A DNA stretch of 56,645 nt, taken from assembly GCA_024137785.1 (NCBI GenBank), contig JAHRHZ010000002.1, forward strand, positions 9,724,049 to 9,780,693, read 5' to 3'. Made by a program: the position numbers and the translations under genes. Under the pieces are notes generated by a model that saw only the letters and a list, made by a program, of their open reading frames with translations, did not search any database and was not told the DNA's origin. This DNA is from Ginglymostoma cirratum. Taxonomy: Eukaryota. Positions 1-56,645 of this stretch are shown here, piece by piece; the stretch's first letter is position 1, and each line of letters opens with the position of its first letter.

Positions 1-4
1 GTCT

Positions 5-32
5 CCAATCGGCACGAAACTATATGAATAAA
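5..32 (+). promoter_or_regulatory. Core promoter of the MHC class I gene (CCAAT box and TATA-like box)
   Basis: CCAAT at 5-9 and TATATGAATAAA at 21-32, about 100 bp upstream of the leader ATG. Upstream SXY/ISRE/kB elements would lie outside the window. Confidence 0.5.
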
Positions 33-130
33 CAGGAACAAGACTTTAATCGCTGTGGAGGATGAAGGATTCGGGGATTGGGGAAAGAGTCTCCCGAAAT
101 GCCTCTCCCACCGTGAGGAAAGAAGTAGGA

Positions 131-179
131 ATGGAGGGAATGATACTTCTGGTGCTTCTGTGTGTACAGGTCTCTGCAG
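131..179 (+). CDS. MHC class I exon 1, signal peptide MEGMILLVLLCVQVSA
   Basis: Hydrophobic leader ending V-S-A, followed by the donor G|GTGAG at 180. Confidence 0.88.
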
Positions 180-3100
180 GTGAGCATTCACACCTGAGAG
201 GGGCTGTACCAGGCTGGGGGTTGCGTTAGAACATCTAACATAACAGAGCGAGGTGTGAGAGGGGCAGTGCCAAGTCGACACTGGGGTCGGGAGGATTGAG
301 GACGGTGTAGTAGGATGGGCAGGGTGAGGGAGGTGATTACGAACAAAAACAGAAGTTGCTGGGAAAGCTGAGCAGGTCTGGCAGCATCTGTGAAGGAAAA
401 ATCAGAGCTAACTTTTCGGGTCCGGTGACAATCCTCAAAACTGAAACGTTAACTTTTTAAAAAATTTTCCTTCACAGATGCTGCCAGACCTACTGAGCTT
501 TTCCAGCAACTTTGCTTATGTTCCTGATTTATAGCGTCCGCAGTTCTTTCGGTTTTTATTTAGATGGTTACGAAGTTGGTGGAGTGGGTGGGGGGGAGGG
601 GTGGTGAGGTGCATGCCTTCACCATTAAGTTAAACCATGATCGATATTTCCCATCTTCACGTCCATCAATTTTCCAACAAAAATCCAGTTTGGTTTTCTA
701 CTAATTTCCACTTGCAACGAGTACCCCTGGGCATTCACAACTTTCTGAATTCAGTGTTTTCACTATCGCTCAACGCAAGGAGAAACTTCCTGACTTCACT
801 GCTGAATGGCCTCGATCTTAATTTATGTGATGTCGACTTGTTTTGTCTGGATTCTGTCAACTACTTGTAACATTTTAAATGCTTAGAAACACACAAAGCA
901 GAGAGATTAGGAGCAGGAGCAGGCCATTCGGCCCTTCGAGTCTTCTCCACCACTCGACATGATCGTAGCTGAATTTCCAACTCCGTACCCTGTTCCCGCT
1001 TGGTACCCCACGTCCTTTGACAATCAGATTAGCTATGACTGTTCTATCCTCGAGGAATGATGAGCTTAAACACGGACAGAAAATGCCAGAGGAACTCAGC
1101 AGGTCCGTAGAGAGAGATTAACGTTTTATGGTTTGAAATGGCATTTCTTCAGAACTGTCAGCCAGTTCAGTCTAGACCCAAAACATTCATCGTGAGAATG
1201 TCTTTCCACAAAACATCAGAACCTTAAACTGGAAATTCTTCAACCGTTCACCAAAGGAACTGGTTCTATCTATCCTGTGACTATTGTGATGTTGAGCTCT
1301 GATATCAAATCTCCTCGATCTTGTCTTCTCCAAAGAAAACACACTGGGTTCTCCAATCCATGCACATTGCTGTGTGGTTCCTCACCACTGGAACTGTTTC
1401 AATTTATCTTTTCGACAAATTATCAAAGGAGTTCTCACAATCCCTAAAGTACTACACCCAGAATTAGAAAGGGATACTCTGATTCAGCCTGCACTATTGC
1501 CCTGTATCAATTCATGAATTATAGAGTCATAGAGATACACAGCATAGTCTAACTCGTCCATGCTGACCAGATATCCAATATAAATCTCATCCCATTAGCC
1601 AGCATTTGGCCCATGCCCCTCTAAACCCTTCCTATTCATATACTCATCCAGATAGCTTTTAAATGTTGTAATCGTACCAGGTTCCACTCCTTCCGATGGC
1701 AGCTCACTTCCATACATACACCACCCTCTGTGTGAAAAATTTGCCCCTTTGGCCCCTTTTAAATCTTTTCCCTCTCATCTTAAACCTAAGCGCTCCAGGT
1801 TTGGACTCCCCCACCCTGGGGTAAAGACCTTGTGTATTTACCCTACCTGTGCCCATCGCAATTTTATAAACCTCTGTAAGGTTTTCCCCCCTCAGCCTCC
1901 GAAACTCCAGGGAAAAGAGCCCCAGCCTATTCAGACTCTCCTTATAGCTCAACCCTTCCAACCCTGGCAACGTCCTTGTAAATCTTTTCTGAACCCTGTC
2001 AGGTTTCACAGCATCCTTCACCAGAATTGCGCAGAGTGTTCCAAAAGTGGCCTAACTGTACAGTCGCAACATGACCTCCCACCACCTGTACTCAATGCAC
2101 TGACCAATAAAGGCAAGTGTACTGAACAACTTCTTCACTATCCTATCTACCTGTGACTCCACTTTCAAGGAACTATGAACACACCCTCCAAGGTCTCTTT
2201 GTTCACCTTGCCATTGAAGCGTTTCAGTCCTGCCCTGATTTGGCTTTCCAAAATGCAACACCTCACGTTTATCTAAAGTAAACTCCATCTGCCATTCCTT
2301 AGCCCATTGGCCGATCTGATCAAGATCCAATTGTAGTATGGGGTAACTTTCTTTGCTGCCAGCTACACCTCCAATTTTGGCGTCAACTGCAAACATAATA
2401 ACCATACCTCCTATGTTGACATCCAGTCATTTATATCAATGACAAAAAGCAATGGACCCAGCACTGATCCATGTGGCACACCGCTGGTCACAGGCCTTCA
2501 GCCTGAAAAGCAACCCTCTACCACCACCCTCTGTCTTCTACTTTTGAGCCAGTTCTGTATCCAAGTAGCTAGTTCTCCCTGTATTCCATGTGATCTAATC
2601 TTGCTAACCAGGCTACCATGAGGAACCTTGTCGAATGCCTTACTCAAATCCATACAGATCACATCCACCACTCGGCCCTCATCAATCCTCTTCCTTACTT
2701 CTTCAAAAAATCTCAATCAAGTTAGTGAGATGAGATTTTGTATTTATTTATCCTTTCTTGGGATATGTGCAACTCTGGCAAGGCTAGCTTTTCTTTCCCA
2801 TCCCAAATTCCTTTTTGGCTTGCCAGGTCATTTCAGAGGGAAGTTAAGAAGCATAGAATCCCTACAGTGTGGAAGCAGGTGATTTGGCCCATTGAGTGCA
2901 CAATGATCCTCTGAAATACATCCCACCCAGACCCACTGTCCTCCCCTATAACCCTACATTTCCTATGGCTAACCCACCTAACTTTCACATTCCCTAGACA
3001 CGATGGGCAATTTAGTATAGCCAATTCACCTAACCTGCCGCACAATGCTATGGAACTGGAGTCACATGCAGGCTTGACCTGTCAAATTTCCTTCCCTCGG

Positions 3101-6100
3101 GGACAGGTGTATGAATGAGTGTGAAGAACACCCCACCCTATCCCATAGGCCTACATTTACCATGGCTGACACATAAGCTGCACATCTCTAGATAACTACG
3201 GGGCAACTTAGCTGCTGAATTACTTTTTTTAGAACTCCTTGTAATATCTTTGCTAAGAAAATTGTGGAGTGACAGGGCTAGGATGGGAGGAGTGGGGTGC
3301 TCTTCAGAGGGTCAGTGCAGACTCAGTAGGCCGAATGGCCTCTTCCTGCACTGTAGGGATTCTGTGCTTTTTGAGATCTGCGTGCACCATATGTTGTCTG
3401 AGCCTGTTGCCTCAATCAAAACTCAGTAAGGTTTGTTTAAAAATCTGTATTTTTTTTAGAAACGGCAAGGCAATCTCTGCATGTTTTCCTCTGTTGATCA
3501 CACAGTTACAACAAAACAGTCTGTTTATGTGCCACATCTAAAGTCATACAATTTCCACAGGTTGGTGACGCAAATTTCAGAGGAGGGATTCAGTTGGATT
3601 GTAGGAGCGCAGTGGGACACTGAAGCCTTGATCATGGCCACTCAGTGAGGGATCTGGGAGGTAGGGGATAAGACTCAGGAGGACCACTGCGAGCAGGGAT
3701 CAATTGTAGGCTTCGTTTTCTGTTGCATTTCAATGTGGAGGACATGACCCTCTTGCCTCTTTTTGTTTCAGACCCTCACTCTCTTCAATACTTGGCCACT
3801 GCTCAGACTGCCACCCACCACCTCCCAGGCTTTATGATCGTCGGTTATGTGGACGGTGTCCAGTTTTTTAACTATGACAGTGATCAGAAGAGATTGATTG
3901 CCCAGGGGCAATGGATGGTGGAAAGTAAGAAGCCCCCATTCTGGGAGCGAAGTGCTGTGCTGGCACAGCAGAAGGAGAAACATTTCGAAACCTACATTGA
4001 GATGATAGCAGCGCGGACCAACCAGTCAGGCGGTGAGCACTTACACTTTTGCCATTCACCATCTTTTTGACAGAAGCTGGGAGTGGAAGGAGCCTGGATA
4101 GGGTCATGGGAAGGAAGTGGCTCCATCTCCATAGAACAAGGGCTGGAACAGAAGGTGTACATTAGACTTCAAAATCATATCTTTATGTATTTTTTAAAGA
4201 AAGCTGTTCCCACCTGGCTGATGTTCCAAAGATTAGGGGAACATATATTTCAGGGTTTGACCGAGGGATGCAGGAAAATGAATAAAGGAAGATCCAACTT
4301 CAGTGAGGCATGTATGGGCTTTTTGACTGGAATAAATCTGTTTGAAAATCCGTAGTTGAACACCGGGCTAAATTCGAAGAAGAGCTGGCTCATTTGCACT
4401 TGGGTTGGCAAGGTGCTTCGGTGGTTAGCGCTGCTGCCTCAGCGCCAGGAATCCAGGTTCAGTTCCACCCTCAGACAACTGTCTGTCTCTGGAGTCTGCC
4501 CATTCTCCATGTGGCTGGGTGGGTTTCCTCAGGGTGCTCCGGTTTCTTCCCACAGTTCAAAGATGTGCGTGTTTGGTGGATTGGCCATGCTAAATTGCTC
4601 ACAGTACCCAGGGGTATGCAGGCGAGGTGGCTTAGCCATGGGAAATACAGGGTTACAGGTTTGGCCGAGGGTTGCTGTCACGGTTGGATGCTCTTCAGAG
4701 GGATTGGTTTGGACTTGTAAGATCAAATGGCCTACTTCCACCCTGTGGAGATTCTATGGAAAGGAGGGCAAACAACTTCAGAGCTCCCTAGATGGAAATT
4801 GAGACAGCAGTTAAAATAAAGATTAAAAAGTGTGCTTATGACAGATTAATAAGTACGGTTGAGAACCAAAAGGAATTTGAAAGGTCTGGGGGGAGGTGAA
4901 AGATGTTAGAGAAGCAAAGAGGGATTATGATAAAAGACTGGTGGTCAACATGAAAGGGTGTCTTAGAGTCTTCTGTGGGGATGTCCATATTAACAGGGTG
5001 GTAAAATTAGGACTGACTAGGGCCCAAATGTTTTTTACACATGGAGGCAGGAGGCATGGCTGATGTGTTAAATGGACACTTTGTATCTGCCTTTATCAAG
5101 GGGGTGAAAGCGGCCTTGGCAAGCAGGACACTCTGTCAGTAAAAAGGTTCAAAATTGATCAGGATGAAGTGTTCAATAGAATATTGATTCTTAAAGTTGG
5201 CACCATGACCACACAAGATGTATTCAATGATAGTGAAGGAGAGTGGAATTTTGCAAGAGCACTGGCCATGATCTTTGAGTTTTCACTCGACTTGGGAGAC
5301 GCCCAAAAATTGGAAAAGTGAAGATTTTGTGTCCTTGTTCAAAAAAGCCTGGAAGGCTAAGGCCTGCAGTTACAGACAAATCAGTTTAAAGTTTGCAGTG
5401 GGGAAGCTTGTAGAAACAATTATTCATAGTCAGACAAATAAAAGTGGCTTGTAGACAACCAATGCTGGAGTTCACATTGGGTCAGACAGTATCTATGGAG
5501 AATGACGGCAAGTTAATGCTTTGAGTCTAAATGACTCTTCTTCAGACCTGGAGTGAAGTGCAGAGGTACCAGCATTTATGCTATAGTTTGGGGAGGGAGG
5601 GTGTGGAGGTAGTGGAGTGTAGAGTGCTGGCAGAGAAAAGATGTTGATAGTTCAGATTAAGTGGTCGGAATGTGAGAATGGCAGTACAATAGTGTGTCTA
5701 GCTGCCAGACTTGAAGGGACGGATAGTCCCTCCGGGGCGGGGGGAGAGGAGAGAGGATATGTGACTGAGAATGTAACAAGCTAAAAGAAAAGGAAGGAAT
5801 GGTTCACAAATTCTCACATTCCGATCACTTAATCTGAACTATCTGCCAGCACCCTACACCCACTACCCCCACCCCAACGCCCAAACTATAGCATAAATGC
5901 TGTCCCCTCCACACTCCACTTAGCTCTGATGGAGACGTCTAGACTCGAAACATTAGCTTGCTCTCTCTTCATGGATGCTGCCTGACCCACTCTGATCTCC
6001 CAGTACTGGTTGTTTTCAGTACAAGTTCCAGCATCTGCCACAATTTTCTCCCAGAATAAAAGTGGCCTGTTTTTAGGGAAGGATTCTAAAGGGGAAATCA

Positions 6101-9100
6101 TCTTTGACTAACATGCAAGAGTTTTGTTTTGAAGAGGTAACAGGTGGGAGAATTTTTGTTTTTAGTTGCGGGGAGGAATGCAAGGGGAAGGTTCAGTCCT
6201 TTAAATATCCTTAACAGGAGTGGTGTGGAGTTGCAGATTTGGTAGCAATCTAGTCTGGTATTGGTAGACCTTTTGAATATGCATAGTTGATGCCTTTGCA
6301 CTCTTTCAAATTCATCCAGTGAATTGCTCGCACTCAGTTCAGTTATTCAGCACTGAGTTTATTTGACAACTTGTTGGGTTCTTGCATCCTTTAAAGATAG
6401 TCACCCTTTTAAAGCACATTTCACTTAGTGAGGTCTGGATGTGCTTGTGTATCGGTATCTAGGTACAGTAAGTAATTAAGAAAGTGAACAGAATATTACT
6501 GTTTATTTTGACGGGAACAGAATGCAAACGTTGGGAGGTTATGCTTCAGTTATCGAGGTCACTGGTGAGAGTACATCTGGAACACAGTATAAGGTATTGG
6601 TCTCCTTATTTACGTAACACTGCAAATGTTTTGGAGGCAGCTCATAGAAGGTTCACTTGACCAGTACCAGGAATGGGCAGGTTGTCTGAAGAAGAAAAGG
6701 TAGGGTCAGGTTTGTTTTGTGATGGCTGGAGTTCAGAAGACTTACAGTTGACTTGATTGAAATGTAAACAATCCTGAAGGGTCCAGCCAAGGTGGATGTG
6801 AAGTACATTGTTTCCTCTTGTGAAACAATCTAGATCCAGAGTCACCACCAAAATTCAAAGAATAGAATCCCTACAGTGTGGTAACAGGCCCTTTGGCCCA
6901 ACAAGTCCATATACACTATCTGAAGAGCACCCCACCCAGGCGCTTCCCCCCATCCTTTCCCAGAACCCCACATTTCCAAAAGCGGACACCTAACCTGTAC
7001 ATCCCTGAACACTACGGGTAATTTAGCATGGCCAATCCACCTAGCCTGCACATCTTTGGACTGTGGGAGGAAACCGGAGCACCCGGAGGAAACCCACGCA
7101 GACACAGGCAGAATGTACAAACTCCACACAGACAGTTGCCCGAGGGTGGCATTAAACTTGAGTCCTGGCGGTGTGAGGCAGCAGTGCTAACCACTGAGCC
7201 ACCGCGCCAACCCTAAAATAAAGTGGCTGTTCTGTTTAAGAATAGGATAATGACATTTTCTTGCAGGTAGCCTTTTGGAGACACAAAAGGGGTTGGGGGG
7301 GGTCGGTTTATTAGGGATAGATGGGATAGCGAAGTCATCAGATCGGCAGAATTGAATGGTTGGGTCGGTCCAAAGGGCCGAGTGGCCTAATTCTGTCCCC
7401 GTTTTGTATGTTTATATACTCCTATAGAAATGATTCATGCTACTACCTGCTTCCAATTGTTGAATGATCTGATGCAGGCTAATGGGTGAGGCCTCACAGT
7501 CCTATGGGATCTGATTCCCTGCATCCATCTCACTGACAGGGATCCACTGGTTCCAGCTAATGACTGGCTGTGACCTCAGGGAGGATGGCACTGCAAGTGG
7601 ATTCTCACAGTTTGGCTGGGACGGGCAAGATTACATGAAATTTGACAAAGACCGCCAAGACTGGGTCACTACGGTACGATGGGGAGAGAGCACGAAGAAA
7701 TGGTGGGAGGACGTCAGGGCGTGGAATAATCAGCACTGGAAGTATTACCTGGAGGAGGAGTGCATTCACTGGCTGAACACCTACCTGGATTACGGACAGC
7801 AGATGCTGAGTACCAGTAAGTGAGGGGTTAGGGACACCGAGAGTGGGTGAGTGAGGGAGGTGGGGGAAGTGAGAATCGCTGAGTGAGGGGTGGGGGAGTG
7901 ACAGTAGGGGAGAGATTGGTGACTGAGCGGGGTGTGAGAATTGGTGAGTGGCAGTGGACCTGAGGGGGGGGGATGTGAGTGTCGGTGAGTGGGCGTTGAC
8001 AAGAGTGTGGGCGAGTGGGGGGGGATGATGGGGAGAGTTGGTGAGCGAGAGCGGGGAGTGGGTGTGCAGGTCGGTGAGGGGGGGGTGAGCGGGGTGTAGG
8101 TCGGTGTTACAAATCGGAGGGTAACCCCCCCGCCCAGAGAACTAAAACTGAAACACCCAAAGAGGAGCAGCTCGCGCCATAATCTGTAAAAGGAGTGTGA
8201 GAAGTGGTGTAACCTGCTTCTCGGCAACTTCTAGTGGTTAAATAAAATAAATCCCTAGCACTGGCTTTAAAATCAACAAGTAACAGTTTATTTATCTAAC
8301 TTTAACAATGAATAAATTAACAAATGGAATAAATCCTTTCTAACTACCAACTGTTCCTGAATAAAGCAATTTTCAAATGGTATACTGTTCTAATGAATAT
8401 GAGACCCAGTTATATAAAGAAAAAGCATTCAGTCTTTTGAAATAACAGCCAGGTTACAGGTCTTTTGGAATGTTCTGTGCCTTTTCTATTGATTCTTCTG
8501 TCAGGAATATTAACAGGTTGTGCTGTTGGTAACATTATTATTTAGATGGCGATTTCCCTAAGACATAGAGGAGGCTTTGAGAGCCAGTAATTCTCTCTCG
8601 AGAGTTGAGGACCATTAGCTCTGGCGGATGGCAGCTAGTTTTGGGATCTTTGTCTAGCTGCCTCCTTCTTATACCCTTGATGACATATCAATATTTCTTC
8701 CAGTTGGATTGGTCCTATGTTCTCAAAACCATCAGACATAAATTTAATAGATTTTTGGAATTTAAGTACCTGGTTCAAATTGATTTGGCTAAATTCAAAA
8801 GTCTGTTGTCTTGGTTAAAAACTGCTGCTTGGTCTGCTAACAGTACGGCCTTTCGATACAAATGTTTCAACTTGGGTGCTCTGTGTGTTTGCAAACTTTC
8901 GAGCTGCTGTTCAAAAACGTCCATTTTAAATCTCTAAGCACATGCTATTTAAAGGGGCTACATGATGCTTTCCTCCCGCCCTAGCATCTTACAAATACCA
9001 AATTCTAACTTCCAGCCTCCTAATCCACAATTACTCTGCCCAACTTTGCAACAGCCGGTGAACAAGGGCAGGAGTGTGTGTCGGCCAGTGAATAAGCAAG

Positions 9101-12100
9101 AGGGGATTGGAAGAAGTGAAGCGGGGGAGGTTAGAGTTGGTGTGTGAGGTGGGAAGGCAATGAGAGTCAGTGTGGGATGGGGAGGCGGGAGGCGGGAGAA
9201 TCGGTGAGTGGGGGAAATGAGGTTCTAAATGGCGGGAGGCAATGCGAGTCAGGGAATGAGGGAGCAGGGAGAACCATGATCTCTCTCTTGATGTTCCTGC
9301 ACTGACTCCTCTTTCTGTCTCCCTCAGTTGCCCCCGTCGTGTCATTTACCCGTCTGGGTGATTCTAACCGGCTGTCCTGCCTCGTTACTGGGTTTTACCC
9401 CCAAGCCATCGAGGTGACTCTGTGGAAGGATGGAGTGTTGATCGATGAGACCCTGTCCACCGGGATCTTACCCAATCATGACAGGACTTACCAGATCCAG
9501 AAATGGATAGAGTTTGATCCGGAGGATCAGGCCGAGTATTCCTGTTATGTGGAGCACAGTGGTCTGGAGGAGAAGCTGGTGGTGATTTTCGGTAAGGCTG
9601 TTTCTCACTGTTTGAGAGGAAACCAGACTGGGGCTGGGATCATGGGGGTGTGGTGGTGTGGGTCACTGCTAAGTTCTTGGTTTAGGATAGGCTAGGGATG
9701 GGATGGAGCGTGAGAAATAAACATTCACTTCCACGTGTCAAAGATATCATACCATTTTTGGACAGTTGTGATTTTAGACTGTGTAACCTAAGATACTGCA
9801 GTATGACACGAACCATTGTATCATGGAGCCCTGTTAACAGACTGTGAGCTGGTTGGTGAGACGGAAAGAAACACACATATTTTCCTCTGTGCACAGAGTT
9901 TACTGCGTTGCTCAGTCTTGCCCCTCTCAATCCACTTTCACAGTTGCTCTGCCCACAGGAAATTGACATGAACCATGAGTTCCTCTTAACATGAACAATA
10001 TGATTAGCCATTGCTCGAATCCCTCCTTTAAATTTAAACTTTTGTTGACAGGTTTTCTAAAACTGAATTGAAAGGCCATATTTTCTATAGAATGCCATTC
10101 CACTCCACTCATCTTTCACAGAACGAAAGAGCTCCTCTTTTCTGAGAGGGTGTGCTGATCAGGAGTCGCTTTCAGAAATGCAGAGCCATACTTCCATTCC
10201 GATCGGCCCCTCAAACTCGTAGAACGGTTGACTGAGGACAAACCACTCTCCCATTTTCACAGCAGTATTCTGAGACCAAATATGCTGCGCAAGAGACAGA
10301 CGCTATGATAAGCTGATGCTAAAGGTTAAGTTTGTTAAAGTAAGTACGAGGCTGGTGTGCAGAGGAAGTAGGGTACAAGTTAAGTAGGGTGGCTTTTGGG
10401 AAAGAGAGTTGGGAAGATCGGATGTCAGGGGATTGAGTGGCATGTGAACAGGATGCCAAGTGGCTAAGGTGCTCGTGCACATGGGGGGCTGGGCAAGTGA
10501 TGCAGTGGTTTGCTTGACTAGAGTCATAGAGTTACACAGCCACGGAAACAGACGCTTCGGTCCAACTCGTCCATGCTGACTGGATATCCTAAACTGATCT
10601 TGTCCCTTTTGCCAGCATTTGACTCTAACCCCTCACAACCCTTCCTATTCATGTACCCAGCCAGATGCCTTTTAAATGTTGTAATTGTACCAGCCTCCAA
10701 CACTTCCTCTGGCAGTTCCTTCCATACATGCACCACCCTCTGCGTGAAAAAATTGCCCCTTTCGTCTCTTTTAATTATTTCCCCTCTCACCTTAAATCTG
10801 TGCCATCTAGTTTTGGACTCCTCCCATCCTGGGGGAAAAGACCTTGGCTATTCAGGCTATCCACGCCCCTTTAAGATCAGCCTTTGATGCTCCAGGGAAG
10901 ATAACCCCATTTAGCCTCTCTATAGCTCAAACCCTCCAACCCTGGCAACATCCTTGTACAACATCTTTCCATACAGCAGGGAGACCAGAATTGAAGATAT
11001 TTTGTCCATCGGGTGAGGGTGGAGTAGCGTGTCATCTTGATTATCCTGGGGGCAATTGAGGACCGAGGGAATTGGGTCTGGATGGGGTGGAGAATCAGGT
11101 CTAGTGGTGGATGCAGTGGGCAGTGGATGGGATAGTGTTAGACATATGTGGGGTGGGGTTGCAAGAATGGGTGAGGTGCTGTTGCAGGCGGTGATATAGG
11201 TGTTGGGTCAGGATTTGAGATTGTAAAGGGGCAGCCGGGAGGTGTATTTGAGGTGATCTGAGGTTTGTTGTGGGAGTCAATATAATAATTACCCTGGATT
11301 AGACTGGGTCTTTAATCATAGAATTATAGATACCTACAATGCGTAAGCAGGCCATTCAGCCCATCGAGCCAACACCAGCCTTCCAAAGAGCATCCAGCTC
11401 TGACTGACCCACCCACCCACCCACCCTATCCAAGCTCTGCATTTCCCATGGCTAATCCGTGTCACCTGCATGTCCCTGGACACTGTGGGCAATTAAGAGT
11501 CTAACATTTCCTCTGAGTTCCAATTGAATTAACTACTACAAAAGTCTCTGATTTGTTTGGAGACTTTCAGAGGGTTTCAGGAGTACAGGAAATGCCCAGC
11601 AGAATCTTCAATTACCTGGCTCACATTGTCAATGCTATGGTGAGAATTTGCGCTTGGTCACCAGTGCACAGCTCCCATCGACACTGTAGGAAGAACGATC
11701 TGCCCAGGGGAAAAGCTGGGCTGAAATCATCTCTCCATCGTCTTGTCACATGTTAGAATGAAAGCAGCCATTAATGAGTAGGCGATGCTCAGGGTCTGGG
11801 TGGGTAGTGGTGAAATGGAAATGGTATTCAATGCCAGTCTGTGCCAATAGAGACATTTGGGTTTGGTTCTGCTGGAGGTGACACACTCAAGCCTGAACCC
11901 TGAGGGTTGAGTCTGACGCAGACCCTGAGTCGGGGGAAAGTTTTCAGATCCGAAAAAAAGGAGATTGTGGACAGGCTTGGTGCAGGGGAATTGTTCTTCA
12001 TGCGATAGGTGTTTAAGAAGGAGTGCTTCTGGATTTACAAGGGGGAAAGGAGTTGGGGAGATGTGTGCCTGTGTGTTTGTTCCATACACATACCTATGCA

Positions 12101-15100
12101 TGTTCATATTGATGTGTATCTGTGCAGTGTTCATGTCTCTGCCTAATAATGTGCACTTGCACACATCATAGAATCCCTACCATGTGGAAACAGGTCCTTC
12201 AGCCCAACAAGTCCACACTGAACCTCAGAGCATCCCACCCAGACCCACCTAACCCACACCTCCCTGAACACTATGGACAATTTAGCATGGCCAATCCACC
12301 TAACCTGCACATCTTTGGACTGTGGGAGGAAACCCATGCAGGCATGGGGAGAATGTGCAAACTCTGCACAGACAGACACCTGAGGCTGGAATTGAACCTG
12401 GGTCCCTGGCGCTGTGAGGCAACGGTGCTAACCACTGAGCCACCATGCTCCTAATGTGTATCAGTGTCAGCTTGCTGCATCTGTCAGTGCAGAGCTTCAA
12501 GGGAGCAGCAGGGTTCAGCATTTGGACTATAAGAATCTTGAACGCAGTACATTGTGATGGACAACGACTTTTATCAGGCCAAGAGAAGCCTCTTTGATCG
12601 TGCTCATATTGCACACGTTCTTTCGTATCTGCCTGTGGTTCATTAGTTCCCCTCCTTCCCAGCCATGAAAAGCCCATTGGAGACTGCTATCTGCTGTTCC
12701 GAACCAACCCAAAGCCCCTCTTCTGAGCTCAACAGCGAATTCTGTCAGCCCAGGCCTCTGGTTTCAATCCATGCAACCTCCCACTGCCACCTGCACCTTT
12801 GGTGCAATCTCTCTCTTATTTTCTTCCGCCCAGTGTTGGTCACTGTGAAAGGGATAAAATTGGGTCATTGTAATAAACCTGTCTAGAACCTTAGTGAGAC
12901 TGCACTTAGATTCCAGTGTGAAGACCCAGTTACTGTGTAATTTTAACAGAACAAAAATATGGAGACACTGGAAGGGGTGTAGAGGATGTGTACAGTGGTG
13001 GTAACAGAAATGTGTGGATCTAAATATTAGGACACCCTTAACATTCTCGGTCTGTTCCCTCTAGGGTGCAGGTTGGTAATAGAGGCCATTAAAATAACAA
13101 AGTGTTTCGTCAGCGTGGTGTCTTGGATCACAGCGTGTATCCGAGCAGTTCTTTTCCGATTCGGGTAAACATAAGTAAGAGAAGGCTCGACTACATTAAT
13201 TTGCTTAAACATTAATGTTTATTAAGTAATAATAAACAAGTATAGTGGTAAAAATAAGTGGAAGAGAAAAGGAAGAAACGCAAGTCTCACGCCCTCCTGG
13301 CCGTCAGGGGCCCCTCGACCAATGGCTGTCCCAGAGGCTTCAGTTCGTTCCTGGCACCATTCACAATTCCAAGCTAAGGCGAAGCCCTGCCCTTTGAAAT
13401 TAAACACTCTCTCTCCTATACAGTGTAATGAACAGCCAGCACAAAGAAAGCAGATACAAAAAGACAAAACTGCTGGTTGGCACAGAAAACACAGGATGGG
13501 AAAACAAGTGCAGGTGTCATCTTCAGCTCGGGAGGGAATGTCCATAGGACTTATTCAAGGTCATGCAGCTAGTCAACAATTATTCTAAACTTTCCCATCC
13601 TGAATAATATTTTCCCACGCAGCTGTCGAATATCATCATCACCTTTTAGTCCTTCAGCCCATTCTATCCACACGGGTACATTGTGAATGTTTCCTCTTGA
13701 TTTGAACACAGAACACCAATAAAACATCATTGCCAATTCGAGGGAATTTAAGAGAAAGTTATATATGCAAGGAGGAAATCCAGTGGGAGTGGTTGAAGAG
13801 GATAGTACGCATGGGTTCAAGGTGAAACTAAGCAGCAATATGAGGGAGAAGGCAGTAGTTAATTATGCTGATATGGTTCTGATAACAGTGGCTCAGTGGT
13901 TAGCACTGCCTTACAGCACCAGGGACCCAGGTTCAATCCCAGCTTCAGGCAACAGTCTGTGTGGAGTTTGCATGTTCTTTCTCTCTTTCTCTGTCCGTGG
14001 GTTTCCTCTCAGTGCACTAGTTTTCTCCTACAGTCCAAAGATGTACAGGTTAGGTCGATTGGACGTGGAAAATGATGGGTTACAGAGGTAGATGGGGATT
14101 TGTGTATGAGTGAGCTTCTGCTCAGGGGATCAGTGCAGACCCAATGGACTGAATGGCCTCTTTCCGCACTGTAGGCACTCTGTGTGAAATTCACATGAGT
14201 TTAGATGGGAGGAGGCCTGAGTGGAGCTTAGTCGCTAGAATGTAATAAGTGGGTTAATGGTCTGTGTAATCCTTATTGTTTGTCTCACACACACTGTGCC
14301 TCTCCTCTCTGTCTTACAGTGCCAGAGTTTCGCTCCCAGGTTTTTGCTGCTGTTGGCATTATACTTGGAGTACTCATGATCATCACAGTCCTCCTCATGG
14401 TTGTCATCATCTACAAACAGAGAGGTAAGATCCTGCACAAAATGTGGTAGGGTCCTACTAGATTTGGAGGGCTGTGGTGGGGGTGGAGGGAGGGGTGGGG
14501 AGGTGCTTGGGGCAGCTCGGGACCGTGGAAGTTAAGGGCTCAGTTTTGGTAGAGCTGCTCGGGGAGGCGAGGTGGTCCCGAGGTAACTCGGTGGTTGGGG
14601 ATTGCGTCAGGCTACGGGGCCCATGGGCTAACTGTAGTGACTCACCAAGGGTTTGAGGCGTTGAAGTGATCCAGCAGCGAGGGTCAACAGGGCAGGGGCT
14701 GGGGAAGGTTTTGTAAGTGCTCAGGTTTGGAGAGGCAGTCTCACTGTCTGCAGAAAGTACTTCTGGGTGGAATCCACTCCGGTAGGGAGGCTGGAGTTAC
14801 CAAACCTGGATGCCTCATCACATGACTAAGCCACGCTGCAGCCATTTGTTGACCAATCCATCCTCTTATTGCATCATTGCCTTCCTACACCAATCAGAAA
14901 GCAAGAAGACATCTTACCAACGGATAGTGCAGCCTTGGGGTGTTCCCACCCTCCTCGGGGGCTTTGCGGGATAGCGGGGTGGGTGGGAGGGTATGGATAA
15001 CAGACTTCCAGGGTGTCCCCATCTTCCTCAGGAGAGTCTCAAGTCAGCGAAGGGAGCACTGAATGGGTACAAGGGCACCAGGCTCTGGTTGAATGTTCTG

Positions 15101-16360
15101 TCTTCGAGGCGTAGGCTCCCATGGTCAGGAATGGGTTTCGGTTTGGCAGAGGCTCTCAGTTCACTCAGAAGGGTGGGAGAGAGTGATGAGAGACTGAAGA
15201 TGAGATATTCAGGTGAGTGACAGGGTCAGGTCCATGGGGAGGGAGGAGGTCAGGTGATTGTGGGAGTGAGGGGCTCAGGTCCAGTGGGAGTAAGGGACCA
15301 TAAAGTCATTGAGGTGTACAGCATGGAAACAGACCTTTCGCTCCAACTCGTCAAGGCTGACCAGATATCCTAAATTAATCTAGATCCATTTGGCCCATAA
15401 CCCTCTAAACCCTTCCTCTTCATGTACCCATCCAGATGCCCTTTAAATGTTATAAATGTACTCGGCTCCACGACCACCTCTGGCAGCTCATTCCATACGC
15501 GTATTACCTTCTGCATGAAAAGGTTGTTCCTTTGGTCTCTTTTAAATCTTTCCCCTGTCAGTCAGGTCCATGTGGGAGCGAAGGAGTTGGGGGGCCAGGT
15601 CATTGAGACAATGAGGACCATGATTTCAGGGTTGAAATGAGGAGCAACAGGATGGAGTGAGAGGTGGGAGGATTTGGTGGGAATTTGTAAGTCAGGGTGT
15701 GGTGGGAGCAGTGGGAGTGAGGGGGAATAGGTGAAGTGCGAGGGGCAACAGGGTGAGCTGAAAGTGAAATGGCACAAGGTGAGTTGGCAGTGAGAGGCAG
15801 CCGTGAGAGAAGGAGGGAGTGGCGGTGTCGGTGGGAGTGGGGGCCCAGTATTAATGTGGAGCTGGACCCAATGAGAGAAGGGTCCACCCTTTTCCTTTAA
15901 CTGGGCATTCTCATCAGTTTCCTGTCTAACAACATACTGGCAGAAAATCAATCGCTGAACTTTCCTTGTTTTTACAGTGAAAAGGAAGAGTGTCTACGTC
16001 CCTACACACAGTAAGCCGAACATGAACTGTCCTTTGGATCTCTGTGTGGCCATATCAATGCCCATTCTCTGACTGAAACACTCAACTGCTGATTCTCCCT
16101 CTGTCCATGTATCTCGATGTCTCTGACTCTGCGTGTGTGTGTGTGTGTGTCTCTGTGTCTTTGTGTGCATATGTATTTGTGCGTCTGTGTGCGTCCATGG
16201 CTCCCTGTATGTCACCTTTTCCCTTTTTCCATGTCTCCATCTCTTTCCCTGTTGCCCCTTGTGTGCTGGATGTGGTGTTGAATATTTTTAATACCTCCTC
16301 TTTCCATTAACAGCTTCTGATGGTTGGATGTCCTCAACCAGTTCTGCTGCCAGTTCCTAA
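131..16360 (+). CDS. MHC class I heavy chain gene, intact, probably a non-classical cartilaginous-fish lineage; join(131..179,3772..4032,7540..7815,9328..9591,14320..14424,15978..16010,16314..16360), 344 aa
   Basis: Seven coding exons with GT/AG phase-1 introns splice into an open 1035-nt CDS with leader, alpha1, alpha2, alpha3 (Ig C1), TM and two cytoplasmic exons. Confidence 0.96.
344..561. mobile_element. Palindromic hammerhead-bearing short retroelement (subfamily B)
   Basis: Inverted arms (agaagttgctgggaaagct...cagatgctgccagacc); degenerate hammerhead core; TSD aggtgattacgaa/agatggttacgaa (11/13). Confidence 0.75.
900..1020 (-). mobile_element. CR1-type LINE 3' UTR fragment
   Basis: aggagcaggagcaggccattcggcccttcgag is the reverse complement of a CR1-like 3' tail. 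Confidence 0.55.
1075..1210. mobile_element. Decayed palindromic hammerhead-bearing element
   Basis: ggaactcagcaggtc...taacgtttt...cttcagaac...agacccaaaacatt; degenerate version of the family. Confidence 0.5.
1520..2730 (-). mobile_element. CR1/HER1 LINE 3' fragment (RT region and tail), degenerate
   Basis: Minus-strand ORFs contain DLSKAFDKVPH, WIQNWL, FAVDAKIGG, QWAKEWQMEF and LFSLEFRRLRG; tail gactctat. Confidence 0.93.
2745..3110 (-). mobile_element. Second tRNA-type SINE family fragment, interrupted by an HE1 SINE
   Basis: Pieces at 2745-2850 and 3046-3110 match the elements at 22385-22625 and 28660-29015 (ggagtcacatgcagg, ttccttccct). Confidence 0.6.
2852..3043 (-). mobile_element. 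HE1-type V-SINE, 5'-truncated
   Basis: agaatccctacagtgtggaagcagg...gggcaatttagtatagccaattcacctaacctgc. Confidence 0.88.
3125..3366. mobile_element. Two partial HE1 SINE fragments in opposite orientations
   Basis: 3125-3213 on -; 3268-3366 on + ending actgtagggattct. Confidence 0.65.
3772..4032 (+). CDS. MHC class I exon 2, alpha1 domain
   Basis: Acceptor ttttgtttcag; translation DPHSLQY...VGYVDGVQFFNYDSD...FWER...RTNQSG; donor G|GTGAG; 261 nt. Confidence 0.96.
4410..4758 (+). mobile_element. HE1-type V-SINE, full length
   Basis: tRNA-like head (ggtggttagcgctgctgcctc...ggttcagttcc), V-domain gggtttcctcagggtgctccggtttcttcccacag, tail gattctat. Confidence 0.9.
4790..6850 (+). mobile_element. 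Old degenerate CR1 LINE segments (interrupted)
   Basis: CR1 ORF2-like remnants (ccttgttcaaaaaag, tggtgagagtacatctggaac, tggtctccttattta), split by the element at 5453-6054. Confidence 0.65.
5453..6054. mobile_element. Long (about 600 bp) inverted-repeat Penelope-like element with a hammerhead motif in each arm
   Basis: Arms at about 5461-5679 and 5810-6005 are reverse complements; 16-bp TSD aataaaagtggc(t/c)tgt at 5437-5452 and 6055-6070. Confidence 0.82.
6861..7210 (-). mobile_element. HE1-type V-SINE, full length
   Basis: Reverse-complement head ggcgcggtggctcagtggttagcactgctgcctcac, plus V-domain and tail. Confidence 0.93.
7540..7815 (+). CDS. MHC class I exon 3, alpha2 domain
   Basis: GIHWFQLMTGCDL...GWDGQDY...YLEEECIHWLNTYLDYG with both disulfide cysteines; donor A|GTAAGT; 276 nt. 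Confidence 0.96.
7820..8104 (+). repeat. G-rich low-complexity intronic tract (gggtgagt-like units)
   Basis: Repeated GGGTGAG/GGGGGAGTG units directly after the alpha2 exon. Confidence 0.7.
8105..9053. mobile_element. Solo LTR (949 bp) in MHC intron 3
   Basis: Termini TGTTACAA...TTGCAACA (7/8 inverted repeat); 5-bp TSD gtcgg/gccgg; AT-rich insert within a G-rich intron. Confidence 0.75.
9328..9591 (+). CDS. MHC class I exon 4, alpha3 Ig C1-set domain
   Basis: LSCLVTGFYPQAIEVTLWKDG...LPNHDRTYQ...YSCYVEHSGL; polypyrimidine acceptor; donor G|GTAAG; 264 nt. Confidence 0.97.
10518..10995 (-). mobile_element. CR1/HER1 LINE 3' fragment
   Basis: RGNFFTQRVVHVWKELPEEVLEAGTITTFKRHL. Confidence 0.92.
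11317..11493 (-). mobile_element. HE1-type SINE 3' fragment
   Basis: Tail and gcatttcccatggctaatcc...gggcaatt. Confidence 0.75.
12167..12448 (-). mobile_element. HE1-type V-SINE
   Basis: Head gcatggtggctcagtggttagcacc and tail gggattctatg on -. Confidence 0.92.
13119..13672 (-). mobile_element. Solo LTR (about 555 bp) in MHC intron 4; same family as 44656-45410
   Basis: TG...CA termini; AATAAA on - near 13220; high similarity to 44656-45410; degenerate TSD cgtgg/cgggt. Confidence 0.75.
13885..14183 (+). mobile_element. HE1-type V-SINE
   Basis: gtggctcagtggttagcactgcc...ggttcaatccc...actgtagg. Confidence 0.88.
14320..14424 (+). CDS. MHC class I exon 5, connecting peptide and transmembrane segment
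   Basis: VPEFRSQVFAAVGIILGVLMIITVLLMVVIIYKQR; acceptor ctctctgtcttacag; donor G|GTAAG; phase consistent with flanking exons. Confidence 0.92.
15297..15557 (-). mobile_element. CR1/HER1 LINE 3' end
   Basis: acagcatggaaacagacc...ccagatatcctaaattaatctag...tttaaatgtt. Confidence 0.85.
15978..16010 (+). CDS. MHC class I exon 6, 33-nt cytoplasmic exon (VKRKSVYVPTH)
   Basis: Acceptor ttgtttttacag; donor A|GTAAG; 33 nt containing a Tyr, as in class I exon 6 of other vertebrates. Confidence 0.85.
16132..16195 (+). repeat. (GT)n microsatellite, imperfect, in MHC intron 6
   Basis: cgtgtgtgtgtgtgtgtgtctctgtgtc... Confidence 0.85.
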
Positions 16361-16361
16361 G
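16314..16361 (+). CDS. MHC class I exon 7, Ser-rich cytoplasmic tail TSDGWMSSTSSAASS* (stop 16358-16360)
   Basis: Acceptor tttccattaacag; 48-nt exon; TAA followed directly by the donor G|GTATG. Confidence 0.85.
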
Positions 16362-16807
16362 GTATGAATAGTTTTCGTCAATGGCAATAGCAGATCATTG
16401 TAACTGCGATACAGGAGCTGGTGTTAACTGTACGATCTGAAGGGTGGACTCCTACCTCAATGTCTCTCTCTCTCTGTGCGATCACTAAAGATCAGCTCAT
16501 ACAGTTCAACGCTGAGCTTTCAGACTGACTTCAGAAGGCTGCCCCTGTGTGAGTCTGAACCTCAAAGTATCTTTGAGAGGTGATGTTTGGTTATAGAAAC
16601 ATCACATCCTGGATGTGGCGTCCTGTCAGCTGCTTGACTTCCTGAAGGGAGTTGATTCTCTAGGAGTTCTCGTTGCAGTTTGTTCCTGGAGTTTCACGTT
16701 GCTTTCCCAAGATTGTGAATTATTGGGTGTTTGTGCAATGCTGTTTGGTGGGCGGGGTCTGGATCTGATGGAGAAATTGCAGCAGTTCAGGAAATTAGAC
16801 CATGAGG

Positions 16808-17330
16808 AGTTAGTCATACAGCACGGAAACATACCTTTCGGCCCAGCTCGTCAATGTCAATCAATTTTCCCAATTTAAGCTCGTCCTTTTAGCTTATATT
16901 TGGCCCATATCCCGTTAAACCTTTCCTATTCATGTATTGGCCAAACATCTTTTAAACGTTGTAACTGTAGCTACACCTACCACTTCCTCTAGCAGTTCAT
17001 TCCTCATACGAACCATGATCTTGGAGGGAGTGCAGCGTCGACGGACCAGAATGAAACCTGGACTTTAAGAGTTAAATTACAAGGAGAAATTAAACAAACT
17101 AGGGCTGTGTTCACGTGAAATCTTGCAGGTTAAGGGCTGGTTTGATCGAAGCTTTTGCGGTATTAAAGGAAATAGCTATTTTGATGGAGGGAAGCTTTCA
17201 GTTGATTGGGGAGTTTCAAAGTCTCGGTCCAAAAGTTTACTCATCGAGAGTGCAATTAAGAAGCTCTTCCACACAAAAGGGTGGGAAATGGTTGCAACAC
17301 CAATCCTCAAAATGTAATTGACGTTAAATG
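16808..17330. mobile_element. Two CR1 fragments (16808-17015 on -, 17020-17330 on +)
   Basis: A CR1 3' tail on - abuts a degenerate LEGVQRR...LFT-type coding remnant on +. Confidence 0.7.
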
Positions 17331-18574
17331 AACTGTTAATGAGTCTGCAAACAGAAAGCTATAAACCTCCAAAGGAGGGAAATCAAGGAAAAGTCAACAC
17401 ATTTGAAGATAGGCCAGAGATCCTCCATGATCACAATATATTCAGGGGTTAAGAGGTTTCCTGCCCTGCCATTCCCAGCTCTGGGAATTTTGCACATACA
17501 ATGGATCTTGGTCAGCTGGCTTATTCCCAATGGGTTTTGTTGTGGGCTTTTGATTTGATTTCAATTTGTTCATAGGCTGTAGGTTGTTGTTTGTACATCC
17601 CAGATTTATTCCAGATTGCCATTGCATTTATTGAGGTCTCGCGTCTGCTCTTTATTCCCTCACTCAGTAACCATTGTTTCTTCCTCTTCCGCAGTGGCCT
17701 ACCATATCCGACTGGGAATCCACAGACGCCATTTCCCAAGGCCAGCGGCTGAAATCAAGGAGAGATTTGTGGAGGACTGATTCCTGCTCAATCTCAAATT
17801 CTGGTGTGTTTTGAAAATCTGACTCCAAATCGTGGCAATATTAACATTTCACTGTGAAGCCCTGACCTGCTAATGTTTAAGCTGCATGATCATGTTTGAC
17901 CCCCTTCACTGGTGCTGTTCATCAGTGGGATAGTCCCAGACCTCAAATCGAATATCTCTGCACCTTTAGTACTCGAATAACCCTTTCTTATAGTAACAGA
18001 ACATGGCAATTCTTGTCGAGACTGATTGATTGAACCCAAACACTGCCTGACTGTGACATTATCTGTCCAAATGCAAGAGAGGACCAGACGACAGCACCGC
18101 AGGATAAAGGGACATCAATTTAAAACCGAATTGAGGAGGAGTATCTTCTCTCCGAGGCTTTGGAATTCTTTGCCGCAGAGAGCTATGGGAGCAGAGTCCT
18201 TGTGCATACTTAAAGCTAACGTAGATCTATTTGGGTGGAATCAACGTTTATGGGGAGAAAGGAGGAAAGTCGATGTGAAGAGTGTTCTTCTTACTGAATA
18301 GCAGAGCAAGCTCAAGGAAGGGAAAGGAATGTTCCTGTCTCTATTTGTTATGGTCTTATAAGCCTTCTATCACAAGCCCTTCTCTTTGCCCAGGTCAAGT
18401 CGCTATCTCAGAATCTCTTGACTTCACATGTTCCCCACGTTCGGACGAGCGCCCAATGCTATGTCTGACCCTAAAGCAGGGACATGGTGGTGTGCAGGGC
18501 TCCTGTCTGGAATTCAAGTCTCCACCATTCTGTCCAGGCCCCTCGGATTCTCCTCACGTTCTTATCTTTTTGAA

Positions 18575-18860
18575 TAAAAGCAAAGTACTGTGGATGTTGG
18601 AAATCTGAAGCAAACAAAGGGGACTCTGGAGAACCTCAGCAGGCCTAGCAGCATCTATGGAGATAAAAAGCAGAGTTAACATTTCAAGTCCGATCTGACT
18701 CTTCAGAAATGGAGAGAAGAATGGAACGAATTCTTCTGTTCGGCGGTATAGTCATGTCTGACTGGAGACATTAACTCTGTTTCTCCACGGATGCTGCCTG
18801 AGATTTTCGGTATTCTGTGTGTTTGATTCTTTTGTTTTCAGTCGGGCTGCCGGCTTCGTC
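18575..18860. mobile_element. Palindromic hammerhead-bearing element (decayed) within the putative MHC 3' UTR
   Basis: actgtggatgttggaaatctgaa...ctcagcagg...gttaacatttcaagtcc...ctcttcag, then the inverted arm cattaactctgtttctccacggatgctgcctg. Confidence 0.65.
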
Positions 18861-18959
18861 TTCCATTCCTGACAGTTTGTTTTTGTTTTTAATCTTTTGG
18901 AATCTTCCAAAATCCCCAGTGTCAATGAAACGTTTTGTCAACAAGGGCCTCAAACTATG

Positions 18960-19257
18960 TTTGGATAGCACTGCTATATCACCGTGCCAGGGATGCGGGT
19001 TCGATTCCTCCCTCGAGCAGCCATATGTGTGGTTGTACATTCCAGTGTCCTCCAACAGTCTAAAGTTGTGCAGGTTAGGTGGATTGGCCATGCTAAATAT
19101 CCCAGTGTCCAGGGATGTGCAGGCCATGTGGATTAGCTATGGGAAATGTGGGGTAATAGGGATAGTGTGGGGGGTTTGTCTGGGTGGGGAGCTGTCCAGA
19201 CAGTTGGCGTGGACCCGATGGCTGAATTGCCAGCTTCCACACTGTAGGAAATTCTAT
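18960..19257 (+). mobile_element. HE1-type V-SINE
   Basis: Box B gggttcgattcc; ttaggtggattggccatgctaaat; tail actgtaggaaattcta. Confidence 0.82.
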
Positions 19258-20894
19258 ATTTCCCATCAACTCTCCTTTGCGCTGCTTTAATGAGGGTAGA
19301 ACGCAAACAGCGATTAACACTTAAAAGTGTGGCGTGACCAATTCTGAGCCAACATCAGTGAGAATTCTTGCTGTTTCTAGCTCCTGGAGACCAGCTTTCA
19401 AGCTGCTTCACTTTCCATTCCTGACTCTGGAGGCTCAAATGGCAAGGAGATTCACGGGAACAGGGAGAATAAGGTAAGGGGTTGGAAAGGGAGGGTTCGG
19501 CAATGAGACCTGAGTGGTGCCCCTTCCCCTCCCCCCAATCCTTGTCATAATTGACCCCAAACCCAGCAAGCAACTTGCCCTTGTTCTCCAGCTGGGAGAC
19601 CAGCCACGTCTGTTCCCTCCTGGGAAGATAGTTAACCAAGCTCTTCATTAAGCTTCTTAATTGGCCGCTGATGGTGGATAAAGAAGTCAGCCATGGACAT
19701 TGACACTGAACTTTAATCACTGAGTTGGTGAGAAGCTTGTCTGTTGGGCCAAATTGCACAACTATTTACCCTTCCTGACATCTTCCTCGCAACTTCAAGG
19801 GAGTTTGCAATCACGCATTTTAATTCCTGCATAAGAATCACCTATTCAAATCACAGCTAGTGAAAACTATAATTTAAAACTGTCCTGAAAGTCATTTCAC
19901 GAGACTGAAGCGTGTGAATCATGCTGAATCAGGTGTCATGAAATTGATGGAGTTTACAATCGATCACTTTATTTAAATTACTCTTTTTAATAAGCAAATG
20001 TAGCAATTTTCAAGTATTTTAACAGAAACAACCTGTGCAATAAACCGTTTGGATGTTTGATTTGTACTTTTTTCAAATCGAGATTTCCGTTTTCCCTTTA
20101 AGTTTGTCTTCCCATTTATTTTTACAGTAACTGAGCTTCCTTCTAAGCCTGCTGGCTCTGTACCATTATCAGGTCAAAATCAATGCATCTTTTGGGGAAG
20201 ATTTTGATTCCTTTTAGGTTCAAATTAGCAAGAACCATTAATGACAATAAGCAAACTGCTTGCAGAGGTTTCACAAGGGAAGTTGGTGCTTGTCAAAGGA
20301 CTTAATAATTTTTGAGGAGGTTACGGACCTGGAAAATGTGTTCGATGTAGACCGGAGGATATTTAAGAAACCCATGTTACCTCATAGGGGTGATAAGAGA
20401 ATATTAAATTAGCACTTTGTGTCAGTCTTCACCCAAAAGACAGCTTTAATAGGAGCACAATGTCCTTGTACCATTCGAGCCGGTCATTCCAGATTCGGAC
20501 CTGGAATGAAGAAAACTTACAAGTTACACCTTGAGGTCCTGTCTAGCACCTCAAACAGTGGTTCCTGCCTTTGACGTTTCAATTGTTTCCATGCAGAAGT
20601 CGGCCACCCTGGGCAAGTGGATGAGCTGAGGCATTGTACATAGTCCCGTCTTAGAGTAGAAACAGCAGAGGGAAGATGCCTGGGTGCGCAAATCTCGAGA
20701 GGTTTCTGAACTAGTTGAGAATAGCTGCCAAAAAAGCACAAAGTACTCCTGAACTTTTAAGACCTCCCAGAAGATCTGGTAGGAGAAGCCATGGCCTAGA
20801 GGTATTGTTGTTAGATTATTAATCCAGAAACATGTTCGGGAAGCATGGGTTTAAATCCTGCCATGGCAGATGGTAGAATTTGGATTCAAAACTG

Positions 20895-22383
20895 CTGTTT
20901 CCTTGATAGCAATGATTTGGATGTGAATATTGGTGGTGTAGTGGACAGTGAAGAAGGTTAGCTCAGAGAATTTCAGGACATTGATCAGATGGGCTACAGA
21001 GTGGCAGGGGGAGATCAATTTAGATAAATATGAGCAGTTGCATTTTGGTAAGGCAAATAAGGGCAGGACTTATACACTTAATGGTAGGGTCCTGGGGAGC
21101 GTTGTTGCATAAGGAGACCTTGTGGTGCAGGCTCATAGGTGTTTTGAAAGCGGAGTCACAAGTAGACAGTGTAGTGAAGAAGGCTTAACTTTATTGACCA
21201 GTGCATTGAGTATAGGAGTTGGGATGTCATGTTGCAACTACACAGGATTTTAGTGAGGCCATTTTGGATACCTGCATTCAATTCTGATGTCCCTGCTGTA
21301 AGGAGTGCAGAAAAGATTTACAAGGATATTGCCGGGGTTGGAGGGTTTTAGATATAGGGAGAGGCTAAATTAGCTGGAGCTATTTTCTCTGGAGCATTGG
21401 AGGCAGAGGGGTGACCTCAGGCATTTATAAAATCACAAGGAGAATGGATACGGTGAATGGTAAATTTTTTTCCCGGGGTAGGACGGTCCAAAAGTCGAGG
21501 GCACAGATTTAAGGTGAAGGGGGAATGATTTAAAAGGAACATAAGAGGCAACTTTTTCACATAGAGAGTGGCGCAAGTATGGACCGAGCTGCCGGAGGAA
21601 GTGGTGGAGTGTGGTACAAATTACAACATGTAAAAGGCATTTGGATGGGTATATGAATTGGAAAGGTTTAGACGGATTATGGGCCCAAAATGCTGGCACA
21701 TGGGGCTAGGTTGTTTTAGGATATCTGTCAGCATAGATGAGTCGGCTGTGTTATGGACCAGTCAAAACCACCTCAAAATATTTAAAGAAGATTGCCTGGA
21801 CCTTAACTTTTTCTTATTTTAAAGGTAGATGTGAAGTGCGTGTTACAGATGTGATGCCACTGGTCAAACTACTGAATGTTAAGCAAAACATCATTTATTT
21901 AAACACTATAATTAAAATACAAACAAAAGAAAGAGGAATTTAGAATAACTTAACAATTGGAAAATTTAAATGAATAATAGATGCAGTACCTCTTACTAAT
22001 TTACTGTTCCAGTATAGTAGCATCCCATAAACACACCTCTTGGCAGAAAGGCAAAATCAGACACAGTTTCTTGGAGGAGATTCAGGAGGAAACAATGTTA
22101 AGGGAGATTTCAGAAAGTCGCTGCTAGGAATCAGTTACTGAGGCTTCTAACTCTTCTGCGACCCAAACAGCTTCTCACTACTGTGTGAGCTGGCCACTCC
22201 CATTGTTACAATCTTTTAAGGGAAAAACCGAAAGGATCTAAATTGTTTACTTAGGCCATTTTCAGAAGGCAGTTCTCTACCTCTGACTTTACAACTTCTC
22301 TTCAAACTAACCTTTTTAAAGTGACAGCAGCATCACAACTGAAAGGTCTATACTGAGCTGTTCAACTCTATGACTCTCTGACT
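20895..22383 (+). mobile_element. CR1/HER1 LINE 3' fragment, interrupted by a solo LTR
   Basis: CR1 RT C-terminal region at 20895-21748; 3' tail (gactct repeats) resumes at 22338-22383. Confidence 0.88.
21749..22337 (-). mobile_element. Solo LTR (589 bp)
   Basis: TGTTATG...CATCACA termini; 4-bp TSD gctg/actg; AATAAA on - near 21895; splits a CR1 tail cleanly. Confidence 0.8.
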
Positions 22384-22649
22384 GAATCTGGAATTAAAGT
22401 CTAATGATGACCATGAAACCATTGCAGATTGTTGGAGAAGCCAATCAGGTCTATTAAAGCCATTTAGAGGAGGAAATCTGCCATCCTTACCTGGTCTGGC
22501 CTACTTGTGACTCCAGATCTGTAGCAATGTGATTGATTCTTGACAGCTGTCTGGGCAATAGGAGATAGGCAATAGAGGTTGGCCTAGACAGAGACGTCCA
22601 CATTGCATGAGTGAATTAAAAAAAAGTGTATTCCTCTACTGAAAAGTGG

Positions 22650-22778
22650 AACACTTAAATGGTGGAGATCTGTAGCTAACACAGAAAATGCTAGAGAAAC
22701 TCATCAGGTCTAGCAGCATCTGTGGAGAGTGAATGAGTTGACATTTTGATTCCACTATGGACCTTCTTCAGAACTGAG
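22650..22778 (-). mobile_element. Hammerhead-bearing short element (single arm)
   Basis: On -: agtt-CTGAAGA-aggtcc atagt ggaatc-AAAATGTC-aact, with a 4-bp stem I (agtt/aact). Confidence 0.65.
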
Positions 22779-22784
22779 AACCAG

Positions 22785-23048
22785 GGACGGCACGGAGGCT
22801 CAGTGGTTAGCTCTGCTGCCTCACAGGTTGACCCAGGTTGATTCCACCCTCGGGCAACTGTCTGTGTAGAGTTTGCACATTCTCCCCATATCTGCGTGGG
22901 TTTCTTCCGGGTGCTCCGGTTTCTTTCCACAGTCCAGCAATGTGCATGGATTGACCATGCCAAATTGCCCATAGTATTTAGGGGTGTGTAGATTAGGTGA
23001 GTTATAGGGGAATGGGACTGCGTGGGATGCTCGAAGGGTCAGTGTGGA
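22785..23048 (+). mobile_element. HE1-type V-SINE running into an assembly gap
   Basis: gacggcacggaggctcagtggttagc... followed by the V-domain. Confidence 0.9.
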
Positions 23049-23448
23049 NNNNNNNNNNNNNNNNNNNNNNNNNNNNNNNNNNNNNNNNNNNNNNNNNNNN
23101 NNNNNNNNNNNNNNNNNNNNNNNNNNNNNNNNNNNNNNNNNNNNNNNNNNNNNNNNNNNNNNNNNNNNNNNNNNNNNNNNNNNNNNNNNNNNNNNNNNNN
23201 NNNNNNNNNNNNNNNNNNNNNNNNNNNNNNNNNNNNNNNNNNNNNNNNNNNNNNNNNNNNNNNNNNNNNNNNNNNNNNNNNNNNNNNNNNNNNNNNNNNN
23301 NNNNNNNNNNNNNNNNNNNNNNNNNNNNNNNNNNNNNNNNNNNNNNNNNNNNNNNNNNNNNNNNNNNNNNNNNNNNNNNNNNNNNNNNNNNNNNNNNNNN
23401 NNNNNNNNNNNNNNNNNNNNNNNNNNNNNNNNNNNNNNNNNNNNNNNN
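23049..23448. other. Assembly gap (400 N)
   Basis: Run of N. Confidence 1.
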
Positions 23449-23548
23449 AGAAAGGGTCTAGGCCCGAAACGTCAGCCTTCCTGCTCCTCTGATGCTGCTT
23501 GGCCTGCTGTGTTCATCCAGCTCTACACCTTATTATCCTGATTCTCCA
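23449..23548 (+). mobile_element. Hammerhead-bearing element (subfamily A), right arm
   Basis: agggtctaggcccgaaacgtcagcc...ctgctgtgttcatccagctctacacc. Confidence 0.8.
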
Positions 23549-26517
23549 AATATTGGCCATCATCACAAGCCAGGTCATGGTGATTTTGGTGGTGGGCAAG
23601 TTGCTCAGATGTGCTTCATAGCACTTCTGGGTGTAAAGGGAAAAAAAGAGCAGGTGCAGACTGGAAGAAGCAAAGTCTGTCTCTATTTCACTGCAGCAAG
23701 GTAAATCAAGCCAGGAAATAGTTATAATTTCCTGCCATTTGCTGATGCTATTGCCTCTAATGAGAGACTGTGAAAATGAACAATTCATGTGTAAATCATC
23801 TATCTCTTTGGCAAAGAATGGAAAGATCCTGGAAGGAAAGAACAAAAGGCCTTGAGAATGAAATTAACACCTCATGGACTTTTTTTTGAGCTACATTCCA
23901 CCAGAACATTTTCCTTCAACCATAATGCTGATGTAATTTTAATGATCTGTTTGTGTCTGTGTGCATATGTAAAGGTTTTTAAAGGGAGTTAGAGTTTTAA
24001 CTGGCAGAGTTATCTGTTGATAGTTCATAGTTTTATTTACCTGTTTTGAGAACTTTTTTGTCAGAATCAGTAATACTTGTGGAGCACAGAAATCTGGCCT
24101 TAATCTGACTCCATCAACAAGGTAAATTCGGAACTTTGTGTACTTTGATTAAATCATTTACTTTTGTGGTGACCCCAGAAGTATTGGGACTTGAAGACCA
24201 GTGCACGTTCCCAAAATGGGTCAGAACAAATGTATGTTTTGATGTTTCAGTGGGACACTATCTCATTCAAACATAAGCAAAACAAGATGCGATCTATCAA
24301 ACCCAGTGTTCAGATTGAGACCTGACTTGTCCCATATTATCATCAATTTAGATGAAAACATACATACAGCTGAGATCCCAAAATTCTGCATGTTCTTCAG
24401 TTACTTTAAATCTGGAGATTAAAAAAAGTCACATTCATGCACAGGAAACATTGAGAACTCACCTCCAGGTGGTTCTCAATTGTTTCATTTATTAATTCGT
24501 CAAATAATTGATGTGACTGTATGTTTCACCGTGCTCTTCAATTGTTCCCTGAATTTGGACTGAGTCGCCACATAAATAAATGCGTTTGTGCAACAATTTA
24601 AACTGAGCAGCATAACTGCAACTTCTGCAAAGGTATGCATAGAATCACTGTAATATTCAGGACTAATTCCAGTAATGACATAATATAAGAAATCTATTAC
24701 ATGTAAAAGCCATAGGAGAATGAAGCTGACAGATATGGTGAAGAGTAGAATCATAGACTTTCTCCTATTCTCCGTCTCTGGGTCACTGCAGTTCTGTCCC
24801 TTGCTCTGATTCCTCAGTGCTTTCCGGACTTGACTGGTCACTATAATGTACTTGACTGTCAGAGCATTGAGCAACAGAATTAAAACATATGGGATTAATG
24901 GGGTTAAGACCTTATCAAACCAGTCAAATGCCACCCATGCAGGATCAGCGAAGTAGCTTGGCTTTTAACTGCAGAACCAGGAAATATTGTCAATTATCAC
25001 TTCATGTTCAATTGTGAAGTAGAGGGGAATGCCTTTTAAACAGAGAAGAATGCAGGTAGTTGTCTGAACGAGGGCTGCAATTCTTCCAGTGCAATATTTT
25101 GTTTTTAGCTTCTGACAACAAATGGCTACAAATTGATCGGAGGAGAAAGTGACGGTCAGCCAGACAGAACATTCTGAGGATGCAGAAATCAGGACAAGAT
25201 TAATACTGCACAGAGGGGTGATGCTGAGGAATGATTCTGGGAAATAATGTGAATTAATTTTCCTTAGTATAAATGCGGTGATAACAACCAGTAAATCTGC
25301 TGTTGCCATGGATATCAGGTAGCGAGAGGTGCAGATGGACAGTCCACACTTTCTTCGTGACAAGATCACAATTGCCAGTAGATTAACTGCCAGGAAGACA
25401 AAGGAAAACAAACTGGAAATTACTGATCAACCATTCTCTATGTTGAACCTCGGGAGTGAGGGCAAATTTCTATACCAAAAAACAATAGATTTGGAAGGGT
25501 AAAGAAGAGATATTTTCGGAAAAGAAAATCAAGCATGACTTGAATTTGCCTAAATCAATGTTTAGAGTTTGGAAAAAGGCAGACAAATAACTATGCCTAA
25601 AAATTGGATGACAATTTATCATTTGTATAACATATAAAAATCTATGAGTTTACCTGAATTATATCATTTATTCTGTCTGTCATTGTTTGCCATGTTTCGT
25701 CATAAATCCCAGACAAAGATACCAGAGATTAACAACTGGAAATGACTCCTGAAGCACCCTAGAAGCAGACATTCAGAAATGGGATCATGCATCTAATCAA
25801 ATAATCTGTTTTTGGATATCGTGGGGATGTAGGGGAACAATTGGGTGTTAGACAAGAGATACATGAAGGTCATTGCTCAGGAGTATATGTTAAGAAATGA
25901 TACAAAGGACAAATGACGGACACTTAAATCAGTTAATCAAGTTAAAAGACAAAGATGATCTACGAATTCAAATTATTAAACAAAACAAAATAAAACATTC
26001 TATAAACAGACATAAAAATGTAGCACTGTAATAGAAATAGTTAATGGTGGATGGGCAGTTAATGACAGGGAGGTAGCAAACATAATAAATAATCGTTTGT
26101 TTGGCCTTATTCTGTACCCGACAGCTGAAGAAACATGGTCATGTTAAAGAAAAAAAAGCAAGATTAACAATGAGGTAAGGATATTTTGAATAAAAATAGA
26201 TGTATTGCAATGATATAAATAAATCAAAAGAGGAAATAAGACTGTGGTCTACATGCAGTATAAAGGTACCTAGACAAGATATAGCAGTCCCAAAGTTGCA
26301 CGTAGGTTTTTAATCATGTTCGAGAATGTGCACCAGGGTGGTTGAATGAGTCAAATGAGGGAATGTGGAGTTAGGGGACAAGTGGCAGAATGAATTTCTG
26401 TCTAGCATGAAGACAGAAAACAGAGCATCTAGTCAAGGATAATTACTCCAGAGGTGGGAAGTTGTGTTCGTGAGGATCGGGGATGGCATCACATCTTTTT
26501 ACATATTACATTAATTG

Positions 26518-26835
26518 TAGGGTAGAGGAGTCCAAAACTAGAGGGCATAGGTTTAACGTGAGAGGATAAAGATTTAAAAGGGACCTAAGGGGCAACTTTT
26601 TCATGCAGAGGGTGTGCGTGTATGGAATGAGCTGCCAGAGGAAGTGTTAGAGGCTGGTACAATTACAACATTTAAAAGGTATCTGGATAGGCACATGGAT
26701 AAGAAGGGTTTCAAGGGACATGAGCTGAAAACTGGCAAATGGGACTAGATTAATTTAAGATATCCAGTCAGCATGGATGAGTTAAACCGAATGGTCTGTT
26801 TCCACTACATACAGCTCTATGTTTTTATGACTCCA
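26518..26835 (+). mobile_element. CR1/HER1 LINE 3' end (in GPCR intron)
   Basis: gagtccaaaactagagggcataggttt...gagctgccagaggaagt...tail. Older degenerate CR1 sequence flanks it at about 25850-26515. Confidence 0.88.
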
Positions 26836-27296
26836 ATGATTTTGATGCTGGAATCAAGAACACAGGTTGTAAAATTGCAGCTAACAAACAGTTAAGGAGA
26901 AGTTAGAGATAAGCACATGAAGGAGAAAAGATTCAATGACCATAACAGTGAACCTGATGAGAAAGAAATTAAGGGCCACTGAATGAAGAAAAGATATTGT
27001 CATTGTCTGCTTGGAACAAATTGCCACTTTTGTTGCGTTGTGTACCTGATGTAATCACTATTTACATTGAAAACATTTTCAACAACAAAATGCTCACTCT
27101 TTGTCATTGATTATGTCTGAAAACAACGGAGGCTGATTCATTGAGAAAATATTGCAGAAATGATATTTTACAACAAAAGGAAAAAAAATCCTTTTTCACT
27201 CCAGGGACTGAACCATGTTCAGTATTATGCTACAGTGACCAACACCTTCTCTCTCAGGGTCTCCTGTAGTGATCACTGACTTGGCTGGACATTATT

Positions 27297-27608
27297 AGAT
27301 AGAATCCCTACAGTGTGGAAACAGGCTCTTTGGCCCAACAAGTCCACACCAAACCTCAGAGCACCCCACCCAGACTCATCCCCCTACAACCCACTTAATC
27401 TACACCTCCCTGAACACTACAAGCAATTTAGCATGGCCAATCCACCTAACCTGCACATCTTTGGACTGTGGGAGGAAACTGGAGTACCTGGAGGAAACAC
27501 ATGCAGACATGGGGAGAATGTGCAACCTCCACACAGACAGTTACCTGAGGGTGGAATCGAACCTGGGTCCCTGGTGCTGTGAGGCAGCGGTGCTAGCCAC
27601 TGTGCCCA
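27297..27608 (-). mobile_element. HE1-type V-SINE
   Basis: Full head, V-domain and tail on -. Confidence 0.93.
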
Positions 27609-28659
27609 CCCCAATTATGTACCACTAAAGGAAATAACTTGATCAAAATCAATGAGACTGAGAGTTACAAACATGCTTATTGTCTTTCTAAGCAATTTAA
27701 CAAAACTACAAATGTAATTCATGAAATTAGGCTGATAAATTAAGACATCACTGATCAGCATCTGGGTATAGATCATTGTTGGATGAACGGCATAATTATC
27801 AAATAAGACTAAAATGAAAGAATGATTCCTTATCAATGATTTACATATTTCAACACTCAAAAAAATCCAGAAACTGCAATTTAAAATGAAAAAAAAACAA
27901 TATTTTTCATTCCAGGAACTGACCCACATTCAGTATAATGTGACAGTGGTAAACACTTACCAGGAACGCCAATGACTGCAAGAATTGTATAATATGCTTT
28001 CTTGATAGTGAGAAGTGTTTCCATATTTTTCCCTGTGAAGCGATCTGTCCCTTGGTGCTGCTGACAATCTCTGTAAATTAGACTCTGAGGCAATATACTC
28101 ACAGAGCCTTAAATTTGTATTTTGTGGCATCGCCATGAGGGAATCGACATTGCGCAATTGTTCAAAGTAGTTTCTTTAGAGACAAGGAGAACCTAACTGT
28201 GGTGAACATTTTAACTCATTATTATGAGGGAATATATTTATCACTTAGATTGAATAGGAGATTCGGAAAAAATGAACAATTTTCATCTCATTAATTTGCT
28301 AACTCAAATTGCAAACTGCAGTCTGACGCCAATAGTTTTAATCAACGCTTCACAATGCACAAGAGGCCAGAATTGATGAAAGTATGATAATTTGGAAGGA
28401 TCTGGGACTCAAGATAGTGGGGGTAGGAGGTTTAAAATTCTAGGTGAAAATATGTCTGAAGAGTCAGGCTGAAGTTTAACCACAAGAGGACAGGGCGGTT
28501 TAAAAGAAAGAAACAAAATTAAGAGACCCGAGAGAGAAAGAAATACTTGGGAGAATATAAGATCTATCCAAACCTCCCAGAAGAGCAAGGGACCTGCTTG
28601 TGACATTACCTAACCTCAGTTATAAAAGAGGTGACAGGTGAAATGAAAATAACAGAAAT

Positions 28660-29015
28660 CTTTCACAGGATATGAACATAATTGGCCAGGCCAGGATTTA
28701 TTGCCCATCCCTCAAAGCCCAGAGGTACTTGAGAGCCGACCATATTGCTGTGGGTCTGGAATCACATGTAGGCCAGATTGGTAAGAGCAACCAATTTCCT
28801 AAATCTAATAACGTTTTAGATCTAAAGGATATTTATGAACCAGATGAGTTTTTCCAAAACCCAACAATGGTTTCATGGTTACGTTCAACTGCTTTTAAAA
28901 ATTGAATTTAAATTCCACCATCTGCTATATGAGCATTTGAGCCTAGGTCCCCACAGCATTATCAGGGTCTTTTGACTAATAATGTAGTGATAATACCACT
29001 GGACAACTACCCTTC
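28660..29015 (-). mobile_element. tRNA-type SINE (second family), full length
   Basis: Reverse complement of the 20785-20890 plus 22385-22625 element (tgctgtgggtctggaatcacatgtaggccag; ttccaccatctgc). Confidence 0.75.
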
Positions 29016-29399
29016 GACACAACAGCAGCTGAATGCAAGGGCCACGACATAACAACACGAGACAAAGCATCAAAAAGCAGACAAAAATATTTTCTCAGTA
29101 TTGTTAAGGTCATATTGTATTTAACTGTTTAACTAACTCTTTTAAGCGTGGAGACAGGTTCGATGATAGCTATACAGATGATAGTATACATGGACTTAGA
29201 CCTCCAACAGGTTTTTAATGAAACACCACACAACAGATCTGGGTGAAAGATTGCAGTACAGGGAATAAGAACAGTGGAAACATAGATATAACAATGACAG
29301 AGATGATAATCAGAGCAGTGATGAATGTTTAGCTTCTAAGACTGTGGAAGATTTATATTAAGGTTTTACGGATATTGGTGTCAGGAACCTGTGTTCTTT

Positions 29400-30022
29400 T
29401 AGCCTTTATTGGTCAGTGCATTGAGTATAGGAATTGTCACGTTGCTGCTGTACAGGACATTAGTGAGGCCATTTTTGGAATGTTGCATTTCTATTCTGTT
29501 CTCACTGCTATGCGAAAGATGTTGTTAAACTTGAAAGGGTGCAGAAAACAAATGCAACAATCTTTCTGGGATTGGAGGGTTTAAGCTATAAGGCGAGACT
29601 GAATAGACTGGGGCTATTTTCCCTAAAGCATTGGAGGCTGAAGGGTGACCTTATAGAGTTTTATGAAATCATGAAGGGCACAGATAAGGTAAATAGCCAA
29701 GGTCTTTTTCCCAGGGTAGAGGTGTCCAAAACTAGAGGACATAGGTTTAAGTTTAGAAGGGAAATATATAAAAGGGACCTAATCAGCAACTTTTTCAAAC
29801 AAATGGTGGTGTGTATATGGAATCAGCTGCCAGATGAAGTGGTAGATGCTTGTATAATGACAACATTTAAAAGACATCTGTGTAGGTACATGAAAAGAAA
29901 AAGTTTAAAGGGATATTGGCGAAATGCTGGCAAATGGGATTATATTAATTTAAGATATTTGGTCAGCATGGACGAGTTGGTATGAAGTGTCTTTTCCATG
30001 TTGCTCACTTCTCTGACTCTAC
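29400..30022 (+). mobile_element. CR1/HER1 LINE 3' fragment
   Basis: LEGLSYKARLNRLGLFSLKHWRLKGDLIEFYEIMKG...WNQLPDEVV. Confidence 0.92.
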
Positions 30023-30815
30023 AAGTTAATGACAAAGACTCTTGTGTCTGGGGCAAAATTTCAAAATTGTGGGTGCTGCAATGTCTTCATAGCGGTTTTA
30101 TACTCCAATATCTATCCCTCTATCAATATATCAATAAAACTTGGATGTGTTGTGAACCGTGAGGAGAATAATGTTGCATTCATCTTCAAAATGACATTGA
30201 CAAATTGGTGGAATGGACAGACAAGTGTTAGATAAAATCTAATGCAAGAAAATATGAAGTGATTAATTTTGGTAGAAAGAACATGGAGACACAAAATGAA
30301 ATTAAAAGTAATGAGTTTATTCTTCAGTCAATATAGGGTGCTGCTGTGATTATATCTTAAGTACTGTGCACAGTGTCGGTCATCTTGTTTAAAGAATGTT
30401 TCATTAGACTAATACCTGGAATAAGAAGAATGTCTTATGAGGAAAGATTGGCTAGATTTTGATCCGCTGGAGAGAAGAAGAGCAACAGGTAAATTGATTG
30501 AAATTTATTGTCCTGAATTGTGTTTCAACTTGCAAAGAAATTGATTTTCAGACTCAAGAATGGAACCCATTTGCATCCTGGAGACTGCTGCATATTCCTT
30601 TGTCTCTTTAACGTTTTTATCTAGCTTTCCCGCTTCCTCTTAAACGCACCCTATTTTAAATACCAAAATGCTTTTTCAAAGAGACAGCATTCTTGCTTTT
30701 GTGATGATTCCAATGTATTATATACACATAGTCGATAAGAAGCTGTCTCACTACTAATGCAGACCGAAATATATCTTAAAAGAATGTGGGATTGATCAGA
30801 GAATCAGATGAGCTT

Positions 30816-30900
30816 GAGATAACAAGGCGTAGAGCTGGATAAACACAACAGGCCAAGCAGCATCAGAGAGGGAGGAAGGCTGACATTTCGGGCCTAGACC
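30816..30900 (-). mobile_element. Hammerhead-bearing element (subfamily A), single arm
   Basis: gataacaaggcgtagagctgg...tttcgggcctagacc; 7-bp TSD tgagctt at 30809 and 30901. Confidence 0.82.
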
Positions 30901-30959
30901 TGAGCTTACTTGTTGCACTAAGATAGTTGGCAGATCAGAAGAATTAGCAAGAGTTGTCA

Positions 30960-31365
30960 GTATTCCCTTAGATGGTAGTCTTCTTGATTCTGAGTCACAA
31001 GGGCACTACTTAGGGACTGCTGCAAAGTCAAGATACTAACTTTTCATGAGGTTTCAAACTGACGCCCTATCTCGTTGGTTATGTGAAAGTAAAATATCTT
31101 ATGGCACCGTTTCAAAGGAAAGCCACTGAATGTGGCTGTGCACGTGGCCAATATCTATCCCTCTGTCAATATCTCAAAACAGTTGGACTGATCGCTATCT
31201 CATTTTGAAAACAAATGTGTGAGTTTGCTATATGCAAATCTGTGTTTTTTTTTCCACCTTACAACAGTGAGTGCTCTTCTAAAGTACTTCATTGGCGGTA
31301 ATGAGTTTTAAGATATTAAGTGATTGTGTGATTGTGAAAATGTTTATGAACTAGCTTTTCTTTTA
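30960..31365 (+). mobile_element. Deu-domain SINE (SacSINE1/AmnSINE1-like), degenerate
   Basis: taaaatatcttatggcacc...tggccaatatctatccctc...ttacaacagtgagtgctcttctaaagtacttcattggc resembles the Deu domain as I recall it. Confidence 0.7.
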
Positions 31366-31896
31366 AAAAAAGAACAAAAAGTGGAGCTGGAAAGACTGAC
31401 CAATGAAAATAATAGCAATGAGACAAAAACAGTAATTTAAAATGTTTAAATGTGGCCTTGGATTGAGGTTTCTGTTCCATAAACAATTGAGAGACGCACC
31501 GTAAAATAGCATAGAAAGTGTTTCGTTATTTTCAGGTTCCTTTTCTCTTAGAGTGTTAGTATGGGTTTGTTTACAGGAAAATTAGTCAGCGGAAGGAACA
31601 AAAAGGAAGAAAATGTTGTGCAGGAAATTCCCTTTTTTTGATGCTGGAGCACTTGACATTTCGTTGATTTAAACACTGATATAGGATTTTGCATCCTCTA
31701 GTTGGAAACTACCTACTGACCCAGGCAGGGACATGTATCTGCAATATTATCAGCTAAATGGCACTGGATCTTCAGTGACAAGAATAAATCACACCTACAA
31801 GACTGTATTGCTAGCAGTGCTAATTTATAATCTAATTGTGTGGAGTGTGTTATGTTAAAGAAGTCAAAAAATGTTTTGTTTTTGGCTAATTGTGGG

Positions 31897-32242
31897 TTAG
31901 AATCCCTTCAGTGTGGAAGCAGCCCACTAGACCCATCGAGTCCACCCTGACTCTCTGAATGCTAGTCCAACCAGACCACTAACCTCTCCCTGTAACCCTG
32001 CATTTCGCATGGCTAACCCACTTAGTCTGCATATCCCTGGACACCATGGGCAATTTTGCATGGCCAATTCACCTAACCTGCACATCCTTGAACTGTGGGA
32101 GGAAACTGGCGCACCCAGAGGAAGCCCTGGAAGACAAGCAGAGAATGTGTAAACTCCACACAGACAGTCGCCAGAGGTTGGAATCAAACCCAAGTTCCTG
32201 ATGCTATGAGGCAGCAGTGTTCGCCACCAAGCCACTGTGTTG
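31897..32242 (-). mobile_element. HE1-type V-SINE
   Basis: agaatcccttcagtgtggaagcag...gggcaattttgcatggccaattcacctaacctgcac. Confidence 0.9.
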
Positions 32243-32539
32243 CCTATTGGAGATACATTGTTATTTGGAGCAACTCTTGTCATAATGCGTAGGGTTATCT
32301 CTAACAGTTTTTTTTTACTGAACTTGCCTATCATGCCCATATGGGCGTATGTCACATCTGACTCTATCCCCATTTTAATATGCGCCATTACTGGAATAGC
32401 TCCACTACTCACCAGATATATGCTAAAAGACCTGCATATCTGGTGCCTGTGCTATCTTGAAAAGACCACTGTGCAGCTGGTAAGCATTGACAATATGAAG
32501 CTACCCTGCTTGGTCAAAGACAAATCTGAACATGTTGGA

Positions 32540-32750
32540 GATGGGGAAAATGGTGTCACAATTCTCCAGGAGGGGCTTGGAAGTCCTGGTGGAGGGAATA
32601 GTGCTAAAGACGGGTGTCATCTTCCTGAAGAACTGGTGGAGAAGGCTGTACCACCAGACCCTCAATTCTTAGTCCACGGTTGGCACCCGATCAGCGCTGT
32701 CTCACTAGTGTGGTGTAACTGCCAATAGCACTTTAAAAAGCCTTCTCCAT
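32540..32750 (+). mobile_element. Decayed Myb/SANT-like domain (Harbinger ORF2/NAIF1 type)
   Basis: Translation QFSRRGLEVLVEGIVLKTGVIF...*STVGTR/SAVSLVWCNCQ*HFKK fits the F-S-x-x-E-L-E-V-L-V...W...V-S-A-V-S...Q-C-x-K-K pattern, with stops and a frameshift. Confidence 0.55.
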
Positions 32751-34299
32751 TCCCCCATGTAAATTGTTCTCTCTGCAGCCTCACATATCACAAGGCAATG
32801 AAGAAATCTGTGCTGCGCAAAACTCGAGCAGTAATTTCAGTTGAGGGGCAGATATAAAGTTAAATAACAAAGCACAAAAAGGTCTAGTTCCACTTGCATG
32901 GCTCCGATGTTAGATTTGCAAAAGCCAACATTTCCTCTCTGGCTAAAGACTGGAATGTACTATATAGTATTCATGGATGCATTTGCATGACAAATAGGAA
33001 AAACAAAATCCCAGCGTTGTTATATCCCATCTATTGGAGTTAAAACCCACTTTTAACAGGTGTTCATTAATCTGTCAGTACGTTAATGAACATTTGCAAG
33101 TGTGATATGACATTTTAATTGGAGTTTCTAAAACCTTCACTTCTAATGCTTACACATGTTCCTTTAAATATTTTATGCCTACCACATTTCATATGTGTTA
33201 TCTTTCTCTTTCATTTTCAGCACTTGATCTGCTATTGAATTTACCTTCCTCCCTTCTCAATCCTTGCATTGAATCTGTCCAAATCCTTGGACAACGTGCA
33301 ATCAGCTTCCCTGTTCAGCCAAGTCGTGGATATTTGATCAGGATCCATCGCTGAGGAAACACCAATGAGAAAATTTGAAGTAACTTTCTGAAAACTGCAT
33401 CCAACAGTGTTATGTTACACTGGAACAATGGGGGGAAATGAATGTTTCGTGAGTATTGTATTAAAATGCAAATGGTTGGTAAAGAGGAATAAGGTAATGG
33501 AAATGAGAAATGGGACAAAATACCTGAGAGACAGGTATGGAAGAGGTAGGGGTAGATTCATGTGGAAAACGAGTGTGCAATGGTGAGTGGGCGATGTGGG
33601 AATAGGAGCAAGTATCAGGAAATTGTCAAAGTAAATGAGAAATGGGAAAATGTAGAGTGATGTTTGGATTAAAAAGTAGTGGAATAGGGAACAAGGCAGA
33701 GGCAGTGTGGAATGAGTGAGTCATTGACAAAAGGAATGGGGCATGGGGAAAAGGAAACAGGAAGATATGGGGGAGAGGGGAAAGGAGAGGGGTTAAGTTA
33801 GGATGTAATGGGGAGAGGTTAATGGGCAAGGGCTAATCACAAAAAGTGGTGTTAGTCTCTCACTACTGTTGCTGTGGGAAATTATTTTGAAGCAAACTGT
33901 ACAATGAACACATTAGGCAGAGAAGTATTATTTATTCATGATCTTTCAAAGGCAATATTCATTGGGTTTATTCCCTCTATGTTATCTCCTCCATCTATGA
34001 CTCCATATCTCTCCATAATCCTCCTGGCATACACCTCTCCCTATTCTCTACTTCTACATGTCCTATAACTTAACTATTTCTATAAGGGACAATCACAGTA
34101 ATATTTATGTTCTCAATTGTCTCCCACTAGACCTGAAAGAATCCTTATCATCCTTGCCAACTCCTCCAGATCGAAAATGTCTCCAATATTCTGAAACCTG
34201 TTTCAGCCGTTGAACTTTTCACTATTTCAGTAATTTCTTACAGTCCACCCAAACCTGTATCATTCAGCCTGCTCTATGTGGATTGCCACATTTTGGGCA

Positions 34300-35017
34300 T
34301 TATACTGGCAGCTACAATGAAGACAAAGATTACATTTTCACAGCAGGGCAGCATTTGATTAACTGAGGGATCTAGAAGCAGAAGGCAGCAGGAATAGTTA
34401 ATTGGGTCATTAAGAAGGCAAACCAGACTCTTGCCTGCATCAGTTATGGCATAGATTTATAGGAGAAGGAGGATATTGTGGGAGCTCTACAGGTTTTTGG
34501 TTATCAACAGCTGAACCACAGTGTGCAGTTCTGGTGACCACACTACGGAAAGGATGTGGTTTCACTGAGGAGGATACAGAGGATATTGCCTGGATTGGAG
34601 TACTTTACCTATAAAAGGGCCCGAATTAGCTCGTGTTGCTTTCTTTGGAGCAGAGAATACTAAGTGGTATCTGATTAACGTAGATAATGTTATGTAGGAC
34701 ATAGACAAGGTGGATGGAAAGCACCAGTTCTCACTAGTTGAAGGGCCAATACCAAGATGGCATAATTTCAAAGTGAAAGGCAGGAGATGTAGAGGGGATT
34801 TAGGAAAGAAAATTCACACAGATGTTACAGGTGTCTAGAATACACTGCTTGGAAGGGTATTTGAGGTGGAAAACCTTCAAAAAGCACTTAGCTGAGCAGT
34901 TGAAATTTCAGCCCATTTAAGTCTCTCTGTCAATCGCTAGAAAGTGGGAATGGAGCATTTTTGCTGGAACAGACTTCGTTGAGCCAAAGTGCTTTTACTG
35001 AACTGTATGATTCTATG
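34300..35017 (+). mobile_element. CR1 LINE 3' fragment, degenerate
   Basis: gtgtgcagttctggtgaccacactacggaaggatgtg...tail tatgattctatga. Confidence 0.8.
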
Positions 35018-36067
35018 AGTCAATGTATCTGTAATTCCGCGCAACAACCTGGTGTAAATTATATAGTATTTTTGAAACATTGTAGATCCATTCAGAAAAA
35101 AAGCATAGATTCATTCAAATCAAACTTAGTTTAATTAATTTGATTAAATTGATTGATTCATTCATTTCTTTTATTATGAGCGTGCGAGGAGATAATACAA
35201 GGATACTGCAGTTTAGTGTATGCCCTCTTCTGAAAAGCCACATAAAGAATCATGTTAAAAAAGTGTCACTAAATATGAAATCCATAAAATAGAAAGCAGC
35301 CAACCTACATTTGCTGATAATAATGAACAAAATTCATGACATTGTAGGCAGGGTTGGTGTATATATGTATAATAACAAATATATAATTCGAAACAAGACA
35401 TTGATAGATTAATTGAACTGTAGCAAATCAATTCAAGATCATCAAACATGAATCCATTCATTGCTAAATAGGGAAAATTTTTAAACAGCACAGACGAAAT
35501 GAGACATTGTTAACATGACATTCATAACCATTCTGTCTACCCCAGTCATTCTTTGCCTCTCCAAATGTATGGAAGTCCTATCTTTCAGAATCACTTATAG
35601 TTTTAGAATGCAATCAACTTTTACATACACTCCCAAACCATTCAAACATCAATGTATTTGGTGAAATGTCACATAATTGTGAAACAAATTTATTGCATCA
35701 CTGAAGAAAATCTGGGTATATCTACAAACAGAGATGAACGTTTCAATCTCAGTGAATTTTCCATTCATCTCAACAGACTCAAACAAAAATCTACTGTTAA
35801 AACTGATGACGAAATTCAAACCACAGTAAAGGTTATGAACTCAAACTTATCACAAAATATCACAAACAACAATGAGGATTACGTAACATGAACCCTGCAG
35901 ATGCACTATCATCACCACATTAACTGCCAGCAAGACCTTCATCCCTTGCAAACTGACATTCAGGAAATAAACATGTTCTTCAATTGCTCATAGCAATAGA
36001 AAACAGCATTTTGTGGTACTGACAGGAAATGGACTGCTGCAATTTAAGAAAGTATCTCACACACACC

Positions 36068-36158
36068 AGGGTCTAGGCCCGAAACGTCAGCTTTCCTGCT
36101 CCTATGATGCTGCTTGGCCTGCTGTGTTCATCCAGCTCCACACCTTGTTGTCCCATCT
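36068..36158 (+). mobile_element. Hammerhead-family element (subfamily A), single arm
   Basis: gggtctaggcccgaaacgtcagc...catccagctccacaccttgtt. Confidence 0.8.
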
Positions 36159-37156
36159 CAAGGGCAACCAGGGATGGGTAACAAATATTGGAATAGCCAT
36201 CCTATTGAAAATGAAAACATTGCCAGCACATCACATGTTATTTGGGAGTAATTGTATGTCAGAGGGTAGCAATCTTTGATCATGGTTGAATCACTGAATG
36301 AAACATTTTGAGACAAAAAATATAGAGTCACTGGTTGTCCTAAGATGCATATGCGCATTCAAAATTAGAAACATGATTGTGCGATTTTATGTTTCCGTAA
36401 ACATTTACTCTTCACCATGGAATCCTATTTGCTTGAAACTCAGCTGCCAAGATTTTATAACTTTGAATAGCATTGACTTTATGTAAAGGCAATGAGTTAA
36501 TGTTGTTCACTGAACACTGAACTCAAGCTAATATATTCATATTAAACTGGGAGCAGTACGAAATGCTGATAAAGAGTAGAAATTGACTTGAGGACTTAAT
36601 TTTGCATATTGACATCAGCTTGGCCATTTAACTATTAACGTTCGGTCATTTGGGAGAACAGACTGCTGTTAAAAAAGTGTTAATTCATTCAACTGTGTTG
36701 TTTTCTTTCAAAATAATAATTGGAATTTTAACGATTGAAACAGAACTGTGAGAAACATTAACAGGCGGTGCGCATGCTAGAATGCATTTGCATTATATTT
36801 TGTGGAAGAAAAGCTTTGAAATGTATATTTTACAGCAGGCACCCATTAATAAACAATATAAAGTTGAAAACTACTTCTTAAACAGGCATATTTTATGATG
36901 CTTATAATTTAGACAACTTTGACTCCCGGGTCATTCGTAAATCTCATCAAATAATCAATCCATACCTCTTTTATGACAGACATTATACATTTAATGGATA
37001 TTATTGAAAGATACATCCAATATTATATATAATCATTGTCTATTTGAATCATAATGTGGATACATGATTTACATACATTTATGGATTATCTAATGAAAAT
37101 CTTCATCAATCAAAAGGATTAAATGTTCATATCATTCTGCATGTTGTATTTTTTTT

Positions 37157-38470
37157 TAACCTTAATGCACCAATATTTTTGTACTGACAAAATAGGAAAT
37201 GTTTGAAAGTTTTCCTGAAGACATTCTTGCACAGTATATAACAGACTAGGTTACCAGCGCTGTTAATGTAGCAGAGCCAATATTTAAAAATCCAGAGTGT
37301 GCTGGGGACACAGAGTAAACAGACATTTAAATGACAATCGTAATAATGTTTCCAGGTGATGACAAATACTTCAAGGATGGCCAGAATGGTACTAGTTACT
37401 TCTGTCTCTCCTGTTACCTTCTTCTTGGTGGGCTTCTCGGCTATTTTAATGATTTTGTGGGACAGTGTCAGTTCTCTCTCTTTCCCATGCTTGTCATTGA
37501 CACCTATGACTGTTCTGACTGCCGTGTCACAGTTGTCACTTTTTTAAGACTTCATAACTGTCTGATTGCACACAGGCTTCGTTATATCCAGCCTGGGTGG
37601 GCATGGTACAAAAGTTCTCTTGAAGCAGCTTGTCCTTATTCTGGTTCAGTGAAACTACACTGAGTCACATGAGTCATTGAGTTGCTCATTCTTCTCTCCT
37701 GGTCCATAACTATCAGGTGTTATTTCAGCAGTTACTTTTCCATTTTGCACATTGAAATGTGCGCCCCTCCATCCCCACCACTTTAAGGACATTTGGTATG
37801 TTGGTGCTATTCATTATTATTAATAGTACTTTTTCATCCTTCACGAGACTAGAACAAAGGCACTTCTTGCTTGAGATAATTACTTTTTGTCCCCTTTTAT
37901 TCAACTCTTACTGACACAAGACATAAGCACAGATAATATCACCATGACAACAATGGAGCGGTCGAAGAAATCTATAGTATTGCCAAGAGTGACAGCTGTA
38001 TGGAACACTTACCTTCAGTAACTGTCTGCCTCCCCGTAATGAACTGTCAGAAGAGAATATCAGGAGCCTACAGGATAAATAGCAACACCCAAGCAGCTGC
38101 AATCATCATCATTGCCATCTTAGGTGTTCTCTTCATGAGGTAGGTAAGGGGCATTGATACAGAAAGTCACGGTCAGAAAGCTGATGATGAGGCCCTTCAT
38201 AACAGAGGCATAAGCTATGAAATAATCTACAACACGCCCATAAATCACAAACCATTGGGCCTGCAGACCAGTTGCCAATTTTCAAAAATGGTGTTCAGAT
38301 TCATAGAGAATGCACCAACAATCAAATCAGCACAGGCTAAGCTGAAAATAAAGTAGTTATTAACATTTACAAATATCTGTTTATTTTAGTAAAAACTAGG
38401 ACCAAAATGTTTCCAAACTTAATGATTCTGTCGCAATGGAATAGAAATGCAGACCACTTATTGCAAAATT
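37157..38470 (-). pseudogene. Muscarinic acetylcholine receptor M2/M4-type pseudogene (intronless, multiple stops and frameshifts)
   Basis: Minus-strand translation gives [91 protein letters not shown] and FRKTFKHFLFCQYKNIGA. The last is the CHRM2/CHRM4 C-terminal signature. Confidence 0.9.
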
Positions 38471-38586
38471 AATTATGAATTAACAGCTAAGTCTATGTCA
38501 GATGGAATGAAGATATTGATGAGTGACACGGTAAGCATTTCTTTTGGGTTTTGGTTTCATTGATCAAATATGTCTAGATGAATTAG

Positions 38587-38812
38587 CTTAAATGGACTCA
38601 AAGAACAAGAGTTCTGGCAGCCTCTGTGAAGAGTTCTATGTCTTTATTACCAAAGATTACTTAGGTTCAACCATCAATGGTTTTAGAAAACAATATACTA
38701 CAAACTGAAAAGTAGCTGGCAAAATGTTTCCACAATGTTTGGTGTCAATCTGTGCAAGTTATGTCATCACATTATGACTGGATGTCTGTAATTTCTCAAA
38801 TATCCAGAAGTG
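38587..38812 (+). repeat. Local duplication, copy 1 (block order B-A)
   Basis: 38632-38812 is nearly identical to 41000-41188; 38587-38632 is nearly identical to 41248-41293. Confidence 0.9.
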
Positions 38813-40999
38813 GTTGGTAGGGTAGTTTCACCTCCTTTATTCCTTAAAGTTCATAAATCAAGAAGCAAACTGACCTGAACTATGAAAAGTTAGATCACAT
38901 AAACAAGAATGACAAAAAGAATAGGTGCTTTTCTTTTATCAGTCCCTCATATAATTGGCAAGCATACTAAAAAACAAGAAGATTTGAGTTCATTGGGCAT
39001 GCGAGGTGTTTCCGGAGCAAGTACCAGACTGCAGATTGTGGTGAAATATCTTGCATAATGGTGTTCCAACTTCATCCCTCAGGCAAAATCCCAGACAAGA
39101 CTGGGCTTTACTTTCATAGAGATTAACACATATGCATGTAGAAAGTTACAGTGCTATGGAGAAACATCAGGAAAATGGAATCAGCGGTAAAACTTTTCAG
39201 AGAGCTGATTCAGACCTAATGGACTAAGTGGTGCCCTCTGCCCTTTAACATTCTAAGATTTCTCCTTGCCTTTATTTTTTCCAAACCACATGGTTCTAGA
39301 TTTCGGTGCTAATTAACAGGCTAAAACTCTGATACACTGCCCATGTAACAACACTTTGCTACATCTAATATGTTGTTTCATTTCAGCTAGAAACAGATGA
39401 TTGAGCAGTGCAAGCACATGAGAATTAAATGACTGTTGCTAAATCCCAATGATTTGACAGATTATGTGATCTCAACAAACTTTGCCTTAGCACAATTGGC
39501 AGAAATTCACCAAGCCCATGAATGCCCGGAAGTTATATTGGGATTGAACTTCCACCAGGAATATTTCAAGCAGTGGTGAGTACAGCAGCTTGGCTGCTCA
39601 CCCCTTGGAAGTGGGCAGCCATTTCAGACAGTTAAGGGTTATTTTACCAAGTTGCTGATATTTTTTACAGTTGCAAAATTGGAACTTGCCCCATGCCAGG
39701 GCATTGGCTGTGAGAAAATAACCTCCCTGCTTCTTCTTGAGGGGACTGACACCTCAGAAAGGAAGGTTCCATGGCTTGATGAAGGATCTTCCAGTCCCAA
39801 TGCCCATCCAGACATAAATCATCAGAGGCTGCCAAATTAACCCTGGCAAGAATTGAAAGAATATTCTGTATCTGCAACTTTATGATGGTACTTTAATATG
39901 GAAGTACAGCAACAAAACCCTGCCAATTCAATAATGGCCAACTCTATCTCTCTCATTCTCTGTCTGTCAATGATCTAAGAGTTGCCATTAACCACTACAT
40001 GAATTTATTAATCGGCCCATCCCTCTGGCTGCTCAGCAATGCCTCATGCTGACATTGCACAACACCTTGCTCATAGGAGCTGGCAGTGGGGCAAATCTAT
40101 CGATGGGTACCCTCATAAATTTTTTTGACTTTCCATCTGAGTGTTTTCCAATGTCTCAGGAACCAGCCCATTACTCATTTGTGTGTTGTGGTCACTCAGA
40201 ATATTCCCCTGGCTTTGGCCCTTCTGCCTTTCTAGGAAGATCTCACTATATAATTTACAGCACAGGAACAGTCTAATGGCTCAACAAGACTTTAATCAGT
40301 ATTGCTGAGGAACAGTGAACCCCCATTTTCAATATTCTGCACTTCCCTTCAGCATTTTCTTCTATTCCTATCTCCCTCATGAATTCATTTATTAGCTGTT
40401 AAGTGCATCTACACCTGTTGCCTCAATCATAGAAACTCCACAAGTTCACCAAGATATTTATTCTGAATTCATTCTTGGAGGCTTCAGTCACTGCCGTTCA
40501 TTTCTGACATGCCACTATGATTTTCCTTGCAAGTCGACAATTTTGTCAAGCAAAAGGTTTCATGGTGAAATACAGCTATCAGAACTTACTTCACTCTTCC
40601 CTCAGTAGATTTTTAAAGCAAGTTTTCAGCATGTGTTATGCTTTGCCATTATCCATGTTTATAACAGCCATCTTTCCTTCAGGATGTTTCACTTTCTGTA
40701 TCTGAGCCCGACCTTCATTTCTTATCTCTATTGTCTTGCCATTTTGTTTCAAGACTTTTCTGTCTTTAAACCTCATTCGGGAACAAAATGGACTGTTGCT
40801 CACTTTTTTTCACGAAAACCCCATTGATACAACAACATCACTAAAGTTGCACTTTCAGAAATAAATTTTGAGATAAACAGGTCAGGAAAAGGCATGAAAA
40901 AGTGTGCATTCATTTCATTAGTTTCAAACTAAGTTATGAAATGTCAATACTTCAGTCGGATGTTGCAGGCAGGCTTGTAGGCAAGGAAAGTCAAAAGAA

Positions 41000-41293
41000 T
41001 TCTGTGTCTTTATTACCAAAGATTACTTAGGTTCAACCATCAATGGTTTTAGAAAACAACATACTACAAACTGAAAAGTAGTTGGCAAAATTTTTCCACA
41101 ATGTTTGGTGTAAATCTGTGCAAGTTATGTCATCACATTATGACTGGATCCCTGTAATTTCTCAAATATCTGCTACTGCCCAGAAGTGATTGAAGGGAAA
41201 ATAAGAAAACTTGCAGAAGACAGAGGGACCATATGAAGCCAAAGGACTTAAATGGACTCAAAGAACAAGAGTTCTGGCAGCCGCTATGAAGAG
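41000..41293 (+). repeat. Local duplication, copy 2 (block order A-spacer-B)
   Basis: tctttattaccaaagattacttaggttcaaccatcaatgg... is shared with 38641 onward. Confidence 0.9.
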
Positions 41294-41305
41294 ACAAACA
41301 TAAAG

Positions 41306-41470
41306 CTCAGCAGGTTTGGCAGCATCTGTGAAGGAAAAAACAGACTCAACGTTTCGTGTCCAGTGACCCTTCCTCAGTTTTTTTCCTTCACAGATATTGC
41401 CAGACCTGCTTGTCCAGCAACTTTGCTTTTGTTCCTGATTTAAGCATCTGCAATTCTTTCGTTTTTTATT
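41306..41470. mobile_element. Palindromic hammerhead-bearing element (subfamily B)
   Basis: 13-bp TSD gacaaacataaag (41293-41305 and 41471-41483); on - CTGAGGA-agggtcactggacac-GAAACGTT. Confidence 0.85.
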
Positions 41471-41504
41471 GACAAACATAAAGTTGTGAGTATGGTGTGA
41501 CTTC

Positions 41505-41645
41505 TCCAGCCCTGAAGAAGAATCATATCAGACTCAAAATGTTAGCAATGATTTTGTCTCCGCCAATACTGTCAGAGCTGCTGAGTTTCTCCAACATTCT
41601 CTATATTTGTTTCAGATCTACAGAATCCGCAGTATCTTGCTTTTA
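41505..41645 (+). mobile_element. Hammerhead-bearing element, single arm (GAGTC/GACTC stem type)
   Basis: CTGAAGA-agaatcatatcagactc-AAAATGTTagc...ctgctgagtttctccaac. Confidence 0.65.
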
Positions 41646-41667
41646 TCACATGCGAGACAGTATCAAA

Positions 41668-42416
41668 GTTAGTAGGAACTGCAGATGCTGGAGCTGCTGC
41701 GATAACAAGGTGTAGAGCTGGATGAACACAGCAGGCCAAGCAGCATCAGAGGAGCAGGAAGGCTGACGCGTCAGGCCTAGGCCCTTCTTCTTTTCTAAAG
41801 AAGGGTCTAGGCCCGAAGCGTCAGCATTCCTGCTCCTCTGATGCTGCTTGGCCTGCTGNNNNNNNNNNNNNNNNNNNNNNNNNNNNNNNNNNNNNNNNNN
41901 NNNNNNNNNNNNNNNNNNNNNNNNNNNNNNNNNNNNNNNNNNNNNNNNNNNNNNNNNNNNNNNNNNNNNNNNNNNNNNNNNNNNNNNNNNNNNNNNNNNN
42001 NNNNNNNNNNNNNNNNNNNNNNNNNNNNNNNNNNNNNNNNNNNNNNNNNNNNNNNNNNNNNNNNNNNNNNNNNNNNNNNNNNNNNNNNNNNNNNNNNNNN
42101 NNNNNNNNNNNNNNNNNNNNNNNNNNNNNNNNNNNNNNNNNNNNNNNNNNNNNNNNNNNNNNNNNNNNNNNNNNNNNNNNNNNNNNNNNNNNNNNNNNNN
42201 NNNNNNNNNNNNNNNNNNNNNNNNNNNNNNNNNNNNNNNNNNNNNNNNNNNNNNNNNNCAGCAGGCCAAGCAGCATCAGAGGAGCAGGAATGCTGACGCT
42301 TCGGGCCTAGACCCTTCTTTAGAAAAGAAGAAGGGCCTAGGCCTGACGCGTCAGCCTTCCTGCTCCTCTGATGCTGCTTGGCCTGCTGTGTTCATCCAGC
42401 TCTACACCTTGTTATC
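41668..42416. mobile_element. Palindromic subfamily A element spanning a probably artefactual gap
   Basis: 11-bp TSD acagtatcaaa at 41657-41667 and 42417-42427; the two gap flanks are exact reverse complements. Confidence 0.85.
41859..42258. other. Assembly gap (400 N)
   Basis: Run of N. Confidence 1.
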
Positions 42417-43285
42417 ACAGTATCAAAACACCTCTTGCAGTATTAAAAATGACGTTATTCTCATGTCGTGTTGCTTCTTTCATCAATGACCTTAAATCTC
42501 CTGATTCTCGTTTGGCAGTTTTTTGAGATTCCTCAGGGATTTGCATACCCTGATCAAATCTCCTGTCAATCTTTACTTCGCCTTGAAAAGTAATCTTAAA
42601 CTTTCCAATCTATCAATTTAACTGAAGTTCCTCATCTTGGAAACAGTTGCACACATCTTTCCTGCGCCCTTTGTAATGCCATTGGTAAGGCCCTAAAGTA
42701 TGGTCCTAGCATTAGACACCATGTTCGATTTATTGGTGAAATAATGTGTCATACAAGTCAACGTAGCATCTTGCCTTTCTACTTTCTGCCATTTTACATA
42801 AAACACAAAAATTTGTATGCTTCGTTAACCACTTTCTTAACTTTTACTGAATTCAGTGGATATGCAGCAAAGACCAATCGGTCCTGCAACCTTGATAAAC
42901 TTACATATTGTATCTTATGCTGTTTTCCAAAAAGCATGACTAACTTTGCACTTCTCCTCATGAAATTTTGATAGCCACTTTTTTGCCCATTTCACCAACA
43001 TATTTATGTTTCTGAGATGCTCCACCCTATGTACTTCAAGGTTCACAATGCTTCCTACTACCCTTTTGAATTCCATGAGTTATAACTTTGATCATGAGTC
43101 AGTTGCAGCGCACTTTACGACATATCCTTTGAAGCCCATGTAGCTCACATAAACCACATCACCCTCATTAATGGTCACATCTTGATCTTAAAACAATCTT
43201 CAGCAATATGGTTAAACAATCTGACTAGTTTTAGACAGTCGATTTATCTTCACACATGTTTACAAACAAGGATTCAAAATTTGCA

Positions 43286-43404
43286 GAGATAGTAGGAACG
43301 GCAGATGCTGGAGAATCTGAGAAAGCAAGGTATAGAGCTGGATGAACACAGCAGGCCAAGCAGCATCAGACGAGCAGGAAAGCTGACATTTCGGGCCTAG
43401 ACCC
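43286..43404 (-). mobile_element. Hammerhead-family element (subfamily A), single arm
   Basis: gagatagtaggaacggcagatgctggagaatctgag...tttcgggcctagaccc. Confidence 0.8.
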
Positions 43405-43879
43405 AATGTGCAATTTTCCAATCATTATGCACTCCCTGTGATTCTAAGTAATACTGTAATGTTATGGTGAGTCCCTCAACCATTACCACATGTTGTCAAA
43501 TGACTTTAAAGGCAGTATGACCAATACAACGTCCTTATTGATACTAGATATGTCGACTACTGCAATACTTTCACTTCCACAAATAACTGGGTCACATCTC
43601 CTTCCTCAGCTGAGAAACTACCAATTGTGCACAAACTATAGCGTAGACAGCTTTTACAAATCTCTTGTTTTGTTCCTAATCATTTATTTTCCTCTTACCT
43701 ACTATGATTTTACTATTTATGTGTTGATAGAATTCTTGAGAACTTTTCAATGGTGGCTACAAGCTGCTTTTCAAACTATCTCTTTACCAAAATCTCCAAT
43801 TCAGTCTTGGAAACACAACTCTCTCCTCCCCATCCCACTCGTTGATGCATTTCTGGTAGTTTCGCCTTTTGGACACTAG

Positions 43880-44142
43880 ATAGCGCAGGTCTAAAGTCAG
43901 AAAGAAGAGGTGCAAAAGCGTCCAGAGGCACAATTTTTTCACACTGAGGATGGTGTGTCTGGAACTGGCTGCCAGACGTAGTCGTGGAAATGACTACAAT
44001 TTCATCGTTTCAGAAGTAGTTAGAATGGATAGCTTCGGAGGGCAATGGACCAGATGCAAGCAAATGGGACTACTTTGTTATGAAGCCTGGGCAGCACTGG
44101 CAAGTTGCGCTGAAGAGCTGTTTCCATGCTGCAGAGCTCTAT
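43880..44142 (+). mobile_element. CR1 3' end, degenerate
   Basis: tttttcacactgaggatggtgtgtctggaac...tgtttccatgctg. Confidence 0.7.
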
Positions 44143-44655
44143 AAAAGCAACCAGTAGCTTAAAATTAATGTTTTAAACATGCAATAATGCGTATTGATAG
44201 CCCTTGTGAAAAGAGAAGATAATCATCGCTGAAGATCCAGCAGAAAAGAACTGAGTGTTGCAGTTCGTATTGAAACCGTCAAAATTGCAGTAAAGAGAAT
44301 TTGTGAGAGGAAGGTTATATTTGGGTATAAGGAGCAGCAAATAAGTTTAAACAATTTCAAAAAATAATTTTGAATGGTTTCAAAAGTATGATTGGAAAGA
44401 ATTACGCTATCATTTGAAGTGATGGTAAACTTATTTTTGGAAGCATGTGTATACCCATTGTAATATCGTCACCTAGAAAATGAAATGTTTATGTGAAGTC
44501 AAGAGTTGACAGAAAATGAGCTGGATGACTGGTACTGGATTCTGAGTTATTGGAGTGAAATTTCTCAACAACTATCCATACTTGTTCTGACAGATTTCAA
44601 GCATTTGGCCATCATGTGTATCAAGGTGTGTGGCATTTCTGACATATAAACTATG

Positions 44656-45410
44656 TGTCTTGGATCAGAGCGTGTATCCAAGCGGTTCTTTTCCGATTTG
44701 GTAAATATAATTGAGAGAAGTCTCGACCACAGCAATTTGCTTAAATATAAATGTTTATTAAGTAAGAATAATGATTATAATGGCAAAAACAAATGATTAC
44801 AGTGGTAATAATAAATGGAAAAGAAAAGAGGGAAAGGAAGCAACAAGTCTCAAGACTCTTTAGAAAAAGTAACAAGGCTTATGTTCTTCTGACTGTCGGG
44901 GACCCCTCACTTGATGCCTGGTCTAGAGGCTTCGATTCGTTCTTAGCGCATTTCACGATTCGGAGCCAAAGCGAAGTCCAGCAGCAACAGCTTGGACCGA
45001 AACTTTCTCTCTCTTGTGCAGTGTGGCAAACAAAGCAGATACAGCAAGACAAAACTGCTGGCTGGTACGGGGAACAGGAAACTAAAGAACTGCGAATGCT
45101 GTAAATCGGGAACAAAAACAGAAGTTGCTGGGAAAGCTCAGCAGGTCCGGCAGCATCTCCAAAGAAAAAAAATCATTTTGAATTAACGTTTCGGGTCCGG
45201 TGACCCTTCCTCGGAACGGGGTGAGAAAACATGTGCAGGTGTCATCTTCGGCTGGGAAAGGAATATTTGCAGGACTCATTCAGGGTCATGCAGCTTTTTA
45301 AGTATTATTCTGAACTTTCCCAGCATATCCCCCCATCCTGTCCAATCTATTTTCTCATGCAGCTGTCGAATATCATCATTAACATTTGGCCCTTCGACCC
45401 ATCCTACATA
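44656..45410 (-). mobile_element. Solo LTR with a nested hammerhead element; same family as 13119-13672
   Basis: Perfect 5-bp TSD ctatg at 44651-44655 and 45411-45415; colinear with 13119-13672 apart from an insert at about 45084-45218. Confidence 0.82.
45084..45218 (-). mobile_element. Hammerhead-bearing element (subfamily B) inside the LTR
   Basis: On -: gtt-CCGAGGA-a-gggtc-accg-gaccc-GAAACGTT-aat; absent from the other LTR copy. Confidence 0.85.
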
Positions 45411-46148
45411 CTATGTTAGACATTCGAAAAGGCCGGTGTTCTTAAAACGAGCACATCAGCTGACGGAATGGTGCAAACATTGGTATTTCTTTCATTAAGC
45501 TCGGACCGAATATGTTGTGTAATAACTAAAACGACATAACATTAGGGGATTAAAAAAATTCAGTCACTAGGTGTAAAACTGCATTCCTCTTGGCCACAGT
45601 GGTTGCAGATTGAGCAACTGTTACATCAACGAATTGGAGCTGGTTCTTTTCCTTTGGAGGTTTTGGCGGCGTCTGCACCGGCAACGGATTGAATGATCTC
45701 TCGAGCGAACGCTCTCTCGGTCTTGGGCAGTTACTTTGCACAGTCAACCAGTTCTCTGAAGTTGAGAATGGGCCCCAGTTCTTGAGAGTTGGTACAGTTT
45801 CTTGGCAATGGCTGCAGTCAGGCGCCTTTTGCGGAGGTGACATTCTGCTCCCGGTCAGTGCCAGCGGGGGCTGCTTCAGCGTGCTTCCTCTTTGGTGTTG
45901 AGGCCTCAGAGACAGCTTTGGTCGCTGCGGTGTGAAATGCATCCTGTAGCTTCTTAGGAAATCAAAAAGCAGTGTATGGAACAAAAAACGGAAATTTGGC
46001 CTAAAGTTATATGACTTGTTTCCTTTTATAATCTTTGTAATTAAAATGGTGACTTGTACATATTTTACAGTATTTTCATAAATACATGTAACAATAATTT
46101 ACTTTTATAATTATTACCTGACTGAAAACAATAAGAAAAGCAGCACAA

Positions 46149-46286
46149 GGTAACAAGGTGTGGAGCTGGATGAACATAGCAGGCCAAAGCTTTCCTGCTG
46201 CTATGATGTTGCTTGGCCTGCTGTGTTCACCCAGCTCCACACCTTGTTATCTTGGATTCTCCAGCATCTGCAGTTCCTATTATCTC
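46149..46286. mobile_element. Palindromic subfamily A element with the central core deleted
   Basis: Perfect 15-bp TSD agaaaagcagcacaa at 46134-46148 and 46287-46301. Confidence 0.88.
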
Positions 46287-46340
46287 AGAAAAGCAGCACA
46301 ATATCAGTTATAGAAATAATAGCTGAACATTAAGACTCAC

Positions 46341-46421
46341 CAGAACACCAACAGCAGCAATGAGGGGATAGTAAATCTTTGCTGAATCAGCAACGAAATA
46401 ATATAACATCAACTGGTCCAT
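46341..46421 (-). pseudogene. Orphan exon 1 of a third GPR139-like GPCR
   Basis: MDQLMLYYFVADSAKIYYPLIAAVGVL followed by a GTGAG donor; homologous to the other two first exons but phase 0 rather than phase 1; no matching exon 2 found nearby. Confidence 0.7.
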
Positions 46422-46894
46422 ATTGGTGGAGTGATCCAATCCTTTTAAGGCTAGAAATTATCCTCCAACTTTATCACATTAAGTGATACAGCATATGATA
46501 CAACATATGTCGGTGAAAAAAGTAAAACTTTCCAGTGATCCAACTCAGTTCTGTGGATTCTGATATTAATTATAGTCAGCGAATAAAATATGACCATAAG
46601 GAATTGTTCCCTTGAAAGGCCTGAAATGATCCCAAGATAAACATGCCCTGAAACCAACGCAATCCTGTTTGATTGTATTCCACCCTGTGAGGTGATGATT
46701 TAGTCTTTGTGGTTAACTCTGTTTTAGGAATCTACTGGTTTGACTGAAATGACAGTCACTGGCACTTTTGATAAACCTGAGGAATATAGGTCATGTGTAA
46801 GTGTACTCAGAGCCGATGGATTAACTGCAAACTGGACATGAAACAATGGGTATATATCACTGTAGAAAGTCATTTAGTAGATGCCCTGTATTTT

Positions 46895-47310
46895 TATGGA
46901 GAGGCTGCTTAGGCTGGGGCTGTTTCTCCTTGGAGCAATGGAGGCTAAGGCTATAGAGATTTATGAAATCACGAGGGGCATGGATTGGGCGAATAACCAA
47001 GGCTTTTTTCCGAGGGTGGGGGAATCCAAACCAGACGGCATAGGTTTAAGGTAAGAGGGGAAAGATTTAAAAGACATCCTGAGTCGTAACTTTGTCACAC
47101 AGAGGGTGTACCATGTTTGGAAAGAGCTGCAAAAGGAAATGGTAGAGGCAGGTACAATTACAACATTTAAAAGGCATCTAGATGGGTATATGAATAGGAA
47201 GAGTTCAGAGAGATATGAGCCAAATGCTGGCAAAAGGGACGACATCAGATTGAGATGCCTAGTCATAATATGAGTTCGACCGAAGGGTCTGTTTCAATAC
47301 TGTGTGACTT
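46895..47310 (+). mobile_element. CR1/HER1 LINE 3' fragment
   Basis: ggggctgtttctccttggag...cacacagagggtgtacc...ggtacaattacaacatttaaaaggcatc. Confidence 0.88.
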
Positions 47311-48297
47311 AGTGCTCAGTCCCATGACAACATTCAGTCAGTTTGCTCATCCAAGAACATGTTCCCATGATCCATCTCCATGTTGCATGATTCGTTTTGC
47401 AGTGTCAATGGGTAATGATGCTTTTAGTTATGGTCTTCGTAAGAAATACATGTTCAATGCATAATTGGTAGAATCCTTTGCATTATCAACCTGGAACTTA
47501 ACTGGTACCCCAAATCTTGTTCCTATTCACTTAGCATGACTTTGCCTTTAATCTTTCTTGATTATCAGCCAAAGTTGCAGGAAATCAAATCAGTTTGCCA
47601 TGACAAAAAAGGAAATAACTTAGACGTTCTCATGTTAACTACTTTGGTAACATCAAGAGCTAACAGAATACTACAACAAGATGTAGCAAAGCCCATCCAA
47701 AACTCTTTATTCTAAATTTCACAATTCTCACTCATTTCAATCCTTAGCCTCATATACCCTTCGCCAAACAGGCTTCCATTATTTTAGAGGACGTTTTGCT
47801 TACCTTTGAAAAGTAGAATGAGAAAGTCAAATACAAAATTTTAAAGATGATTTTATTCTCTCTGATTCACATTCCAGTTCCTTCGTCTCATACATTGATT
47901 TTTTAAAGAGAAGCAAAAATCACCTGGCTGTGCTAACTGTCCATGCATTGATTAAAAAAAACAAATTAAATAACTTCATCGTGTTACATATCTAGATTCA
48001 TCTGTTTCTTTTTTAAGCAAAGTGTTACGCATGCAGTAAATGCATATGATTATGGAGGACATCCGGACAGATAAAGGTAGCTACTGCAAACAGACTTCAT
48101 GCAATTTGACCACAATGCAACCCGATAGCGGAAAACACCTGGTTATTCTATACTTACAAACATTGCAGTGATCTTCATGATTTAGAGGTTGAGTTCAACT
48201 CATTTGTTTTAAATGCCCTTGAGGTGGAACAGAAAACAGCATAGCGCTGTTGAACAAATATGCGGCTCACACTTTTAACAAAGGACAAAAACACCTA

Positions 48298-48515
48298 AAC
48301 AAGAACAGAAGTTGCTGGAAAAGCTCAGCAGATCTGGCAGCATCTGTGAAGAGAAATCAATGTTAACGTTTCGGGTCCGGTGACCCGGAACTGAAGCGTT
48401 ATTTTTGATTTCTCTCCACAGATGCTGCCAGACCTGCTGAGCTTTTCCAGCAATTTCTGTCTTTTTGTTTACAGCATCCGCTGACTTACAGCATCCGCAG
48501 TTCATTCAGTTTTGA
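48298..48515. mobile_element. Palindromic hammerhead-bearing element (subfamily B)
   Basis: acagaagttgctggaaaagctcagcag...aacgtttcgggtccggtgaccc...ctgctgagcttttccagcaa. Confidence 0.85.
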
Positions 48516-48769
48516 CTAAAACTCCGAGTAGGCAGTACAGTTTCTTCATCACTATGTTTATCTTCCATCACAGAGTTTTAATGTATCATCTTTTAAACTT
48601 CGGGGTCGATGCATGATTATGTTTTCATTTGGTACTTCAATTACATATGAATATTCCTTGGACATTTTTGAAACTCATTTCCAATTTTGGTTTCTCCTCT
48701 AAATATCTGATCTGCTGAACGTACTTCTATCATCGTTCTCCCTACATGTGACTTCTACATAATTCTATC

Positions 48770-48830
48770 AGAGATAAAAGGTACTGCAGATGCTGGAGAA
48801 TCCGAGATAACAAGCATGGGGCTGGATGAA
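48770..48830 (-). mobile_element. Truncated subfamily A element
   Basis: Perfect 15-bp TSD ctacataattctatc at 48755-48769 and 48831-48845. Confidence 0.85.
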
Positions 48831-49456
48831 CTACATAATTCTATCCTTGATATCCAATGTCAAGCAATTTTTGAGCCCAGCAATCTTGCTATTCTTTATT
48901 CTAATGCGACTGAAAATGTGAACAGGAGGCCCTGATGACTCTATATCAGTGGCCCTAGGGAGAGGATGTTTGTATCACTGTGCACACAGGACAGCAGACT
49001 GGACTTTGTGTTGGCTGCATTATTGATGTCCAGGTTGGGGCGGAGTGCAGTAGCGGAGTGATGTGGAAGCAGACAGTGTCCATGATATGAGTATATATAA
49101 GAAGCTAAAAAGACCAATTTATCAATATTGATGGCTCTGATGGAGAACAGATATAGCACATTGAGATCTACACTTATCCTGACTGAGAATAGATGGACTA
49201 TACTCTGTCCGCATCACTAGGCCTGACTGAGAACAGACGAAGCACACTGTGTCTGTGTCATTGCCTCTGGGGCAGAGCAGGCTACTATGTTGCTTCAGCA
49301 TCACAGAGGTGGGAAAGTGCACCCAATATCTGCATTATTGAGATTCCAACGTGCTATGGGGAGACAGAGAGTTTCCTGAGAAGAATGGCAGCATTTCTTG
49401 TATACAATGGTTAAGATATTAAATTAGAATTGATTTGAGTTCTTCAATGCCTCTCA

Positions 49457-52400
49457 TCATAAAATGTATCTTGCAATTTGAGAAAAGGGATATTTGACCA
49501 CACTCTTCAACTGCTCTCTGAATTTAGTTTGGATTATGGCATAAATGCATGTATTTGTGCAGCAACTCAGGAGCTGCAGCATGATTCCCAATCTGCTAAC
49601 AAAATGAGGTGCAATTGCAGGCACATAATGTGAATACCATAAATGAGCCCAAACTGAATATACAATATGTATTGCCCACAAAAATATGAAATTTCCCGAA
49701 ATCACAAATAATAAAATAATAGATTTCATTCGGTTCTCTATCTCTGTGTCTCTGAAGCTCACTGTATTGCTGTGAGCCTGGCGTCTACTGCGTGCTTTAG
49801 TGGATACCAAAATATGTCTGACAGTAAAACCATTGAGCAGAAGAATCAGAACAAATGGGAGACATGGAGTTACAATGTTTTGAAGCAACTCGATTATTAT
49901 CCGCTGCCATACATCAAAAACATCAAATGTTGTTTCACAAAACCAAGGTAAGTTCACAAGTAAATACCGGCCTGTGAATAAAAAATACCACACAGTGTTT
50001 TTTAAAAAGCTCAACACAGTCACAGTTCCAAGAACCACAGCCACAGTTTTCTCAGCACAATACTTAGTTTTCAGTCTCTGGTAGCAAATTGCCACAAATC
50101 GATCAAACGTGAAAGTGACAGTGAACCAAACAGAACAGTCTGTTGCTGCATAAACAAAACATGCGTGGATATTGCACACAGGGAAGGATTGTATAAAATA
50201 AAAGCGTTTCCAATAAACAATAGGAATCTGCCTTAAAATCAGTTCAGTGGTAAGCACTATTAGATCTGCTGCTGCCATGGCCACCTGATAATGAGTTACA
50301 CCTTTGGAGAGGCCACACTTTCCCCTTGATAAGATCCCAATCGTCACTGCGTTAACTGTAAGGAATAGGAATAAACAGCTTTATTAATCATCTGCTAGTT
50401 GCAATGCTATAAGTATAACTGATTAATTACTCCATCCATGGATCTATATTAATATGTCAGTGATATTGTTAACTGCTGTAGACAGGGACTGAATTAAGTA
50501 AATTCTCAATTATCTGGAAGTGTTTATTTATAAAGCAAAAATAAAATGACCAAAAGCATTTTATAGACTCAATAAAATGATTGCAGTTCTGACCATTTTT
50601 TCCCTGTATTTGCAAAATAAAGAACATCATTTTCATATATAATATAGTGCAGAAGAGGTAAACTGCAAATTTGATGACGTAACATTAAGCTCAATGTAGC
50701 AAGCTTACAGTGGAAATTAAAATTCATAAAATTCATAGAAACATAAAATTTCATAAAGAGAAACTGTTCCCCTTGAAGTAAGATGGAAGAAGATTGGGGG
50801 AGTAGCAGAAAGCATAGGGGATTGTCAAAGAATACAGGAGAATATAGATAGACTGGAGAGTTGGGTGGAGAAGTGGCAGATGGAGTTCAATCCAGGCAAG
50901 TGTGAGGTGATGCATTTTGAGAGGTCTAATTCTAGAGCAAACTATACTGTAAACGGAAGAGCCTTGGGAAAAGTTGATGAGCAGCGAGATCTGGGAGTTC
51001 AGGTCCATTGTACGCTGAAGGTGGCTGCACAGGTGGATAGAGTGGTCAAGAAGGCATATGGTATGCTTGCCTTCATCGGACGGGGTATTGAGTATAAGAG
51101 CTGGCAGGTCATGTTAAAATTGTACAAGACTTTGGTTCGGCCGCATTTAGAATACTGTGTACAGTTCTGATCGCCACATTACCAAAAGGATGTGGAAGCT
51201 TTGGAAAGGGTACAGAGAAGGTTTACGAGGATGTTGCCTGGTATGGAAGGTGCTAGCTATGAAGAGAGGTTGAGTAGGTTAGGATTGTTTTCATTAGAAA
51301 AAAGGAGATTGAGGGGGGACCTGATTGAGGTCTTCAAAATCATGAAGGGTATAGACAGGGTTGATAGAGATAAGCTTTTTCCCAGGGTGAGGGATTCAAT
51401 AACAAGGGGTCACGCGTTCAAGGTGAGAGGAGAAAAGTTTAAGGGGGATACATGCGGAAAGTACTTTACACAGAGGGTGGTAGGTGCCTGGAACGCGTTG
51501 CCAGCAGAGGTAGTAGAGGCAGGCACGGTAGATTCATTTAAGGTACGTCTGGACAGATGCATGAGTAGGTGGGGAGCAGAGGGATACAGATCCTTAGGAA
51601 TTGGGCGATAGGTTTAGACAGTGGATTTGGATCGGCACAGGCTTGGAGGGCCGAAGGGCCTGTTCCTGGGCTGTAAGTTTTCTTTGTTCTTTGTTCTTTG
51701 TTCTTTGAAGAAAATGCACAACTTTCTTGTAGTTAGAAAAGAAACATTATTGAAAAAAGCAAAATCTTTTTCATACATCAAATGTTAAATTCTAGATGCA
51801 CCATCTATGTGGTGGAGGCAGGATCAGTGCGAACAGGATTAAGGATAAATCAGACTGTTATCCAAAATGGATGAATATTCTGTGATGCAGACAGTAAAGG
51901 TAATGATACCAATTTTACTAAATTAACTGATCATACCATTATGTAAATAATGTCACTGATGTTTTCACAATGACACTGAGAGATCTAAAGTTCTTCTTGC
52001 TGTCAATAAGCAGCTATTGGGTATGTATCTGAAGGACTGCACACTATAAAATACCTAACAATTACCTACTACTACAAAATAGCATCGTGTAGAAATTTTT
52101 ACAATAAGGAGGAAAACTGAACAGAAAGTTAGTGCTTCCATGATCTTAAAGATTCCCTTACCTGTAAAAAAGGTTGGCATTCTATTACATCAAATCATTG
52201 ATTGGAAAGGAGTACACGGAAAGTCTAAAGAAAATACTTTTCAAGGTAATGCACTACTGTTATGATACCACACTATAGACAATATGAAAAATTGCTGTGA
52301 TAACAAGATGCTATTAAATGACCTGACTTCAGAAACATTACAGTACGCCTCTAGACACACCCTGCACATGCGTGTCTTGAACAGAGCATCAAGTATCTGT

Positions 52401-52687
52401 TTCTTTATCAAGCAGAATAATGTTCAAACTTCAGATGGACATATTAACTTGTGAAATGTTGAAAGTGATGATATGCAATTCATTCTGCTCAAAATATCAA
52501 AGCAAGTTCCTCCTGAGAATTAATAGCTAGATCTACTGTTGTAACCTTGCAAGAACAACAACAGAATGGAATATATTATTCAGGAATTCATGTCTGCTTC
52601 CAGGAACTTACCAGCAATACCAATTGTATCAAGGAGAGGATAGGAAATCCTCTCTACTTCAAAAATGAAGAAAAGTATCTCATCCAT
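49457..52687 (-). CDS. GPR139/GPR142-like orphan class A GPCR, intact; complement(join(49457..50355,52612..52687)), 324 aa
   Basis: Exon 1 MDEILFFIFEVERISYPLLDTIGIA with G|GTAAG; acceptor tattccttacag; exon 2 VNAVTIGILSRGKCGLS...SVWFTVTFTFDRFVAIC...PCLPFVLILLLN...CCTNTCIY...KFREQLK; seven hydrophobic segments, no stops. Confidence 0.9.
50780..51707 (+). mobile_element. Young 5'-truncated CR1/HER1 LINE in the GPCR intron
   Basis: ORF2 C-terminus (WQMEFNPGKC...RPHLEYCVQF*SPH...LRGDLIEVFK) is open except for one TGG>TGA at 51168-51170; intact 3' UTR and (GTTCTTT)n tail. Confidence 0.95.
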
Positions 52688-52989
52688 CACCCCATAACTC
52701 CTTTTTCATCCTTGCACTCTCTCTGAAGCTATTAGTCATTATTAACGCTGGTGACATTGAAACATGTTTTATAAATAGAAGTGGAAATCCCTTTGGTGAT
52801 TGTGATAGAATCCTTGGAGGTTGGCGTTAATTTGCGTTAATGTTGCAAAACAACTATAGACAACTCAATCAAAACAATGACAATGGATTTAAGATGATGT
52901 GCGTTTAATTTATTTGAACACAAAAAAATCTGGAAACTAAAACTTTCAATTGGAAGAGTAAGGACAGTATGAAGGGAGCATAGAGAGGG

Positions 52990-53460
52990 GTTTGGTGGAA
53001 GGACTGACCACAATGTTCATTTTTGTCTATTCACAGAATAACTCCAGGGCCATGGGATACCTGCAACTACATTCCAGTTTCCATGGCTGGGTTACCACCC
53101 TGAGAAATCCTTCCAGAGGCTGACACTGTCAAGACCACCACCAGAAATCAAATTCAGCTAAGATCAAATGGTGGGTTATACAGCGAGAATGTTGACTACA
53201 GAGGATGATGCAATTGAAAGATGCATTCCATTGGCAGTTATGAACACTAGCACTGTATTGGGGCAAAAGGAGGGGTACAAACCCTTGAATAAGTTTATAA
53301 TATCTTCCAGACAAGCCCTATTGAGGTGGAATTGCTCCATAATCTGTCCAAATTCCATATCTCCGTCCTTTGTATCCATAACGCTGCTGTGGCACAGCTC
53401 AGTAGAATGGAAAAGAGACCCCGTTTGAGCCCATGTGTTTCTGTAAGCAAGCATTCTCCA
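52990..53460 (-). mobile_element. Possible decayed PIF/Harbinger (HARBI1-like) transposase fragment
   Basis: EQFHLNRACLEDIINLFKGL...SIASSSVVNILAV, then VAGIP..VI..ID across frameshifts, loosely resembling the HARBI1 N-terminal helices and the AGIP...D motif. Confidence 0.3.
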
Positions 53461-54958
53461 TCTGCTAATCCAGCAATCGCATCAATTGGGATGGGGAGGT
53501 GGTATTATCTGGACATTATATCCTTGTGGAATGCCCTACCAGCAAATAATTACGCATTAAATGTTGCAAAGTAGCTACGGGGCACTCTATCTGGTGAACC
53601 ACTTCTCACCATCGCCCAGACACAGCAGGATGTCAGAACACTAACAAAGGTTCCATATTCTAAAATTAACTCCCTATGTCACCCACCCAACCCCTCACAG
53701 GACCAGGTAGATTCCAGAAACAGAATGAGTCTGTATTAGGGAGTTTCCTTCATTATCCAGCACAAACCATCTCCAAACGCCCTGCCCAATGCGCATCTCA
53801 CCAACAACACTACACCCCTTCCCACACAAGCACTCACACATGTACACAGCAACATTTGTCTACCCCAAACTCACTCTTCCAACTGTGCATTTGTATTGTT
53901 GACTTTGGAGCGTCACTGACGGATCAGGAAATGTGTTCCAGCCAAGAAATCTGAGCTTCAGTTGATTGACATCCCAGTAATGTCAAATGTTTCTTATTTG
54001 AATGTGAAAGTCTTCATAGCTGCAATAGGCACTCTCATAAGAAGGAGACAACTCTCTGCTGAGTTTCGTTGAGGGTCGCCGTCATTGTGAGCCCAGGATG
54101 GGAACTGAGCCTACAATCCTGACAGATCATCCAGCCAAACAGCTAACTGAGCTAACCGACACTTAACTGCCTAGTTGGCTGATCCAAAAAGGTTGCCTGG
54201 TTTGTTTTCTAAACCTATCACTAAGAAACGTTGAAAGTAACTGATTCACTTTGGGATCTTGTTTAGAACGGTTGTCACTTGTGGAGATGCTGGTGATCTG
54301 GCCTGTAGTCTCGAGATCCAGCTGGAGACCGTGCTGCCTCATTTTAAAGAATATCATATCAAAACGTACAGTCAATCAAATAGGTGAGAGGCAGTTGGTG
54401 GAATCTTTTCAGGAAGGCGGGCCTCGGGGCAGTGGACATGCCTGCCAACAGGCATCCAACGAATATATTCGTATTGATTTCCACTCAGCAACCTCACGGG
54501 GAGCAAGTCACTGCTGCGTGGAATTCAACCATCGGAGTCCCAGATCCTTGTTCGATTCATTGATATTTCTAAGCAATAACTGCAGACATTTCATGATGTT
54601 AAAGCTGTGGATAAAGAATGTGGGCAGTCGAGGAAGATTTATCAACAGGAGAAGGGAGGTGTCTTCTTATTTTTATTCTTCTCCCCACCCCCGACAGAAA
54701 GTCACTGACTAAAAACCACGCCGGGTTCAATTTTTACATTCCCCATGTAGCTATCCAAGTACAGATGACTGAGTGTTCAACCACCTACCACCCACCCAAT
54801 AAAAACCTCATGCACCACCCCCCCCCTCCAACCCCGCCGTTTCTGAACACAACATGGAATGAGGTAGATATATCTAACCAATGCCAATTTCTGGGAATTT
54901 ACGTCCCTGCACGGTCTGGATTCTGATTCCAACAAAAGGTGTATTCTATTCATTAGTT

Positions 54959-55114
54959 GGATGAACACAGCAGGTCAAGCAGCATCATAGGAGCAGGAAA
55001 GCTTGACGTTTCGGGCCTAGACCCTTCATCAGAAATGTTGCTTGACCTGCTGTGTTCATCCAGCCCCATGCTTGTTATCTCGGATTCTCCAGCAGCTGCA
55101 GTACCTTTTATCTC
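54959..55114. mobile_element. Palindromic subfamily A element with an intact hammerhead core
   Basis: Perfect 15-bp TSD ttctattcattagtt (54944-54958 and 55115-55129); on - ttt-CTGATGA-a-gggt-ctag-gccc-GAAACGTC-aag. Confidence 0.9.
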
Positions 55115-56529
55115 TTCTATTCATTAGTTCTCGGTTTTGTATCCCTGATCCACTGATGGTGCGTTAACTGCCGAGTATTTGCAGCTCTTTCTATTTCTTT
55201 TGTCTGGGACAGTCAACATCTACAGTAATTTCCGTTTCCTGTGATTTCTGAGCCGGAGTGTTTGAGCCAGTAGCGTCACGGATCCGAAGAAAACAGTTCG
55301 TTCCACTCTTTTGTTTCGAACCACAAATAGATGAGACATGTTGATTTCTCAGGTAATGTATTTTACTTGCACCAAATATGAAACAAAGTAGACGTTGATC
55401 GAATAACAATTATGTTTGAACTACAAGCCAACATCATCGAAACGTTTGTATTATCTACATTTATGTTCACATCTGCATCATAAACCTGCGTTTGTTGATA
55501 TATTTTTAATACATTTTGCATTTTGTTGCTTTTGCTCTCTCCACTGTGAGGCTGTCTTACACTTTAGGTTGGGTAGAGCTGTGTTTTGCTATTCTGAATA
55601 TTATTTTATAGTAAGCAACTGCTGTATTCTATGATTCGGGATTAATTCAAATTTTGGAGGGGAAATATCTCTGCTATCGACTTTATCAATCAACTAAACA
55701 CATAGAGACCAAAAACAAGCTTGATAGCTGGTACAACACAATAAAATATCAGGAACATTCACTAGCATTTTGTCACAGTATCCAAGTTTCATTACATATC
55801 TTCAGGCTCGTTATGACAATCAGAGCACTTCCAATATTCCATGGATTCGAACTGCACTTATTTTACATAAATATGGTGGATTATTATCGATAAAGGAATG
55901 CTTAATTTGATGGTTTTATGTTTTTATTCAAGTGAGGATTATTTTAATGCTAATAAAGATGAGTAATTCATTTGAGGAGCCAATCAGATGCATTGACATC
56001 AGGCTAATCCCACATGATTGTGAATAATTAGTAGAGCTCCTCTTTTAATTTCCAAAGACTCTTTCTGAAATAAGGAATTAGCTATTATCAAAATACCGAA
56101 AAGACATCTGTTATAACATTCAAAGAGTGTACACATGATGAGAACGTCATGTCATTTTAATGATTTGAAGATATTGGATAGGTTATGTTGCACTTTAGGG
56201 AGGCAGTGATATCTTGTTAATGTGCACATTATCGTCAAATGAAAAAATCCTCATAGAACAACTTTATGCTGTATTTGATGATGCTTAAATATTGGGTAAG
56301 TTTACCTTTGCATTCCTTCACAAATGTACTCTAATAAGCAGCATCAATTTGATCAATATGATGCATATAAATTAGTTGGTATGTTTAAAATGTCATTCTG
56401 ATATTACATATTAGTGTCAACTTGATACATAATCTGGCACAATTAAAAAAAAATCCCTCTGTACATTTTGAATATAAATTAAGGAAAATCAAGTTAACGA
56501 TATTTATGAAGCGTGCTCAAGATTATACT

Positions 56530-56645
56530 GGAGATAATAGGGACTGCAGATGCTGGAGAATCCGAGATAACAAGGTGTGGAGCTGGATGAACACAGCAGG
56601 CCAAGCAGCATCTGATGAAGGGTCTAGGCCCGAAATGTCAAGCTT
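56530..56645. mobile_element. Palindromic subfamily A element, cut by the window end
   Basis: Left arm, then CTGATGA-agggtctaggccc-GAAATGTC on + at 56612-56639. Confidence 0.85.

What the first reader, a model, noticed from the sequence alone, without database searches (positions are those of the whole stretch)
54959..55114. Abundant short shark retroelements carrying a minimal hammerhead ribozyme (best copy; about 20 in the window)
Seen in sequence: on - at about 55000-55035 the element reads UUU-CUGAUGA-A-GGGU(CUAG)GCCC-GAAA-CGUC-AAG. That is the hammerhead catalytic core (CUGANGA...GAAA), a stem II hairpin, a loopless self-complementary ACGU stem III, a GUC cleavage triplet and a short stem I. 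The same motif recurs at about 405-445, 1120-1155, 5510-5550, 5920-5960, 18675-18710, 22735-22775, 23449, 30880, 36068, 41345-41380, 41510-41545, 41760-41825, 43380, 45180-45218, 48360 and 56612. Established: minimal type-I hammerheads with a palindromic stem III that cleave as dimers are a hallmark of Penelope-like element pseudo-LTRs and of metazoan retrozymes. Inference: this is a high-copy, non-autonomous, ribozyme-bearing retroelement system in a shark, easily mis-annotated as MITEs. I cannot tell whether it has already been described.
Basis: partly seen in the sequence, partly recalled or inferred. Interest (0 to 1): 0.9.

Follow-up and report, generated by a model that had tools for sequence, protein, structure and literature searches.

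The report
Penelope-type hammerhead mini-insertions in shark
The flagged 156-base repeat is one of about twenty very short retro-insertions from Penelope-like retrotransposons in this shark window; their ancestors carried a minimal hammerhead ribozyme, a kind of element already described in other animals, and most copies here are decayed relics.

Summary
Window 55005-55032 (- strand) reads CUGAUGA-A-GGGU(CUAG)GCCC-GAAACGUC. The element 54959-55114 is flanked by a perfect 15-bp target-site duplication.

A covariance model finds 14 full-length motifs plus about 5 truncated ones. The superfamily covers 5.3% of the window. Across five diverged families the catalytic core is conserved, N7 and loop II vary, and helices I and II co-vary. 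This is a real hammerhead of the published minimal, helix-III-less kind.

The copies carry the published insertion signature of Penelope-like elements:
- a constant 3' end with variable 5' truncation;
- two alternative 3' ends about 26-33 nt apart (the "tail");
- head-to-head inverted arms inside a single target-site duplication.

The retrozyme reading is not supported here. No direct tandem occurs in the window. Only 4 copies keep an intact core, because two CpG sites in the core have decayed. Poly(A) RNA-seq shows abundant passive transcription but no read ends at the cut site.

No RT/GIY-YIG gene is in the window, so the link to an autonomous element remains structural. The scan's first readers noted the same elements in many other windows of this genome. 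Verdict: a new member of a known kind, of modest interest.

The parts
54959..55114 (-). The flagged element (family 1). It is a fold-back insertion. The sense arm runs from -34 to +49 relative to the cut site and contains the whole hammerhead. It is joined head-to-head to an inverted arm, +19 to +100, that carries the long 3' end.
   Evidence: As RNA it folds into a 23-bp perfect hairpin, z = -5.0.
55005..55032 (-). Hammerhead core CUGAUGA-A-GGGU(CUAG)GCCC-GAAA-CGUC. The predicted cut lies between C55005 and A55004.
   Evidence: exact match. R1 score 46.9 bits. All invariant core bases are present.
54944..54958 (.). Target-site duplication, left copy (15 bp).
55115..55129 (.). Target-site duplication, right copy (15 bp).
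56531..56645 (+). Family 1 fold-back with the same arm-to-CUGAUGA junction as the flagged copy. The core is intact (GAAAUGUC). It is cut off by the end of the window.
43285..43404 (-). Family 1 solo copy, -20 to +100. It starts at the first G of stem II, so it has no CUGANGA box, and it has the long 3' end.
   Evidence: 8-bp target-site duplication with one mismatch.
36068..36155 (+). Family 1 solo copy, -20 to +67 (short 3' end).
30815..30900 (-). Family 1 solo copy, -19 to +67 (short 3' end), with a 7-bp target-site duplication TGAGCTT.
23452..23548 (+). Family 1 copy, -22 to +76. It abuts the assembly gap 23049-23448.
41667..41858 (.). Family 1 fold-back with its apex at 41785-41802. Both arms reach the stem II/GAAACGUC region. 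The core is mutated (CUAAAGA, GAAG). It runs into the gap 41859-42258.
42259..42420 (.). Mirror-image copy of the previous fold-back on the other side of the gap. It may be an assembly effect at a palindrome.
46149..46286 (.). Family 1 fold-back without a hammerhead. The long arm starts exactly at +1, the predicted cut site. 15-bp target-site duplication at 46134-46148 and 46287-46301.
48770..48830 (-). Family 1 tail-only solo copy (+38 to +100), with a 15-bp target-site duplication.
45082..45220 (-). Family 2 solo copy with the whole motif (CCGAGGA, U4 mutated) and the long 3' end.
   Evidence: (48.2 bits).
41302..41459 (.). Family 2 fold-back. The sense arm has an intact core (CUGAGGA...GAAACGUU) but no helix I. 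15-bp target-site duplication at 41293-41307 and 41471-41485.
341..560 (.). Family 2 fold-back (core UUGAGGA...GAAAAGUU, mutated), with a 10-bp target-site duplication.
48297..48506 (.). Family 2 fold-back whose axis of symmetry lies in the stem II loop. It has no CUGANGA box.
   Evidence: (33.9 bits, not a training copy).
18572..18801 (.). Family 3 copy with an intact core (CUGAAGA...GAAAUGUU) at 18678-18706 (-), plus a short inverted piece at 18756-18801.
22640..22777 (-). Family 3 solo copy. G12 is lost (CAAAA).
41506..41650 (+). Family 3 solo copy. G12 is lost.
5455..6052 (.). Family 4 head-to-head pair. The arms reach 145-155 nt upstream of the cut site. It lies inside one 16-bp target-site duplication (5437-5452 and 6055-6070), in the intron between the alpha1 and alpha2 exons of an MHC class I gene. 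Both cores are mutated.
1020..1158 (-). Family 5 solo copy. G12 is lost and stem II has decayed.

Best explanation
These are short retro-insertions made by Penelope-like elements (PLEs). Each copies the stretch of PLE RNA that holds the minimal hammerhead ribozyme and the roughly 70-100 nt after it, down to the place where the PLE reverse transcriptase starts.

Shown here:
- The copies share a constant 3' end with two alternative termini.
- They are cut short at variable 5' positions.
- They carry variable target-site duplications.
- They are often built as two inverted arms inside one target-site duplication.
- Across diverged families the ancestral sequence is a hammerhead under structural constraint.

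Inferred from published PLE biochemistry: the PLE enzyme nicks both target strands and primes cDNA on both. It starts at one of two internal RNA sites, which gives the short and the long 3' end (the 'tail'). The two cDNAs meet head-to-head, which gives the fold-back.

The hammerhead belongs to the source element's RNA. There it would act as a dimer and/or with protein help. The genomic copies seen here are mostly dead relics. They are truncated in the core or inactivated by CpG decay at G12 and in the ACGU palindrome, and they are transcribed only passively inside other transcripts.
For: Hammerhead:
- Column identity over 12 copies from 5 families is 0.92 for C3U4G5A6/G8A9 and 0.89 for G12A13A14. 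It is 0.42 for N7 and 0.45 for loop II. H17 is only C or U. The bulged A before helix II is at 0.92.
- For helices I and II, 78.8% of cells pair, against 68.3% in shuffles and 15-43% when the partner is slid. Six of 9 pairs show double changes.
- In RNA reads, the places inside the family 1 core listed as varying are N7 (21%), a loop base (28%) and C11.1 (7%).
- The architecture equals the PLE min-HHR: short helix I, long helix II with an unpaired 5' base, and no helix III (PMC4209133).

Retro-insertion:
- Target-site duplications are 7-16 bp and differ in sequence.
- The 3' ends recur at +67/68 or +74/75, and at +98 to +103. The 5' ends range from +38 to -155.

PLE signature:
- The two 3' ends lie 26-33 nt apart. 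This fits the '30-40 bp tail, often at one end only' (PMC8557442) and the two adjacent internal RT start sites of the Anolis element (PMC11167929).
- Six of the six fold-backs with both outer ends readable pair one long-ended arm with one shorter arm inside a single target-site duplication. This fits an enzyme that cleaves and extends both strands and the 'inverted 5'-truncated copy' of PLEs.
- The geometry matches Anolis. An AUG lies inside CUGAUGA 25 nt before the cut (26 in Anolis). The 3' ends lie 92 and 125 nt after it (111-118 in Anolis).

Host: the 8 best protein-level matches are whale-shark gene models. PLEs are reported in shark genomes (PMC8455134).
Against: - No RT or GIY-YIG open frame was found in the window. 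All 136 open frames of at least 75 aa were scanned, and the only RT piece is LINE-type. No PLE protein matched the translated tail. The link to an autonomous PLE therefore rests on anatomy and literature, not on a shared terminus shown here.
- Rfam's hammerhead models do not score these sequences.
- The monomer minimum-energy folds are not hammerheads and are no better than shuffles.
- RNA-seq shows no pile-up of ends at the cut site.
- The longest arm is only about 250 nt and many 5' ends cluster: -20 in three family 1 solos, and -35 to -39 in families 3 and 5. Plain random 5' truncation of a 3-kb element does not predict this.
Confidence: 0.75

Rival explanations
1. This is a dedicated non-autonomous element, SINE-like or retrozyme-like. 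Short master RNAs of about 130-160 nt consist of little more than a hammerhead plus the RT-recognition tail, some as inherited fold-backs. They are transcribed on their own and amplified in trans by a PLE reverse transcriptase.
For: - Two copies that are 10% diverged (55038 and 56612) share the same fold-back junction and the same extra A after GUC.
- About 550 RNA reads from many start positions carry such arm-to-CUGAUGA junctions (table 5).
- The 5' ends cluster at -20, and at -35 to -39.
- No long copy lies in 56 kb, although the superfamily covers 5.3% of it.
- A 2026 preprint argues that animal retrozymes are non-autonomous PLE derivatives and finds them in one chondrichthyan.
- A first-reader note, untested here, reports a tandem pair of hammerheads elsewhere in this genome.
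Against: - There is no direct tandem of motifs in the window. All neighbouring pairs are inverted.
- Junction positions among reads are many and diverse. Most reads crossing that point are the plain linear form: about 11,900 loose ends against about 550 junction reads.
- Reads fall equally on both strands, and 96% run on into unrelated sequence. That is passive transcription, not a discrete small RNA.
- No tRNA-like head was found.
- The two sharing copies lie only 1.4 kb apart.
Confidence: 0.3
2. The copies are run-off products of internal RT initiation near the 5' end of ordinary PLE transcripts. This is a mechanistic variant of the best explanation. The RT start sites (+67 and +100) lie only about 100-140 nt from the transcript's 5' end. 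Priming at the 5'-proximal site therefore gives complete but tiny cDNAs, and their clustered 5' ends mark the transcription start.
For: - Families 3 and 5 lose homology at -35 to -39 in independent copies.
- The Anolis enzyme starts internally, and 5' truncation of the template shortens the product.
- A pLTR promoter is described for PLEs.
Against: - Family 4 arms reach at least -155.
- Family 1 solo copies start at -20, inside the ribozyme.
- No pile-up of read starts was seen (table 6).
Confidence: 0.3
3. A chance resemblance. This would be an ordinary SINE or LINE tail, or a MITE, that happens to contain CUGANGA...GAAA.
For: - The loose pattern is not enriched over chance.
- Rfam is silent.
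- Monomer folds are not hammerheads.
- The elements look like palindromic MITEs.
Against: - The conservation pattern is core-specific, and both helices co-vary across five diverged families.
- The bulged base, the long helix II and the ACGU palindrome match the published PLE min-HHR point by point.
- Target-site duplications are long and variable, and there are non-palindromic solo and 5'-truncated copies with the same 3' end. That excludes cut-and-paste MITEs.
- There is no tRNA-like part.
Confidence: 0.05

Closest known systems
Minimal hammerhead ribozymes (min-HHR) of Penelope-like element pseudo-LTRs (Cervera & de la Pena 2014, PMC4209133; dimer cleavage by Lunse et al. 2016/17, as cited in PMC6765202)
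   Same: - Type I topology.
- Short helix I (3-4 bp).
- Helix II of 4-6 bp with an unpaired base at its 5' end.
- No helix III or loop 3, only a palindromic ACGU that can pair between two molecules.
- GUC/GUU cut site.
- Thousands of dispersed single motifs 'probably related to truncated PLEs', with pairs 100-700 bp apart on opposite strands.
   Different: - The host is a shark, and no shark was named in that paper.
- The density is far higher: about 20 per 56 kb here, against about 4,000-9,000 per genome reported for coelacanth and Xenopus.
- Activity was not tested here.
Anolis carolinensis Poseidon element PAc (Frangieh et al. 2024, PMC11167929)
   Same: - The hammerhead sits at the pLTR/ORF junction.
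- A start codon lies about 25 nt before the cut site.
- There are two adjacent internal RT start sites about 90-125 nt after that codon, which make the optional 'tail'.
- Both DNA strands are cleaved and extended.
- No RNA-seq ends are seen at the cut site.
   Different: - In the shark no RT gene was linked to the motif.
- Whether the open frames through the tail are the start of a PLE ORF is unproven.
- The sequences are unrelated at the level I could test.
Metazoan non-LTR retrozymes (Cervera & de la Pena 2020, as cited in PMC8557442; Li, Clavereau & Pollet 2026, bioRxiv 10.64898/2026.07.22.740005)
   Same: - Short, non-coding, type-I hammerhead-bearing repeats related to PLE pLTRs.
- Monomeric 'solo' derivatives are known.
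- They are present in one sampled chondrichthyan.
   Different: Retrozymes are defined by direct tandem units that yield circular RNA. In this window every multi-motif structure is inverted, and no unit-length or circular RNA signal was seen.
Schistosoma Sm-alpha / Sj-alpha SINE-like elements with hammerheads (reviewed in PMC6765202)
   Same: They are short, high-copy, hammerhead-bearing retroposons.
   Different: Those carry canonical, efficient hammerheads with tertiary contacts and a pol III-type promoter. Here the motif is the minimal kind, and no tRNA-like head is present.

Membership tests
Hammerhead ribozyme (type I, minimal/PLE kind) | Conserved core C3-U4-G5-A6-N7-G8-A9 ... G12-A13-A14 with A15.1-U16.1 and H17 | tested here: met
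   The core is present exactly in 4 copies: 55005, 56612, 41348 and 18678. Core columns are 0.89-0.92 identical across 12 copies of 5 families, against 0.42 at N7. H17 is only C or U.
Hammerhead ribozyme (type I, minimal/PLE kind) | Helices I and II supported by compensatory changes | tested here: met
   78.8% of cells pair, against 68.3% (sd 2.3) in shuffles and 15-43% when slid. Six of 9 pairs show changes on both sides. Caveats: only 12 sequences, and the structure was derived from them.
Hammerhead ribozyme (type I, minimal/PLE kind) | Match to a curated hammerhead covariance model | tested here: not met
   No Rfam family matched at gathering score over the window. No hammerhead matched at E<=10 in 54700-55400. 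This may be because the loopless helix III departs from canonical hammerheads; that is an inference, the models were not inspected.
Hammerhead ribozyme (type I, minimal/PLE kind) | Self-cleavage at H17 (as dimer or with protein) | not testable with these tools
   The only indirect look was poly(A) RNA-seq, which shows no pile-up of ends at 55004/55005. The same negative result is reported for Anolis. Monomer minimum-energy folds are not the active fold.
Penelope-like element (insertion product) | Constant 3' end, strong 5' truncation, variable target-site duplication | tested here: met
Penelope-like element (insertion product) | Optional 30-40 bp 'tail' extension, often at one end only | tested here: met
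   The 3' ends fall at +67/68 or +74/75, and at +98 to +103, a difference of 26-33 nt. In the six fold-backs with both outer ends readable, one arm is long and the other shorter. The feature definition comes from PMC8557442 and PMC11167929.
Penelope-like element (insertion product) | Inverted 5'-truncated copy adjacent, forming inverted repeats | tested here: met
   There are eight head-to-head structures. Five of them lie inside a single 10-16 bp target-site duplication.
Penelope-like element (insertion product) | Same termini on an element encoding a telomerase-like RT plus a GIY-YIG endonuclease | tested here: inconclusive
   None is in the window. The host genome could not be searched.
Non-LTR retrozyme | Direct tandem repeats, each unit with a hammerhead | tested here: not met
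   All neighbouring motif pairs in the window are on opposite strands. A tandem case elsewhere in the genome is only an untested first-reader note.
Non-LTR retrozyme | Unit-length circular or linear RNA with ends at the cut site | tested here: inconclusive
   There are no such ends or back-joints at the cut site in a poly(A) library. That library type is poorly suited to circular or small RNA.
MITE (cut-and-paste) | Terminal inverted repeats with a short target-site duplication of fixed length | tested here: not met
   Target-site duplications range from 7 to 16 bp. Solo, non-palindromic and 5'-truncated copies share one end.

The most novel reading that the evidence does not exclude
The mini-elements are not mere debris but a self-sustaining class of hammerhead-headed 'PLE-SINEs', some as inherited fold-backs. 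Their defined 5' ends (at stem II, or 6-9 nt before C3) come from RT run-off on very short templates. If this window is typical, extrapolating its 5.3% coverage implies roughly 10^5-10^6 copies and several percent of a shark genome (an extrapolation from one window, not a measurement). That would make the hammerhead by far the most abundant ribozyme-derived sequence known in a vertebrate.
Probability: 0.25. Interest if true: 0.5.

Novelty: new member of a known kind. Interest (0 to 1): 0.3.

Why it matters
The finding gives shark genome annotators a concrete rule. Short 'palindromic MITE-like' repeats with 7-16 bp target-site duplications and a CUGANGA...GAAACGUY core are Penelope-like insertion products and should be classified as such.

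It also offers independent, in-genome support, in a lineage distant from lizards, for two recent biochemical claims about PLEs. The first is two adjacent internal RT start sites, which produce the 'tail'. The second is priming on both target strands, which produces inverted arms inside one target-site duplication.

If the density seen here holds genome-wide, these elements are a sizeable fraction of shark DNA. They would also put a great many hairpin-forming sequences into introns and transcripts. None of this changes what is known about hammerhead function.

Tried and rejected
- Rfam at gathering score over the window, and at E<=10 around the best copy, gave no hammerhead.
- Plain pattern counts: the loose pattern is not above chance. 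The strict pattern finds only 2 exact copies.
- Thermodynamic folding of five 48-52-nt cores gave no hammerhead fold, with z about 0. I did not model the dimer.
- Search for an autonomous partner:
  - The 10 largest ORFs and all 136 open frames of at least 75 aa were scanned against Pfam. Only MHC I, C1-set, 7tm_1 and one weak RVT_1 hit appeared. A motif search of the six frames found only a LINE-type RT fragment, near 2560-2720.
  - A profile of the open frame through stem II and the tail was scored against 1.84 billion proteins. The 29 hits are short gene models or unrelated long proteins. None of the 10 that I scanned has an RT domain.
  - A metagenome scan for the family 1 core found nothing.
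- RNA evidence for cleavage: 55,295 reads laid, but no start or end pile-up at the cut site and no unique-flank expression of this locus.
- tRNA-derived SINE idea: ARAGORN finds nothing.
- The weak R1 hits at 35733 and 2726 were read and dismissed as chance.
- The Lunse et al. paper is not held.
- The long-range pairing GAUGCUG/CAGCAUC in the tail is conserved in all families but shows no compensatory change, so it says nothing either way.

Full report
THE OBSERVATION

The interval 54959-55114 is bounded by a perfect 15-bp direct repeat at 54944-54958 and 55115-55129. It is therefore one insertion with a target-site duplication (TSD).

I aligned 12 cores (A1) and built a covariance model (R1). 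I then scored every position of the window with it. This gave:
- 14 full-length matches at E<=2e-7. These are the 12 training copies, which match by construction, a mirrored duplicate at 42289-42328, and the untrained 48359-48394.
- 5'-truncated matches at 23452, 36068, 30876 and 43379.

BLAST with one real copy of each family as query shows that the superfamily covers 2,969 of 55,845 non-N bases (5.3%). This falls in 18 merged loci, about 20 insertions.

Simple motif counting is not the evidence. A loose pattern gives 41 hits against 40 expected. With a stem II requirement it gives 7 against 2.45. Rfam is silent.

IS IT A HAMMERHEAD?

The 12 cores come from five families that differ throughout. 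Column identity by region is:
- 0.92 for C3U4G5A6/G8A9.
- 0.89 for G12A13A14.
- 0.92 for the single unpaired A before helix II.
- 0.42 at N7.
- 0.45 in loop II.
- 0.56 in the flanks.
- H17 is always C or U.

For the named structure (helix I of 4 bp, helix II of 5 bp), 78.8% of cells pair. That compares with 68.3 +/- 2.3% in shuffles and 15-43% when the 3' partner is slid. Six of nine pairs show changes on both sides, for example AACU/AGUU against AGCU/AGCU in helix I and G-C against A-U in helix II. The caveats are the small number of sequences and that the structure was read from them.

Independent support comes from RNA reads of thousands of family 1 copies. Inside the core, the places listed as varying are N7 (U/A, 21%), one loop base (28%) and C11.1 (7%). 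The tail next to it has sites at 28-57%.

The architecture is point for point the 'min-HHR' that Cervera and de la Pena defined for Penelope-like elements (PMC4209133):
- a short helix I;
- a long helix II with an unpaired 5' base;
- no helix III or loop 3, only the palindrome ACGU.

That kind is thought to act as a dimer, cleaves poorly in vitro, and in Anolis needs the element's protein (PMC6765202; PMC11167929). In line with that, the monomer minimum-energy folds here are not hammerheads and are no better than shuffles.

WHAT CARRIES IT?

I give positions relative to the predicted cut, with +1 as the first base after GUC/GUU.

3' ends. All copies end at one of two places:
- Family 1: +67/68 (...CTTGTTATCTC) or +98 to +100 (...CCTTTTATCTC).
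- Family 2: +74/75 or +101 to +103.

5' ends. These vary:
- +38 at 48770-48830.
- +1 at 46188.
- -19/-20 in three family 1 solo copies, which therefore lack CUGANGA.
- About -35 to -39 in families 3 and 5.
- At least -155 in family 4.

TSDs run from 7 to 16 bp and differ in sequence. A constant 3' end, 5' truncation and variable TSDs mean target-primed reverse transcription, not a cut-and-paste MITE. The tails of all families are homologous, with 52% column identity and the blocks CACAGATGCTGCCAGACCTGCTGAG and CCAGCATCTGCAGTTCTTT.

THE FOLD-BACKS

Eight loci are head-to-head pairs of arms. Five of them lie inside a single TSD of 10-16 bp:
- 334-343 / 565-574
- 5437-5452 / 6055-6070
- 41293-41307 / 41471-41485
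- 46134-46148 / 46287-46301
- 54944-54958 / 55115-55129

Each of these is one insertion event. In the six with both outer ends readable, one arm ends at the long site and the other at the short site or earlier.

This is the published PLE insertion signature. [quoted passage not shown]

The biochemistry of the Anolis element PAc explains the signature (PMC11167929):
- The enzyme cleaves and extends both target strands.
- It starts reverse transcription at two adjacent internal RNA sites, which define the tail.
- These sites lie 111-118 nt into the ORF.
- The ORF begins at stem II, 26 nt before the hammerhead cut.

The shark geometry is the same. An AUG lies inside CUGAUGA 25 nt before the cut, and the two 3' ends fall 92 and 125 nt after it.

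The flagged element itself has:
- a sense arm from -34 to +49, holding the whole hammerhead;
- an inverted arm from +19 to +100.

The 23-bp hairpin it forms is thus a by-product of how it was inserted. It is not an extended helix I.

WHAT THE COPIES ARE NOW

Only four copies keep every invariant core base: 55005, 56612, 41348 (which has lost helix I) and 18678. The commonest lesions are G12 to A, seen four times, and changes inside ACGU. Both places are CpG sites, so this looks like methyl-CpG decay. The decay mechanism is inferred; the base changes are.

All neighbouring motifs are on opposite strands. No transcript of these loci could therefore bring two sense ribozymes together.

RNA EVIDENCE

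One poly(A) RNA-seq run kept as raw reads (X7) put 55,295 of 12.9 million reads onto the two family 1 copies at 54959-55114 and 56531-56645:
- Reads fell equally on both strands.
- 96% of what was laid ran on into unrelated sequence.
- Depth in the unique flanks was zero.

The family is therefore abundant in transcripts, but passively so, and this locus is silent. No place showed a pile-up of read starts or ends, including the cut site. The same negative result is reported for Anolis.

About 550 reads carry arm-to-CUGAUGA junctions like the one shared by the two local copies. About 11,900 loose ends at the same point continue as the plain linear form. Inherited fold-back subfamilies therefore exist but are a minority. 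The second raw run (X8) shows only a clonal transcript with an embedded copy.

LINK TO AN AUTONOMOUS ELEMENT

This is the weak point.
- No RT or GIY-YIG frame is in the window. The only RT piece found is a LINE-type fragment.
- Two reading frames stay open through the tail in most family 1 copies. A profile of one of them (A4) was scored against 1.84 billion proteins and found 29 hits. The eight best are short whale-shark (Rhincodon typus) gene models that have swallowed the repeat. None of the 10 hits that I scanned has an RT domain.
- That result confirms a shark host and shows the family in whale shark. It does not tie the family to a PLE gene.
- PLEs are reported in shark genomes (PMC8455134).

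COMPARISON AND NOVELTY

- Dispersed min-HHRs 'probably related to truncated PLEs', including pairs 100-700 bp apart on opposite strands, were described in 2014. That paper counted about 4,000 in coelacanth and 9,000 in Xenopus.
- Animal retrozymes have been argued to be non-autonomous PLE derivatives, with one chondrichthyan sampled.

What this window adds:
- shark families of the motif;
- a much higher local density;
- a clean genomic echo of the two RT start sites and of double-strand priming.

The retrozyme label fails its defining test here, because there are no direct tandems.

First readers of this scan noted the same elements in many other windows of this genome. Those notes are unchecked. 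I tested the ones that lie on my own window.

UNEXPLAINED

- Three independent family 1 solo copies begin exactly at the first G of stem II.
- One inverted arm begins exactly at +1.
- Families 3 and 5 lose homology at -35 to -39.

RT run-off at a transcript 5' end close to the internal start site would explain the last point. It would also explain why the copies are so short, but it is untested.

Real copies served as references throughout.

Noticed in passing
window 3672-4067 (+) and 7515-7820 (+): These look like the alpha1 and alpha2 exons of an MHC class I gene (Pfam MHC_I, E 6e-17 and 2e-22). A C1-set hit also turned up among the window's open frames. The roughly 3.4-kb intron between the two exons holds the 600-bp family 4 fold-back.
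   Followed up: partly
window 49460-50380 (-); 24968-25426 (-) and 24503-24964 (-): One intact single-exon rhodopsin-family GPCR frame (7tm_1, E 5e-16). A second one is split by a stop into an N-terminal and a C-terminal half, so it is probably a pseudogene.
   Followed up: partly
window 41792-41858 and 42259-42325, around the gap 41859-42258: The two sides of a 400-N gap are exact mirror images of the same family 1 fold-back, but with different outer flanks. This looks like an assembly problem at a long palindrome, as the PLE literature warns.
   Followed up: no
window about 2560-2720 (-): A LINE-type reverse-transcriptase fragment (...VDVICMDLSKAFDKVPHGSLVSKIRSHGIQGEL...). The same LINE motif follows a family 1 copy in the whale-shark gene model P0001. 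These are probably just neighbouring insertions.
   Followed up: partly
family 1 solos 43404, 36068/36069, 30900; arm 46188: The 5' ends of three independent solo copies fall on the first G of stem II (-20/-19). One inverted arm starts exactly at the predicted cleavage site (+1). Random truncation does not predict either.
   Followed up: partly
tails of all families, e.g. window 43285-43384 (-), about +29 to +35 with +83 to +89: A 7-bp long-range complementarity GAUGCUG/CAGCAUC is kept in 11 tails of four families. It brackets the region between the two 3' ends. It shows no compensatory change, so it is uninformative.
   Followed up: partly
family 1 copies, e.g. window 43287-43403 (-): Two of the three reading frames stay open through stem II and the tail in most family 1 copies. 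One starts at the AUG inside CUGAUGA. Whale-shark gene predictions have incorporated the repeat in at least the eight best of 29 hit clusters (all eight that were looked up).
   Followed up: partly
run X8 laid on window 54958-55003 and 56575-56612: A 'TRANSCRIPTOMIC OTHER' library holds about 650 near-clonal 301-nt reads of one specific transcript that contains a family 1 copy. The loose-end consensus agreement is 0.92-0.99. It may be an amplicon or a targeted library.
   Followed up: no
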